Origin: Dipteris shenzhenensis
Taxonomy: Eukaryota
Length of the DNA: 64,000 bases
Strand: one strand, 5' to 3'
Assembly: GCA_047967505.1 (NCBI GenBank)
Contig: CM106538.1
Every line of letters starts with the position of its first letter. Within the stretch, counting starts at the first letter, position 1. Under the pieces are notes generated by a model. The model had not been told where the DNA came from. It saw nothing but the letters and a program-made list of their open reading frames with translations, and did not search any database. The position numbers and the translations under genes are program-made. Positions 1 through 64,000 of this stretch are shown here, piece after piece.

Positions 1-515
1 TAGGCACCATGCCGCGTTTAATTACACATTATTGAGCCCACGCTTGGACTTTTAAAACCAAAGTTGTCACGGTCTTGTAGTACATTAAAGTACTTAGAAT
101 TTAACGCCCCCGTGACACTACCAGCCCCTATAAGAGGGCCCCCTTGGGGCCTCATAAGTTATCACTTGAAGCAGCAGTTCAAGAGCAGACCAGAAGCTTG
201 GCAAGGAGCAGATGGGCTTAGGGATCTAGAAGTGTTATGGAGGTAGTAGGACAACACCTTTTGGGGTAAGGACAAAGGACCACGATTTGGACTTCTTTTG
301 TAATGTGTCCTATTGGACCGAAATATATTTTGGTTGGCTCTATATCTCTTGTGGAGCATTGTCTATTTATTGGCTTGCACATATACACATGTTTGTTGAC
401 TACACACAAGTAAATAAGTTTTGGATTCCGTAGTTAAATACTTCCGTGTGCAATTCTTGGGTAGCTCTTTCAGTTTTCCGCTGTGGGATACCCTCTGTTT
501 GGTTCATTTCTAACA
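1..515 (+). mobile_element. 3' part of a 5' LTR (truncated by window edge) of a decayed LTR retrotransposon; internal region runs to about 3385
   Basis: Ends ...TTTCTAACA at 515, directly followed by a PBS. TATA-like CCTATAAGAG near 127. Recognisably similar to the 3' half of the solo LTR at 9043-10235. Confidence 0.75.
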
Positions 516-527
516 TGGTATCAAAGC
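516..527 (+). promoter_or_regulatory. Primer-binding site (tRNA-iMet type)
   Basis: TGGTATCAAAGC, one mismatch to canonical TGGTATCAGAGC, immediately after LTR-terminal CA. Confidence 0.75.
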
Positions 528-1645
528 CTTGATCAGAAGTTCATGGGAAGTGGAGCTTGAAGGCAAGGACCTTGCTGAAGGACGACCTTGATTCAAAGCT
601 CAGGGGAATCTACTTTGACATTTGAAGGATTGTGCCCTTGCAAGAAAGAGTGTCACGGGGAGGTGAATTTTCTAGACCTGTGAATACCTTTGGCCTCTCA
701 TTGATTAGAATTGTAAAAAGTGCTAATCGAGTGTATTAATTCCATGGGCCTGGGCAAGGAGCTGAAGGGCAAGAGAGGGGTAAAAATCCCATTGCTAAAA
801 ACAGCTCCATGGGTCACATTTGGCAAGGTGGCTTGGAAGCGAGCAGAAAAGTTGAAATTTACTTTGAGGTAGTTCAGAGAGAGGGAAGTCGCAAGCTGGG
901 AAAGTGCCCTATGTTGGTATCAAAGTACGAGATTTTACTTAGAATGAAAAGCAATAGTTCACACGTGATATCAAAGTAGTAATACATTAAAAAGATGACA
1001 AAAACTCTGGGACAACAGAGTTACAAGCAAAGACCTAATGGCTCAGCCCGACCAAGCTTGTTGCAGTTTTACAAAGGATGCTATGATCTCAACACACAGT
1101 CGAGCTTGTGACTACAACAATGTCTGACACACAAACTGCTCGTAGAAGACCACACAGGCCGAGATGCACTGCTTTACTATAAGAGCACACAGCTCCAAAG
1201 AAAGGCGACACATGCCTTAGATCATCCATCATAGCGAGATGCTTGAAGAAGGCGCCATATATGAAGATCGGCTAACTACCAAGACAAGCTGGAGGCAAGA
1301 AGTCGTGCCGACAGTGATTCCAATGATCCATCACCAGCCATCATAGTTGCTCCAATCCCAAACTCTTGGAGTGACTCTCATCCTAAGCCAAAGGTTGAGT
1401 ATCCAGCTAGACAATCGGAGACGACAAGTGGCGCCTTCCAAAGCACCGCCTTGCTCTTGACACGTCCATGCATGCATGCAATAACGCCAAGTGGCTGATC
1501 ACTGCCACCTCAATCTACCCTACGAGGTTTACTAATGCTAACAAACGCAACAATCCCCCCATAAACCAAGGAGGGGAGAATCTAACTGGAAACACAACTG
1601 CAGACAAAAGCAACACACCACCAAAAATGTTGCTCACGCTAGAGC

Positions 1646-2500
1646 TTAAAAAGCATAATTATCATTGAGGTAGCTATCGTCTTCCAAATCGATTATAGGA
1701 ATGCCGTCTTCACGTACCAAGCCGGCTATCTCATTTGTATCACTATCTTCGAGTAGACAAGCCTTTGAACTGTTGCCATGCTTATCATCATACACTTTCT
1801 TGTAGCAATGCTTCTCCTTGTGTCCTTCTTTCCTACAGTATTTGCAAGTGACCATTGGATTTTTCCCATTGCTCTTTTCTCCTTGGCTGCAAAAAATTGC
1901 TCACCATTGCCAACTGTATGCATCTCTGCTCGTGTCTCTTCACTCAACATAATCGAAAGCACTTCTTGAAAGGTTAATGCATCTGAATTTAGACGAAGTA
2001 TTGTAACTAGTTTTGCATACTTGGAGGGGAAACTAGTAAGTAATATTGCTTTCGCGTCATCCTCAGTTCGAATCGAGAGATCCTGCAACTGCTTCATGAT
2101 AGACTGCATTCTATTGAGATGAGCTGCTAGTAAATCCCCACCTCCCATCTGCAAGCCAAATAGTTCTTGTTTGAGCATGGTCTTTGAGTTCTTGAATCTA
2201 GATCCAAAGAGAGTTTTTAACGGAGTCCAGTTCTGATTTGCTGTCTTTGCAATGTCCACATGGTGGAAGTATTCTAGCCCAAGAGCTCTCCCCATCAGAC
2301 CGAGAGCTTTCTCTTTTTTTGCATCCCACGCATGCATCTTCTCGAGACCTTGGTTGTTGGCCGGTTTCTTTTCAAAGCCAGATACAACTCCCCATAGGCT
2401 TATCCATTATTAGCACTCATAACAGAATCAGAAACCGAAGCCTAGTAGTTACACAAATAATTGCGAGGATGGAAAATTGCGACCATCAAACTTGACAACC
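1646..2500 (-). pseudogene. Copia-type gag (UBN2-like capsid plus CCHC zinc knuckle), frameshifted, with no pol
   Basis: VVKFDGRNF start motif near 2490; ORF 1726-2337 (WDAKKEKALGLM...LLTSFPSKY...LTFQEVLSIMLSEE); knuckle CKYCRKEGHKEKHC in ORF 1646-1855; minus-strand PPT-like GGGGGGAT then TGTTG at 1560-1548. Confidence 0.8.
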
Positions 2501-3149
2501 GATGTGTCACGGACTTTGTTGCCTTAGCCCAAGAGTCCATGTCTGCTTCTATTGGAGAAGTAGCTGCCCACACAAATTAGCAAGCACATCAAGTGCAAGG
2601 GCTCGTCCTCTACATGTACTGCGAGGTCTCCTAAGAGTACTAGGTACTTTGAAGATGTCGAATCTTGGTGACCTTCGAATTATCTCTTTCACTCTTGGGC
2701 AGCTTTTGCAAAATCCGTCCCCTTCCCAATGCTGAGGCTCCTAACATTTGTCCACATAGCCATATGAAGAATCATCCATAAGAGAGTAGATACTTTTTGT
2801 GGTATGTTTTTGACCCAAAAGTTCTCATATCTACTCTTCCAAATGACCACACTATCACCATCTTCTGTTCAATTCATTGAACACCTCATCAATGGTGGAA
2901 GTTGGTGTAGGGATGGGAAAAAAAAGAGAGCTTCTCACCCATCTAAATTCTTTCAGTAGACCAAGTGAGACCCACCCTTCCAATGAGTTTCCCCTAGCTA
3001 GAGGGCAACTATGTTCATAACTAGACCCTGCTTCCTCAGGTGCTAGTATTGAGTTCTCAAGTTCATGAGAGTCCTAAACCTCCCAGCTACACGACTCAAT
3101 GGGTGGCTAGACAACTCGAAGCACACTCACAATATCCAAGGAGCGTCCT

Positions 3150-3370
3150 GAAGAATTCACCTACAGCTAGGGAGCCTTCAGAATTGATTTGCGTATTGCT
3201 AGGGGCCTCCAGAACTGATTTGCCCATTGTCAGGAGCCTCCGGAACTGATTCGCCTACTGCCAGGAGCCTCCAGAACTGAATCACCTTCAATCAAGGAGC
3301 TGCCAGGTGAATTCGCTTTCAACCAAGAGTAGCTAGATTGACTTGCATGCATGCCAGGAACCTCCAGATT
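3150..3370 (+). repeat. Degenerate 31-bp tandem repeat (about 7 units)
   Basis: Units start at 3181, 3212, 3243 and 3274 (consensus about GAACTGATTYGCCYATTGCCAGGAGCCTCCA), with looser copies on either side. Confidence 0.75.
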
Positions 3371-3930
3371 GGTGGTTCGTTTTCAACTACTGAAGACCAT
3401 TATAGATGATCAAGTCATGAACTAAGTAGATGTTGCCCATACCCTGTCACGTGTGGGCATGTGCAGAGTGCCTCAGTATCCCGAGCTCAGCTGCATCTAG
3501 ATCTGGGACTATGTGGGGATCTCTCTCATATGTGAAGTCTAGTAGACCCACTTGCCTATCCCTTGTTTGTGCATTGAAGTCCCCCAGAAGGGGGGTGTCT
3601 CCCTGTTTGGAGAACTCCTTGATGTCATCGTGGATCGTCTCATATGGGCTGTATCCCCTCACGTGCATAGGATGACATGTCTGGAGGAAAGTAGCACACC
3701 GCAATAAAGATCGGTTGGGCATCCGGCAGTTGAACTCGTATCCACATGTGTAGTGCATGCTCCTCTCTCCGTACCCAAGATATGAGTGGTCCCAGGTGTG
3801 ATTTGAAAAGGACATCTACCCCCAGAACCTCGTACTCCGTTATCTCTCCTCAATTCCCTCCTATGAGTTGAGTCCCATGTGTATCTTGTCATTGTGGGCA
3901 GCGCTCTCTCTGGGCTCTCATGTGTCTCAG

Positions 3931-6900
3931 TGTTAGAAAATAGGAGGGAATGAATCACTCAAACCTCCACCCAAGATCTCTCCAACTCTTACACACTCAA
4001 CTCAGATAGATGATCACAGATGCAAGTAACACACACTCAGAAATAAATGTAGACGGAGAGAGAGAGAGTATATTCATCCACCGGATGGTGGGCAGAAAAT
4101 AGCTCCAAGGGAGCAGTACAAAACACAGTAGAGTGCTGGAGAAAACTGATGGACTCTCTCTCTCACAAACTGCCCCAGATCTGAGTGCTGAACACAGCCT
4201 TGGAGAGGGGCTTTCAGTTTGGCACTGGATGCTGGACTGAATGGAGAAGTGGGCCTTTTATAGGCTCTGCCCAGGCCCCTTCAGATGACCGACCAGCAGG
4301 GTCAGTACCCTGTCTGGTGGCCGACCACATGGGCCTCATAAACCGACCAGGGTTGGCCCTGGTCGGTGGCCCTGGTTGGGCCGACTTGGCCAGCCACAGG
4401 TCCTTATATAAGGTCGCCCTGGGCGGCCAGTCAGTGCTGCTCCTCGTGCCTCCATGTGAGGCCTAGAGCCCCTTTTATTCCTGCTGTTGCAGACTGCGAC
4501 CAGCCCGTGTGCTGGTCACCTATATTTGCCATGGTATCCTCCCTCCGGTTCTGGCCTGAGTCTCTCTCCCAGCCCTCCTACCTCTCACTGCCCCTTGTCC
4601 CCTCAAATCGGGGGCTCACAGGTGGGCATAGTGAGAATCTAAAACCCCCCCTCAATGTCACAACTGTGGGCCAATCCCCATACGTCTGATGAGGTGCTCC
4701 ATCTGTTCTCGAGGGAGTGCCTTCGTGAAGAGGTCGGACAAGTTGTCGGCAGTCGGGTAGTACATGAGCTCGATCACGTTGTCAATGATGAGTTCTCGAA
4801 TAAAGTGGTAATGAACTTCAATGTGCTTGGTCCGCGCATGGTCACTGGATTCTTGGCAATGGCTATGCAACTCTGATTGTCGCACATCAGCACTGTTGCG
4901 GTCTCCTGACACACGTCCATGTCCTCCAGAATCCACCTCAACCACAGTGTCTCACAAGCTGCTGTACATGCGGCTCTGTACTTTGCCTCTGTTAATGAAA
5001 GGGCCACTGTGGGTTGCTTCTTACTCAGCCAAGAGATGGCACCAGATGCAAGTAAGAAGCAATACCCTGTTGTTGATCTTTTGGTGTCAGCATCACCCGC
5101 CCAATCACTGTCACAGAACCCGCCTAGTTCGATGCCTTTGGTATAGGTGATCCCATAGGTGCAGGTACCCTTTAGATACCTCAACACCCGTGAACTTGCA
5201 TCCCAATGACTCTTCCTGGGAGAAGCAGAGAACTGGCATAATAGTCCAAGTGCATAACAAATATGAGGTCGAGTATTGGTAAGGTAAAGCAAACTTCCTA
5301 CCAATCGTCGGTACAAAGGAGTATCGACCGGCTGGGATGTGTCGTGAACACTTAGCGACCTCCATGGGAGTTACTGCTATCCTGCAATCCTCCATCTGGA
5401 ATCTCTTCAGAAGTTCTCTGCAATATTTCTCCTGTGAAATGAAGATCTTGTCTTTGGCCTGCTTTACTTCTATCCCAAGGAAGTAGTGTAATAACCCAAG
5501 GTTAGTCATCTCAAACTTAGACATGAGTAGCTCCTTGACCTGAGAAATCTTCTTGACATGGTCGCCTGTCAAGATAAGATCATCAACATAGAGGATGAGT
5601 ACCAATCGCAACCCCTTCTCAATGAACAAGTAGAGGTTTGCCTCAGAAGGGCTCCGACCTAGCCCTATCTTATGAAAGAATACATCAATCCTTTGGTACC
5701 AAGCTCTGGGGGCCTGTTTCAGCCCATATAACGCCTTCTTCAACCTGCAGATTTTTAATGGGGACCCTGGATCTTGAAAGCCCGGTGGCTGCTCTACGTA
5801 TACCTCCTCCTCCAGGGTTCCATTAAGGAATACGGACTTCACGCCCATTTGAAAAATAGGCCACTGGAATTGGGCAGCAAGGGCAATCACTGTCCGGATA
5901 GTAACCATGCGAGCTGTGGGAGCAAAAGTTTCATTAAAATCCATGCCTTCAGTTTGAGCAAAACCTTTGACCACTAACCTTGCTTTGTACTTATCCAAGC
6001 TGCCGTCTGATTTGTATTTAAGTTTGTATACCCACTTAGTGTCGATGACTTTCTGTCGCGGGGGCTTGGCCACTAAGTCCCAGGTATTGTTCTTCAGGAT
6101 AGCATACATCTCTGCCTGCATGGCAGCCTGCAATTCTGGATTGTCCTTCGCCTCCTCGAAGGTCCTTGGCTCTTCAAGCTGAGCCACCAACGCAAGATTG
6201 ACGGATGGGGTCTTCTGAAGAGGTTGGGACCGACGCAATCCAGAACTGCTACTCTCAGGTATTTCGGTGACCCGAGAGTCTTCCAATGTTCTTAGGTACC
6301 ATTTGGGCAACCTCTTCTACTTCTCAGTGGGAGGAGGAACTGAAATCGCTTCTGGAACAGCCTGCTCTTCCTCAGTATGTTGTGGAACATCAGCTTCTGA
6401 TTTCGCCACCTCTTGGATGGTCAACTTGGGGCGGGGTGGGTTCGGGGATTGAACAATCTCCTCCTCCTCAATCTGAGGCTCCTTCTGGGGTTCAGGTTCC
6501 TTTTCCTCGAAGACAACATCCCGACTGATAAGGATCTGCTTCTTTACTGGGTCGAAGAGTCGATAGGCCTTGGATTCTTCGCTATACCTAACAAAGATAC
6601 ATTTTCTGCTCCGGGAATCAAGCTTGGTCCTGTCTTCCTTGTGCACATGCACCCATGCATTAGAACAAAAAATGCGAAGATGAGTCATAGAGGGCTTCTT
6701 ACCATAAAATGCCTCATATGGAGTCTTGTCCTTGACGGCCTTCGTCTTTGTGTACGGCTGTATTGATAGCTTTACTCCAATAGGCTTTAGAAAGGTTCCT
6801 CCCTCGGAGGATAGCAAGCCCTGTCTCCGTGGTGGTCCTATGCTTCCTCTCGGCTACCCCGTTTTGTTGAGAAGTATGTGCTGTGGTGAGTTGTCGCTTG

Positions 6901-8954
6901 ATCCCATGCTTGTGACAAAATGTGTTGAACTCATTTGAGGTGAATTCTCCCCCCCTGTCTGTACGGAACGTCTTGACATCCTCCATTGTCTCCTTTTCAA
7001 CTCTGGCCTTCCAGTCCTTGAACTTCTCGAAAGCGTGTGCCCATGGTTTTGAACCAAGTCTTTCTGTTAGACATGTGCTTTGAAGCACCGCTGTCAACAT
7101 ACCAACCCTCTTTTCCTTCACTGACTGCATAGGCTGAACAATGTTCACTGATTAAAAACAACTGCCCAGTCATCACATTGGCAGAATCATTCTTAGGCTC
7201 TTCTTTGTTCCTGGCTTCTCTCTTCCGCTTCTGATCTGCCTTCTTCTATTGGCATTCTTTGGCGGAGTGGCCAAGCTTTTCACAGTAAAAGCACTTCATT
7301 TTCTTCTTTCGGTCAGCGTACTCTGACTTCTTGAACTCCTTTGGCTTGCCTTTTCCAGGCTTGTCTTTGGCCACTAATGCCTTCTCGTCGGTTTGCGTAA
7401 AGAGTTTCTCTCGAGTCTCCTCCTGAAGCAGGAGTGGGCCAAGCTCCTCAAAAGTGATTGGCTTAGTCCGTTGACCCGTAGTGACCGTAGTCACAAAACT
7501 TTTGAAACTCCGTGGCAACTTGTGGAGTGTGAGCAACGCCAATTGACTCGAGTCCACCTTCTGACCAACCGCTGCGAGCTGGTTCCGCACGACTTTCACC
7601 TTTGTCAGATGGTCATGCACACTATCACCCTCATTCATATCAAGATTATAAAGTTGATGCTGAAGAGTAATGATGCGGGCTGTATTATCGGTTTCATACA
7701 GCTCCTTCAGTATGGCCCATGCCTCTGAAGACGTCTCTGCCAATTGGATATGAGGAATCACAGCATCTGCTGTCGTGCCAATTAGCATTGCTAAGGCTTG
7801 AGCATCCCTCTCCTCCCATGCATTGAGTTCATCCGCATCTGCTTCAAATAAAACATCACCTCTTTTGTCCACAATGTCCTCCGGATTCATCTCGGTACCA
7901 ATCACTATCTTCCATAGCTTGTGCCACCACATGGCTTCGGATCTTGACTTTCCAAATTGGATAGTTCGTCCCATCGAGCTTTCCAACTTCACCAAAATTG
8001 GGAATGAATGAAGAAGGAAGATGACCGGAGGAGGAGGAAGGACGAGCAGTGGGTGTAGAGGCTTCTGAACGCTGATCCATCTCGGTGAATAGCAAACTGA
8101 AAAAAAACTGAAGCAAAAAAGATGTACTGACCTCTCGTGCTAGCCTGAGCTGAAAACAGAATCGCCTTTCTGCCAAGGGACTCCTTCCTTTAGAGAGTGC
8201 TTTGATGAAGAAGAGTTGAGAGCCTATGGCTCTGATACCATGTTAGAAAATAGGAGGGAATGAATCACTCAAACCTCCACCCAAGATCTCTCCAACTTTT
8301 ACACACTCAACTCAGATAGATGATCACAGATGCAAGTAACACACACTCAGAAATAAATGTAGACGGAGAGAGAGAGAGTATATTCATCCACTGGATGGTG
8401 GGCAGAAAATAGCTCCAAGGGAGCAGTACAAAACATAGTAGAGTGCTGGAGAAAACTGATGGACTCTCTCTCTCACAAACTGCCCCAGATCTGAGTGCTG
8501 AACACAGCCTTGGAGAGGGGCTTTCAGTTTGGCACTGGATGCTGGGCTGAATGGAGAAGTGGGCCTTTTATAGGCTCTGCCCAGGCCCCTTCAGATGACC
8601 GACCAGCAGGGTCGGTACCCTGTCTGGTGGCCGACCACATGGGCTTCATAAACCGACCAGGGTTGGCCCTGGTCGGTGGCCCTGATTGGGCCGACTTGGC
8701 CAGCCACAGGCCCTTATATAAGGTCGCCCTGGGCGGCCAGTCAGTGCTGCTCCTGGTGCCTCCATGTGAGGCCTAGAGCCCCTTTTATTCCTGCTGTTGC
8801 AGACTGCGACCAGCCCGTGTGCTGGTTGCCTATATTTGCCATGGTATCCTCCCTCCGGTTCTGGCTTGAGTCTCTCTCCCAGCCCTCCTACCTCTCACTG
8901 CCCCTTGTCCCCTCAAATCGGGGGCTCACAGGTGGACACAGTGAGAATCTAACA
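3931..8954 (-). mobile_element. Copia-1: Ty1/Copia LTR retrotransposon, internally deleted and frameshifted
   Basis: 714-bp LTRs 3931-4644 and 8241-8954 (about 15 differences). PBS GCTCTGATACCA 8229-8240, PPT at 4645-4654, TSD CTCAG/CTTAG. Domain order gag-PR-INT-RT-RH. Confidence 0.95.
4658..8080 (-). pseudogene. Copia-1 gag-pol remnant
   Basis: gag with CFYCEKLGHSAKEC (7246-7995); protease GWYVDSGAS near 7100; integrase RTDRGGEF...QNGVAER (6714-7148); RT YVDD (5111-6310); RNase H GFCDSDWAG...MCDNQS...DLFTK (4658-5316). Split over several frames. Confidence 0.92.
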
Positions 8955-9042
8955 CTTAGTGTATAAGATCATATCTTTGTCATTGTATGTCTCCAAGAAC
9001 CCTCCCGGATCATACCAGAGCGTGCCATTACAATTGCACATT

Positions 9043-10235
9043 TGTTGGAAAGGTCACCTCCCCATCTGTAAGCCCCCAAATGAGGAGAGCGTGGGGGAGG
9101 GAGACCTAGGGCAGGATGTGCCCCAAAAGGAGAGAGGTGGGTACTTGGTTGATCTGCAGGAACATAAGGCGGAGCAGAGGACAGCAGTAGGGACCCAAGA
9201 GAAGAGACCACGGATGACGTCAGCAACAGTACGGAATAGTACTACAAAGCTGAGGCGCACATGTGGCAGATCAGGAGAACAGGGTAAACAGGCGCTGACA
9301 TGGCAGGTCAGGAGCGCAGGTGTACGGGGCTGCATGGGGCCTGGTAGAGCAGCAAATGGGGCTGCCAGTGGGCAGTGGCATGCCTTATATAGGCTGGGCC
9401 CCTGCCTTGATTGGAGGGCCAAAAGCCCTAGAAGTGTGGGCCAAAGGGCCCTAGTTTTGTGAGCCCTTAAAGGGCTGTTTTGGGGCAGACTGGTCAGCCC
9501 AAACAGACCAGCCAGTCGGCCCATTTAGGGCTGGCTGGTCGGTTAGTTCAAGGGGCCCTTGGGGCCTATAAAAGGAGAGGCTTGTGGCCTCATTTATCAT
9601 CCAACATCCAGCAGAAAGTGGAGCAGACAGGAGCAGCCTGAAGGCATTCCCTTTGGCCTCATCTTGGGGAGGTAAAGGAGAGTTGAAGGAGTGCTGCAGA
9701 CTGAGTTCCCTAAGGGCTGGGACCTTGGCTGTCTTCTAGGGCAGCAAGGTGTTGTGATCATCATACCTTCTGGAGCAGCCATTCACAAGCAGGTTGGAGT
9801 AGTGGAACAGGGACCTGTGTGCTGCAGACAAAGCTTGGCAGGGGCTGCCCCCCTAGGCTGATTCACAGGCAGTAAGGTGGAGAAGAACACACTGGACGGA
9901 AAGTCTACAGACTCTCGAGGTGGAGCACGCGGGCTCGAGTCTAGAGATAGCCAGTTGATAGGAGGACCTTGTGGTAAGATCAGAGGACCACACCATTGGT
10001 GGGACTCTGGATCTATCTCTCTTGTATTGTGTCCATAGTTTTGGATGGAAATATATATTTTGGTGGTTTCTCTATCTGGCTGGTTCATTGTCTATTGATG
10101 AGTCTGCATATCTATTGAATGCACATAAGTAAAGAAGTTTGTGATTCCACACCCACACCGCACACAGTGTGAGCTCCTGGGCATTACTATAAGTCTTCCG
10201 CTGTGCGTACCCTCTGTTGGGTTTATTTTCTAACA
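9043..10235 (+). mobile_element. Solo LTR (1193 bp) inserted at the start of LINE-a ORF2
   Basis: TGTTGGAA...TTCTAACA termini, perfect TSD ACATT (9038-9042 and 10236-10240), TATA CCTATAAAAGG near 9566. Related to the LTR at 1-515. Confidence 0.88.
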
Positions 10236-11122
10236 ACATTGCTATTTTCAATCTAATGTGTGCATTTGTCCCATGGGCTCGACACTGTCATTATTCCCCA
10301 TCTTCCTTCTCTTCCTTCTCCTCCTTTTCTCCTCTCTCTCAAATGATCACCTTACCATCCCTATATGCAGCCCATTTCCTTGCTTCTCTTGCTGCCATTA
10401 CTCATACCATACCCTCCCTCTGGGGCTCCTGTTGTAGGAGAGTGAGGTCATCATCGAAGTAAATTCGGGTTCCTTTCAGAGTCGCCCTGATGCTCATGAA
10501 GGTCTTCCTGTCCATAGCTGTCCAGAACTTCATCTTTAGTGGCCTTGTAGGTGCCTCGGGTTTGCCCACTCCCCAAGCTGTCTCGCATGTAAGGTTCACA
10601 CCCATTTTGGTGAACAAGCCCTGTGCGTTGCCATAGGGGTGTCTCCCACTGTGAGACCTCGAACCAAAACATTTAGAGCTTTGCTGTTCCTCCTTTTATC
10701 TTCCTCCAAAACATCTTAAATAATCTCTTTCTTGGGGGCAGGTGTGTCTTTTCTTGACAACATCTTTCCATTCTAGGATTGCAGCCTCTCCTTTTGTGAT
10801 CTTTTGTGTGAATTCAATGTGTTTACCTTGCATGGTGTCTTGCAAGGATACCAAATTTTTTCAGAGTTTTTTATTCTCAGATTTCAGCTCTTCCATTACT
10901 TTGTTTGCTCCTTCCGGAGCTCCTTGTGCATCTCTTTGCTGTTGTAGCTCAGTTTCTATGGCTTGCATTTGGTCTTTGAGGCTTTTTTTTTTCTCATTTC
11001 CACATTGCTCTTTCCTTCTCCCACTCCTCTTTCTTGCTCTTCTCCTTCCGCCATTAATCTTGCAAGCGTTTTCTTTGTTTCTTGATGAGAGAGAGAGAGA
11101 GAGACAGAGAGAGAGAGAGAGA

Positions 11123-13360
11123 AGAAAGAAAGAAAGATATATTAACGTCCTCGGAAGACCTCGCGAGTCTATGGGACAGAGTGATACAACATCAAAAAAA
11201 GATCTCAACAAGCCTCTGTGGGCTGGGGCAAGGGGGTGAGCTAAAGCCCCTGCCAAGTACTAATCTAGTGTCTAAATAGAATAGAATAGAGACAAAATCA
11301 GAGTCTGAATCAAGAGTTAGGAGTGTCCAGATCAAGTCAGGTCAGGTCTCTCCGCTGGGCCATGTCAGTACGCGTCGGGCTACGTCGATTGTAATCCCTC
11401 ATCTCTGGCTCTGGTGGTCCCCTACAAGTAGTGCTGTGATGGGACGAACCTCAATGGTGTGCGCTCTAGTAGTCCAAAGAGTCTGGTGTGACCGACTGCT
11501 GATCCAGGCTGCTCTCATGTCGACAATCTCCTCATCCTCAACTCCACTGTGTCCAGGAGCCGTCTCGAAGGCATAGAAGTCTATAACCTGTCTCTGAGCT
11601 GGGCCCAGCTCTGTATCCTGTAGTCTGTCCGGTGCTGATAGTGCTCTAGCCTGTCTCAGTAGTGCCTCTTGGTGTCGGCACATCTCCATCAAGTACAACC
11701 CTACACAGACTTGGTCTTGGAAGTGTATCAACCGAGAGAGCGGGCCGAAGCCGGTCCTCTCCTCATAAAGGCAATGATATCGCCCTCGTATCTCATAGTA
11801 AACCGGGCAGCTACATAGGAAGTGCTCCTCAGTCTCAACGGTATCCATGTCGCATAGTGTGCAGATCCTGTGTTCTCTGGGTAGACCTGCAGCCTGCCTC
11901 AATCCTAAGCTGATGGGAGGAAACTCGTATTTGGCCAATGGCAATCCGGAGTGCATGTGAGACTCCTGTGTCCTCTAGATAAGGAGGTTGGATAATGAAA
12001 CCGTCATCAGAGACTCTGAGGGAGTGATCACGATAGAACTGCATCTTGGTGGGGAGCGGCTGGTCCCTCAACCAAGTTTGGGATGTAGTGAGCTGGAGGA
12101 GGTCTAACCGTATGATACGGTTAATCTCATGGCACGGAACTTGCTCAAGGGGGGCATACATGCTATACTGAAATGGGGGTAGTCTGTCCATCTGAATGCC
12201 ATGGCTAGTCAGCCATGTGTCTGTGCGTGCATACCAGGTGGCTGCTCCCTCACCTGCTAGGCGTCGGGATGATTCCAAAGCTACCCTCGGTAGTCTCCAA
12301 TGAGGCAGAGCCCCTACCCCGTGAATGAAAGTCACTGTCTGGAAGCTAGCATCGACATATATTGGCGTCATGGCAAACTCTGCCTGTATGATCTCATGTG
12401 GAACTGAGGGCTTACTCTGTATCATCCTGGATCCCATTGAGACCTGTAGCCTCTCAAACTTTCTCCAATCTGTTGCCGGAATGTCACTCGACCAGAAGGG
12501 CGTTGTATACATGGCGGTCGGCCGTACTAGAGTGTCGAAGAGCTAGCTCTTTGTTGGAGGATCTTGGAAATGTGCCTAGAAGCACTGTCTCTCTAGTCGG
12601 GCCAAAGCGCTCCGGCCTCGTGTGAGTCGTGCCCTGGCAGGCGGGGTCATTGAGAAAATGGGTCCTGCGAAGACCGTGCCCAAATATGTATAGGATTGTA
12701 CTATCTCCACTGGCTCCCCTCTGTATGTGAAGTTGTGTCGAAGAAGCGCTGGATGTGAGGTATTAAAGATCATGACCTTGGTCTTGCCAAGGTTGACAGT
12801 CAGGTCCCCCTCTCTGCAGAATACCTCAAGGGCGTCCAGATGCTTCTGTAATCCCTCGGCCGATGAAGATAGAAGAACTATGTTGTCGGCATATAGTAAT
12901 ATCTGAATCAGGAGGTCAGCCAATGGTGAGCCCTCTGCACCCAGTGTCTAGGAAGGATGTGATCTCATCGATGTAGAGTCCAAAGAGGGTCAGCGAGAGA
13001 GGGCAACCCTGCTTCACCCCAATTGTGCTCTCAACCTAGTTTGATATACCTCCTGGGGCTCGGACTCTTCCTCTGACCGGCTCATATAGGCTCATAACCC
13101 CCCAAATCAACGTCTCTGGGATCTGTAGCTCGTGCAATCTTGTGATGAGACGGGCTCGTGGGACAGTGTCGAAGGCCTTCCGAAAGTCTACAAAACAAGC
13201 GTATACTTTCCGGTGTCGGGCTTTGGCTTCCTCGATGATGGCGGGTCTCATCGTGAAGATCGGGCCGGAGAAGATGAACCCCAAGTAAGTGTATGAGGAT
13301 ACGATCTCAACTGGTGACCCACCCAAAGTAAAAGTAAACTGTTTCCGTTGCATGAGTAAC

Positions 13361-13361
<1 letters not shown>
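11123..13361 (-). mobile_element. LINE-b: 5'-truncated RTEX-like LINE (RT, C-terminal Zn finger, 3' UTR, (CTTT)n tail)
   Basis: FVDFRKAFDTV, GVKQGCPLSLTLFGLY, LLYADN, HQLRIE, RICTLCDMDTVETEEHFLCSCP. Terminal hairpin 11147-11177. Flanked on both sides by (GA)n. Confidence 0.88.
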
Positions 13362-13406
<45 letters not shown>

Positions 13407-13451
13407 CTTGTGCCATCGGGCCTCGTTGTTTTTTCCCAGTTTCTTATCTGC

Positions 13452-13507
13452 CGTTTTCTTGATACTTGTGGCAAGAATACGTTTTCTTGATACTTGTGGC
13501 AAGAATA
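13452..13507. repeat. 28-bp perfect tandem duplication in intron
   Basis: CGTTTTCTTGATACTTGTGGCAAGAATA twice. Confidence 0.85.
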
Positions 13508-13598
13508 TAGCAATGCCATAAAATATTTCAAATTATCGATATATAGTGTTGTGAGTTGCAAGTTATAAGTGTTTTATTTATTTTTGATTGATTTGCAG

Positions 13599-13802
13599 GA
13601 TGGCCCAAGTTTCAAAGGGAAGCCACAAATTAGATTGTTGTTGACTTTTGTGAAGAATGCAATAACAGAACCATGGCAGCGACTGCCTTCTGTAGTAGCT
13701 CTGTTTGCTGCTGAGGCCTCATGTGTTCTGATGAATCCTTCTGGCATCCATTATCCTGTGGTCAATAAATTCTTGTTTCGTGCTCCCAGCATGGATCTTG
13801 AG
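13599..13802 (+). CDS. URB1: Internal exon of nucleolar pre-ribosomal-associated protein 1 (URB1/NPA1), C-terminal region
   Basis: TTTGCAG acceptor and GT donor, phase 0, 204 nt: DGPSFKGKPQIRLLLTFVKNAITEPWQRLPSVVALFAAEASCVLMNPSGIHYPVVNKFLFRAPSMDLE. Matches my recollection of plant URB1 (IRLLLTY..N...PWQR.PS..ALFAAEAS). Confidence 0.85.
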
Positions 13803-16476
13803 GTTTGCTTCTTTTGCTCCTTTCTTTCTCCATCTAAAATTTATAGTGCCGTCTGGTGTTATTCTCTGGATCAAAATCTGGCGTCTTACTGGTAACGTAA
13901 GGTTCTGAAGAATGAGATGTTTCTCCTTTTGGAGGCCATACAAAGGAAGACTAAAATGAAGGGGGATGAAGCAATGGATGATAAGACAGGTAAAGGAATA
14001 GGATTCAAATCTAAAGGAATAGAATTAAGAAAAGGAGGCAATAGAACCATGCTGGATAGAGTGCAAGCTTCTTTTATGTGCAACAAAGAGAAAAGTTAAT
14101 CATACTTGAAACGTCAATTTATCGAGGAGTTGGATTTGAAGAGAAACAAGTACATGAATGCTTTCAAGAAACACTTGCCTACTTAAAAATAAGTTTCATA
14201 GGGGTTGTTTGTAATACTTCCGAGCTCTTGACTTTTTGGTGGTGTTCACATTTTGTGGAGGGACTGTGAGGGACCTTGCATTTTTGAGCGTTTTACTTTT
14301 TGACCTTGTTCAATTTAATTATCCAAATTGAATGTGGAATTATGCCTCTACAGGACATGGGTCTATGGATCGCCCAACCACTGAAGACCTTGCTCAATAT
14401 TGGTTCTCTATGGTACTTTGTACTTGTCTTTGCCTTCTTAGAGGTACATGTGTAAGAGAATAGGGAAGCACACATCTTACTACCCACGTAGTGGAATTTT
14501 AGGATTCCCCCTCTCACACATCTTTAGATATTACACAAACACTCAAGAGCTGGAAGAAACACAGCAACATAGGAGAAAATTATAATTACCATGCACAACT
14601 ACATAGACTATTCTAGTACAAGAACTGTCACAAACTTAGGCAGCCAACTATGCTGCATCACCTACAACCAACTACTGATGAAGCTGAGCACCGACTGTCT
14701 GTCCAAAAGGGCTCCTATAGCTGCTGTTGACTCTGGGCCAGGAAACCTAATAGTGATCCAAATCGGTACCTGAACAGAGATTAATGCCATCCCCGATGCA
14801 AAGTGCTCCTATCTCAACCTCCTGCATGTTTCATAGAGTGCAGATCTGCCTCTCACGTGGGATGTCCTAAGCTTGTCCTGTCTCAAAATTGGCGAGAGGA
14901 TACTTGGAACTGCCCAATGGAGATCCTCAAGGCATGTGGGAGATGGATTTGAGTACTGCTAGGGGTGTAGAAGCTGAGTTTTACTGGAAGCTCATGGGGT
15001 GCTATCCAGGTCCTGTATGTGTCGAGTTGTTGGAGGTCCTCTCTGATTACCTAGTTCACCTCATCATAGGTGAGTGGAATGCATGGGGTTCAAGGCTACT
15101 GAAACAGTGGCAATCTATCCATATGGAAGTCCAGGGCCTGCAAATTGGTTGCGTGTTTGAGTGTACCAACTCCTTTAATCCTGCTTTGCCTCTAGTGCCA
15201 TAGATGAGGTTAGGTCCAGCCAAAGTAGCCTGCATCGTTCTGATGTAGTGGTGCCGACGTTCTTGACTCTATGAAGGTATGTGACCACGTGGAAGGATGC
15301 ATCACACTATACGAGGTAGCCGCAACTTTGCTAATAGGATATGGTATGGGACCGATGGCTTGCTACAGATCATCCGTGCAAGAAGTAGAACTTGCAATCT
15401 CTTGACACGGGAGGAGTATGTCTTAGATAGATTTGCCCCCCAAATGAGACTGCCATACATCCTAGTTGGACGAACAAGAGAGTTGAATATAAGAGACTTG
15501 GTCTTGGGGTCCTAAAATTGGGATTGAAAGCATTGACGCACGAGTTTGGCAAGTGCGGCATATCCTCTACTCAATCGAGCCTACATAGCTGGTCTCATGA
15601 TGAAGCGCGGGCGTGAAAAGGGGCTCCCAATTACACATAAGACACAACAATATCAACTGAAGCCCCGTCGAAGGTGAACTGCTCTCAATCTGTGGCTGCA
15701 TGAGATGTGTTGAAGATCATGATCTTGGTTCTACCAAGCTTGATCTTCACATCATGCGTCTCATAGAAAGTGTGAAGTACGTCCTGGTGTTGCTAGAGAC
15801 CCTCAGTTGAGGAGGAGAATAAAACCATACCATCTGCATACAATAGAATTGGGATCAGAGATCTCGCTTAGGGTGAGTTTGTTTTGCCTAGTGATAAAAG
15901 GACAACCTTGTTTGATCCTAATGCTCATTATCAGGTTTGTCACTTGATCTTCGTCTTGACTCTACCTGGTATCCGCTTGTAGAGTGTCTGAATTCCCCAA
16001 ATGATGTCCCAAATGAATCCTAAGTCATGTAGTCGCTTGAGTAGTTGGGCCCGTGGCACTGCATCAAAAGCCTTGCGAAAACCCACAAAGGAACCATAGA
16101 TCGTATGCTTATGTCCCTTGGCCTCTTGAATGATACCTTTGAGTGAAAATGTGGTCCATTGTCGTGTGGTGTGCTTGGAGGCTTTCCCGTTCAACAACTT
16201 TGAATCCCCTCGGCTTCGCAAACTGCCTAACCTGGAATTAGCTGCCTTATGAATCGGGACGACTGTGTAAAGGATACCGGTGCAAAAACTGCTTCGTTAA
16301 ATAGCTTTTCTAAGATCGGGGCTAGGGTGCTAAGTCCATATACAACATACTCAGTGCATAGACCCTCATGATCTTTGGCTCGGCCATTGTGTAGCTCGAG
16401 GGTTGCATGTTTGATATCACCGGGTGAACAAGTGGCCGGGCAATTACCTATGAAAGGTCTAGTGTTGGATGGGGAG

Positions 16477-19400
16477 TGTAAAGCACTCTCTCTACTTGCC
16501 CTCTACTTCGATCACGGGAGTAGCACCATTAATCACCTCCCAGCCATATCTCACTAAGGCTAACGAGCAGACAGAGATCTTCGTTGGTCAAAATCAACGT
16601 GAATAATTCCCTTCTCTTCTCTCTCTAGCCTCAGCAAGCCCCAATTCCCTAGATAGATCTAGATGCCACATGTCATCCATATAGGGCCTTGCTAATGTAA
16701 CATTCCACCCCTCTCTTGGGATGCATTAATTCCTTTGCCCCTATGCACAATCATTGCATTAGGCCCTTGGCCTTAGATCTACCTAGTCTGGTGCTATCAG
16801 CCCTCACCTAGGACCTTGACATTAAATCCCTCCCGATCATTTATATGAAGCGCAAACACATATATTACAAAGATATACCCTTTAAGGGAAATGTCGACTG
16901 ATTCTTCCGAGGTCATGCTACCTCGGCTAGAGTGTAACAATCCTTCCCTCTTCAAACATCAGCGTCCTCGATGATAAAGTCTGGGAACACTCTCCGCAAC
17001 TGATATACGGATTCCCAGGCAGCTTCGGATAGAGGCTGACCATGCCATGCAACCAACACCGTGGGTATCTTCCGATTTCGTATTTGCATTGTTCCTCGGT
17101 CCAGGATTCTTGTTGGTTTGCGCCTCGCATTATCCTCTATCTCCTGAAACAAAACCACACCTTCGATTAGTGAGTCACCTGTATGTAAAAATTTCTTTAA
17201 GCGCGAAACATGAAAAACCGGGTGCACCTTACACCCCTGTGGCAATTCTAATTTATAGGCTACCTTGCCTATTCTCTTTAGAATTAACCATGGCCCACAG
17301 TATCGAGGTGATAACTTAGCACACTCTTCTGAAGTCAACGACTTCGAGTGCGAAGGAACTGTGAGAAAAACTTTTTCTCCTTCCTTAAATACTCTTATAG
17401 ACCGGTTTTCATCCGCATACACCTTGGCTCTATCCATAGCCTGGCGGATATTAGCTCTCGCAAGTGCTAGCATCTCCCGCATTTGAACTACAAAGTTCGC
17501 GGCACTAGGGACTCTCTGAGGTACTCCAACTATAGTTGGATTTGCTGGTCTATAACCATAGCTCAGCTCAAACGGACTGAACCCTGTAGAGGAATGTTTT
17601 CTATCATTGTAGGCAAACTCTAACAATGGCAACCACTTGTCCCATGTATGTTGCCTTAATGACACATATGCCCTCAGCATATCCTCTAAAGTCTGGTTGA
17701 CTCTCTCCGTCCGACCATCCGTCTCAGGATGATCCCCACTACTCATTCCCAACTCAGTCCCTCAGTGTCTCAAATACCGCTATCTAAAAATGACCGGTAA
17801 ATCTGACATCTCTGTCTGACACTATGGATCTAGGCAATCGATGTAGACGAAATATAGGTCTAATAAACAAATCCGCTACTTGCGGGGCACTAACAGACTC
17901 TCTAGTCGGAATGAAGTGAGCCATCTTGGTTAGACGATCAACGACCACAAGGATAGAATCATACCCTCCTTGTGTTGTAGGCAGCCCTACAATAAAGTTG
18001 ATGGAAATGCTCTCCCACTTACTTAGTGGTATTTCCAAGGGCTGTAAAAGTCCGAGTGGCTTCACTCGTTCGGCCTTGCTTACTTGACACGAAAAACACC
18101 GTGTCACATATTCATGAATATGCTTTTTCATCTTTGGCCAAAAGAAATCTTGCTTCACGAGATCATATGTCTTCTCGACTCCTGGATGTCCCGCACATGG
18201 GCTATCATGGCACTGTCGAATGACTCTCTGCCTGAGATCATCCTGACTAGGTACTACTACCTTGCCATTTCTTTTCAGCATACCATCCCTTATGGTATAT
18301 CTTGCATATGTTTGGCCTTTTCTGGATGCCAGGTCATCCTTTTCATTTTTCCCGGGTTTTAACACATGAGCCTTAGGCCATAAGCTCTGGACAAACTCGT
18401 CCACCTTTTGAGTTTCTCTAATCTCGGTCATTAGAGCACTCTCTAATACCGTGAAACTCAGGTTGTGCATAATGAGACAACGCATCAGCAACCTTATTGT
18501 CTTTTCCGCTTCAGTACCGAATCGTTAGATTAAACTCCTGCATGAGCTCTGCCCACCTAGCTTGGCGGCCCCTCAAGTCAGGCTGTTTACAAAAATGTTT
18601 CAGAGTATCATGATCCACATCCACATAAAACTCTGAACCATACAAATAATGCCTCCATGTTTTCAGAGCATGGATAGCAGCATACAACTCCAATTCATGA
18701 GTTGGCCAATTCCTTTGAGAGGGAGAAAGCTTCTTGCTTTCAAAGGCTACTGGCCTTCCCTCTTGAAGGAGGACTGCTCCTACCGCAATGCCACTTGCAT
18801 CGGTTTCTAGGAACAACGGTTTCTGGGGATCAACTATTTTTAACACCGGTCCTGTGACCACAGCTTGTTTTATGGCGTTAAAACTTTCTTGTTGATTCTG
18901 TCCCCATATAAAAGGTACTTTATCTGAGGTCAGATCAGTCAATGGCGATACTATTCCGGAATATCCTTTGATATGCCTTCTATAAAACTGTACAAATCCC
19001 AAGAATGATCGCAACGTGGTCAGACTCTGAGGGATTGGCCAAGTTAGTATCGCAGCCACTTTCTTCGGATCCATTTCTACCCCCTGTGGAGTAATTATGA
19101 ACCCTAAGTATTCAAGCCTAACCATACACAGTATAGTTTTCTTTTTATTTACATAAAGACTGGCTTTCCTCAAAGTATTGAACACTACTCTTAAGTGTTC
19201 ACGATGTTCAGTAATACTTTTACTGAATATCAGGATATCGTCAATAAAATGTACTACGAACTTTCCGATATACGGACGTAGTAAATCGTTCATAAGCATG
19301 ACGAAGGTCGCTGGAGCATTGGTAAGTCCGAAGGGCATTACCAAAAGCTCATAATGACCAAACTTGCTTCTGAAAGCGGTTTTATACACATCCTCGGCTC

Positions 19401-22400
19401 TAATCCAGATTTGATGGGAGCCACATTTAAGATCAATCTTACTGAAAATCACGGCCCCATGTAATGCATCTAGCAAATCATCAATCCGAGCCATCGGATA
19501 CCTGTGCTTAATAGTGATATTATTCAATGCTCTGTAATCTATACAGAGGCGAAACGTATCATCATTTTTCTTCTTTAATATCACTGGTGAAGCAAAAGGT
19601 GAGAAACTTGGTTGAATCTGCCCCAACTTGAGGTATTCTTCCAGTTGTCTACGCACCTCCGCCTCTTCGGTAAAACTCATTCTATAGGGAGGTCTATTTA
19701 CAGGTTTTCTGCCCCCGGGATCAGTTCAATCTTATGTTGAACTTTCCGCTCTGGAGGTAACCCATAAGGTAGTTCATCCCTAAAACATTCAGAGAACTCC
19801 TCTGTTATAAGATTAGCCAGCTTGGCCATCTCACCACGTTGCGCAACATCAGTGCTAACCGAGGAATCATCAACCGGCTCTACCGATGCTGTGCATAGGA
19901 ATAAAAACTCTACTTGAGCTTTTCGGATTTCCATCACGGAAACCAACGGTCCCTGAGGTATATCTTTCTCACCTCGCAAGACATAAAGCACATCATTCAT
20001 CTTGAATTGATATACGTGCTTTTTCCAATCAATGGCTGGATTCTTCCTAGAATGCCATGCCATACCCAGGGCTATATCTGCATGAGCAAGCTTGGTCATT
20101 TCAAAATCAAGCTTCTCAGCATAGTCCTGAATCCGAAGTTCCAACTGGGTAACCCTTTGGTCCCATACTTCAGTTGAACTTCCATCTGCCATCTTGACTG
20201 TATACGCATAGTCAGATGGACTTGTCTTTAATTTCAGCCTCTTCACGAGCTTGGAGTTAATCACATTGTGAGTTGACGCCGAGTCAAACAACACAATGAC
20301 ATCATGATTGGCCACTTGCCCTTTCATTTTAATTAACTCCGTATCATTAAAGGCTGTATACCGTGTTGCTGCGGGCTTAGATAGGATGTTATCAGGTGCA
20401 CTCGTCACTAACTTACCAACAGACACACATAACAAACAAGGTACTAACCTCTGAGAAGATCCCGCTAGCTGAATCTGCATCTCTTCCGCTCTGGGACTTC
20501 CCTGCATCTCCACGTCGCACTCTGAGATCACCATCTCAGCCATCCGACGATCTTTGTTACGTGGACAATCCTTCCACTGGTGAGGTTGAAGGCAACCAAA
20601 ACATAAGCCTTCTCTCCTCGCTTTTTCCCTTTGTTCTGGGTTCAAGGGAGACTTAGACCAAGCCCGGGCTGCCATTGGGGTTACTTTCCTCTTCACTCCA
20701 ATGGTGGTACTTGGTTTAGGAGTTTCAGCCGGTCTCGCCTGCTTGGTTTGACCACTCGGCTGCGAACCACTCCCTCTACTGGCCCACTTCTTCTTAAACC
20801 CAGATTTTTTTGGTTACCCATACTGGGTTCCGACGTGTGCAAACCCACTTGGCTTGCTGCCCTTGGCATCCTCGTAGTTCAGGGCTATAGCTATTGCATC
20901 ATCTAACGTGTTCGCGTACTTAGCCCGAACTTCCATTTTTATTCGATCATTCAATCCAAATATGAAATCTTTCACTTGGATTGATTGAGGCAGGGGTTCG
21001 TCAACCTTCATTACACTCTCTCGAAACTTATCAGTGTATTCTGCCACTGATAAATTTCTCTGACGAAGGTTCCTATATTGATCCCAAGCTCGGGATGCTT
21101 CGTCAGGAGGTAAGAAGTGTTTCCTGAACTCTCTTTTAAACCCCTCCCAGGTAGTGGATGCTATACCATCTTTTTGTTGTTTAATCCACCACCGATCCGC
21201 TGCCTCACTAAACATGTGGGTGGCCTCGCGGATCTTGTTGATGTCATTTCTGATTTCACAAATGGCGAACGCCTCGTCCCATTTGTGTAACCAGTTCTCA
21301 ATGACATCGGAGCTACGGTCGTTCATCCGACCAGAATACTTTTCCGGTCTGTAATTGGCAATATTTTGCACTTTAACCTTCCTAGGCTCGACCATATGGA
21401 CACTAGACTCTAGTTCCATTGGAGCCTTTCCCTTCTCTTCTCGAGAAGGTCTGGCAGACATACTTTGTATCGCTCTCCTAAGTTCGGACTGCCCTGCATT
21501 GGCCTGTAATTGCTGCGCTAACAACTGTTGCAAGGCATCCTCCAGCAATGCAATCCTGCCAGCTAAAGTATGAGCTACAGGACGTGATCCCTGCTGGGTC
21601 GGCCGGACTCCTGATTCACCAGGGTCCCTCCTGGAAGCCCCTTCTTCTGCTTCCATTCCGTTCAATGGGTGTTTTGTTTTGTTTGTTTGTTTGTTTTTTA
21701 AACACCACTGGAAAACTATATTTACAAGCTGACATAGTTCAGTGTACTAACAGTAGTGTACTAACAGTCTGACACAATTCCCTATACTAGGGAATCCCTG
21801 CAATCCCACATTCACACCGATCAGGCATTTAACACAGGCATATATCTCATATGGCGCTTTTCCCTATACTAGGGAATTTCCTGCAAATTGACTCCGACTG
21901 AAGCACACAGCCATATGCACAGACATAATCTGTCCCTGCTATAACATTGAATCCTCATGCATGCTGATCATTCACATTATCTTGTCTATGGAAGTAGTGC
22001 ATCACCCTACTAAATCGAGAAGGGAAAAAAACAACACGAAAATAATGGAGTTTGAAGAGAGCTCCCTGGTCGTTAACGAACAGCTACACTCCCCTTTTGT
22101 TCCATGCAATTCTAGTCAACAACCTGTCGTACTCTTGCAATCAGTCTTCAGTTACAGTTGATGTACAGGCTGCGGGCCACCAGCCTGTTCTGCCACGCCG
22201 TTCGACCAATTTGTCTGTTGAATTAGTTGGATCAATTGGTCCCCCGCTCACAAACTGCTGCACTCCGTTCCACTCCTTCCCTTGGGCTTTCTATTGATCT
22301 ACTCACCCACAGAATCCCGACGTCGAAAGACCATCGAGGAACCTTCCGCTCCAACAACCGCTTCAACGCCTGCGCACGTCACCGCTCCTACGTTCGACTA

Positions 22401-23282
22401 CCCGTTTGCGTAGGCTACCGTTGAACGACTAGCGCACTTCTGTCTGATTTCGTTGTAGCTGCGGGAGCGCCACCAATCCTTCGTTCCCTAATTCGTGGAC
22501 GTCGCTGATTACCAGCCGTTCCATCCAGGCTCCAGACCCGCTGTCCGCCACAATTCAGAAGCTCCAGACCAAGCTTCAGCCACAATTCAAAAGCCTCCGT
22601 CAGCAAGCCTCCGTTCGTCACGTCGCAGCATCACCCGGTCAGTCCGTCGATTGGCGCTCAGATCGTTCGACGATCCAGCTCTCTATCGTTCACGTGAAGG
22701 TCTTCTTATTCCCTATCTAACTTGCGTAGACCATCGTTGGACGACTAGCCACCAAGTCCATGAACACGACCTTTCTTCGTCACGTATCCCTTGATCTCTC
22801 CACAGGCTCTGATACCAAATGTAAAGCACTCTCTCTACTTGCCCTCTACTTTGATCACGGGAGTAGCACCATTAATCACCTCCCAGCCATATCTCACCAA
22901 GGCTAACGAGCAGACAGAGATCTTCGTTGGTCAAAATCAACGTGAATAATTCCCTTCTCTTCTCTCTCTAGCCTCAGCAAGCCCCAATTCCCTAGATAGA
23001 TCTAGATGCCACATGTCATCCATATAGGGCCTTGCTAATGTAACATTCCACCCCTCTCTTGGGATGCATTAATTCCTTTGCCCCTATGCACAATCATTGC
23101 ACTAGGCCCTTGGCCTTAGATCTACCTAGTCTGGTGCTATCAGCCCTCACCTAGGACCTTGACATTAAATCCCTCCCGATCATTTACATGAAGCGCAAAC
23201 ACATATATTACAAAGATAGATCCTTTAAGGGAAATGTCGACTGATTCTTCCGAGGTCATGCTACCTCGGCTAGAGTGTAACA
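16477..23282 (-). mobile_element. Gypsy-A: full-length chromovirus (Ty3/Gypsy) LTR retrotransposon, frameshifted
   Basis: 463-bp LTRs 16477-16939 and 22820-23282 (about 6 differences), PBS 22806-22817, PPT from 16941, TSD GGGAG. Confidence 0.97.
16952..21665 (-). pseudogene. Gypsy-A gag-PR-RT-RH-INT-chromodomain polyprotein, broken into 5 ORFs
   Basis: gag 20814-21665; CFGCLQPHQWKDC and protease LFDSAS 19698-20696; RT FIDD and RNase H TDAS 18511-19680; integrase HHCC and core 17784-18491; GPY/F-like PRYCGPW and chromodomain LVAWHG..EAAWE 16952-17752. Confidence 0.95.
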
Positions 23283-23530
23283 GGGAGAGATGTCATAGAG
23301 GGTGCATGCATATGTGCCTAGTGTGCTAGATGTTCGGATCCCTGAGGAGGGATGGGGACCTCTGCTCGAGAAACGTCTATGAGAAATCCTTGGGGTTATT
23401 GCTAAAGAGAATGTTTAGTAATTCCTCCTAATGCTTGCACCTGTGCGCTGGCCTATGGGTTGAGGGGAGGGCTAAGCGACTGGGGAGCTGAGTGATGGGA
23501 TGAGTAGAGGCTAGTGGTAAAACTTCCATA

Positions 23531-24725
23531 GAAGGAAAGAAAGAAAGATGTATTAATGTCTGCAGGAGGCCTCGCGTGCCTATGAGACAAAAGTGCAAAA
23601 CCAAAAGTAACTCATACAAGCCGCTATGGGCTGAAGCAAAGGGATCACTAAGGCCCTGGCTGAAAGCTAAAGTGCTAAACTAGTGAGCAAGTGCTCAGAG
23701 CTAATGCTCCTAGTACACACCTACGCTCCATATATCCAAGTACCCTGGTGGCTCTCTGATGGGATGTGAGGAGCTCTCGTATATCTGTCTGTCGAGCTAT
23801 GTCTTGAAGTGGCGGAGGGCATGGTCTCTGTATTCGATGGGCTACAATCAAGGGTGATGCCTTGGTCTTTGGCGGTCTCCTCTGAGGAGGACTGAAATAG
23901 ACCGGACCTCAATCGTGCGTGCTTTGGTCACTCCCCGTGCTGCATGTGGTCTGTGTGCCTCTCGTTTGGCAACATCGTGGGGGTGGCTCTCACTGCTAAT
24001 CCAGATGCTCTCATCTCATCAAGCTCCTCTCCCTCAGCCTCTCCCGTAGCTGACTCAGCTGCAGAGAAGTCTGTAACATGTGTCCGTGCTCGATCGATCT
24101 CGGTGACATGTGGCATCGCCTCTTGCTGCTCTCTGGTTTGTCGCATTAGTATGTCTCTCAGATGCGACAATTAGATAGAGCCCAACTCAAACCTGGTCAG
24201 GAAAATGGATCAGCCGTGTAAGCGGACCAAAGCCATGCCCCTCCTGAAAGAGGCAGTGATATCACCCTCGGATCTCATAATAGGTTGGGCAGACACATAG
24301 AAAGTGCTCCTCTTTCTCGACCTCCCCCATCGGGCATAGTCTGCAGATCCTCTGCTCGCTGGGTATGCCTGTAGCTCTTCTTGCCTCAACTCAGCTGATG
24401 TGAATACTCTGAGACCCTCAAAAAGTGGTCATGGTAGAAGTGGATCTTGGTGGGGAATTCCTCTCCCTCCCAAGCCCTAGATGTATGAAGCTAGAGGAGG
24501 TCCAAGCGTATGATACGGTTGATCTCATCCCGTGGGATCATCTTAGATGGTGCATCCATGCTGTACTGAAAGGGGGGAAGTCGGTTCATTTGAATGCCGT
24601 GACTACCAAACCATGTGGATACCCATGCGTACCATGCTGTATCAACACCGCTCTCTGCCAATCGCATGGAGGACTCCAATACTAGCCTCGGTAATCTCCA
24701 CTGGGGTAGGGCCCATACTTTGTGT
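23531..24725 (-). mobile_element. LINE-d: 5'-truncated RTEX-like LINE 3' end, same family as LINE-b
   Basis: ORF 24491-24679 (HGIQMNRLPPFQYSM...INRIIRLDLL) is homologous to LINE-b. Zn finger ICRLCP..EVEKEEHFLCVCP near 24280-24350. Hairpin 23558-23588 and (CTTT)n tail. Confidence 0.85.
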
Positions 24726-25177
24726 GGACCCTCACATTAGAACTGCAGACATATCCTCTCTTTTCAACGTGGGGAGACAGACCATTAGAGTGACTATAGC
24801 GCTTGTCAAATGACGGGCCACCTCATGAAGGCTCCATAGGAGGAAGGGACATAGACAAACCCAGTGTCAGCATCGATTTAGCACTAATTTTCTTCTTCGA
24901 CGCCAGCCCTCACTAGATCCAGAGCCACTATCAGATGAGGATATGCGGTTTGGAGTCGGGCCTTTGTTTGGAGCACCGTACGGGCAGTTGCTGGCAGGTA
25001 AGTGTTTTTTAAAGGTCAAATTTGGACACCTCTTACAGGTAAGAGGCATTCCAAAACTCCTTACCGTAAGGGGCACGCTTCGGATCCTACTATGGAGGTT
25101 TGTGGACAAGGATGTAATGTGTGCGACACGGAAGCAAAGGTTGTATATGAAACATGATCGAAATTTGTACCTGAGAC

Positions 25178-25444
25178 TATAGTTACTAGGGAACGGGAAC
25201 GTTTCGGGAAGGGGGAATGGGAACCGAAATGCCACGTCATACACGACACATCATCATATGACAAAAAACTATGTTATAAAATGAAAGAAACTAACATTTT
25301 ACAGCTTTAACTTTATATATAAGCTCTAAAATACCCTTTTGGAACTTTCCAAGAGATTTTTTTTTTGGGGACGTTCCGGGGCTACTTCTTGGAACGGCGT
25401 TCCAGACGTTTCGGATGTCGGAACGCCGTTCCCTGGTAACTATG
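25178..25444. mobile_element. hAT-type MITE (267 bp)
   Basis: 19-bp TIRs TATAGTTACTAGGGAACGG / CCGTTCCCTGGTAACTATG (2 mismatches), 8-bp TSD CCTGAGAC/CCTGGGAC, subterminal GGAAC/GTTCC repeats, AT-rich non-coding core. Confidence 0.85.
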
Positions 25445-27302
25445 CCTGGGACTTCTATTGTGTGGGAGAGGGGTCCCACTAACCCAAATGAACACTCTAA
25501 AAAGAGTTATATGGCTTTAATATATTTACATGCATACTTTCTATCCAAGCGCTTCAAGAACAGTCCCACAGATTTGTGCTTTAGGAAGTGGAAAATTTGA
25601 TCCTGATCATTTATGTTCCAATGACATAAAATCTGTAATGGGACCGAAATTGCAGCATTTAAGGATTTTGTGTCAACTACATTTGAACGTTAGACGGTTT
25701 TCATTACTGCTTGGGGATTGAGTACTGGTAGGCCAAAGATGTTATTTTTATGTCCCAATTTGAGCATGCCAGAGAGTTATTACAAAAATTAAACAGCAAG
25801 GCAACAAACATCTACCCCGATTGAGGGAGGAGTCAAACTCACCTGGATGAGTTGGAGAGTAAATAAATGGCACAATGATGCTAGAGGTGGTGACTTACAT
25901 CTGCATGGGATTTGTGTGGACGCAAATCCATGGCTGGGATAAATTTTCCTCAGTGAGTTAAAAACATGTATGATGTATCTAAAGGTTTATTAAGAAGAAA
26001 CTCAGATGTAGTGAAGCTGAGCATGAGGCTGCAAACATGGCCACATCAAAAGATTGGTGTTTAACTTTGCTCATGCGAAAGGCGAGGCAACTTCCCTTCA
26101 GTATTAAGTCAATGGGCAATTGCTAGTGCTGAAAATTGGTATATCATGTACATACACAACACATTGAGGTGCAGTTTCACAATACCTGGAGAGACAATAG
26201 TCAAGAGACATTGATATCGTTTATTGTTTATGGAACAATGGAGTGCATGTGTTGTGGGTTGTTGGAGCTACGCATGCATTTGCATGTGTTTTTCCCTGGA
26301 CTTGTTGATGGTTGCGTCGACAAGTCTTGGCAGGGCAATAAAGTATAGGTTATTTTGACAATAGGGGCAGTGTCGCTAACAGGCAAGGGTTGATTTTTTT
26401 TCAATAAAAAGATTTTCCCTGATTTCAGACAGTGCAGTACCATATGCATGGGTAAAATAGGGTAGCATACACCTTTCAGCCAAACACTGATTTGAATACA
26501 CACTTGAGCTCTTTCGAACTCGTTCCTCTCTCTCCTCACCTTCGTACACACACTTGTCGACCTGCCTGACTATTGCCCCAAACATTAGAGCATTAGCTTG
26601 TGTTTGTAAGTCTTATGAATCAGGAAGGATATCTTAACATTTTCCTTTTACAATAGGCTTTCCAATTTCATTAAGAGAAACCCTTGTGATATTCAGACAT
26701 GGAAGTTGATCATAAGAGGGTTTTAGATATAAACAAGTGCTTCATGGATGGAGAAACAGTATGCACTTGTTTGACAAAGCAGATTAGCAAAATTTTCCCT
26801 TGGAGTAGATATTAGCGGTGCCTTTCCTCCAATGCCATCTCAATGCATTCTCTTATAGAAGAGGAAGGAGGTTCAGTTGTTGTAACCACCCCTAGTGGAT
26901 CCTTTATGCTCTGCTGAATATGTACTGTTTGTGTTTCTTTCTTCAACTGAATCATTTTTAAAATGGGAAACAGTTGAGAGGCCTTTTTTTCCCATGACAA
27001 CACATTATCCAGATATATAGGAAAGAAAGACGACTGGCTATTAGTTTTTTCTCAATGACAAGACAGAAGACTGCACCACCTAGCTGCACAACCCTTGTAC
27101 CATGGGGATATAGTAATCTTAAGTTTAGTTTGTCATTTTATCCACATAAATCAAATCTGTTCATTTTTGCATCTTTTATTCACAAATATTTTAGTAAAAG
27201 TTGCGTGCAAATGGGAAGGGAGGTTAGAAAAACAGACAAATTGCTGATCTTTTAAGGCATGTATTGATTTCTATCTTCCCCTTTGGACTCTGTCTTTTGC
27301 AG

Positions 27303-27506
27303 AATGTGCCTCTGTTCAGTACTATGTTTGGAAGTGGCTCTGTTCATTTTCGTACTGCCCGTTCCTGGATGCTTCGCCTTCTTTTTTTTGGCTTGAAAAC
27401 ATCTTTTGATACTCATATTTATCGTCGTCGATTTATTCTAGAAATTCTTATGAGTTTCTACACTTCACCTTTGGGGGACCAGCATACTCGGGAATGGATC
27501 TTACAG
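27303..27506 (+). CDS. URB1: Internal exon of URB1/NPA1 (NopRA1 domain)
   Basis: TTTTGCAG acceptor and GT donor, phase 0, 204 nt: NVPLFSTMFGSGSVHFRTARSWMLRLLFFGLKTSFDTHIYRRRFILEILMSFYTSPLGDQHTREWILQ. Continues the previous exon in frame. Confidence 0.87.
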
Positions 27507-27738
27507 GTACTCTATCCCCCTCTCACTGAAGCTGCCTTTTTGAATTTAAGATTTTGCCCAAGCTCCCGTGCAGCTTTTGTTATAGCAGCTAAACATGGGA
27601 CCTTACGTTGATAGAGAAAGCTTACAGAAATAGTTTGTATGGTATATTAAATTTTTGGTAGATAGGATAGGAACAAAGGATACCCAGGTTGAAGATGTTC
27701 TAGAATCTGATATCAATGGGTCGTAATGATGACTCCAG

Positions 27739-27900
27739 GTTGTACACAGGGCCTCAAAGTTACGGAGCTTTGTGCAGTACCTGATAGAGCATGCTGGCTT
27801 ACTGTCCTGGCTCAGTTCAATCACCATAAGCAATGGAGCAGCCAAATCAGGGGAATATGCTGTGGGGATCTCCTTTGAACTAGCTATTGATGCTCTAAAG
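27739..27900 (+). CDS. URB1: Internal exon of URB1/NPA1
   Basis: CCAG acceptor and GTAAGT donor, phase 0, 162 nt: VVHRASKLRSFVQYLIEHAGLLSWLSSITISNGAAKSGEYAVGISFELAIDALK, containing the URB1-type L.E..GLLSW motif. Confidence 0.83.
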
Positions 27901-29732
27901 GTAAGTTGGCAGTGTAAACTTTCGATTTGTCACCCTAATCTCTGTATACCTAACTGGGTAAAGGCTCATTGTACTTTTGAGAATAAGTCCTATGGACTCT
28001 GCAAAGGATTTCTACACTGTAATTCAGTCTAATCTGTGTGGAATGCCTGTTATCTGCATTGGCCTGGAATATTACTGTGAAGGTTCCTCAAACCACTATA
28101 TGATTGGAAAAATTAATTCTTGTAATGAATGTTTATGAAATTTTTTGAGAGGAAAAGAAATAGGTTCTTTTGATCTGAAAGTATTGGAGCCTACTGGCTC
28201 CTGGGGAAATTGATACTAGCTCATCATCCAAATTAAATAGAAGGGAGGGTTTGTATGTAAATCACAGCAGCAAACAATCCATATTGGTTTCCTACATACC
28301 TCTTGGAGCGACGCAGCGCTCAACTCATATATTTGCTGGAGCCATATGTGTTTTGTACCCACTCTGGACTGAAAGTTCAGGTGCACCCTGCACATTCACA
28401 ATGGAATATTGATTCTCAGTACTGTAATTACAAAATGCCTGCAGGCAATTGCAGGCCAAATTACAACAGGTGAAGTCCAGCAGGAGTGTTTAGTTACACA
28501 TATGGTTCAGCTGTGCTGTAATCGCCATCACCTGCTATTTGCTTGTGCATTTGCGCTGATGACCTGGTGTGTCAAATTTCTTTACTAGACAGGCTTTACT
28601 GCCCTTCATGCTGCCACTGAACAATACAAGCGCTCACTTCTCAGCTCTATATTGCAGTCATCTCTCAGCTCTCTTTAGAATCTATTACTCCTAGCTTTCA
28701 CTCTCTCACTCACACAGTAACCTTGCATCCCGGTGGACAGCACAAGCCTCTTCCTTGCCTTGTAGAAGTGCCCTACATAGTCAGTGTGGACAGCATCACG
28801 GTCTTGGTATTGTTCGGCGTTGCCTCTCAGGTCTTTGGGTCTGCAATACGTGTGCACAGTGTACTCTTCAGAAGCACGTTTCTATGCTCTCTCGAAGAGT
28901 GTTATATGTATTTCTTAGTTCTCCAAGTATAAATCAAATTCTCCCCTGATTGGGGGAGGGGGCCCTCAGTGGGTATAGGGACCCAATTGGTTGTCGACTC
29001 CATTCTCTCTCTACCCTTATCTCCTTTCTCTCTCTATGGTGCATAACACTAATTCCTCGCTAAAGGTTTAAAGAAGGTCTTGCTGTGATTACACAATCAG
29101 ATTTTACATTTCATTAAGAAGCAAAACTTTTATATTAGTATTGAAAGTTGTATGCCTTAATAAAAATAAAATTTGAAACTTTATACAAACAATTTCAAAG
29201 TTTTGTAAGCATTTACATCTTTGACTTCAAATTTCAAAAGAAAATATACAAAAGCGTACTATATTCTACCATGATTTATGTTAATATATTATCTATAAAA
29301 CATCCATGATTTGGCGATCTCTCACTTGTTTCTGCACTGTCTCTTCGGGGATTTGTTATGTGGTGGTGCCTAGTAGTAAGTTTGCCATTGAGTGGCAAGA
29401 AAGGGCTGGGATTTCTTCACTATTATAGCCAAGGGTGCATGTTGTCATGTCGATCGGGTTGCAATGGTATAGTTTGATGGAGTACTTAAGGCCTTGGAGG
29501 TGCATTGCAAGTACATGTATGCAAGACAACAACTTTTTTTCCCATGAAAATGACTTCTATTAAGTATGAAAACTACCCGCGTGAGCAAGCTCAAAGCGGA
29601 ATTACATCATGTTGTGCATGAGGAAACCCCCTAAAATAGGGAATAGAAAACTCCAAATGAGCTGGAAAGAAACCAAGGTTGAGGCTGAAAGTACCACCTC
29701 AACCCTGCTGTAGTCGCTAAGGAAAGGGGGGA

Positions 29733-32700
29733 TGTAAAGCTCTCTATACTAGTCTCTACTGCAGATCACGGGAACAGCACCATGATTCTCCTCCCAGCCA
29801 ATTCTTACTAAGGCTCACAAGCGAGAGATAGAGATCTACGTTACCAAAAACTACTTGAATCATTCTCTTCTCTTCTCTCTCTAGCCTTAGCAAACCCCAA
29901 ATCCCTAGATAGATCTAGATGCCACATGTCATCTATATAGGGCCTTCCTAATGCACATTTCACCCCTCTCTTGGGATGCATTTAATTCCTTGCCCCTAGG
30001 CAATATCTCAGCACTAGGCCCTTGGTCTTAGATCTATCTAGTCTGGTGCTATCAGCCCTCACCTAGGACCTTGACATTAAATCCCTCCCGATCATTTACA
30101 TGAAGCGCAAACACATATATTACAAAGATAGATCCTATAAGGAAAATGTCGACTGATTCTTCCGAGGTCATGCTACCTCGGCTAGAGCGTAACATTCCTT
30201 CCCTCTTCAGACATCAGCGTCCTCGATGATAAAGTCTGGGAACACTCTCCGCAACTGATATACGGATTCCCAGGTAGCTTCGGATAGAGGCTGACCATGC
30301 CATGCAACCAACACCGTGGGTATCTTTCGATTTCGTATTTGCATTGTTCCTCGGTCCAGGATTCTTGTTGGTTTGCGCCTTGCAATATCCTCTATCTCCT
30401 GAAATAAAACCACACCTTCGATTAGTGAGTCACCTGTATGTAAAAATTTCTTTAAGCGTGAAACATGAAAAACCGGGTGCACCTTACACCCCTGTGGCAA
30501 TTCTAATTTATAGGCTACACTGCCTATTCTCTTTAGAATTAACCACGGCCCACAGTATCGAGGTGATAACTTAGCACACTCTCCTGAAGTCAACGACTTC
30601 GAGTGCGAAGGAATTCTGAGAAAAACTTTTTCTCCTTCTTCAAATACTCTTATAGACCGATTTGCATCCGCATACACCTTGGCTCTATCCATAGCCTGGC
30701 GGATATTAGCTCTTGCAAGTGCTAGCATCTCCCGCATCTGAACTACAAAGTTCGCGGCACTAGGCACTTTCTGAGGTACTCCAACTATAGTCGGATTGGC
30801 TGGTCTATAACCATAGTTCAGCTCCAACGGACTGAACCCAGTAGATGAATGTTTCCTATCATTGTAGGCAAACTCCAACAATGGCAACCACTTGTCCCAT
30901 GTATGTTGCCTCAATGACACATATGCTCTCAGCATATCCTCTAAAGTCTGGTTGACTCTCTCCGTCTGACCATCCGTCTCAGGATGATCCCCACTACTCA
31001 TTCCCAACTCAGTCCTTAGTGTCTCAAATACCGCTGTCCAAAAATGACCGGTAAATCTAACATCTCTGTCTGACACTATGGATCTAGGCAATCCATGCAG
31101 ACGAAATATATGTCTAATGAATAAATCCGCCACTTGTGGGGCACTAACAGACTCTCTAGTCGGAATGAAGTGAGCCATCTTGGTTAGACGATCAACCACC
31201 ACAAGGATAGAATTATAGCCTCCTTGTGTTGCAGGTAGCCCTACAATAAAGTCCATGGAAATGCTCTCCCACTTACTTAGTGGTATTTCCAAGGGCTGTA
31301 AAAGTCCGGGTGGCTTCACCCGCTCGGCCTTACTTACCTGACACGAGAAACACCGTGTCACATATTCATGAATATGCTTTTTCATCTTTGGCCAAAAGAA
31401 ATCTCGCTTCACGAGATCATATGTCTTCTCGACTCCTGGATGTCCCGCACACGGGCTATCATGGCATTGTCGAATGACTCTCTGCCTGAGATCATTCTGA
31501 CCAGGTACTACAACCTTGCCATTTCTAACTAGCATACCATCCCTTATGGTATATCTTGCATAAGTTTGGCCTTTTCTGGATGCCAGGTCATCCTTTTCAC
31601 TTTCCCCGGGTTTTAACACATGAGCCTTAGGCCATAAGCTCTGGACAAACTCGTCCACCTTTTGAGTTTCTCTGATCTCGGTCATTAGAGCACTCTCTAA
31701 TACCGTGAAACTCAGGTTGTGCATAATGCGAGACAACGCATCAGCAACCTTATTGTCTTTTCCTCTTCGGTACCGCGAATCGTTAGATTAAACTCCTGCA
31801 TGAGCTCTGCCCACCTAGCTTGGCGGCCCCTCAAGTCAGGCTGTTTACAAAAATGTTTCAGAGTATCATGATCTACATCCACATAAAACTCTGAACCATA
31901 CAGATAATGCCTCCATGTTTTCAAAGCATGGATAACTGCATACAACTCCAATTCATGAGTTGGCCAATTCCTTTGAGAGGGAGAAAGCTTCTTGCTTTCA
32001 AAGGCTACTGGCCTTCCCTCTTGAAGGAGAACTGCTCCTACCGCAATGCCACTTGCATCGGTTTCTAGGAACAACGGTTTCTGGGGATCAACTATTTTTA
32101 ACACCGGTCCTGAGACCACAGCTTGTTTTATGGTGTTAAAACTTTCCTGTTGATTCTGTCCCCAAACAAAAGGTACTTTATTTGAGGTCAGATCAGTCAA
32201 TGGCGATACTATTCCTGAATATCCTTTGATATGCCTTCTACAAAACTGGACAAATCCCAAGAATGATCGCAAAAGGCGGTCAGACTCTGAGGGATTGGCC
32301 CAGTTAGTATCGCAGCCACTTTCTTCGGATCCATTTCTACCCCCTGTGGAGTAATTATGAACCCTAAATACTCAAGCCTAACCATACACAGTATAGTTTT
32401 CTTTTTATTCACATAAAGACTGGCTTTCCTCAAAGTACTGAACACTATCCTTAAGTGTTCACGATGCTTAGTAACACTTTTACTGAATATCAGGATATCG
32501 TCAATAAAATGTACCACGAACTTTCCGATATACGGACGTAGTAAATCGTTCATAAGCATGACGAAGGTCGCTGGAGCATTGGTAAGTCCGAAGGGCATTA
32601 CCAAAAACTCATAATGACCAAACCTGCTCCTGAAAGCGGTTCTATGCACATCCTCGGCTCTAATCCGGATTTGATGATAGCCGCACTTAAGATCTATCTT

Positions 32701-35700
32701 GCTGAAAATCACGGCTCCATGTAATGCATATAGCAAATCATCAATCCGAGCCATCGGATACCTGTGCTTAACAGTGATATTATTCAATCCTCTGTAATCT
32801 ATACAGAGGCGAAACGTATCATCCTTTTTCCTCTTTAATATCACTGGCGAAGCAAAAGGTGAGAAACTTGGTTGAATCTGCCCCAACTTGAGGTATTCTT
32901 CCAGTTGTCTACGCACCTCCGCCTCTTCAGTAAAACTCATTCTATAGGGAGGTCTATTTACAGGTTCTGCCCCCGGGATCAGTTCAATTTTATGTTGAAC
33001 CTTCCGCTCTGGAGGTAACCCATAAGGTAGTTCATCCCTAAAACATTCAGAGAACTCCTCTGCTATAAGATTAGCCAGCTTGGCCATCTCACCACTTTGC
33101 GTAACATCAGTGCTAGTCGAAGAATCATTCACCGACTCTACCGATGCTGTGCAAAGGTACAAAAGCTCTACTTGAGCCTTTCTGATTTCCATCACGGAAA
33201 CCAACGGTCCCTGAGGTATATCTCTTTCACCTCGCAAGACATAAAGCACATCATTCATCTTGAATTGATATACGTGCTTTTTCCAATCAATGGCTGGATT
33301 CTTCCTAGAATGCCACGCCATTCCCAGGGCTATATCCGCATGAGCAAGCTTGGTTATTTCAAAATCAAGCTTCTCAGCATAGTCCTGAATCCGAAGCTCC
33401 AACTGGGTAACCCTTTGGTCCCATACTTCAGTTGAACTTCCATCTGCCATCCTGACTGTGTACGCATAGCCAGATGGACTTGTCTTTAGTTTCAGCCTCT
33501 TCACGAGCTTGGAGTTAATCACATTCGCTGAGTCAAACAACACAATGACATCATGATTGGCCACTTGCCCTTTCATTTTAATTAACTCCGTATCATTGAA
33601 GGCTGTATACCCTGTTGCTGCGGGCTTAGATAGGATGTTATCAGGTGCACTCGTCACTAACTTAGCAACAGACACACAGAACAAACAAGGTACTAACCTC
33701 TGAGAAGATCCCGCTAGCTGAATCTGCATCTCTTCCGCTCTGGGACTTCCCTGCATCTCCACGTTGCACTCTGAGATCTCCATCTCAGCCATCCGACGAT
33801 CTTTATTACGTGGACAATCTCTCCACTGATGAGGTTGAAGGCAACCAAAGCATAAGCCTTCTCTCCTCGCTTTTTCCCGCTGTTCTGGGTTCAAGGGAGA
33901 TTTAGACCAAGCCCGGGCTGCCATTGGAGTTACTTTCCTCTTCACTCCAATGGTGGTACTTGGTTTAGGAGTTTCAGCCGGTCTCGCCTGCTTGGCTTGA
34001 CCACTCGGCTGCGAACCACTCCCTCTACTAGCCCACTTCTTCTTAAACCCAGACTTCTTCGGATACCCATACTGGGTTCCGACCTGTGCAAACCCACTTG
34101 GCTTGCTGCCCTTGGCATCCTCGTAGTTCAGGGCTATAGCTATTGCATCATCTAGTGTGTTCGCGTACTTAGCCCGAACTTTCATTTTTATTCGATCATT
34201 CAATCCAAATATGAAATCTTTCACTTGGATTGATTGAGGCAGGGGTTCATCAACCTTCATTACACTCTCTCGAAACTTATCAGTGTATTCTGCCACTGAT
34301 AAATTTCTCTGACGAAGGTTCCTATATTGATCCCAAGCTCGGGATGCTTCGTCAGGAGGTAAGAAGTGTTTCCTGAACTCTCTTTTAAACCCCTCCCAGG
34401 TAGTGGATGCTATGCCATCTTTTTGTTGTTTAATCCACCACCGATCCGCTGCCTCACTAAACATATGGGTGGCCTCGCGGATCTTTTTGATGTCGTTTCT
34501 GATCTCACAAATGGCAAACGCCTCGTCCCATTTGTGTAACCAGGTCTCAATGACATCGGAGCTACGGTCGTTCATCCGACCAGAATACTTTTCCGGTCTG
34601 TAATTGGCAATATTTGGCACTTTAGCCTTCCTAGGCTCGACCGTATGGACACTAGGCTCCAGTTCCATTGGAGCCTTACCCTTCTCTTCTCGAGAAGGTC
34701 TGGCAGACATACTCTGTAACGCTCTCCTAAGTTCAGATTGCCCTGCGTTGGCTTGTAATTGCTGCGCTAACAACTGTTGCAAGGCATCCTCCAGCAATGC
34801 AATCCTGCCAGATAAAGTGTGAGCTACTGGGCGCGATCCTTGCTGGGTCGGCCGGACTCGTGATTCACCAGGGTCCCTCCTGGAAGCCCCTTCTTCTGCT
34901 TCCATTTAGTTCAATAGGTGTTTTGTTTTGGGGTTGAAAAAAAAAAAAAAAAACACCCCTAGAGCACTGTAATCACAAGCTGACACAATTCAGTGTACTG
35001 ACACTCTGAACACAATTCCCTATACTAGGGAATTCTTGCAATCCCACATTCACACTGATCAAGCATTTAATACAGGCATATATCACAAATGGCGCTTTTC
35101 CCTATACTAGGGAAATTCCTGCAAATTAACTCGGACTGAAGTATACAGGCATAGTCTCAAGCATAATCTGTCCCTGCTACAGCATCAAACCTTCATGCAG
35201 ACTTATCACTTACGAGATCCTGTTCATGTAAGCGGAGCATCAACGAAACTAATCAGGAAAAAAAAACACAGAGTTGGCGGAAGCTCCCTGGTTGATCGCT
35301 CCTGCCTAGTGAACCAGACTTTCTCTATTTTCGAGCAGCGCTCCACCATGCGTCACGCCGGGCTGCACCTTGGAGATACCAGTAATAACATGTCACGTTG
35401 CAGGCCTTCCCGTTCACGAGCCCACGAGCTGTCTGCGTGGCCTTGGACGAACCAGATAGGTGGTTGGTCCACCTATCGTCTATCTTCAACAGCGTTGGAT
35501 CTCCCTCGACGCTGGTCTATAATCGTGCGGCCTTTTCACTTGCCTAGCCTGTTCGTCGTCACCGTCGGGTGATTCGCCACCAACGCTCCACCTTTCCCCT
35601 TTCGTAACCTGCTCTGATACCAATTGTAAAGCTCTCTATACTAGTCTCTACTGCAGATCACGGGAACAGCACCATGATTCTCCTCCCAGCCAATTCTTAC

Positions 35701-36077
35701 TAAGGCTCACAAGCGAGAGATAGAGATCTACGTTACCAAAAACTACTTGAATCATTCTCTTCTCTTCTCTCTCTAGCCTTAGCAAACCCCAAATCCCTAG
35801 ATAGATCTAGATGCCACATGTCATCTATATAGGGCCTTCCTAATGCACATTTCACCCCTCTCTTGGGATGCATTTAATTCCTTGCCCCTAGGCAATATCT
35901 CAGCACTAGGCCCTTGGTCTTAGATCTATCTAGTCTGGTCCTCACCTAGGACCTTGACATTAAATCCCTCCCGATCATTTACATGAAGCGCAAACACATA
36001 TATTACAAAGATAGATCCTATAAGGGAAATGTCGACTGATTCTTCCGAGGTCATGCTACCTCGGCTAGAGCATAACA
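29733..36077 (-). mobile_element. Gypsy-B: full-length chromovirus, youngest-looking copy, nested in the Copia-2 LTR
   Basis: LTRs 29733-30194 and 35625-36077 (about 2 substitutions plus a 9-bp indel), PBS 35611-35622, TSD GGGGA. Confidence 0.97.
30207..34905 (-). pseudogene. Gypsy-B polyprotein, near intact (2 frameshifts, near 32275 and 31770)
   Basis: ORF 32209-34905 (gag-PR-RT), ORF 31712-32272 (RNase H), ORF 30207-31736 (integrase with SMDF, SDRD and DGQTER, plus chromodomain). Confidence 0.95.
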
Positions 36078-36797
36078 GGGGAACTCTTCCATTCCCTAAG
36101 GAATATAACCCTCCTGACTGAGGCTACCCGGGAAGAATCTTGCATGCTCGCCCAACTAGCCATCAGTGTGTGAACGGTGCCAGCCCAAATATTGGCCAAT
36201 GTGTGCAAGGGATGGACATGAGATCCATCTAAGGCCTTTATGCATTTGGCCCTCCAAATCTGCTAAGTAGTGATGCTAGCCCGTATCTCCCAAGCGGTAT
36301 CCCCATTAGCATGTACTGGTCTATAGCGGGAGATAGGCACATCCTTCAGAGAGCAAGTCTCGACTAGGTGACGTCGAATCGATATGGCCCAAGAAGCATG
36401 CTGCCACTCATAGAAGACCTGAGTTCCTGACAGGGAGAGCCAAGCTACTGATCCCAGAGTCATGAAGAAACGAGAAGGAGAAAAAGTATCGAGTGAAGGG
36501 AGAGTAGTGGAAGAGAGATCAAGGGAGTGAGAGTGAGAGAGAGAGAGACACTCTAGTGCGGGTGTGAAGAATGATGAGCCACACCACAAACTCACTTATG
36601 TTTTATTAGGATTAGGTTTACCCTATGACTGTCTTAAGACAGTCATAGGTGTCCTATCTTTTAATGAAGGGTTGGCAATGTGCCTTTACCCCAACAACCT
36701 CCCACCTAAAGGCCAATGTGCCTAAAGGGGAGAAAAGAATAAAAATTACAGCAATATATACAGTTACTGTATACAAGACCATAAAGTAAGAATGGTC

Positions 36798-39700
36798 TCA
36801 TCCTAATCCCATGATGTGGCGGCAATGTGCAAACCGCTCTGTAGGCAAGCTCTTAGTGAGCAAATCTGCAGGATTATCATCAGTATGCACTTTCACAAGC
36901 TCAAGTCGCTTGTCTTCCAGTACCTCCCTGATGAAATGATATTTCACTTCTATGTGCTTGGTCTTCTGATGAAAGACCGGATTCTTTGCCAACATGATAG
37001 CACTCTGACTATCACAATGCAAAACTGGCATATCTCCTGTAATGCCCAAATCTCCCACCAGCCGAGTAAGCCATATTGCTTCCTTGCAGGCCTCAGTGGC
37101 TGCAACATATTCAGCTTCTGTGGTTGACAGTGCAACGCATTTCTGCAACCGAGACACCCAAGATATAGCACCTCCTGCAAATGTGAAAATATAACCGGTA
37201 GTAGACTTCCGGTTATCTGCATTCCCTGCATAGTTTGAATCTGTAAAACCATGCACCAATGCATCCTGCCTACCATAGCATATGCACAAGTCTTTGGTAC
37301 CTTTGAGATACCTCAAGACACCTTTCACTGCTTCCCAATGCCGCTTGCCTGGATTTGCCATATACCTGCTGATGACTGCCACCGCAAAAGCAATATCCGG
37401 ATGAGTGGCAACCATGGCATACATCAAAGATCCAACTGCAGATGCATACAGAACCTTGGCCATTTCAGCCTTATCATCATCTGATCTGGGGTTGTCCTTA
37501 CTGCTGAGTTTTAAATGTGGAGGCAACGGGGTACTAATGGACTTCCCCCCCTCCATTTTAAACCTCTGCAGTACTTTGTCAATGTACTCTTTCTGTGACA
37601 GAAACAAAAGTCCCTTGGACCTGTCACGAGTAATACGCATGCCAAGAATATGATTTGCATCACCCAAGTCTTTCATGTCAAAAGACTTATGCAGTTGTTT
37701 CTTCAAAGCACTAATCTCATGCTGAGATTTACTGGCAATAAGCATGTCATCCACATATAGAATGAGTATCATCAAACTGCCATCCTTTGCCCGTTTGGTG
37801 TATAAGCAATGATCGGTCTCACACCGATGATACCCTTGGGACTGCATGAAGGCATCAAACTTCTTGTACCATTCCCTTGGCGCCTGCTTGAGTCCATACA
37901 AGCTCCTCTTGAGCTTACACACAAGCTGTTCTTTCCCTTTAACAGCATATCCCTCTGGCTGACTCATATAGATCTCATCATGAAGATCTCCGTGAAGAAA
38001 GGCTGTCTTCACATCCATCTGACATAAATCCATGTCGTCATGAGCAACAAGAGCTAACACTGCTCTCAAAGTAGTCATCTTGACTACCGGAGAAAAGATC
38101 TCATCAAAGTCAATGCCCTTCTCCTGCTTAAATCCCTTGGCAACGAATCTGGCCTTATACCGAGGTAAAGCATTTGAATCCACTTTGACTTTGTAAACCC
38201 ACTTGCATGGCAAAACCTTTCTGCCTGCAGGTAGCTGCACCAAGTCCCATGTATCATTCTGAAGTAGGGAGTCCATTTCTGACTGCATGGCTTTCTCCCA
38301 CTTCTTTTTCTCTGTTCTTCCCATAGCTTCCTTGAAGCTGGAAGGCTCACCACAATCTGTCAGCATGATAAAATCAGCCACATTATTGGCTCCTGGTACA
38401 AACCTGGCAGGAGGCCGTTGTGCACGGGTGCTCCTCCTAACAAAATGTTCCGGATTAGGCTGCTGTCCAGCCTGTTCTTCATGCATGACGGGTGGCTGTA
38501 CCACCATATCTGGCTGTTCTATAGCCCCATCTGTTGGTATATCCAGTGGTACATCATTGGCAAAATTATCTGGCTGATTTCCAGCCTGTATACCCTCTTG
38601 AACAGGGTGATCTGCAGCAGCCTGCTGCTGCATATAAATGGGCATTCTTTGCTGTCCAACATCATCATAAATAACCCTCCTGTATTCTACAGGTTGCACG
38701 GGTTCCTTGTGTACACTATCTTCTTTAAATATGACATCATTGCTGCGTATAATCTTCCGTTTAACGGGATCCCATAACCTGTACCCCATTTCACCTTCGT
38801 CACCATAACCCATAAAGATGCATCTGATAGACTTTGGATCCAGTTTGGTGCATAGTTCTTTGCGTACATGAGCAAAGCACTCGCAGCCAAATACACGTAA
38901 GTGCTTATATGAGGGTGGCTTGCCAGACCACACCTCCTCTGGCACTTTCAATTCCAAAGCCTTATTTGGTGACCTGTTAATAATGTGAACTGCTGTTTGC
39001 ACGGCTTCTGCCCAAAAGCCATGGGGTAATGCAGCATAAGACAACATACATCGAACCTTCTCTTGAATAGTTCGATTCATCCGCTCACTTGCACCATTTT
39101 GAGATGCATTATGAGGGGCTGTGAGTTCCTGTTTGATGCCCTTAGCTTGGCAAAACTGCACAAAAGCATGTGACACATACTCACCCCCATTATCAGATCT
39201 GAGGCATTTCAGCCTACGACCTGTCCGATTCTCAACCTGAGCGACAAACTTCTTGAAAGCATCTAAGGCATCTCCCTTATGCTTCAAGAAATAGACCCAC
39301 ACCTTACGTGTGGCATCATCAATGAAAGTAATAAAATATTTTGCACCCCCTAGTGATAACTGTGGCATCTCACACAAATCAGTGTGCACTAGATCAAGTG
39401 GTGCTCTATTCTGGGGAGTTCTCCTCTTATGAGGAGTGACAGAGTGCTTGCCAAAAATACAATGATCACAAGTAGGCAAATCTGAAAAAGAGAGAGGCGG
39501 CAGATAACCCAAACGTGACAGTTCTTGCATTCCTTTAACAGACATGTGTCCCAACCGGCTATGCCACAATGAAACCTTTGGCAGCTCGGTTATGGCAACA
39601 ACATGATTACCCACACTGGAAACATAAAGAGGGTACAAGGTATCACTCTTAAAACCCTCAGCCACTACAGTCTGGCCATCAGTAATCACCCATTTGGAAT

Positions 39701-40907
39701 CCCCAAATGTGGTGTGGTAACCACTGTCATCCAATAAGCCAGTTCTAATCAGATTTTTCTTGATTTGCGGCACATGGCGAACACCATCAAGCATAAATGA
39801 CTGTCCATCAGGAAATACTATCTGTATACTGCCAATCCCTGCAATCTGACATGCATAGTTGTTCCCAAGATGAACAACTCCATGAGTACCTGTGTAGGAA
39901 GTAAACCACTCCCTATGAGGAGTAACATGAAAAGAGGCACCTGAATCCAAGAGCCAGGTGTGCATGTCATGGCCGTCAATAACCAAAGCATGTGCTATTA
40001 CAGCAGAAGAGCATAAAACATCATGTATGTCACTGTCACTGTCCTCTGCTGCAACATTCACTGCATCCAAGTCATCTGCCTTGGCCTTGCCTTTGCCTTT
40101 GCTTGCATTTCCTGCATCCTTTGTTTCAGCCTTCTTGGCTTTCTGATCCCGTATGAACTTGAAGCACTTCGACTTCACATGTCCCTTCTTGCCACAATAA
40201 AAGCATTCAATGTCCTTTTTGCCACGGGACTGACTGCGGGATTTGGACTTACTAGCAGATCTCCCCTTCTGCTGAGTCCTGCCTCTGTCCTGTACCTGCA
40301 AAGCATTTGAAGACTTGCTGCCCGCATTATTCTTCCTGCTCATCTCCTCCATAAGGAGAGAGCTCTCTACATCAGCATAAATAAGAGTGGCATTCGAGTT
40401 TGACATGGTGGTCTTGAAAGTGTCCCAACTCTCGGGGAGGGTACACAGCAAGAAAGTAGCCTTGAACTCCTCATCAAGGTTCAACCCCTGTGCAATCAGC
40501 TGTGTAAAGATAGCATTGAACTCACTCAAGTGTGAGGTCATAGCTGTACCTTCCTTCATGCGAAGATCGACCAGCTTCTTCAGCCAATAAACCTTACTGG
40601 CTGAGCTCTTTTGGGCATACAATTCTTCTAGTCTTTGCCATAGACCATAAGAGGTCTTTTCAGCCTGTACATTGAACACAAGAGTGTCTGAAATAGTGAG
40701 CATGATAGCTGCCCTCGCGGACAAATCAAGCTCTTCCCAGTCATCAGCTGCCATGTCAGATGGCTTGACACCCTTCACCCTTATGGGCTTAGCAATCTTC
40801 TTTAACAGAAGTACATTCAAGCACTGTTCTGCCCATAATGCATAGTTGTGTGCTCCTTCCAGTTTCTTTATGTTCAGAATTGAGGAATCACTTCCCCCTG
40901 ATGCCAT
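36798..40907 (-). CDS. Intact Copia gag-pol polyprotein (1369 aa)
   Basis: Single ORF: CFYCGKKGHVKSKC, WLLDSGAS, LWHSRLGH..C..C, VHTD/SDNGGEY/SERMNRT, YVDD, and RNase H FTDS/EAEY/HCDSQS/PADLLTK. Confidence 0.96.
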   Translation of the reverse strand: MASGGSDSSILNIKKLEGAHNYALWAEQCLNVLLLKKIAKPIRVKGVKPSDMAADDWEELDLSARAAIMLTISDTLVFNVQAEKTSYGLWQRLEELYAQKSSASKVYWLKKLVDLRMKEGTAMTSHLSEFNAIFTQLIAQGLNLDEEFKATFLLCTLPESWDTFKTTMSNSNATLIYADVESSLLMEEMSRKNNAGSKSSNALQVQDRGRTQQKGRSASKSKSRSQSRGKKDIECFYCGKKGHVKSKCFKFIRDQKAKKAETKDAGNASKGKGKAKADDLDAVNVAAEDSDSDIHDVLCSSAVIAHALVIDGHDMHTWLLDSGASFHVTPHREWFTSYTGTHGVVHLGNNYACQIAGIGSIQIVFPDGQSFMLDGVRHVPQIKKNLIRTGLLDDSGYHTTFGDSKWVITDGQTVVAEGFKSDTLYPLYVSSVGNHVVAITELPKVSLWHSRLGHMSVKGMQELSRLGYLPPLSFSDLPTCDHCIFGKHSVTPHKRRTPQNRAPLDLVHTDLCEMPQLSLGGAKYFITFIDDATRKVWVYFLKHKGDALDAFKKFVAQVENRTGRRLKCLRSDNGGEYVSHAFVQFCQAKGIKQELTAPHNASQNGASERMNRTIQEKVRCMLSYAALPHGFWAEAVQTAVHIINRSPNKALELKVPEEVWSGKPPSYKHLRVFGCECFAHVRKELCTKLDPKSIRCIFMGYGDEGEMGYRLWDPVKRKIIRSNDVIFKEDSVHKEPVQPVEYRRVIYDDVGQQRMPIYMQQQAAADHPVQEGIQAGNQPDNFANDVPLDIPTDGAIEQPDMVVQPPVMHEEQAGQQPNPEHFVRRSTRAQRPPARFVPGANNVADFIMLTDCGEPSSFKEAMGRTEKKKWEKAMQSEMDSLLQNDTWDLVQLPAGRKVLPCKWVYKVKVDSNALPRYKARFVAKGFKQEKGIDFDEIFSPVVKMTTLRAVLALVAHDDMDLCQMDVKTAFLHGDLHDEIYMSQPEGYAVKGKEQLVCKLKRSLYGLKQAPREWYKKFDAFMQSQGYHRCETDHCLYTKRAKDGSLMILILYVDDMLIASKSQHEISALKKQLHKSFDMKDLGDANHILGMRITRDRSKGLLFLSQKEYIDKVLQRFKMEGGKSISTPLPPHLKLSSKDNPRSDDDKAEMAKVLYASAVGSLMYAMVATHPDIAFAVAVISRYMANPGKRHWEAVKGVLRYLKGTKDLCICYGRQDALVHGFTDSNYAGNADNRKSTTGYIFTFAGGAISWVSRLQKCVALSTTEAEYVAATEACKEAIWLTRLVGDLGITGDMPVLHCDSQSAIMLAKNPVFHQKTKHIEVKYHFIREVLEDKRLELVKVHTDDNPADLLTKSLPTERFAHCRHIMGLG

Positions 40908-41409
40908 ATCAGATGAGGAAAGTACCTGACTCCCTGGAAGTAAAAAAGACTGAATAAAAAAAAATTCTGATTTCTCAGAAAAAAAAACCTGCCCTATTCA
41001 AGAGCCAGAAGCACTCTCAATGGTGCTGTTTTTACTGTCAGTAAAATCTGCAGCAAAACAGTAAATGACCCTGCAAGTACTGTACCTTCTGACACACTGT
41101 TCTGAGCTCAAAGAGGCATAAAAACAGTAATTTCAGACTGCTGCAGCTGCTCAACAAGTGCTTAACAGTGCATAATCATCTGACAAAACCACCAACACTG
41201 CTGTAAACAATGCTGTACTGACTGTACCGATCACTTCTCCCACCTCAGATGAGGGATGGCACTGAGTTAAATTGCAGAAACCACTTGACAAACACCCAAA
41301 AAAAAACAGTAAATGACCCTTCAGCCTGTCACAAAACCTGCAACAGTAAATGGGATAAATCCCAAGCAATCACCCTTATACCAAGGGGAGAAAATGCATC
41401 TGAAGATCT

Positions 41410-42711
41410 CTGTCGGTAACCCAAGTGCTATCAAACAAAGTCTGGGCAAAAGCCCCTTGATCTGACACCTGAATCAAGTGGAGAACACCTCAACACTGAG
41501 GTAGCATGCAATATGAAATCTCTCTGACACTTGTACCTGACAATGTGCAATGCATAGACTGCCCCTGTGTACTCAGTAACAACACAAATCACACATGGGA
41601 GGAATTGCAGCTGCTGTGCGTAGAGGAATTGCAGCTGCTGTGCTTCCAACAGCTGTCACTAGTGCCCAATTAGTCATCCATCTGCTCAAAGCAGAGAAAG
41701 AAAGCATACATAAGCTTTCTCCATTGTCTAGGACTGTCATGAGCAATAGTCTCTCACCATATTGACAGCATACATCTTGAGACATCAACTTGATTTCAAT
41801 AAGAGAACTAGCATTGCAACACATCAAACACTATGGCAGTCACACCTGTATCATCCCTCTCAGGGTTCTAGGGATACTTCCCATTCCAAGCATGGATTTC
41901 CCGACCCCTGCCTACTCAGCAATGAGGCTGTACCAAAGATGTGCCGTCGGCCTAGCAACCACTGCCTGCATGTGACCCATCTCTTGGAGAAACCAAAAAC
42001 ATACTCCCACACGGAACATGTTACCAGCCAAAGCCAGGAAATAGGATACACAATGAGTACCAACTCACTCGCATTTAGTGTTCATCCCTCTCTCAGTAGG
42101 CATCAATATCACAAGCACTAGCTCTGCGGGGCTCTACTGTCACACCCATGTGACCATGGGCATGCATACTCAGCGCAAACACCTGCATTTAACCTGGGAG
42201 CTGTTACTTGCAACTTAATCAAGGCAACCTGCTCCTCGGACAATCACAAGTGTCCACTGATTCACTGGAATACCCAAACAATGGGTGAAAGCATAATTGA
42301 ACTGCCCCCCGCGGTGCTCGGAAGCAGGAACAATCTGTGCAAGCATTCATTGTGATCATCCTTCCAAGCAAGTCTCTTCTCTTCAAAAAAACAACCCAAT
42401 GCAAGAATGAGTGCATAGGTGCATCTTCATGAAACCAAAATCTCAACCGATCATTCATGAGCTATTTGCACACCCTCATGCACTCAAAGCCTGTCCTATC
42501 AAGTTGAGATGAACCTCCATTCAGCCACTTAGTAGCAGCCCATATTCAAAGGGCAAGTGGGTGGTTGTCGTACAACCCATAGAACCACGAAGTCAGCACT
42601 TTGTAATCAATGGCCATCAAGCAGCCCGTGCCTTCCGTACACCCCGTACTATGCCACTACGTTTAGCTCTCTTGCTCTCACACTCTCTTTTCTAATATTT
42701 GGTATCAGAGC
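41410..42711 (+). mobile_element. Highly decayed + strand Copia derivative ending in PPT, short LTR and PBS
   Basis: Degenerate GAG-pre-integrase (TLWQSHLYHPS in ORF 41762-42121) and an HCD-like RNase H remnant near 42345. PPT AAGTGGGTGGT then TGTCG at 42566. Perfect PBS TGGTATCAGAGC at 42700-42711. Confidence 0.5.
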
Positions 42712-45025
42712 AAGATTCTGCTCTTTGCTTCCTAGCCCGCAAGCTCCCGGCTACGTAATGAGTCAGGTATCTCACTGGAGTCCCAAACGACGTGTAGGAC
42801 TGAGGTGATGTGATCCCCGATCATATCCCAAAAGGTCAAGAAAAAGGAGGGTGTAAGACCATCTGAACCTGGGCATTTACCCTTATGAAGGGCAAGAAGA
42901 GCAATCCTGAATTCTAGGTTGGTAAAAGGTGCGTCAAGAGAGACTCTATGTGGACTCACCAACCTAGGGATATGACCTGCCTAGCATCATTTGCAGCCAC
43001 ACTATGAGGATCTGCTGAAAGAAGGAAGGCATGCAAATCTGTAGCTATGCGCATGACGGCATCTGGATTTGACTGCAAAACTCCATCAATAAGCTGAGAG
43101 ACACTCTCTCTACTATGTTTGGGGCCATGAGTAGAGAAGAACTGGTTATTGACTCTACCTCCCATCTGTATCGAGAAGAACTCTCATGCATGAAAGACAA
43201 ACTCTGCTCTCTAATCCAACAAAATATGCTGATGAGCCCTTGCTACAGCAAGGTGCTCCTGAATCCAAGCATCAAGTGGCCTCTTCTACTCTTCCCTCTG
43301 CAAAGCTGCCAACTATTGGCAAATACCAACCTCTTGCCTATGAATCTCACGTCTCTTGGTACTAGCAACTAGATGAATAAAGTCGCTAATATCAGAGAGG
43401 GCTGTTGCCATATGTGTAGGGTAGGGCCCTCCACCTTGTGCACGAGAAACCTAGATCTGCAAAGCTGCCTCTGAGAGGTCCTCCTCTGCATAAAGGGTAT
43501 CACAAATCCTAATGTTGGTAGACCGTCCTCTCAAATGCGGCTCGGAAACCATTAGAACTACCGGAAAGTGATCCAAAGTGGAAACCCTAGGGGCAATGCA
43601 AACTGATCCTCCTCTATCCAAGGCCCAATCATCAACATAAAATCGATCAATCCGTGCATGGATAGGCATCTATGGCCTCTTGTTCGACCAAGAAAATAGG
43701 AGTGACTGTGACTGAGTGTGAAAAGCATTGTCAAGTCAAACATCTCCACCACTGAAACTGAAGAGGAAGGCATCCCACACTGCCCTCTCCAAAGAATGGA
43801 TGCCGCCCTCTCTACCCCCTTTTTAATCTGAAGGTAACTCTACCATGTTGAAGTCCCCTCCTATGACCCATGAATTTGCAATGGGGGCCTAGGAGAGTAA
43901 CTCCTTGCAAAATAGTACATGATTCTCTCTGTTATTGGAGGCGTAAAGGTTGAGGAGTCCAACCTTGCGCCCCTCAATCAAAAGAACCCATTGGGCTCTA
44001 GAAGGTAAGATCACACCATGTCCGACAACCAAGGGAGAAAAGAATCCGAAACTGAAATACAATTTCCTCCCCTAGTATCAAAGGCTGGTGACTAAAAGGT
44101 GTGACCTGAAAGTAGCTTGCCTGACTTTGTACAATCACTAGCGTCCAGTTTGTGCTCCTGCAAGAGTAAAACATCAATAGAGCCACCAGTAACTCCTGGA
44201 TGCAACTGATTGCGATTCAATTGTTAGCGGCGGCGATGAGGGACGCGACCAAGGCCTGTATGTTCAAGCTAACAATCCTCATCGGTGAAAGGATGTAGAA
44301 TGGAACATCTTACTTGACCTAGTGGCGGAAACAAACCCTTCAACAGTGGAAGACCTCCTGCTCTCAAAGACCAAGGGATGGAACCAAGTGGCGAAAATTC
44401 AACAGGAGAAAACATCCTACCACCTCCCTATCAACAGGAATCTCGATCATTGCCTCACCAAAGGTAGAGGGCACAAAGTCGTCCTCGGGGAAATTTGCCA
44501 GGGCTGAAAAGGAGTTCTTGTGAATCAAGCCCGACACAAGGGTGCGGAGGATCCCTTCAGAGGAAGTGGATCAACGTACCCAACCCCCTTTCCTCTATCC
44601 AAGAGGGGATGAAACTTCACTCAACTTTGACTATATAAAAACAGCGTCACCGAATCGATTCTTTCTTGCTGGCTGAGCAAACAGTTGCTGAGAAAATCTC
44701 TCTCTCTTGAAAGGGCCATATTCCATCCAAGGCTATACTTGGATGGAGCTTGATGCTCTCACCTCCAATTTTCCACACTTGATTGATGATGTGGGAATCC
44801 TCAAACTTTAAAAGGGAGGTAATGATGTAGATTCATCATTGGGATCATGATGTCATGTCATTTATAGTTGCAATAAGGCAAGATTACCATTCTTGTATTC
44901 AACTTTACCCTTTAGGTTACTATGTATTTGAGCTTATATATTGTGATAGGGTCTTTGAATAAGTAATTAGCTCTCTCTCTCTCACACACACACACACTTT
45001 TTTTTCAGTAAACACACACACACAC

Positions 45026-45280
45026 TTTTTTTTTTTTTGTAAAACCAAGATACTTATATTATGATACATTCATTTACATCTGGGCAGAGCTCAAAAGAGA
45101 GCCAAAGCCCTATCCATCAAAAGCAGTAAAAGAAAAGCTGAATACAAGAAAGATCTAAATCTTCCTCAGGTAAGGCATCATATAAAGACTGCCGCAATGA
45201 GGCTCGGAAGAACTCATATGGCTGCTGAAGTGGAGAATTCAGATATGCTTGATTGCGCTGTAACCAGAGGGTCCATAAAG

Positions 45281-45283
<3 letters not shown>
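45026..45283 (-). mobile_element. About 255-bp 3' end of an L1/Tx1-like LINE in (CA)n
   Basis: WALWTLWLQRNQAYLN...FFRASLRQSLYDAL...stop, then a hairpin and an A13 tail. Confidence 0.75.
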
Positions 45284-45340
<57 letters not shown>

Positions 45341-45341
<1 letters not shown>

Positions 45342-45592
45342 TTTTTTTAGTGAAAAATTTTGATTGATTATATTACAAGAGTAGCGACCTCAAAACGAGG
45401 CAGCCCAAATTACATCAGCTGAAAATCTCAGTGTATGCTAGATATACATCATGATCTATGCTGCGCGTCTGCAAGCAATCAAAGAAAGATTGTTGCAGAG
45501 AACGCTTAAAAAAAGCAAACAAGGAAAATGCAGGATCACCAAAGACTTTACAGTTCCTGTCCGTCCATAAAGTCTAGAGTGCCCAATAGCGA
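45341..45592 (-). mobile_element. About 250-bp 3' end of a related, divergent L1/Tx1-like LINE in (CA)n
   Basis: YWAL*TLWTDRNCKVFG...FFKRSLQQSFFDCL...stop, then a hairpin and an A8 tail. Confidence 0.72.
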
Positions 45593-45640
45593 ACACACAC
45601 ATACACACACACACAGAGCACTAGGACCCATGACAACTTG

Positions 45641-46443
45641 TTGGGCTGGACCCCCCGAAGTTTTTTATTCATTCAATGAAAACTGAGTACAAAGTTCAGC
45701 TCATGGGCTGCTTGCTTGAAAAACATACGTGAATCTTTTTTTAATACAAAGAGCTCACAAGCTCAAACTCTCTTGGCAACATGCCACATGTCTAAAATCT
45801 GAACTATATCTAATTACATGCCTCAAAGGGCAAAAACTCTAGGGTCTTTATAGCCCTCGGTCACATGGACATCTCGTGGCTACCCACTGAGCTCCATATC
45901 GCTTGGGCAATCAACCCCTCTTAGAACTGCAACCATTAATTAAAGCGCACATAGCCATGGCACCCATTAATCGTTAGTGCTTTTGCATGCAAATAAATTC
46001 TAGACTAATCCTAGTCTCTGTGGGCGTCCCCACCAAGCAAACATGTGCACATAAAATAACTAACTCTATGGTTGATCGAAGCCAACCCTTATAGTCGTAA
46101 TTAAGGACTTTGACGAGGGGTCAAGGCGTCTTAATTAATGCCAGAACTCTTTGACCAGAGTCGATAATGATCTAGGTTGATTGGAGTCAGCCTGCTTTGG
46201 CTGAAGCCAAGTCTTGTTGATCGAAGTCAGAGGTTCTTTGGTTAACCGCAGTTAACCCTCTTGGCATACGCCAAGTGTCCCTAACCGTGGTTAAGTATAC
46301 TTAACCAAGGTTAACTATCTTTGACCGAAGTCAATACTTTGACAAAAAAGAAATAAATTTTGAACATAATTAAATAAATGAGAGACTCTTTAATTATGAT
46401 CAAATAAATGGTCAATTAAAACTTTGACTTTGGAGTATTTACA
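45641..46443 (-). mobile_element. Solo LTR (about 803 bp) in L1 ORF1, carrying a palindrome array in U3
   Basis: Minus-strand start TGTAAATACTCC at 46443, TATAAA near 45850, AATAAA near 45665. Flanked by ACTTG direct repeats, and the host ORF1 frame rejoins across it. The left terminus reads TT rather than TG. Confidence 0.65.
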
Positions 46444-49421
46444 ACTTGGTGACAGGGGAGTTGAAGATTGCTTTAGAGAACCTTGTGTCTGAAAACCCTC
46501 CAACCAGAGAATGTGCAAAGTCAGGGAGAGGGGCTACCACTAGGATAGGGAGAGGGGCAACCATTGGGTTTGGGGGAGAAGCTGCACGGGGGCTGCAACT
46601 AGAGTTGAAGCATCCTAGACTGCGTGAGGTGCGACACTGGGAACAACCAGAACGGGAGACTCCAAAGCTCCTATGGATGTGTAGTCGAGGACGACGGCCT
46701 CGTGAACTGATAGGGGTGAAGGTTGCGTATGAACCAAAACCCAACGAAGTTCTACAGTTTCCACTGGGGGACGTGAGGCACCAGAGGCAGGAGGCGGTGG
46801 TACCGAAGGGGCACTCTGTCGAGGAGGAGCGTTTGTCGTGGAGGAGCAATATCACCACCCTGCCGAGGTCGGGGAGCAGGCACAGGTTCTGTCCCACCCT
46901 CGAAGGGGAGCTGCTTTACTAGAAGGCTTTTTGGGTCTTTTCTTCTTCTTGGGGCAATCCCTGGCGAAATGCCTAAGGGTCCTGCAGATCCTGCAGTAGT
47001 CCTGTCTGCCTGCAACCTCTACTCTTTGTCAAAAGAAAGATCTATCCGGGCACTAAAGCAAGATATGATCATCCGAAATGTTAGGGACCGTAAGGATCCT
47101 AACTCTAGGGACCCCGTCAGACCTGGTTGCCTCTGCAGCTGTCAAGGGCAACCCAGGGAGGGGGGGGATCTCAATGATTGTACCGAAGTGCTCCCCAATC
47201 ACATAAAGAAGGTGATGGTAGACTTGGGGGAGCCCAGGAAACCTGATGAAGACGAAAACGCCTCCTTATCCTCCTCCACAGGGTCGAGGCCTAGAGAGAA
47301 GGCACCAAAGAAAATCTTCCTCTGTCCCAGGAATAGAAAATGGGCTTGAAGCACGGAGCTCAGAGCCTCTGGAGAGTCAAAAACAACCTGGAAAAAACCT
47401 TGTCCCAAAAGGCGAACATCTTTAAATTGAGGGGTGAGGACTGGGGGAAGCGCCGCAAGCATCGAGTCTCTAGCTTGTGACCTGGAAGGGTGAGACCCAT
47501 GTGCGTGCGATCAAAGTGGTTGAGCATTTAAGCTCTACATCCTTCTTGAGCTTCTGCAACTCGTCTTTTGAAAATGTGATGGTTTTTGCGGCCAGTGGAG
47601 GCGGAGTAGGATTGGCTGAGGGAGGATCCATCGCCGATTGAGGTGAGAAGGACGACTTGTTCGTTTTGGGAAAGCTGCGGGAAAGGGAGGGGCTGAGTGG
47701 GAGAGGAGAGGGCTGAGCCGCAAAGAGGGAGAAGGAGCAGCTTGGAGTGGGGAGCAGCAGCAGCGTGTTCTTCTTCGTGTTCTTCTTATGCAAGACAGCT
47801 TCCATTGTCTTGCATAGAAAAAAAAATGTTTGGTGGTGAAGTTTGCTGTCAGTATTGTTGAAGATGATGACCTTGGTTTTATCAAGGTTTAGGATTATGT
47901 TGTGGCTGTCACAAAAGGCCTAATGGCCTTCTAGTGCCTCCAAATGCCTTTGTAATGTGTCTGATGTCTATGCCATTGTAGACCCACAGTAATAATTAAG
48001 GAAGCTAACTCGTCAAGATAGCGCCCAAATGTAGTGGGAGATATTGGACAGTTCTTGTTTTGCCCTGATGGGACTAACGATCTCCACCAACGTCCTCTTA
48101 TGTGAAGCCAAGACAACCCTAGTCTTAGAGCTGTGACATAAGTCAAGCTTTTGGTGCTGAATTAAATGTCTTTTGAAAGTCTTGATGGTTGAAGGAAATG
48201 ATTATTGATGGATGGAGTGCATAAGAAGCCAGGCTTCTTTTAGAGTCTGGTAGGTCACCTCCCATCTGTGAGCCCTCAAATGAGGAGAGCATGGGCGTAG
48301 GTGCACCAAGAAGGTCTCAGAGAAGCCAGAGGGGCCAAAATTGAGAGGGTTTGCAGGGCTGCAACACGGGCAGCAAAGGGAACATAACCAGTCTGCCTTG
48401 AAGGGCTGGACAAGCTCTGCCTAATGGGCAAGAAGGGTCCAGACCTAGGATAACACATGTGACCTAGATCAGCAGCACGATCTGCTCAGAGAATGGCAGG
48501 GAAGTACCTGCACTGGAGGCTGCGACAAGCAGTACAAGATTGCACAGCACCCAGGTACCCTTTGGAGCACTGCAGGAGAAGATCAAGGCACACAAAGGGA
48601 AGCAGAGCCTGACAAAGGTGCTTGGAGCAAGAGTGCTGTGCAGCAGTTAGGCATCAAGATTGGAGCTGTGCAAAGGTGTCCCGAACATGACTGCAAGCAG
48701 CAGATGGCTGCACAGCAGTCAGCACAAAGGGTGCAGCCTTATGGGAGCTCCAGGAGCAGGTTGGGGCAGCATGTCATGTGCATGGATTGGTATCCGACAT
48801 GTACTAGGTACACAAGACTAGCTTAGGTAGCCTGGGGAGGCTTAGAGTTAGGCAGGCTTGATTCTTGGGTTGAGTGGCAAGGGTACGAACCAGTTAGAGG
48901 TCTTCGCTACTTTTGGTGCTTGGGGCCCGAGTTTATAAAAGGGGCCCTGTTAACTACCTTCTCTGTTTCCTACTGCAGATCACAGGAGTAGCACCGATAT
49001 TATTCCACCCAGCCTTTCTTGCTGAAATGTGAGAGCTAGCTGAGAATCAGAAATTCCAAAAATCACGTAAAAAGCACCATCTCCTTCTCTCACTAGCTCC
49101 AGCAAGCCCCAATCTCCCTAGATGGATCTAGATGCCACATGTCATCATTATAGGGCCTTACTAATGCAACATTTCACCCCTCTCTTGGGATGCTTTAATT
49201 TCCTTTGCCCCTAGGCACATTTCATGCATTAGGCCCTTAGCCTTAGATCCACCTAGTCTGGTGCTATCAACCCTCACCTAGGACCTTGACATTAATTCCC
49301 TCCCGATCATTTACATAAAGCACAAACAAATATATTACAACCATAGATCCTTTAAGGGAAATGTCGACTGATTCTTCCGAGGTCATGCTACCTCGGCTAG
49401 AGCGTAACATTCCTTCCCTCT

Positions 49422-52400
49422 TCAGACATCAGCGTCCTCGATGATAAAGTCTGGGAACACTCTCCGCAACTGGTATACGGATTCCCAGGTAGCTTCGGAT
49501 AGAGGCTGACCATGCCATGCAATCAACACCGTGGGTATCTTCCGATTTCGTATTTGCATTGTTCCTCGGTCTAGGATTCTTGTTGGTTTGCGCCTCGCAT
49601 TATCCTCTATCTCCTGAAACAAAACCACACCTTCGATTAGTGAGTCACCTGTATGTAAAAATTTCTTTAAGCGCGAAACATGAAAAACCGGGTGCACCTT
49701 ACACCCCTGTGGCAATTCTAATTTATAGGCTACCTTGCCTATTCTCTTTAGAATTAACCATGGCCCACAGTATCGAGGTGATAACTTAGCACACTCTCCT
49801 GAAGTCAACGACTTCGAGTGCGAAGGAACTGTGAGAAAAACTTTTTCTCCTTCCTTAAATACTCTTATAGACCGGTTTTCATCCGCATACACCTTGGCTC
49901 TCCATAGCCTGGCGGATATTAGCTCTCGCAAGTGCTAGCATCTTCCGCATTTGAACTACAAAGTTCGCGGCACTAGGCACTCTCTGAGGTACTCCAACTA
50001 TAGTTGGATTTGCTGGTCTATAACCATAGCTCAGCTCAAACGGACTGAACCCTGTAGAGGAATGTTTTCTATCATTGTAGGCAAACTCTAACAATGCAAC
50101 CACTTGTCCCATATATGTTGCCTTAATGACACATGCCCTCAGCATATCCTCTAAAGTCTGGTTGACTCTCTCCGTCCGACCATCCGTCTCAGGATGATCC
50201 CCACTACTCATTCCCAACTCAGTCCTCAGTGTCTCAAATACCGCTGTCTAAAAATGACCGGTAAATCTGACATCTCTGTCTGACACTATGGATCTAGGCA
50301 ATCCATGTAGACGAAATATAGGTCTAATAAACAAATCCGCTACTTGCGGGGCACTAACAGACTCTCTAGTCGGAATGAAGTGAGCCATTTTGGTTAGACG
50401 ATCAACCACCACAAGGATAGAATCATACCCTCCTTGTGTTGTAGGCAGCCCTACAATAAAGTCCATGGAAATGCTCTCCCACTTACTTAGTGGTATTTCC
50501 AAGGGCTGTAAAAGTCCGAGTGGCTTCACTCGTTCGGCCTTGCTTACTTGACACGAAAAACACCGTGTCACATATTCATGAATATGCTTTTTCTTCTTTG
50601 GCCAAAAGAAATCTCGCTTCACGAGATCATATGTCTTCTCGACTCCTGGATGTCCCGCACATGGGCTATCATGGCACTGTCGAATGACTCTCTGCCTGAG
50701 ATCATCCTGACTAGGTACTACTACCTTGCCATTTCTTTTCAGCATACCATCCCTTATGGTATATCTTGCATATGTTTGGCCTTTTCTGGATGCCAGGTCA
50801 TCCTTTTCTTTTTCCCCGGGTTTTAACATATGAGCCTTAGGCCATAGACTCTAGACAAACTCGTCCACCTTTTGAGTTTCTCTAATCTCGGTCATTAGAG
50901 CACTCTCCAATATTGTAAAACTCATATTGTGCATAATGCGAGACAACGCATCAGCAACCTTATTATCCTTCTCTCTTCGGTACCGAATCGTCAAATTAAA
51001 CTCCTGCATGAGCTCTGCCCACCTAGCTTGGCGGCCCCTCAAGTCAGGCTGTTTACAAAAATGTTTCAGAGTATCATGATTTACATCCACATAAAACTTT
51101 GAACCATACAAATAATGCCTCCATGTTTTCAAAGCATGGATAACAACATACAACTCCAATTCATGAGTTGGCCAATTCCTCTGAGAGGGAGAAAGCTTCT
51201 TGCTTTCAAAGGCTACTGGCCTTCCCTCTTGAAGGAGAACTGCTCCTACCGCAATGCCACTTGCATCGGTTTCCAGGAACAACGGTTTCTGGGGATCAAC
51301 TATTTTTAACACCGGTCCCGTGACCACAGCTTGTTTTATGGTGTTAAAACTTTCTTGTTGATTCTGTCCCCATATAAAAGGTACTTTATCTGAGGTCAGA
51401 TCAGTCAATGGCGATACTATTTCGGAATATCCTTTGATATGCCTTCTATAAAACTGTACAAATCCCAAGAATGATCGCAACGCGGTCAGACTCTGAGGGA
51501 TTGGCCAAGTCAGTACCGCAGCCACTTTCTTCGGATCCATTTCTACCCCCTCAGGAGTAATTATGAATCCTAAATATTCAAGCCTAACCATACACAATAT
51601 AGTTTTCTTTTTATTTACATAAAGACTGGCTTTCCCTAAAGTACTGAACACTATTCTTAAGTGTTCACGATGCTCAGTAATACTTTTACTGAATAGTAAA
51701 ATATCGTTAATAAAATGTACTACAAACTTTTCGATATACGGACGTAGTAAATCTTTCATAAGCATGACAAATGTAGCAGGAGCATTGGTAAGTCCGAAGG
51801 GCATTACCAAAAACTCCTAATGACTAAACCTGCTTCTGAAAGCGGTTTTATGCACATCCTCGCCTCTAATCCGGATTTGATGGTAGCCACACTTAAGATC
51901 TATCTTACTGAAAATCACGGCTCCATGTAATGCATCTAGCAAATCATCAATCCGAGCCATCGGATACCTGTGCTTAACAGTGATATTATTCAATGCTCTG
52001 TAATCTATACAGAGGCGAAACGTATCATCCTTTTTCTTCTTTAATATCACTGGCGAAGCAAAAGGTGAGAAACTTGGTTGAATCTGCCCCAACTTGAGGT
52101 ATTGTTCTAGTTGTCTACGCACCTCCGCCTCTTCGGTAAAACTCATTCTATAGGGAGGTCTATTTACAGGTTCTGCCCCCGGGATCAGCTCAATCTTATG
52201 CTTAACATTCTGCTCTGGAGGTAACCCATAAGGTAGTTCATCCCTAAAACATTCAGAGAACTCCTCTGTTATAAGATTAGCCAGCTTGGCCATCTCACCA
52301 CTTTACGTAACATCAGTGCTAGCCGAAGAATCATCAACCGGCTCTACCGATGCTGTGCAAAGGAATAAAAACTCTACTTGAGCTTTTCGGATTTCCATCA

Positions 52401-54032
52401 CGGAAACCAACGGTCCCTGAGGTATATCTTTCTCACCTCGCAAGACATAAAGCACATCATTCATCTTGAATTGATATACGTGCTTTTTCCAATCAATGGC
52501 TGGATTCTTCCTAGAATGCCATGCCATACCCAGGGCTATATCTGCATGAGCAAGCTTAGTTATTTCAAAATCAAGCTTCTCAGCATAGTCATGAATACGA
52601 AGCTCCAACTGGGTAACCCTTTGGTCCCATACTTCAGTTGAACTTCCATCTGCCATCCTGACTGTATACGCATAGTCAGATGGGCTAGTCTTTAATTTCA
52701 GCCTCTTCACGAGCTTGGAGTTAATCACATTGTGAGTTGATGCCGAGTCAAACAACACAATGACATCATGATTGGCCACTTGCCCTTTCATCTTAATTAA
52801 CTCAGTATCATTAAAGGCTGTATGCCCCATTGCTGCGGGCTTAGATAGGATGTTATCAGGTGCACTCGTTACTAGCTTAGCAACAGACGCACATAACAAA
52901 CAAGGTACTGACCTCTGAGAAGATCCCGCTAGCTGAATCTGCATCTCTTCCGCTCTGGAACTTCCCTCCATTTCCACGTCGCATTCTGAGACTACCATCT
53001 TAGCCATCCGACGATCCTTAGTACGTGGACAATCCTTCCACTGATGAGGCTGAAGGCAACCAAAACATAAGCCTTCTCTCCTCGCTTTTTCTCTTTGTTT
53101 TGGGTTTAAGGGAGACTTTGACCAAGCCCGGGCTGCCATTGGTGTTACTTTCCTCTTCACCCCAATGGTGGTACTTGATTTAGGAGTTTCAGCTGGTTTC
53201 GCCTGCTTGGCTTGACCACTCGGCTGAGAACTACTCCCTTTACTAATCCATTTCTTCTTAAACCCAGATTTCTTTTGGTACCCATACTGGGTTCCAACCT
53301 GTGCAAATTCACTTGGTCTGCTGCCCTTGGCATCTTCATAGTTCGGGGCTATGGCTATTGCATCATCCAACGTGTTCGCTTACTTAGCCCGAACTTCCAT
53401 TTTAATCCTATCATTCAATCCAAATATGAAATCTTATACTTGGATTGATTGAGGCAGGGGTTCATCAACCTTCATTACGCTCTCTCGAAACTTATCAGTG
53501 TATTCTGCCACTGACAAATTTCTCTGACGAAGGTTTCTATACTGATCCCAAGCTCGGGATGCTTCATCAGGAGGTAAGAAGTGTTTCGTGAATTCTCTTT
53601 TAAACCCCTCCCAGGTAGTGGATGCTATACCATCTTTTTGTTGTTTAATCCACCACCGATCCGCTGGCTCACTAAACATGTGGGTGGCCTCGCGGATTTT
53701 CTTGATATCATTCCTGATTTCACAAATGGCGAACGCCTCGTCCCATTTGTGTAACCAGGTCTCAATGACATCAGAACTACGGTCCTTCATCCGACCATAA
53801 TACTTTTCCGGCCTGTAATTGGCAATATTTGGTACTTTAGCCTTCCTAGGCTCAACTGTATGGACACTAGACTCTGGTTCCATTACTCTGGTTCCATTGG
53901 AGCCTTTCCCTTCTCATCTCGAGAAGGTCTGGTAGACATACTGTGTATCACTCTTCTAAGTTCAGACTGCTTTGCATTGGCCTGTTACTGTTGCGCTAAT
54001 AACTGCTGCAAGGCATCCTCAAGCAATGCAAT
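49422..54032 (-). pseudogene. Gypsy-C polyprotein remnant
   Basis: Same domains as Gypsy-A and B, with stops and frameshifts. RT motif mutated to FIND. 14-bp duplication near 53870-53897. Confidence 0.93.
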
Positions 54033-54557
54033 ACACGTATAGGGAAGAGTATGGAGATGCCTGGAGTTGCTAGAACACACCGGGAGAGGTTGGAGCTGAA
54101 AAGAGTTCAGATCTGAGTAAAAATGCTGAAAAATAGCCAAAAACTACTCAAAATCACCTTTCGACAAGTTGTACAAACTCCTAGAACTGTTACGCAATTA
54201 TATGAACGGATTCGTACGGATGTACGGATGCCTATACAACTATACGGACAAAAAGTCAAAATATTTTTTTTCACCTGAAATGGTGCGAGATAGGTTTGTT
54301 TGTATGCAGGCAGCTCAGAAATTTTGGAAACGTCGAAATCAGACCTCAAATGGTCAAGAAACAGCTGCTGGATTGTTTTTTTTTTGGGCTCTAAAACAAT
54401 GATGAAACGAGGCACCGGATTGAACTAGAGAAGGAGATGAATGCTGGAGCTACCTCAAATGAAAGCTGGAGAGCTGAATGTGAGAACTAGGAACACACAC
54501 TAGAGCACCAAGCTTGTGGGTGTCTAGAAGCAAGTGTGAGAATGGGCTCTAGAGACT

Positions 54558-55170
54558 CTAAGGCTCATTTTCAGCTTCCATCACCGAGGTCATCAAAGCA
54601 AAATTGAACTTTTTCTGATTTTTCTGAGTGCTGGCCTTGGTTTTTCCCAAAGTAGGCTGATCCTTAGCATCTTCAATGGTCAACCTTGCCCAACGTGGAA
54701 TAGATTTCTCTGTTGTACCACTCGGGGTTGCATCAACATCTTTAGTGGCCTCACGACGTTGATAATGTTTCCAAATATGAGGCTGTCTATTCTCAATAAT
54801 TGGCTGCAAATCTGAAACATTTGAGGAGAGCCATTTTCAACATGTGGCAAGCCTCTGAACTTATGAGAATTAGAAGGGGAAGCATCAAGAGACTTCATCT
54901 CATCATCCTCAAATTGGATGATGTCCAAAGGTATGGTGGCAAGTCTGCACTAGCGGGCTGCATGCACTCATTCTCAGAAACAAAGAGAACATCCTTGTTG
55001 ATTCTTACCTTCCTGGTAGCAGGATTATAAAGCCTAAATCCCCTGCTTTTAGTGCTATACCCCACGAAAATGCATTTGACATGCTTGTCATCAAGCTTTG
55101 TCCACTGGAACTAAAGCATATGCCACTAAGCCAAAAACTCTAAAATGACTAACCTTTGGCTTAAAGCCAT
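54558..55170 (-). pseudogene. Copia integrase C-terminal (SH3-like) to pre-RT linker fragment inside Gypsy-C
   Basis: KLDDKHVKCIFVGYSTKSRGFRLYNPATRKVRINKDVLF at about 54980-55100, and PRWARLTIEDA...FNFALMTSVMEAENEP, paralleling Copia-1 PKWYLRTLEDS...NLALVAQLEEP. Confidence 0.8.
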
Positions 55171-57549
55171 ACAAAGTGCAATCCCAAACTGAAAATGCAC
55201 AACCCAAATCTGAAATAGCACACCCATGAGCTCAAATGCATCCAATGGAGCTCAAAGGCATCCACAACTATAAAGTAACTGCAAATGCATCCAACAATGC
55301 AGGGTATTTGCAAATGCACTTGAGAGTGCAAGAGTATGGGCTACAAAAATAGTCCCGAAGCGAAATACACAACTCAAAACACTTACTAAAAGTGCACCTT
55401 GGCGAAAACCACCTACAAAATAGTCCGCTGGCTATGTGGGCAAGCTGGAGATGACAAAGGAGCTAAAGTGAGCTGCTTGGAGCTGAATGAAGCTGTCACC
55501 GTTAGAACACTGTATTTACAAATTGACACAATTCAGTGTACTGACACTCTGACACAATTTTCTATACTAGGGAATACCTGCAATCCCACATGCACACTGA
55601 CTAGGCATTTGACACATGCATAACCCAAATAGCGCTTTTCCCCTATACTAGGGAAGCTCCCGCAAAACTCTGATTGAAACACACAGGCATAGCCTCAAGC
55701 ATAATCTGTCCCTGCTATAGCATCGTAAACTGCAAACAGTGCTACAACCACAAAAGCCTAATTTGTTTATGACAAAACAGGAATGACAGAACAAAAGGGA
55801 AAATGAGTAAAGTACTCCCTGGTCTTGTTCGCTCCTCTTTTTTCTCTGTCAAGGCGTAACTCTATGTTCGAAATCTGTCTGAGCCTACAAGCTGTCTGCG
55901 TGGCCTTGGAGGGCTCTGACTGTAAGTCCGCCAGGGAAGCAGGTCGACATCTATTTCAGACTAGTTAGCCACGTAACACCTCGAAGGTCTTCATTCCGTC
56001 GTAAACCACGGGCAGCGCCAACACCTTGCTCACGGGCTATTCCATGACCACGTCCAAACCCACGAATTGCTTCGAAGGTCTCCCGTAATACGAGCTCACC
56101 CACCACGCTATCCCTAGGCCTTGCTGTTCGTCATTAGATCATTCGTAATTCATGAACCATCCTTGCGGGACCCGTTCAATCCACGCATCGCTTAATTACC
56201 AAAGATTTCACCTAATACACTGCAAGCTCTTGCTAGCCAACACGGGAATACCACCAAACAGATACGTCGTTCCTCGTCAGGCCTGCGCTCCAATCTGCTG
56301 TCCGCTCCAAGATCAAAGACACGTTCGTCATTGCACGACAGCTACCCGCTCACGATGCCTTTCACGTCCCATCCAATCACTGCCTGTCTCGCAAGTCTTT
56401 CACCCAACCTCTCGTTCAACCTGAGGGCTCTGATACCAATTGTTAACTACCTTCTCTGTTTCCTACTGCAGATCACGGGAGTAGCACCGATATTATTCCA
56501 CCCAGCCTTTCTTGCTGAAACGTGAGAGCTAGCTGAGAATCAGAAATTCCAAAAATCACGTAAAAAGCACCATCTCCTTCTCTCACTAGCTCCAGCATGC
56601 CCCAATCTCCCTAGATGGATCTAGATGCCACATGTTATCATTATAGGGCCTTACTAATGCAACATTTCACCCCTCTCTTGGGATGCTTTAATTTTCTTTG
56701 CCCCTAGGCACATTTCATGCATTAGGCCCTTAGCCTTAGATCCACCTAGTCTGGTGCTATCAACCCTCACCTAGGACCTTGACATTAATTCCCTCCCGAT
56801 CATTTACATAAAGCACAAACAAATATATTACAACCATAGATCCTTTAAGGGAAATGTCGACTGATTCTTCCGAGGTCATGCTACCTCGGCTAGAGCGTAA
56901 CAGGCCCAGAGGTTCAGTTCTTAGAGAGCCGATGGGAGCAAGTCTCGTTCCTAGGTGCTAGGTCTGATCCTGGATTGAGTCGCGGACGTGCGCCTGCATC
57001 ATAGCGTAGCCCAAGGCTTAGCAGTAGATCCCAGGCTTTGTAGCGCCACCTGGTGGTATGGGATACTAGGCTGGTTAGGATCTGGTTGGGAGTTCATGCC
57101 AGTAGCTCAGCTCGTGGCTCGGAGGGGACACCTCTTGATTCGGGATCGCATCCCGTAGATGTCATGGTTGGGTGGTGAGCAGCCTACTCAGTTTCTTCAC
57201 GTTTGGTGTGTTCTTGTGTTTGCTTGCAGGTCAGAGGTTTCAGGAGTGCTGGGGTCGTGTCAGTTGGTATCAGAGCCAACTCCTGAGGTAGGAACTTCTG
57301 TTGCGAGAATTTTGGACGATTTTTTTCCTCCAGGTATGCCCTAATTTCGAAATTCATGTTTATTACCCTGCAAGTGCCTTATGGTTCATCGTTAAGGGTG
57401 GTGGTTAGATGGAGAGAAGAAGAAGAAGAAGAAGAATATATTATCGTCCTCTGAAGACCAAAACCGGCCTATGGGACCTGGGCAATACAATATCACAAGT
57501 ACATGAAAGCTCCTCCCGAAGATGGGAGGGTGGAAAGAGAAACCACCTT

Positions 57550-60500
57550 CTAGGATTCAGGTGGATTCCTATGCTTGAAGAGCTTATACACAAATGTTCC
57601 TAAAGCTGAAGGTGACCCTTTATGCAGCAAATCAGCCAGTTTGTTATGTCCCTCAAGGAGGTGATTGAACTCTTCCCTAATGTGTGCATAGTGAGGGCAT
57701 ATCATTACCATGTGTTCTTCTGTTTCAACCATACCTTGATCACATAGTTGGCATATTCTACTCTCCCTTGGCATCTTTTTCCATCCCCCTGTTTCTATTT
57801 GCAGCTGGTGTGATCGGGTGCGAAGTGAGGCTAAAGCCCTCCGTTTATGCACTGCTATAGGTGTACATATGTACTTCTGCGTTGTTGTCTCCCTTCCTGT
57901 ATAAATTGACCAATATTCGGGGTTGATATATGTGCGATAGTACTCAAATTTATCTTTGTTTTCTGCTGTTTGCCATTTCCTGTGTAGTGCATTCAGCAGG
58001 TCATAATGAAAAGCCTCTTCATCAATCTCCTCTGAAGAGTAGTTTAAATACTCTTCTACTTCCCACTTCTTGAACCATTTTTTTAGGTCCTGTGCCCATC
58101 CGGATGTCAAAATCTTGCCCTTGTTTGTCTTTTGAAGCTTCTGACTTTCATTCCATGCTCTCTTTGGTAGCATTTCATTATCCATGCACTTGACCTTTGT
58201 GATGTATCTGAGTACTCTCTTCAGAGCATGTAGCTCTATGGGTATACATCCTGTCTCTAGGAGTAACAAAGAGTATGGTGTAGTAGCCTTGATGCCCAGG
58301 TGCCTCCTAATGAAAGACTTTTGCATTTTCTCTATCTCATTCCACGTTGATGGAGATATACTCCCACCCCATACCTCTACTCCGTAGAGTACTGTCTGTA
58401 TCACATATGCCCCAAAGATCATATTTCGTACTTGCCACCTTCTCGTATTGCTATTGTTGCACTTATTTTCAAATTGGAAGTATTTTTCCCATCCTGCATC
58501 AAGTCTCCGTTGCACACAGCTGTTCCATCTATTATTGGCGGGGATTTCAATACCCAAGTATTTGAATGAGTGCACTGTCTCAATGGGTTGTCCTTTATAT
58601 AAGATTTGGAGGGGGCTGCTTGGCTGTATAGTCTTGACTATCATGAGTTTAGTTTTGTTGACATTAATAGCCATCCCACTCTCTGCACAAAATATGCTGA
58701 AGATATCCATCATTTTTTGCATCTTACTTTCACTATCAGTGAAAACAACCACATCATCTGCGTAAAGAAGCAACCAAATCACGAGACCTGCTAGATGAGG
58801 GCTGTATAACTCATCTTTACATGCTTCTTCATTCACCAACTCCTCAAGTCTATCAATGCATAGGCCGAACAAAGTGGGTGAGAGCGGACATCCTTGTTTT
58901 ACCCCCATATTACTATAGAACTCTTGTGACATCCCATCCTTACATTTTAGTTGACATTTTACTTTCTCATAAAGTCTAAAGACAGCAAACCTTATTTCCT
59001 CGGGCACCCCTATGCATTCCATTCTCTCCCATAGCACATCCCTAGGCACTGTATCAAATGCCTTCTTAAAGTCAATGAAACAACAGAAGAGTGGCTTCCT
59101 CTTGAGGCGGCTTTCCTCCATCAAAACTCGAAGAGTGACTAGGTGATCCACTGTACAGTGTTTTGGTCTGAAACCAGCTTGTCCCATTGCTCTTTTATTT
59201 TCTTTCTCTGCCCAAGCACTCAATTTTGCCTCTACTATTGTGCTATATAGTTTGGCTAGAGTGGAACATACCATAATTGTTCTGTAATTTGTTAATTGAT
59301 TGCGGTCACCCCCTTTGTAGATTGGTTTGATCCAATTCTCTTGCCATTCTGTTGGGAAACCATGCATCAAAGCCTGATTTAGTGCCATTGCTATGTGCCT
59401 TTGCGTGTGCTCATTGGTCCACTTAATGAGTTCAGCCACTAGGTGTAGAGTGTCTGCTGCCTTTCCATTTACCATTTTCTTGAGGCCATCTTGTACATCT
59501 TTCAATGAGAAAAGACCCTGAGTATTACTGCTGAGAGGTATGCTCACCATGGGCCGAGCCTTGGGATGTGTGTAGAGCTGTTGAGCATATTCCAGCATCT
59601 GTGTTTCTGTAAAATCTCCCATAATGTCATTTGACCTTTGTTTAATCCCTTTCCATGCTCTTCTAGGATGCTTGATAAAATCAATTGCATCAGTCCATTC
59701 CTTGTTCACAATATGTGCACGTCTTTTTTTACGTGTAAGTGCATGGAGCTGTTTCTCAGCTGCTCTTTTCTCATCCCCCATTGGGATCCCCTTTAGTGCA
59801 TTCCTAGCTGCCTTGCACTCAGCATCAAACCAAACATTGTATGGTAGCCCTTTCTTGCATTCTTTATTGCTCTTTTTGTACCCCAAAACTGACTTGGCTG
59901 TAGTGAGAATAGCATTTTTCAATTCTGTCCACCCAATTTTCTGTTTTCCCAGCAGACACGTCTCTAGAGTTTCAGCGTACTCCACCTTCTTTGCCTCATT
60001 TATATGATAGTTGCCTTCAACTGTTTTGCGCTCTTCTAAAGTTGCCTTGGCAAGTAATATATTAAGCTCCACATATAGTGGTGTGTGATCTGAATCAGGG
60101 GACTTTGAGCCAAGTGAGAAATTGTGAATGAGATGGCAAGCTTCCAAACCAATCAATGCATAGTCGATCACACTAGCCCCTCCACTGGCAGGGAAACAAG
60201 TAGGGGTATTTGATTTTGGGAAAAGGGCTGTGCCATTCACCACCAACATGTGCATTCCATTCATCAATTGCTCCAATGCCCTACCATGTGCATTCACTTC
60301 CTTATCCTTCGAGCATCTACACCAAATGGGGTCAATGTCTATCTCATGTTCCTTGATGTATTCTTGCTGAGTGGGATAGTGAAACTGTAGATCTCCTATC
60401 CGTGCATTGAAATCACCAATGAGCAAAACATTTCCTTTTTTGTTGAACATAGCTATATCCAAGCACAGGTCTCCAAGTGGCTGGGTTGGGTCAACCTCAT

Positions 60501-60855
60501 GTCTTTGGTAGAAGGGAGATTCTCTATGAGGAATGTAGCACCCTGCAATGTAAAGTGGTGAGTGCATTCCTTTTACCATGATCCATATGAAGCGTTTGTG
60601 GATGTCATCTTTGGCTATGGAAATCATGTCTTGTATATGCTCCTTGTATATGCATGCTACCCCTCCTTGCCCTCGTAGGCCAACTTGCTTTTGCCAGATG
60701 GAGTGCACCACGTATCCATTAATTTTAGGAATTCTGCATATGTCCCTTTCCCAAGTCTCTGCGAGAAAAATAATGTCTGCATCATGCATAACTTCATTCA
60801 ATCCAGCCCCTTTATGCCAAGGGAAACCTCTACAATTCCAAAACATGATCTTCAA
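57550..60855 (-). CDS. LINE ORF2: APE endonuclease, reverse transcriptase, C-terminal CCHC Zn finger (1101 aa from TTG)
   Basis: WNCRG, LAETW, IGDFNA, IDY, SDH; QAGFR, FIDFKKAFD, GVKQGCPLSP, YADD, YLG; HQLQIETG..RICQLC..ETEEH..CP. Confidence 0.95.
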   Translation of the reverse strand: MKIMFWNCRGFPWHKGAGLNEVMHDADIIFLAETWERDICRIPKINGYVVHSIWQKQVGLRGQGGVACIYKEHIQDMISIAKDDIHKRFIWIMVKGMHSPLYIAGCYIPHRESPFYQRHEVDPTQPLGDLCLDIAMFNKKGNVLLIGDFNARIGDLQFHYPTQQEYIKEHEIDIDPIWCRCSKDKEVNAHGRALEQLMNGMHMLVVNGTALFPKSNTPTCFPASGGASVIDYALIGLEACHLIHNFSLGSKSPDSDHTPLYVELNILLAKATLEERKTVEGNYHINEAKKVEYAETLETCLLGKQKIGWTELKNAILTTAKSVLGYKKSNKECKKGLPYNVWFDAECKAARNALKGIPMGDEKRAAEKQLHALTRKKRRAHIVNKEWTDAIDFIKHPRRAWKGIKQRSNDIMGDFTETQMLEYAQQLYTHPKARPMVSIPLSSNTQGLFSLKDVQDGLKKMVNGKAADTLHLVAELIKWTNEHTQRHIAMALNQALMHGFPTEWQENWIKPIYKGGDRNQLTNYRTIMVCSTLAKLYSTIVEAKLSAWAEKENKRAMGQAGFRPKHCTVDHLVTLRVLMEESRLKRKPLFCCFIDFKKAFDTVPRDVLWERMECIGVPEEIRFAVFRLYEKVKCQLKCKDGMSQEFYSNMGVKQGCPLSPTLFGLCIDRLEELVNEEACKDELYSPHLAGLVIWLLLYADDVVVFTDSESKMQKMMDIFSIFCAESGMAINVNKTKLMIVKTIQPSSPLQILYKGQPIETVHSFKYLGIEIPANNRWNSCVQRRLDAGWEKYFQFENKCNNSNTRRWQVRNMIFGAYVIQTVLYGVEVWGGSISPSTWNEIEKMQKSFIRRHLGIKATTPYSLLLLETGCIPIELHALKRVLRYITKVKCMDNEMLPKRAWNESQKLQKTNKGKILTSGWAQDLKKWFKKWEVEEYLNYSSEEIDEEAFHYDLLNALHRKWQTAENKDKFEYYRTYINPEYWSIYTGRETTTQKYICTPIAVHKRRALASLRTRSHQLQIETGGWKKMPRESRICQLCDQGMVETEEHMVMICPHYAHIREEFNHLLEGHNKLADLLHKGSPSALGTFVYKLFKHRNPPES

Positions 60856-60885
60856 CTTCTTTTGGGTTCCATAGGCCGCGTGTTC

Positions 60886-61764
60886 CTAGAGGGCCTGTTC
60901 AGCTCCTTGCTCTTTTTTTTTGATTCGGGCCTCATACATACGTCTCCTTTCTTCTTGCTGCTTGGGGGTGCGGTCTTCTGTCACGTAGAAAGATGTTCCC
61001 TTTAAGTAAATCTTGCTGCTGTCCAAAATGATTTCTCTCTTGCGCGGGTCAAGCATGGTGCAAACAATTGCTCGCTGACTCGAATTTTCATCTCTCTTTC
61101 TCCCTACTCTGTGTGCCCCAAAGACCACAACCTCTTGCATGGCAAAGTGCTCCACAAAAAAGTCCCCTACATCCTTTGCAAGTGAGAGGGGTGTTTCCTT
61201 TTCTTTTTCTACTAGACCTCGTATGACAATGTTCTGTGATCTTTTTTCTCTCTCTCTATACTCATCAACATCTATCTTATCTTCTGATTTTTCCCCCTTG
61301 TCTAGATGTGCATCTGGCGAGGCATGTCCATTTACTATATTTGCCCATGTCACTGAGGTGTTTGTCTGTGGCTTGCATTCTATTTGAGGGTGTGGTGCCG
61401 TATTTTCTTTCATCTTTTCCAAAGTCTGTTCCAGCTCACATAATTTTTCCTCTTGATTGATATTTTTTTCCTCCAAACTGTTTATGGAGCTCTCTTGTAT
61501 GGCCACCTTTTGCTCCAAATCTTTATTTCTGTACTGTAAGTGTTGGCACTTCAAAGAGAGTGCATGTATCTCTTGCTGTTGGCGATCCAATGTGCTTTGC
61601 AGAGCTGTTAGAAACGCCCAAATTTCAGATTCATTAGGAAAATTGTCTATTGTAGCTCCTTGCACTGACATGAGCGGGGCTGCTAAAATGTTTCCTTGAA
61701 CAGGAATAAAAGGGACTACTTGTCCATCTAAAATGGTGGGGGGTGGCTCATCTCCGACTGTCAT
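60886..61764 (-). CDS. LINE ORF1: coiled coil plus RRM/CTD-type nucleic-acid chaperone (292 aa)
   Basis: Heptad-rich segment, then REKRSQNIVIRGLVE...AHRVG...LKGTSFYVTEDRT. Homologous to LINE-a ORF1. Confidence 0.88.
   Translation of the reverse strand: MTVGDEPPPTILDGQVVPFIPVQGNILAAPLMSVQGATIDNFPNESEIWAFLTALQSTLDRQQQEIHALSLKCQHLQYRNKDLEQKVAIQESSINSLEEKNINQEEKLCELEQTLEKMKENTAPHPQIECKPQTNTSVTWANIVNGHASPDAHLDKGEKSEDKIDVDEYREREKRSQNIVIRGLVEKEKETPLSLAKDVGDFFVEHFAMQEVVVFGAHRVGRKRDENSSQRAIVCTMLDPRKREIILDSSKIYLKGTSFYVTEDRTPKQQEERRRMYEARIKKKEQGAEQAL

Positions 61765-61768
<4 letters not shown>

Positions 61769-61826
<58 letters not shown>
61769..61826. repeat. (GA)n/(CT)n microsatellite in the LINE-e 5' UTR
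   Basis: About 29 perfect AG units immediately upstream of the ORF1 ATG. Confidence 0.95.
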
Positions 61827-61827
<1 letters not shown>

Positions 61828-61864
61828 AGGGGTGAATTCACAGGAAGCAAGGTGGAGAAGAAGA

Positions 61865-64000
61865 GAGGCCGGGAGGAAGATCGTCTGTAAGGAAAAGAGT
61901 TTTGGTGTAGATCGTTAGTTGTAGGAGTTGGCGTAGGGAAGAAGTAGGAGCGAGATCGAGAAGGGAAGCCGAGAGCAAGGACGGGATGGAAGGCCGAGTG
62001 CGTCCTTCGGGATGTGTATTAGGGAGCGGGTGTTTATGGCGGAAGTGATGATGGTGGTGCGCAGTAGATCACAGTTGCCGACACGGGTAAGAAGAACAAG
62101 AGGAAGTTCTTCCAGTCTACCACTGGTACCGGGGAGTCGAAGTCTTTAGACAACACCTCCAAGAAATATTTGACTCAGGCGAAGAATGGTTGTGCTCCTT
62201 TCCTTCGTACCTTGAAGCTAAAGAAAGAAGGACGTTGCTTCATATGCGAGGAGCGGGGCCACACTAGGAATGATTGTCCTAAGCGCAAGAACCAGAAGCA
62301 AGCGCCGGGACCGAAGCTCCATGCGGGTCCAGGTACCAAAGCTAAGGGAGCTAATCAAGTTTCGATGCCAGGTATTTCTGTAAATGTCATTACTTGCCCA
62401 CTCTTGTAATTGCACTTTTAATAATTCGTTATTTGGTTCCCATGATCTTTTCCGAGTTTATGGAGAAGTTAGAAACCGAAGAGTTCACATTCTCTTTGAC
62501 CTGGGCAGCTCTCACAATTTTGTTAGTTACAAACTTGTGTAGAAGATGGGGCTGTCCATGATACCTAGTGGTCACACCTACGAGGTGCAGCTTCCAGCTG
62601 GGAAGCAGTTTTGGGATCGCAAGATTGAAGCGCTTTCTATCCGGATTCAAGACTACACACAGCTGCTCTTACGTGCTATGTCATGCACTTGGAGCATGTG
62701 GACTTGTTAATCGAATAGAGTGATTTAAAACCCACGATATTCGGATTGCATGGAAGAAACATACCCTTTCTTTTTTGGATAAGGACACCCAAATTTGTAT
62801 TCAGTGTGATAATATTCCCTCTTCTCAGGGACCTATTGTATCTGCGATGCAGCTTCGGAACATATTAAACACTTCTTATTATGATGTGTATCAGTGTGTT
62901 TTGATTCCGCTTTCTTGATTTGTTGTCTTTGTTAATAACAAGAATGATTTAAGTGTGTTTGAACACCGTGAATTGAGAACGTTGTTAGGTGATTTCATGG
63001 ATGTATTCCCTGCTGAACTGCCGGAAGGTTTACCTCCAGAATGGGTAGTAGACCATCGCATAGATTTAGTACGTGGGGCTCAACCTATTAGTGTTCCACC
63101 TTATAGGATGAGCCAGCTTGAGGAGGTTGAGTTAGCTTCACAGCTACAAGATTATCTGAATATGGGCTATATCCGCCCAAGTAAATCACCTTGGGGAGCA
63201 CTTGTTCTCTTAAAGAAAGAAGAAAGATAATTCGTGGAGAATGTGTATAGATTATAAATGATTGAATAAAGTGACAATTAAGAATCGATGCCCTCTTCCT
63301 CGTTCCGATGATTTGATAGACCGTTTAGCCGGAGCGAAGTATTTCACGAAGATTGATTTGCGTACGGGTTATCACCAAATCCGCATCTATGCTAAACACA
63401 TAGATAGAACCACGTTCCGAACTAGGTATGGCCACTACGAGTTTCTCGTATTACCTTTTGGTTTGACTAATGCTCTTGCCACCTTCCAGCAAATGATGAA
63501 TGATTTGTTCCGAGATTTTTTGGGCAAATTTGTTGTCGTTTTCTTAGATGACATCTTGGTATATAGCCGAACGCTAGAGGATCACATTGGACACCTCTAA
63601 ATTGTCTTAGTTATACTAAGACAGTATAAACTTTATGCCAAGATGAGTAAATGTGACTTCTTTATGAAGGAGATCATTTACTTAGGACACAAGATTTCTT
63701 CTGAAGGTATTAGCATTGATCTGGATCGTATCCAGAAGGTTTTATAATGGCCTATCCCTCAGATTGTGAGACAACTTCGTTCTTTCCTAGGATTCACGGT
63801 ATTTCTACGAAAGTTTGTGCGTGATTATTCACACATCACGGCACCCTTGACCAACATATTGAAAGATCGTGGATGTAGGTCTACCCAGCCGATCTCTTGG
63901 AATGATGCATTGAACAAGGCTTTTGAAACCTTGAAGTTAACTATCAAGGAAGCACCCGTTCTTGCATTACCTACCCGATCCTACCCGGCCTTATGTTTTA
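61865..64000 (+). pseudogene. Gypsy-D gag-pol remnant (short gag, knuckle, protease, RT)
   Basis: KEGRCFICEERGHTRNDCP, HILFDLGSSHNF near 62490, [28 protein letters not shown]; many stops. Confidence 0.9.

Follow-up and report, generated by a model that had tools for sequence, protein, structure and literature searches.

How a bicistronic LINE RNA yields little, controlled ORF2 protein and why ORF2p prefers its own RNA are long-standing questions. A LINE copy, LINE-e, found in the window analysed here (64,000 nucleotides of Dipteris shenzhenensis contig CM106538.1, assembly GCA_047967505.1) raises them anew, with a spacer between its two ORFs that is complementary to one arm of the hairpin at the 3′-end of the same RNA. 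Stringent LINE RTs, whose elements carry microsatellite tails, recognise 3′ stem-loops, for example in eel UnaL2 and the L2/CR1 groups; we know of no description of LINE 3′ hairpins pairing with the ORF1/ORF2 junction. What might such a pairing do? A preliminary description of this locus had proposed a long-range RNA switch that licenses ORF2 synthesis. That interpretation is partly supported: its sequence-level predictions hold, and the arrangement of the reading frames suggests a more specific mechanism.

The layout of LINE-e is as follows:

60886-61764, minus strand: ORF1, coiled-coil type, 292 codons from the first AUG, with its UAG stop at 60888-60886
60886-60888, minus strand: inter-ORF stop, UAG then G (hexanucleotide UAGGAA), candidate readthrough site between adjacent stop-to-stop frames
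60847-60885, minus strand: spacer of 39 nt (13 codons) ahead of the ORF2 AUG, open in the ORF1/ORF2 frame
60865-60878, minus strand: stop-proximal element at +11 to +24, counted from the stop, able to pair with the 3′ arm
60870-60872, minus strand: +1-frame AUG at +17, inside the duplex and invariant in position, opening a 6-codon mini-ORF
57550-60846, minus strand: ORF2, AP endonuclease and reverse transcriptase, 1098 codons from its own AUG, in the ORF1 frame bar one stop
57465-57478, minus strand: distal element, forming the 5′ side of both 3′-terminal hairpin stems, assigned by complementarity and hairpin alignment
57446-57477, minus strand: 3′-terminal hairpin, with an outer stem of 4-5 bp, an internal loop and an inner stem of 5 bp, 9 nt ahead of the tail
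57415-57436, minus strand: (UUC)7 microsatellite tail

LINE-e ORF2 matched Exo_endo_phos (5.9e-07) and RVT_1 (1.9e-37) in Pfam, and its nearest solved structures are the R2 and LINE-1 ORF2p reverse transcriptases. ORF1 had no match in Pfam or PDB, and its C-terminal region is conserved in four relatives (L001, L007, L009 and L013). With endonuclease and RT in ORF2, an upstream ORF1 and a simple-repeat tail, LINE-e is an APE-type non-LTR retrotransposon. The tails of its relatives are (CAAAU)n, (CUAU)n or (CUUU)n. A (CT)29 tract adjoins ORF1 of LINE-e.

Three more copies in the window and several relatives outside it entered the comparison. L001 is a full-length metagenomic relative with the same spacer/3′-arm arrangement, and a third family is represented by its two ends on overlapping contigs, L009 and L003, which are 91.6% identical over 680 nt. 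In run X3, the loose-end consensuses of 25 and of 8 contigs, diverging just upstream of ORF2, include the same spacer core. Scanning a viral contig collection returned no relatives, and a genome contig collection gave distant LINEs only (23-34% identity). Of these, L022 has its ORFs in different frames and no 3′-end partner, and L024, despite an in-frame UAG-G junction, finds its best pairing partners locally. The other copies in the window contribute these features:

10267-10290, minus strand: LINE-a junction, UGA at 10290-10288 with an extra UAA before it, then the stop-proximal element, again spaced by +10 nt; past the first ORF2 codons this copy is degenerate
11138-11181, minus strand: LINE-b 3′ hairpin, arm at 11178-11164, then a (CUUU)n(CU)n tail with LINE-a directly after
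23549-23592, minus strand: LINE-d 3′ hairpin, with U-A replacing C-G in the outer stem

One frame and one stop at the ORF1/ORF2 junction

ORF1 and ORF2 share one frame with a single stop between them in all five intact junctions (LINE-e, L001, L007, L009 and L013), and none of these spacers contains a further in-frame stop. The distance from the stop to the conserved W-N-C codons is 42 or 45 nt across families, that is, it differs by exactly 3 nt. In three of the junctions (L001, L007, L013) the first in-frame AUG is codon 64, which lies 49 codons into the endonuclease domain; only LINE-e (codon 14) and L009 (codon 3) have an in-frame AUG ahead of that domain, and a further relative, P0004, lacks the Met that LINE-e has ahead of F-W-N-C. 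The LINE-e AUG stands just before the endonuclease domain, so that internal initiation would be possible in this copy. The ORF1 stop and the ORF2 start do not overlap, and a UAAUG-type junction is absent. Taken together, in-frame ORFs with one stop, no overlap and mostly no ORF2 AUG point to a readthrough fusion and not to restart. The preliminary description had missed this shared frame.

In this respect the clade differs from the bicistronic LINEs whose ORF2 translation is described in PMC5972666 and PMC5009743, namely SART1, with UAAUG coupling and RNA structure near the junction that matters, and human L1, with unconventional termination/reinitiation. Like them, it needs a non-canonical route to a little ORF2 protein; unlike them, it has its ORFs in frame across one stop.

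Six spacers, including that of LINE-a, present three stop hexanucleotides: UGACGG (L001 and L013), UGACAG (L007 and LINE-a) and UAGGAA (LINE-e and L009). UGACGG, present in two of the six spacers (two of the five intact junctions), is a listed type II readthrough motif, which in its viral examples depends on a structure beginning downstream, near +12; for type III contexts, UAG-G, such a structure is generally needed (PMC13517186). UGACAG and UAGGAA, two spacers each, match the listed motifs only at the stop plus the +4 base, and neither is a listed canonical hexanucleotide.

The position of the spacer elements relative to the stop is fixed. The core motif begins at +14 and an AUG lies at +17 in all six spacers, and the segment complementary to the 3′ arm begins at +12 (L001, L007, L013), +11 (LINE-e) or +10 (L009, LINE-a). 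From the +17 AUG, a mini-ORF of 6-8 codons runs in every spacer to a point 6-9 nt before the W-N-C codons. RNAalifold predicted no conserved local structure at the spacer motif, and single-sequence folds paired it differently in each family. We rejected a local partner ~80 nt downstream of the motif, at the G-x-G-L codons, because its register varies by family and only a CC/GG pair is common. A search among longer proteins with ORF1 found no natural fused ORF1-ORF2 protein, which is weak evidence.

Complementarity between the spacer and the 3′-terminal hairpin

The 3′ hairpin is conserved at all eight ends available, directly upstream of a short tandem-repeat tail, as in stringent LINEs. Three of its ten pairs covary with both sides changed; in LINE-e its local ΔG is −13.5 and its covariance model score 52 bits. 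The same covariance model finds all eight ends, and searching 133,405 bases with it gave eight matches, all of them training sequences, and no further 3′ end. The 3′ ends are thus homologous, and the preliminary description overstated the independence of its two families. No Rfam family, LINE 3′ elements included, matches the hairpin; two chance-level matches fell elsewhere (E 2.6 and 4.2).

In LINE-e, the 14-mer that starts 7 nt past the ORF1 stop (60878-60865) is Watson-Crick complementary to the hairpin's 5′ arm (57478-57465) at 13 of 14 positions, the remaining one being an A·C mismatch, confirming both 14-mers of the preliminary description on the minus strand. The spacer and arm of L001 are perfectly complementary within the same copy (12/12), and the L009 spacer pairs with the L003 arm at 13 of 14 positions plus 2 to 4 flanking pairs, again with one A·C mismatch. 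The LINE-a comparisons of the preliminary description also stood: the LINE-a spacer (10281-10267) makes 12 of 14 core pairs and one flanking pair with the LINE-b arm (11178-11164), and 11 Watson-Crick pairs and one G·U with that of LINE-d. The verified pairings are two within a copy (LINE-e, L001) and one within a family (L009/L003); those of L007 and L013 with L002/L004-type arms, and of LINE-a with LINE-b or LINE-d, are assumed between different copies. Among the differences listed in read mapping, none lies inside either LINE-e 14-mer.

The partners change together, as had been claimed, and complementarity is kept in every family with both ends visible. Compensatory double changes occur at three positions, +11 (C-G/U-A), +13 (G-C/A-U) and +16 (U-A/C-G), in what is, with three verified pairings, a small sample. 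At +16 the covariation is three-way, the spacer base also matching the arm's local hairpin partner. The flanks vary by family yet remain complementary (CGG/CCG, AUGA/UCAU and GA/UC, and CGAG/CUCG between LINE-a and LINE-b), and homologous sites repeatedly show uninterrupted stretches of 10-13 bp. The pairing core itself does not vary, and in L001-type elements some of it is palindromic (CCCAUGG G), which leaves part of the complementarity uninformative. The cores of LINE-e and L009/L003 are non-palindromic, and their spacers carry the arm's complement and not a second copy of it.

As a chance control, 1000 mononucleotide shuffles of each spacer were set against its 3′-UTR. The observed duplex energy and longest perfect run were reached by 23 and 5 shuffles for LINE-e (a 10-nt run), by 4 and 0 for L001, and by 5 and 2 for the L009 spacer against the L003 3′-UTR. 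When the 30 nt following the stop were scanned without bias against all 40-nt windows of the element, the 3′ arm ranked first both in LINE-e (−25.3 versus −17.9 kcal/mol for the next site, 864 windows) and in L001 (−31.7 versus −21.7 kcal/mol, 878 windows). The unrelated LINE L022 gave an equally low value (−25.8) at an internal, non-homologous site. Energy alone is thus not decisive, and what counts is recurrence at homologous sites with differing sequence. Likewise, an unconstrained RNAduplex matrix did not cleanly prefer cognate arms (for the LINE-e spacer, −25.3 on the cognate arm against −25.8 on that of L002a), and fixed-register pair counts were used instead.

The distal arm is the 5′ strand of both hairpin stems, and two-strand folding opened the hairpin in silico, favouring the long-range duplex over spacer and hairpin apart by 12.4, 16.7 and 10.2 kcal/mol. 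Duplex and 3′ hairpin are thus predicted to be mutually exclusive, in agreement with the preliminary description, whose out-of-frame AUG buried in the duplex corresponds to the +17 AUG of all six spacers.

A candidate readthrough switch and its alternatives

Since ORF1 and ORF2 are in frame across a stop in a leaky-looking context, the licensing of ORF2 synthesis put forward in the preliminary description would most likely be a stimulation of readthrough rather than a masking of the AUG. We consider it somewhat more probable than not that ORF1-stop readthrough is programmed in these elements, producing an ORF1-ORF2 fusion, and is stimulated or gated by a ~3.4-kb duplex that excludes the 3′ hairpin. 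The evidence for this reading is computational throughout and comes from few lineages. According to this model, endonuclease and RT would be made as a fusion by reading through the single in-frame stop, and the stimulator would be not a local hairpin but a duplex of 12-15 bp in which the stretch from +10/+12 to +24 joins the hairpin's 5′ strand ~3.4 kb away. Being mutually exclusive, duplex and hairpin would form a switch. Readthrough would be stimulated only on RNAs whose 3′-end is intact, which would provide quality control. A ribosome reading through would melt the duplex and let the hairpin refold next to the nascent ORF2 part, and this hairpin, presumed to be the RT recognition site, could thereby confer cis preference.

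The pairing might instead be selected for another role, such as circularisation or compaction of the RNA in aid of RNP assembly or cis preference, hiding of the hairpin from the RT until translation, or masking of the +1-frame AUG, with any readthrough depending on the stop context alone. Covariation and mutual exclusivity fit such roles equally well, the +17 AUG is invariant and within the duplex in all six spacers, and type II contexts can be leaky on their own in some systems (PMC13517186). We nevertheless regard this as unlikely, for every family has its duplex beginning between +10 and +12, where known readthrough stimulators begin (PMC13517186), and circularisation alone needs no such position. 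ORF2 could also be reached by termination-reinitiation, or by relay through the conserved 6-8-codon mini-ORF, in the manner of SART1 and human L1, the shared frame being incidental. The mini-ORF, present in 6/6 spacers and ending 6-9 nt before W-N-C, would suit this, and unconventional termination/reinitiation is reported for human L1 ORF2 (PMC5972666). The frame common to 5/5 junctions, the length difference in a multiple of three, the open spacer frame, an ORF2 start without AUG in three to four of the five junctions and the lack of overlap between stop and start make it quite improbable.

It appears very unlikely to us that the complementarity serves minus-strand cDNA or antisense transcripts and not the mRNA, for instance in second-strand priming or in template jumping as the element retrotransposes. 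Both sites do remain complementary when read on the opposite strand, where the A·C mismatches of LINE-e and L009/L003 become G·T wobbles; against this, the G·U of L013 becomes a C·A mismatch, and the fixed stop spacing, frame conservation and leaky-looking contexts are left without a reason. As that G·U is the only one seen, wobble statistics cannot separate sense-RNA from minus-strand pairing. We give still less credence to a coincidence of two separately conserved, partly palindromic motifs that do not pair, a Kozak-like CCAUGG and a protein-binding hairpin loop. It would account for an invariant core, near-palindromic in L001-type elements, for covariation at three positions only, for the modest energy statistics of LINE-e (23/1000) and for the similar energy of the control LINE elsewhere. 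It does not fit the non-palindromic cores of LINE-e and L009/L003, where the spacer is the arm's complement, nor the family-specific flanks that remain complementary, nor the perfect runs of 10-13 bp at homologous sites.

Relation to viral readthrough systems and significance

The readthrough model has its closest parallel in the tombusvirid CIRV, where RdRp readthrough needs a ~3.5-kb PRTE-DRTE pairing to the 3′-terminal replication structure, with mutually exclusive folds (Cimino et al. 2011, PMC3234231). The preliminary description had drawn this likeness, and it is closer than claimed because the LINE ORFs are in frame across one stop of leaky-looking context. In both cases an in-frame stop precedes the polymerase ORF and a stop-proximal site pairs, in the LINEs by prediction, with the extreme 3′ structure. 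In CIRV this structure is the polymerase's own recognition or replication element, as is presumed for the LINE hairpin, and the proposed benefits coincide: truncated RNAs would be weeded out, the polymerase would favour its own template in cis, and translation would be coordinated with copying (PMC3234231). The systems differ in that the CIRV PRTE is a 6-nt bulge in an extended local stem-loop, whereas for the LINEs no conserved one is predicted and the duplex would be direct and linear, of 12-15 bp; and CIRV concerns a viral genome and an RdRp with experimental proof, the LINEs a nuclear retrotransposon mRNA and an RT with computational evidence.

Among type II and III viruses, VEEV and CTFV combine UGACGG with a stem-loop at +12, and MoMLV has UAGGGA followed by an 8-nt spacer and a pseudoknot (PMC13517186). 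The LINE junctions resemble them in context (UGACGG in two and UAG-G in two of the five intact junctions), in a structure from +10 to +12 and in the Gag-Pol-like fusion at low ratio that we propose. The viral stimulators, however, are stem-loops or pseudoknots formed locally, and in the LINE the partner strand lies 3.4 kb downstream.

Searches of the main texts of openly accessible papers turned up no account of readthrough, or of long-range RNA interaction, in a LINE. For the Arabidopsis LINE Ta11-1, a stop lying in frame between the two ORFs was reportedly noted in 1996.

We judge the chances to be about even that a cellular retrotransposon lineage has independently evolved the tombusvirus solution, making its RT only as a readthrough fusion and only when the 3′ hairpin reaches back 3.4 kb to build the stimulator. 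If so, one RNA duplex would give the ORF1:ORF2 ratio, the proof of a full-length RNA and cis preference, and no LINE would have been described before with programmed readthrough or with a functional long-range RNA-RNA interaction. With one stop, a proximal site of 14 nt and a hairpin of 32 nt, the element is small enough to suit reporter assays. The clade offers a concrete mechanism, testable by mutation, that links ORF2 dosage and cis preference; if true, it would mean that a nuclear retrotransposon has converged with plus-strand RNA viruses, and would supply a cellular example of a recoding signal known so far from viruses.

Anatomy and relatives of LINE-e

LINE-e, an intact LINE of the window, contains the following features:

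61764 to 60886, minus strand: ORF1, coiled-coil rich
39 nt between ORF1 and ORF2, minus strand: spacer
60846 to 57550, minus strand: ORF2, with AP-endonuclease and reverse transcriptase domains
57549-57437, minus strand: 3′-UTR of 113 nt, with a hairpin at its end
9 nt after the hairpin, minus strand: (UUC)7 tail

The solved structures closest to ORF2 were the R2 and LINE-1 reverse transcriptases, and ORF1 had no relative in Pfam or PDB. A perfect (CT)29 tract (window 61769-61826) stops 4 nt upstream of the ORF1 AUG and may be either target microsatellite or a piece of a very short 5′-UTR; ORF1 of the partial copy LINE-a is likewise preceded by a (CT)n tract.

A large protein collection contained only 19 relatives of ORF2, four of them close and none of these four named, while a scan of metagenome contigs yielded 21 loci. 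Among them, L001 represents, at full length, a family other than that of LINE-e (∼46% amino-acid identity). Further ORF1/ORF2 junctions were taken from L007, L009 and L013, and 3′ ends from L002 (two), L003 and L004; L009 and L003 were assigned to one family because they share a 680-nt overlap at 91.6% identity. Four runs, each from a different coded organism, also yielded Logan contigs that cover copies resembling LINE-e. At window position 57481 (plus strand), three bases upstream of the 5′ strand of the hairpin (hereafter, the arm), all four runs carry A where the window carries G, which looks like a private change of the copy or strain.

Several head-to-tail arrangements were seen. The microsatellite tail of LINE-b, another partial copy, directly joins the 5′ region of LINE-a (window 11050-11181, minus strand). 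L002 contains two 3′ ends in tandem with only (CAAAT)n between them (2094-2350), and in the distant LINE L024 the 3′-UTR is repeated after an (ATCT)n tail (5380-5511). For these LINEs, their own microsatellite tails may be preferred insertion sites. Elsewhere in the window, two 300-nt direct repeats (3931-4230 and 8241-8540), which are 99% identical at a distance of 4310 nt, resemble the LTRs of a young LTR retrotransposon, and this putative element adjoins a LINE endonuclease fragment at 3552-3822. An uninterrupted Ty1/copia-type polyprotein frame of 1399 codons occupies 36798-40997 (minus strand). Its named relatives are only from angiosperms (36-56% identity), the best-scoring being Tnt1-like elements (only 44-46%), and its best unnamed relative reaches 60%. 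The host is therefore plant-like and seems to belong to a plant lineage with few representatives among named sequences.

A single reading frame across the ORF1 stop

At all five readable junctions (LINE-e, L001, L007, L009 and L013), ORF1 and ORF2 lie in one frame with a single stop between them and no further in-frame stop in the spacer. Within the window, the stop-to-stop frames of the two LINE-e ORFs adjoin. Up to the conserved W-N-C motif of the endonuclease the spacer measures 42 or 45 nt, lengths that differ by exactly one codon. In L001, L007 and L013, no in-frame AUG follows the stop until codon 64, which lies 49 codons inside the endonuclease domain and past the conserved E-T-W motif, and the Logan relative P0004 lacks the Met found before F-W-N-C in LINE-e. 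Counting nucleotides from the ORF1 stop, an invariant AUG at +17 in the +1 frame (60870-60872 in LINE-e; homologous sites in LINE-a, L001, L007, L009 and L013) starts a mini-ORF of 6-8 codons in all six spacers, which stops 6-9 nt ahead of the W-N-C codons.

Three stop contexts were found: UGACGG (L001, L013), UGACAG (L007, LINE-a) and UAGGAA (LINE-e, L009). Passages of PMC13517186 list UGACGG as a type II readthrough hexanucleotide of the Beier-Grimm scheme, whose viral examples (VEEV, CTFV) depend on a structure downstream that starts at +12. The same passages class UAG-G contexts as type III, generally requiring a downstream element, such as the pseudoknot after an 8-nt spacer in MoMLV or the long-distance pairing in the tombusvirus CIRV (PMC13517186).

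In L024, a GC-rich LINE with an (ATCT)n tail, ORF1 and ORF2 also share one frame across a single UAG-G (1190-1192). Its ORF2 is only 23% identical, and its contig, which bears the label of a cyanobacterial MAG, is evidently eukaryotic DNA that contaminates a bacterial bin. In-frame junctions of the readthrough type may be more widespread in this region of the LINE tree.

Complementarity between the spacer and the 3′-terminal hairpin

One conserved hairpin emerges when the 3′ ends of LINE-e, the partial copies LINE-b and LINE-d, and five metagenomic relatives are aligned. An internal loop with an invariant CAU separates its outer stem from its inner stem, and the hairpin alone has −9 to −15 kcal/mol. 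Both sides have changed at three of its ten predicted pairs among the eight aligned ends. Trained on these ends, a covariance model recovered exactly those eight and no further 3′ end in the 133 kb searched, and Rfam contained no family for this hairpin.

A preliminary description had proposed that a 14-mer of the LINE-e spacer (60878-60865) pairs with the arm (57478-57465), and that the LINE-a spacer pairs likewise with the arm of LINE-b and more loosely with that of LINE-d. Both 14-mers lie exactly at these coordinates, with 13 of 14 positions pairing, and fixed-register counts bore out the LINE-a pairings, which compare different copies. The two families proposed are, however, not independent, since the 3′ ends of LINE-e, LINE-b and LINE-d share one conserved hairpin. 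Between the stop and the motif, the alignment of the spacers is free of gaps, with the core beginning at +14 and the AUG at +17 in 6/6.

Table. Spacer-arm pairs counted in fixed register
LINE-e spacer with LINE-e arm; same copy; 13/14
L001 spacer with L001 arm; same copy; 12/12, contiguous
L009 spacer with L003 arm; same family; core 13/14, plus 2 to 4 flanking pairs
L007 spacer with L001-type arm; pairing assumed; 13 contiguous
L013 spacer with L001-type arm; pairing assumed; 13 contiguous, one of them U·G
LINE-a spacer with LINE-b arm; pairing assumed; 12/14

The claim that the partners change together between families held at three positions in the three verified pairs, pairing being kept at each: C-G (LINE-e) versus U-A (L009/L003) at +11, G-C (LINE-e) versus A-U (L001 and L009/L003) at +13, and U-A (LINE-e and L009/L003) versus C-G (L001) at +16. 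LINE-a with LINE-b, which joins different copies, adds the pair types A-U at +12 and G-C at +11. At +16, covariation extends to the local hairpin partner of the arm base (A-U versus G-C); therefore, the spacer mimics the 3′ strand of the hairpin. Such mimicry would be expected if two mutually exclusive helices were both under selection. Counting against the pairing, LINE-e and L009/L003 have one A·C mismatch each, and the core does not vary and is largely palindromic in elements of the L001 type. In run X3, two contig groups (25 and 8) track ORF2 as far as its first codon, divergence setting in exactly upstream of that codon. The loose-end consensus of both holds the spacer core common to L001 and LINE-a, which shows, at consensus level, that the motif is conserved in further subfamilies.

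Chance complementarity was evaluated with 1000 shuffles of each spacer, LINE-e and L001 against their own 3′-UTR and L009 against that of L003. The observed duplex energy was matched by 23, 4 and 5 shuffles, respectively, and the observed perfect run by 5, 0 and 2. When the 30 nt after the stop were scanned against the whole element, the 3′ arm was the best site in both full-length copies (LINE-e and L001), and L024 showed no 3′-end partner for its spacer. In the unrelated LINE L022, the same scan reached an energy just as low at an internal position, and an unconstrained energy matrix did not separate cognate from non-cognate arms. The case is therefore carried by contiguous duplexes that recur at homologous sites with changed sequence and not by energies.

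Regarding local structure, RNAalifold found no conserved fold for the motif, leaving it unpaired within ∼100 nt, and single-sequence folds gave it a different partner in each family. A candidate local partner downstream of the motif failed on register. Two-strand folding favoured the long-range duplex by 10-17 kcal/mol over the separately folded spacer and hairpin, a difference that excludes the entropy of closing the 3.4-kb loop. The favoured duplex opens the hairpin, and the mutual exclusivity put forward in the preliminary description is thereby reproduced in silico.

A candidate readthrough switch

For the Arabidopsis LINE Ta11-1, an in-frame stop is said to have been noted in an old report. 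In full-text searches of the open literature (main texts), neither stop-codon readthrough nor a long-range RNA interaction was described for any LINE. For other LINE-type elements, passages of PMC5009743 and PMC5972666 describe frameshifting in HeT-A, UAAUG coupling in SART1 and unconventional reinitiation in L1, and give the expression of TART ORF2 as unknown.

We propose a model, each functional step of which we infer, where a ribosome at the ORF1 stop would encounter a leaky context, followed 10-12 nt downstream by a stable duplex of the spacer with the arm of the RNA's own 3′ hairpin. A fraction of ribosomes would read through to produce an ORF1-ORF2 fusion, and this fraction would hold the ORF2:ORF1 ratio low, as with Gag-Pol fusions. 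An RNA without its 3′ end would have no stimulator. By unwinding the duplex, the reading-through ribosome would free the arm and allow the hairpin, which the reverse transcriptase presumably recognises, to refold beside the nascent enzyme.

This inferred scheme mirrors the model described in passages of PMC3234231 for CIRV, in which a ∼3.5-kb PRTE-DRTE interaction is required for readthrough into the RdRp and the distal partner is a 3′-terminal replication structure with mutually exclusive folds. Readthrough that depends on long-range RNA pairing is of a known kind, and the comparisons made here suggest that it may also operate in a cellular retrotransposon.
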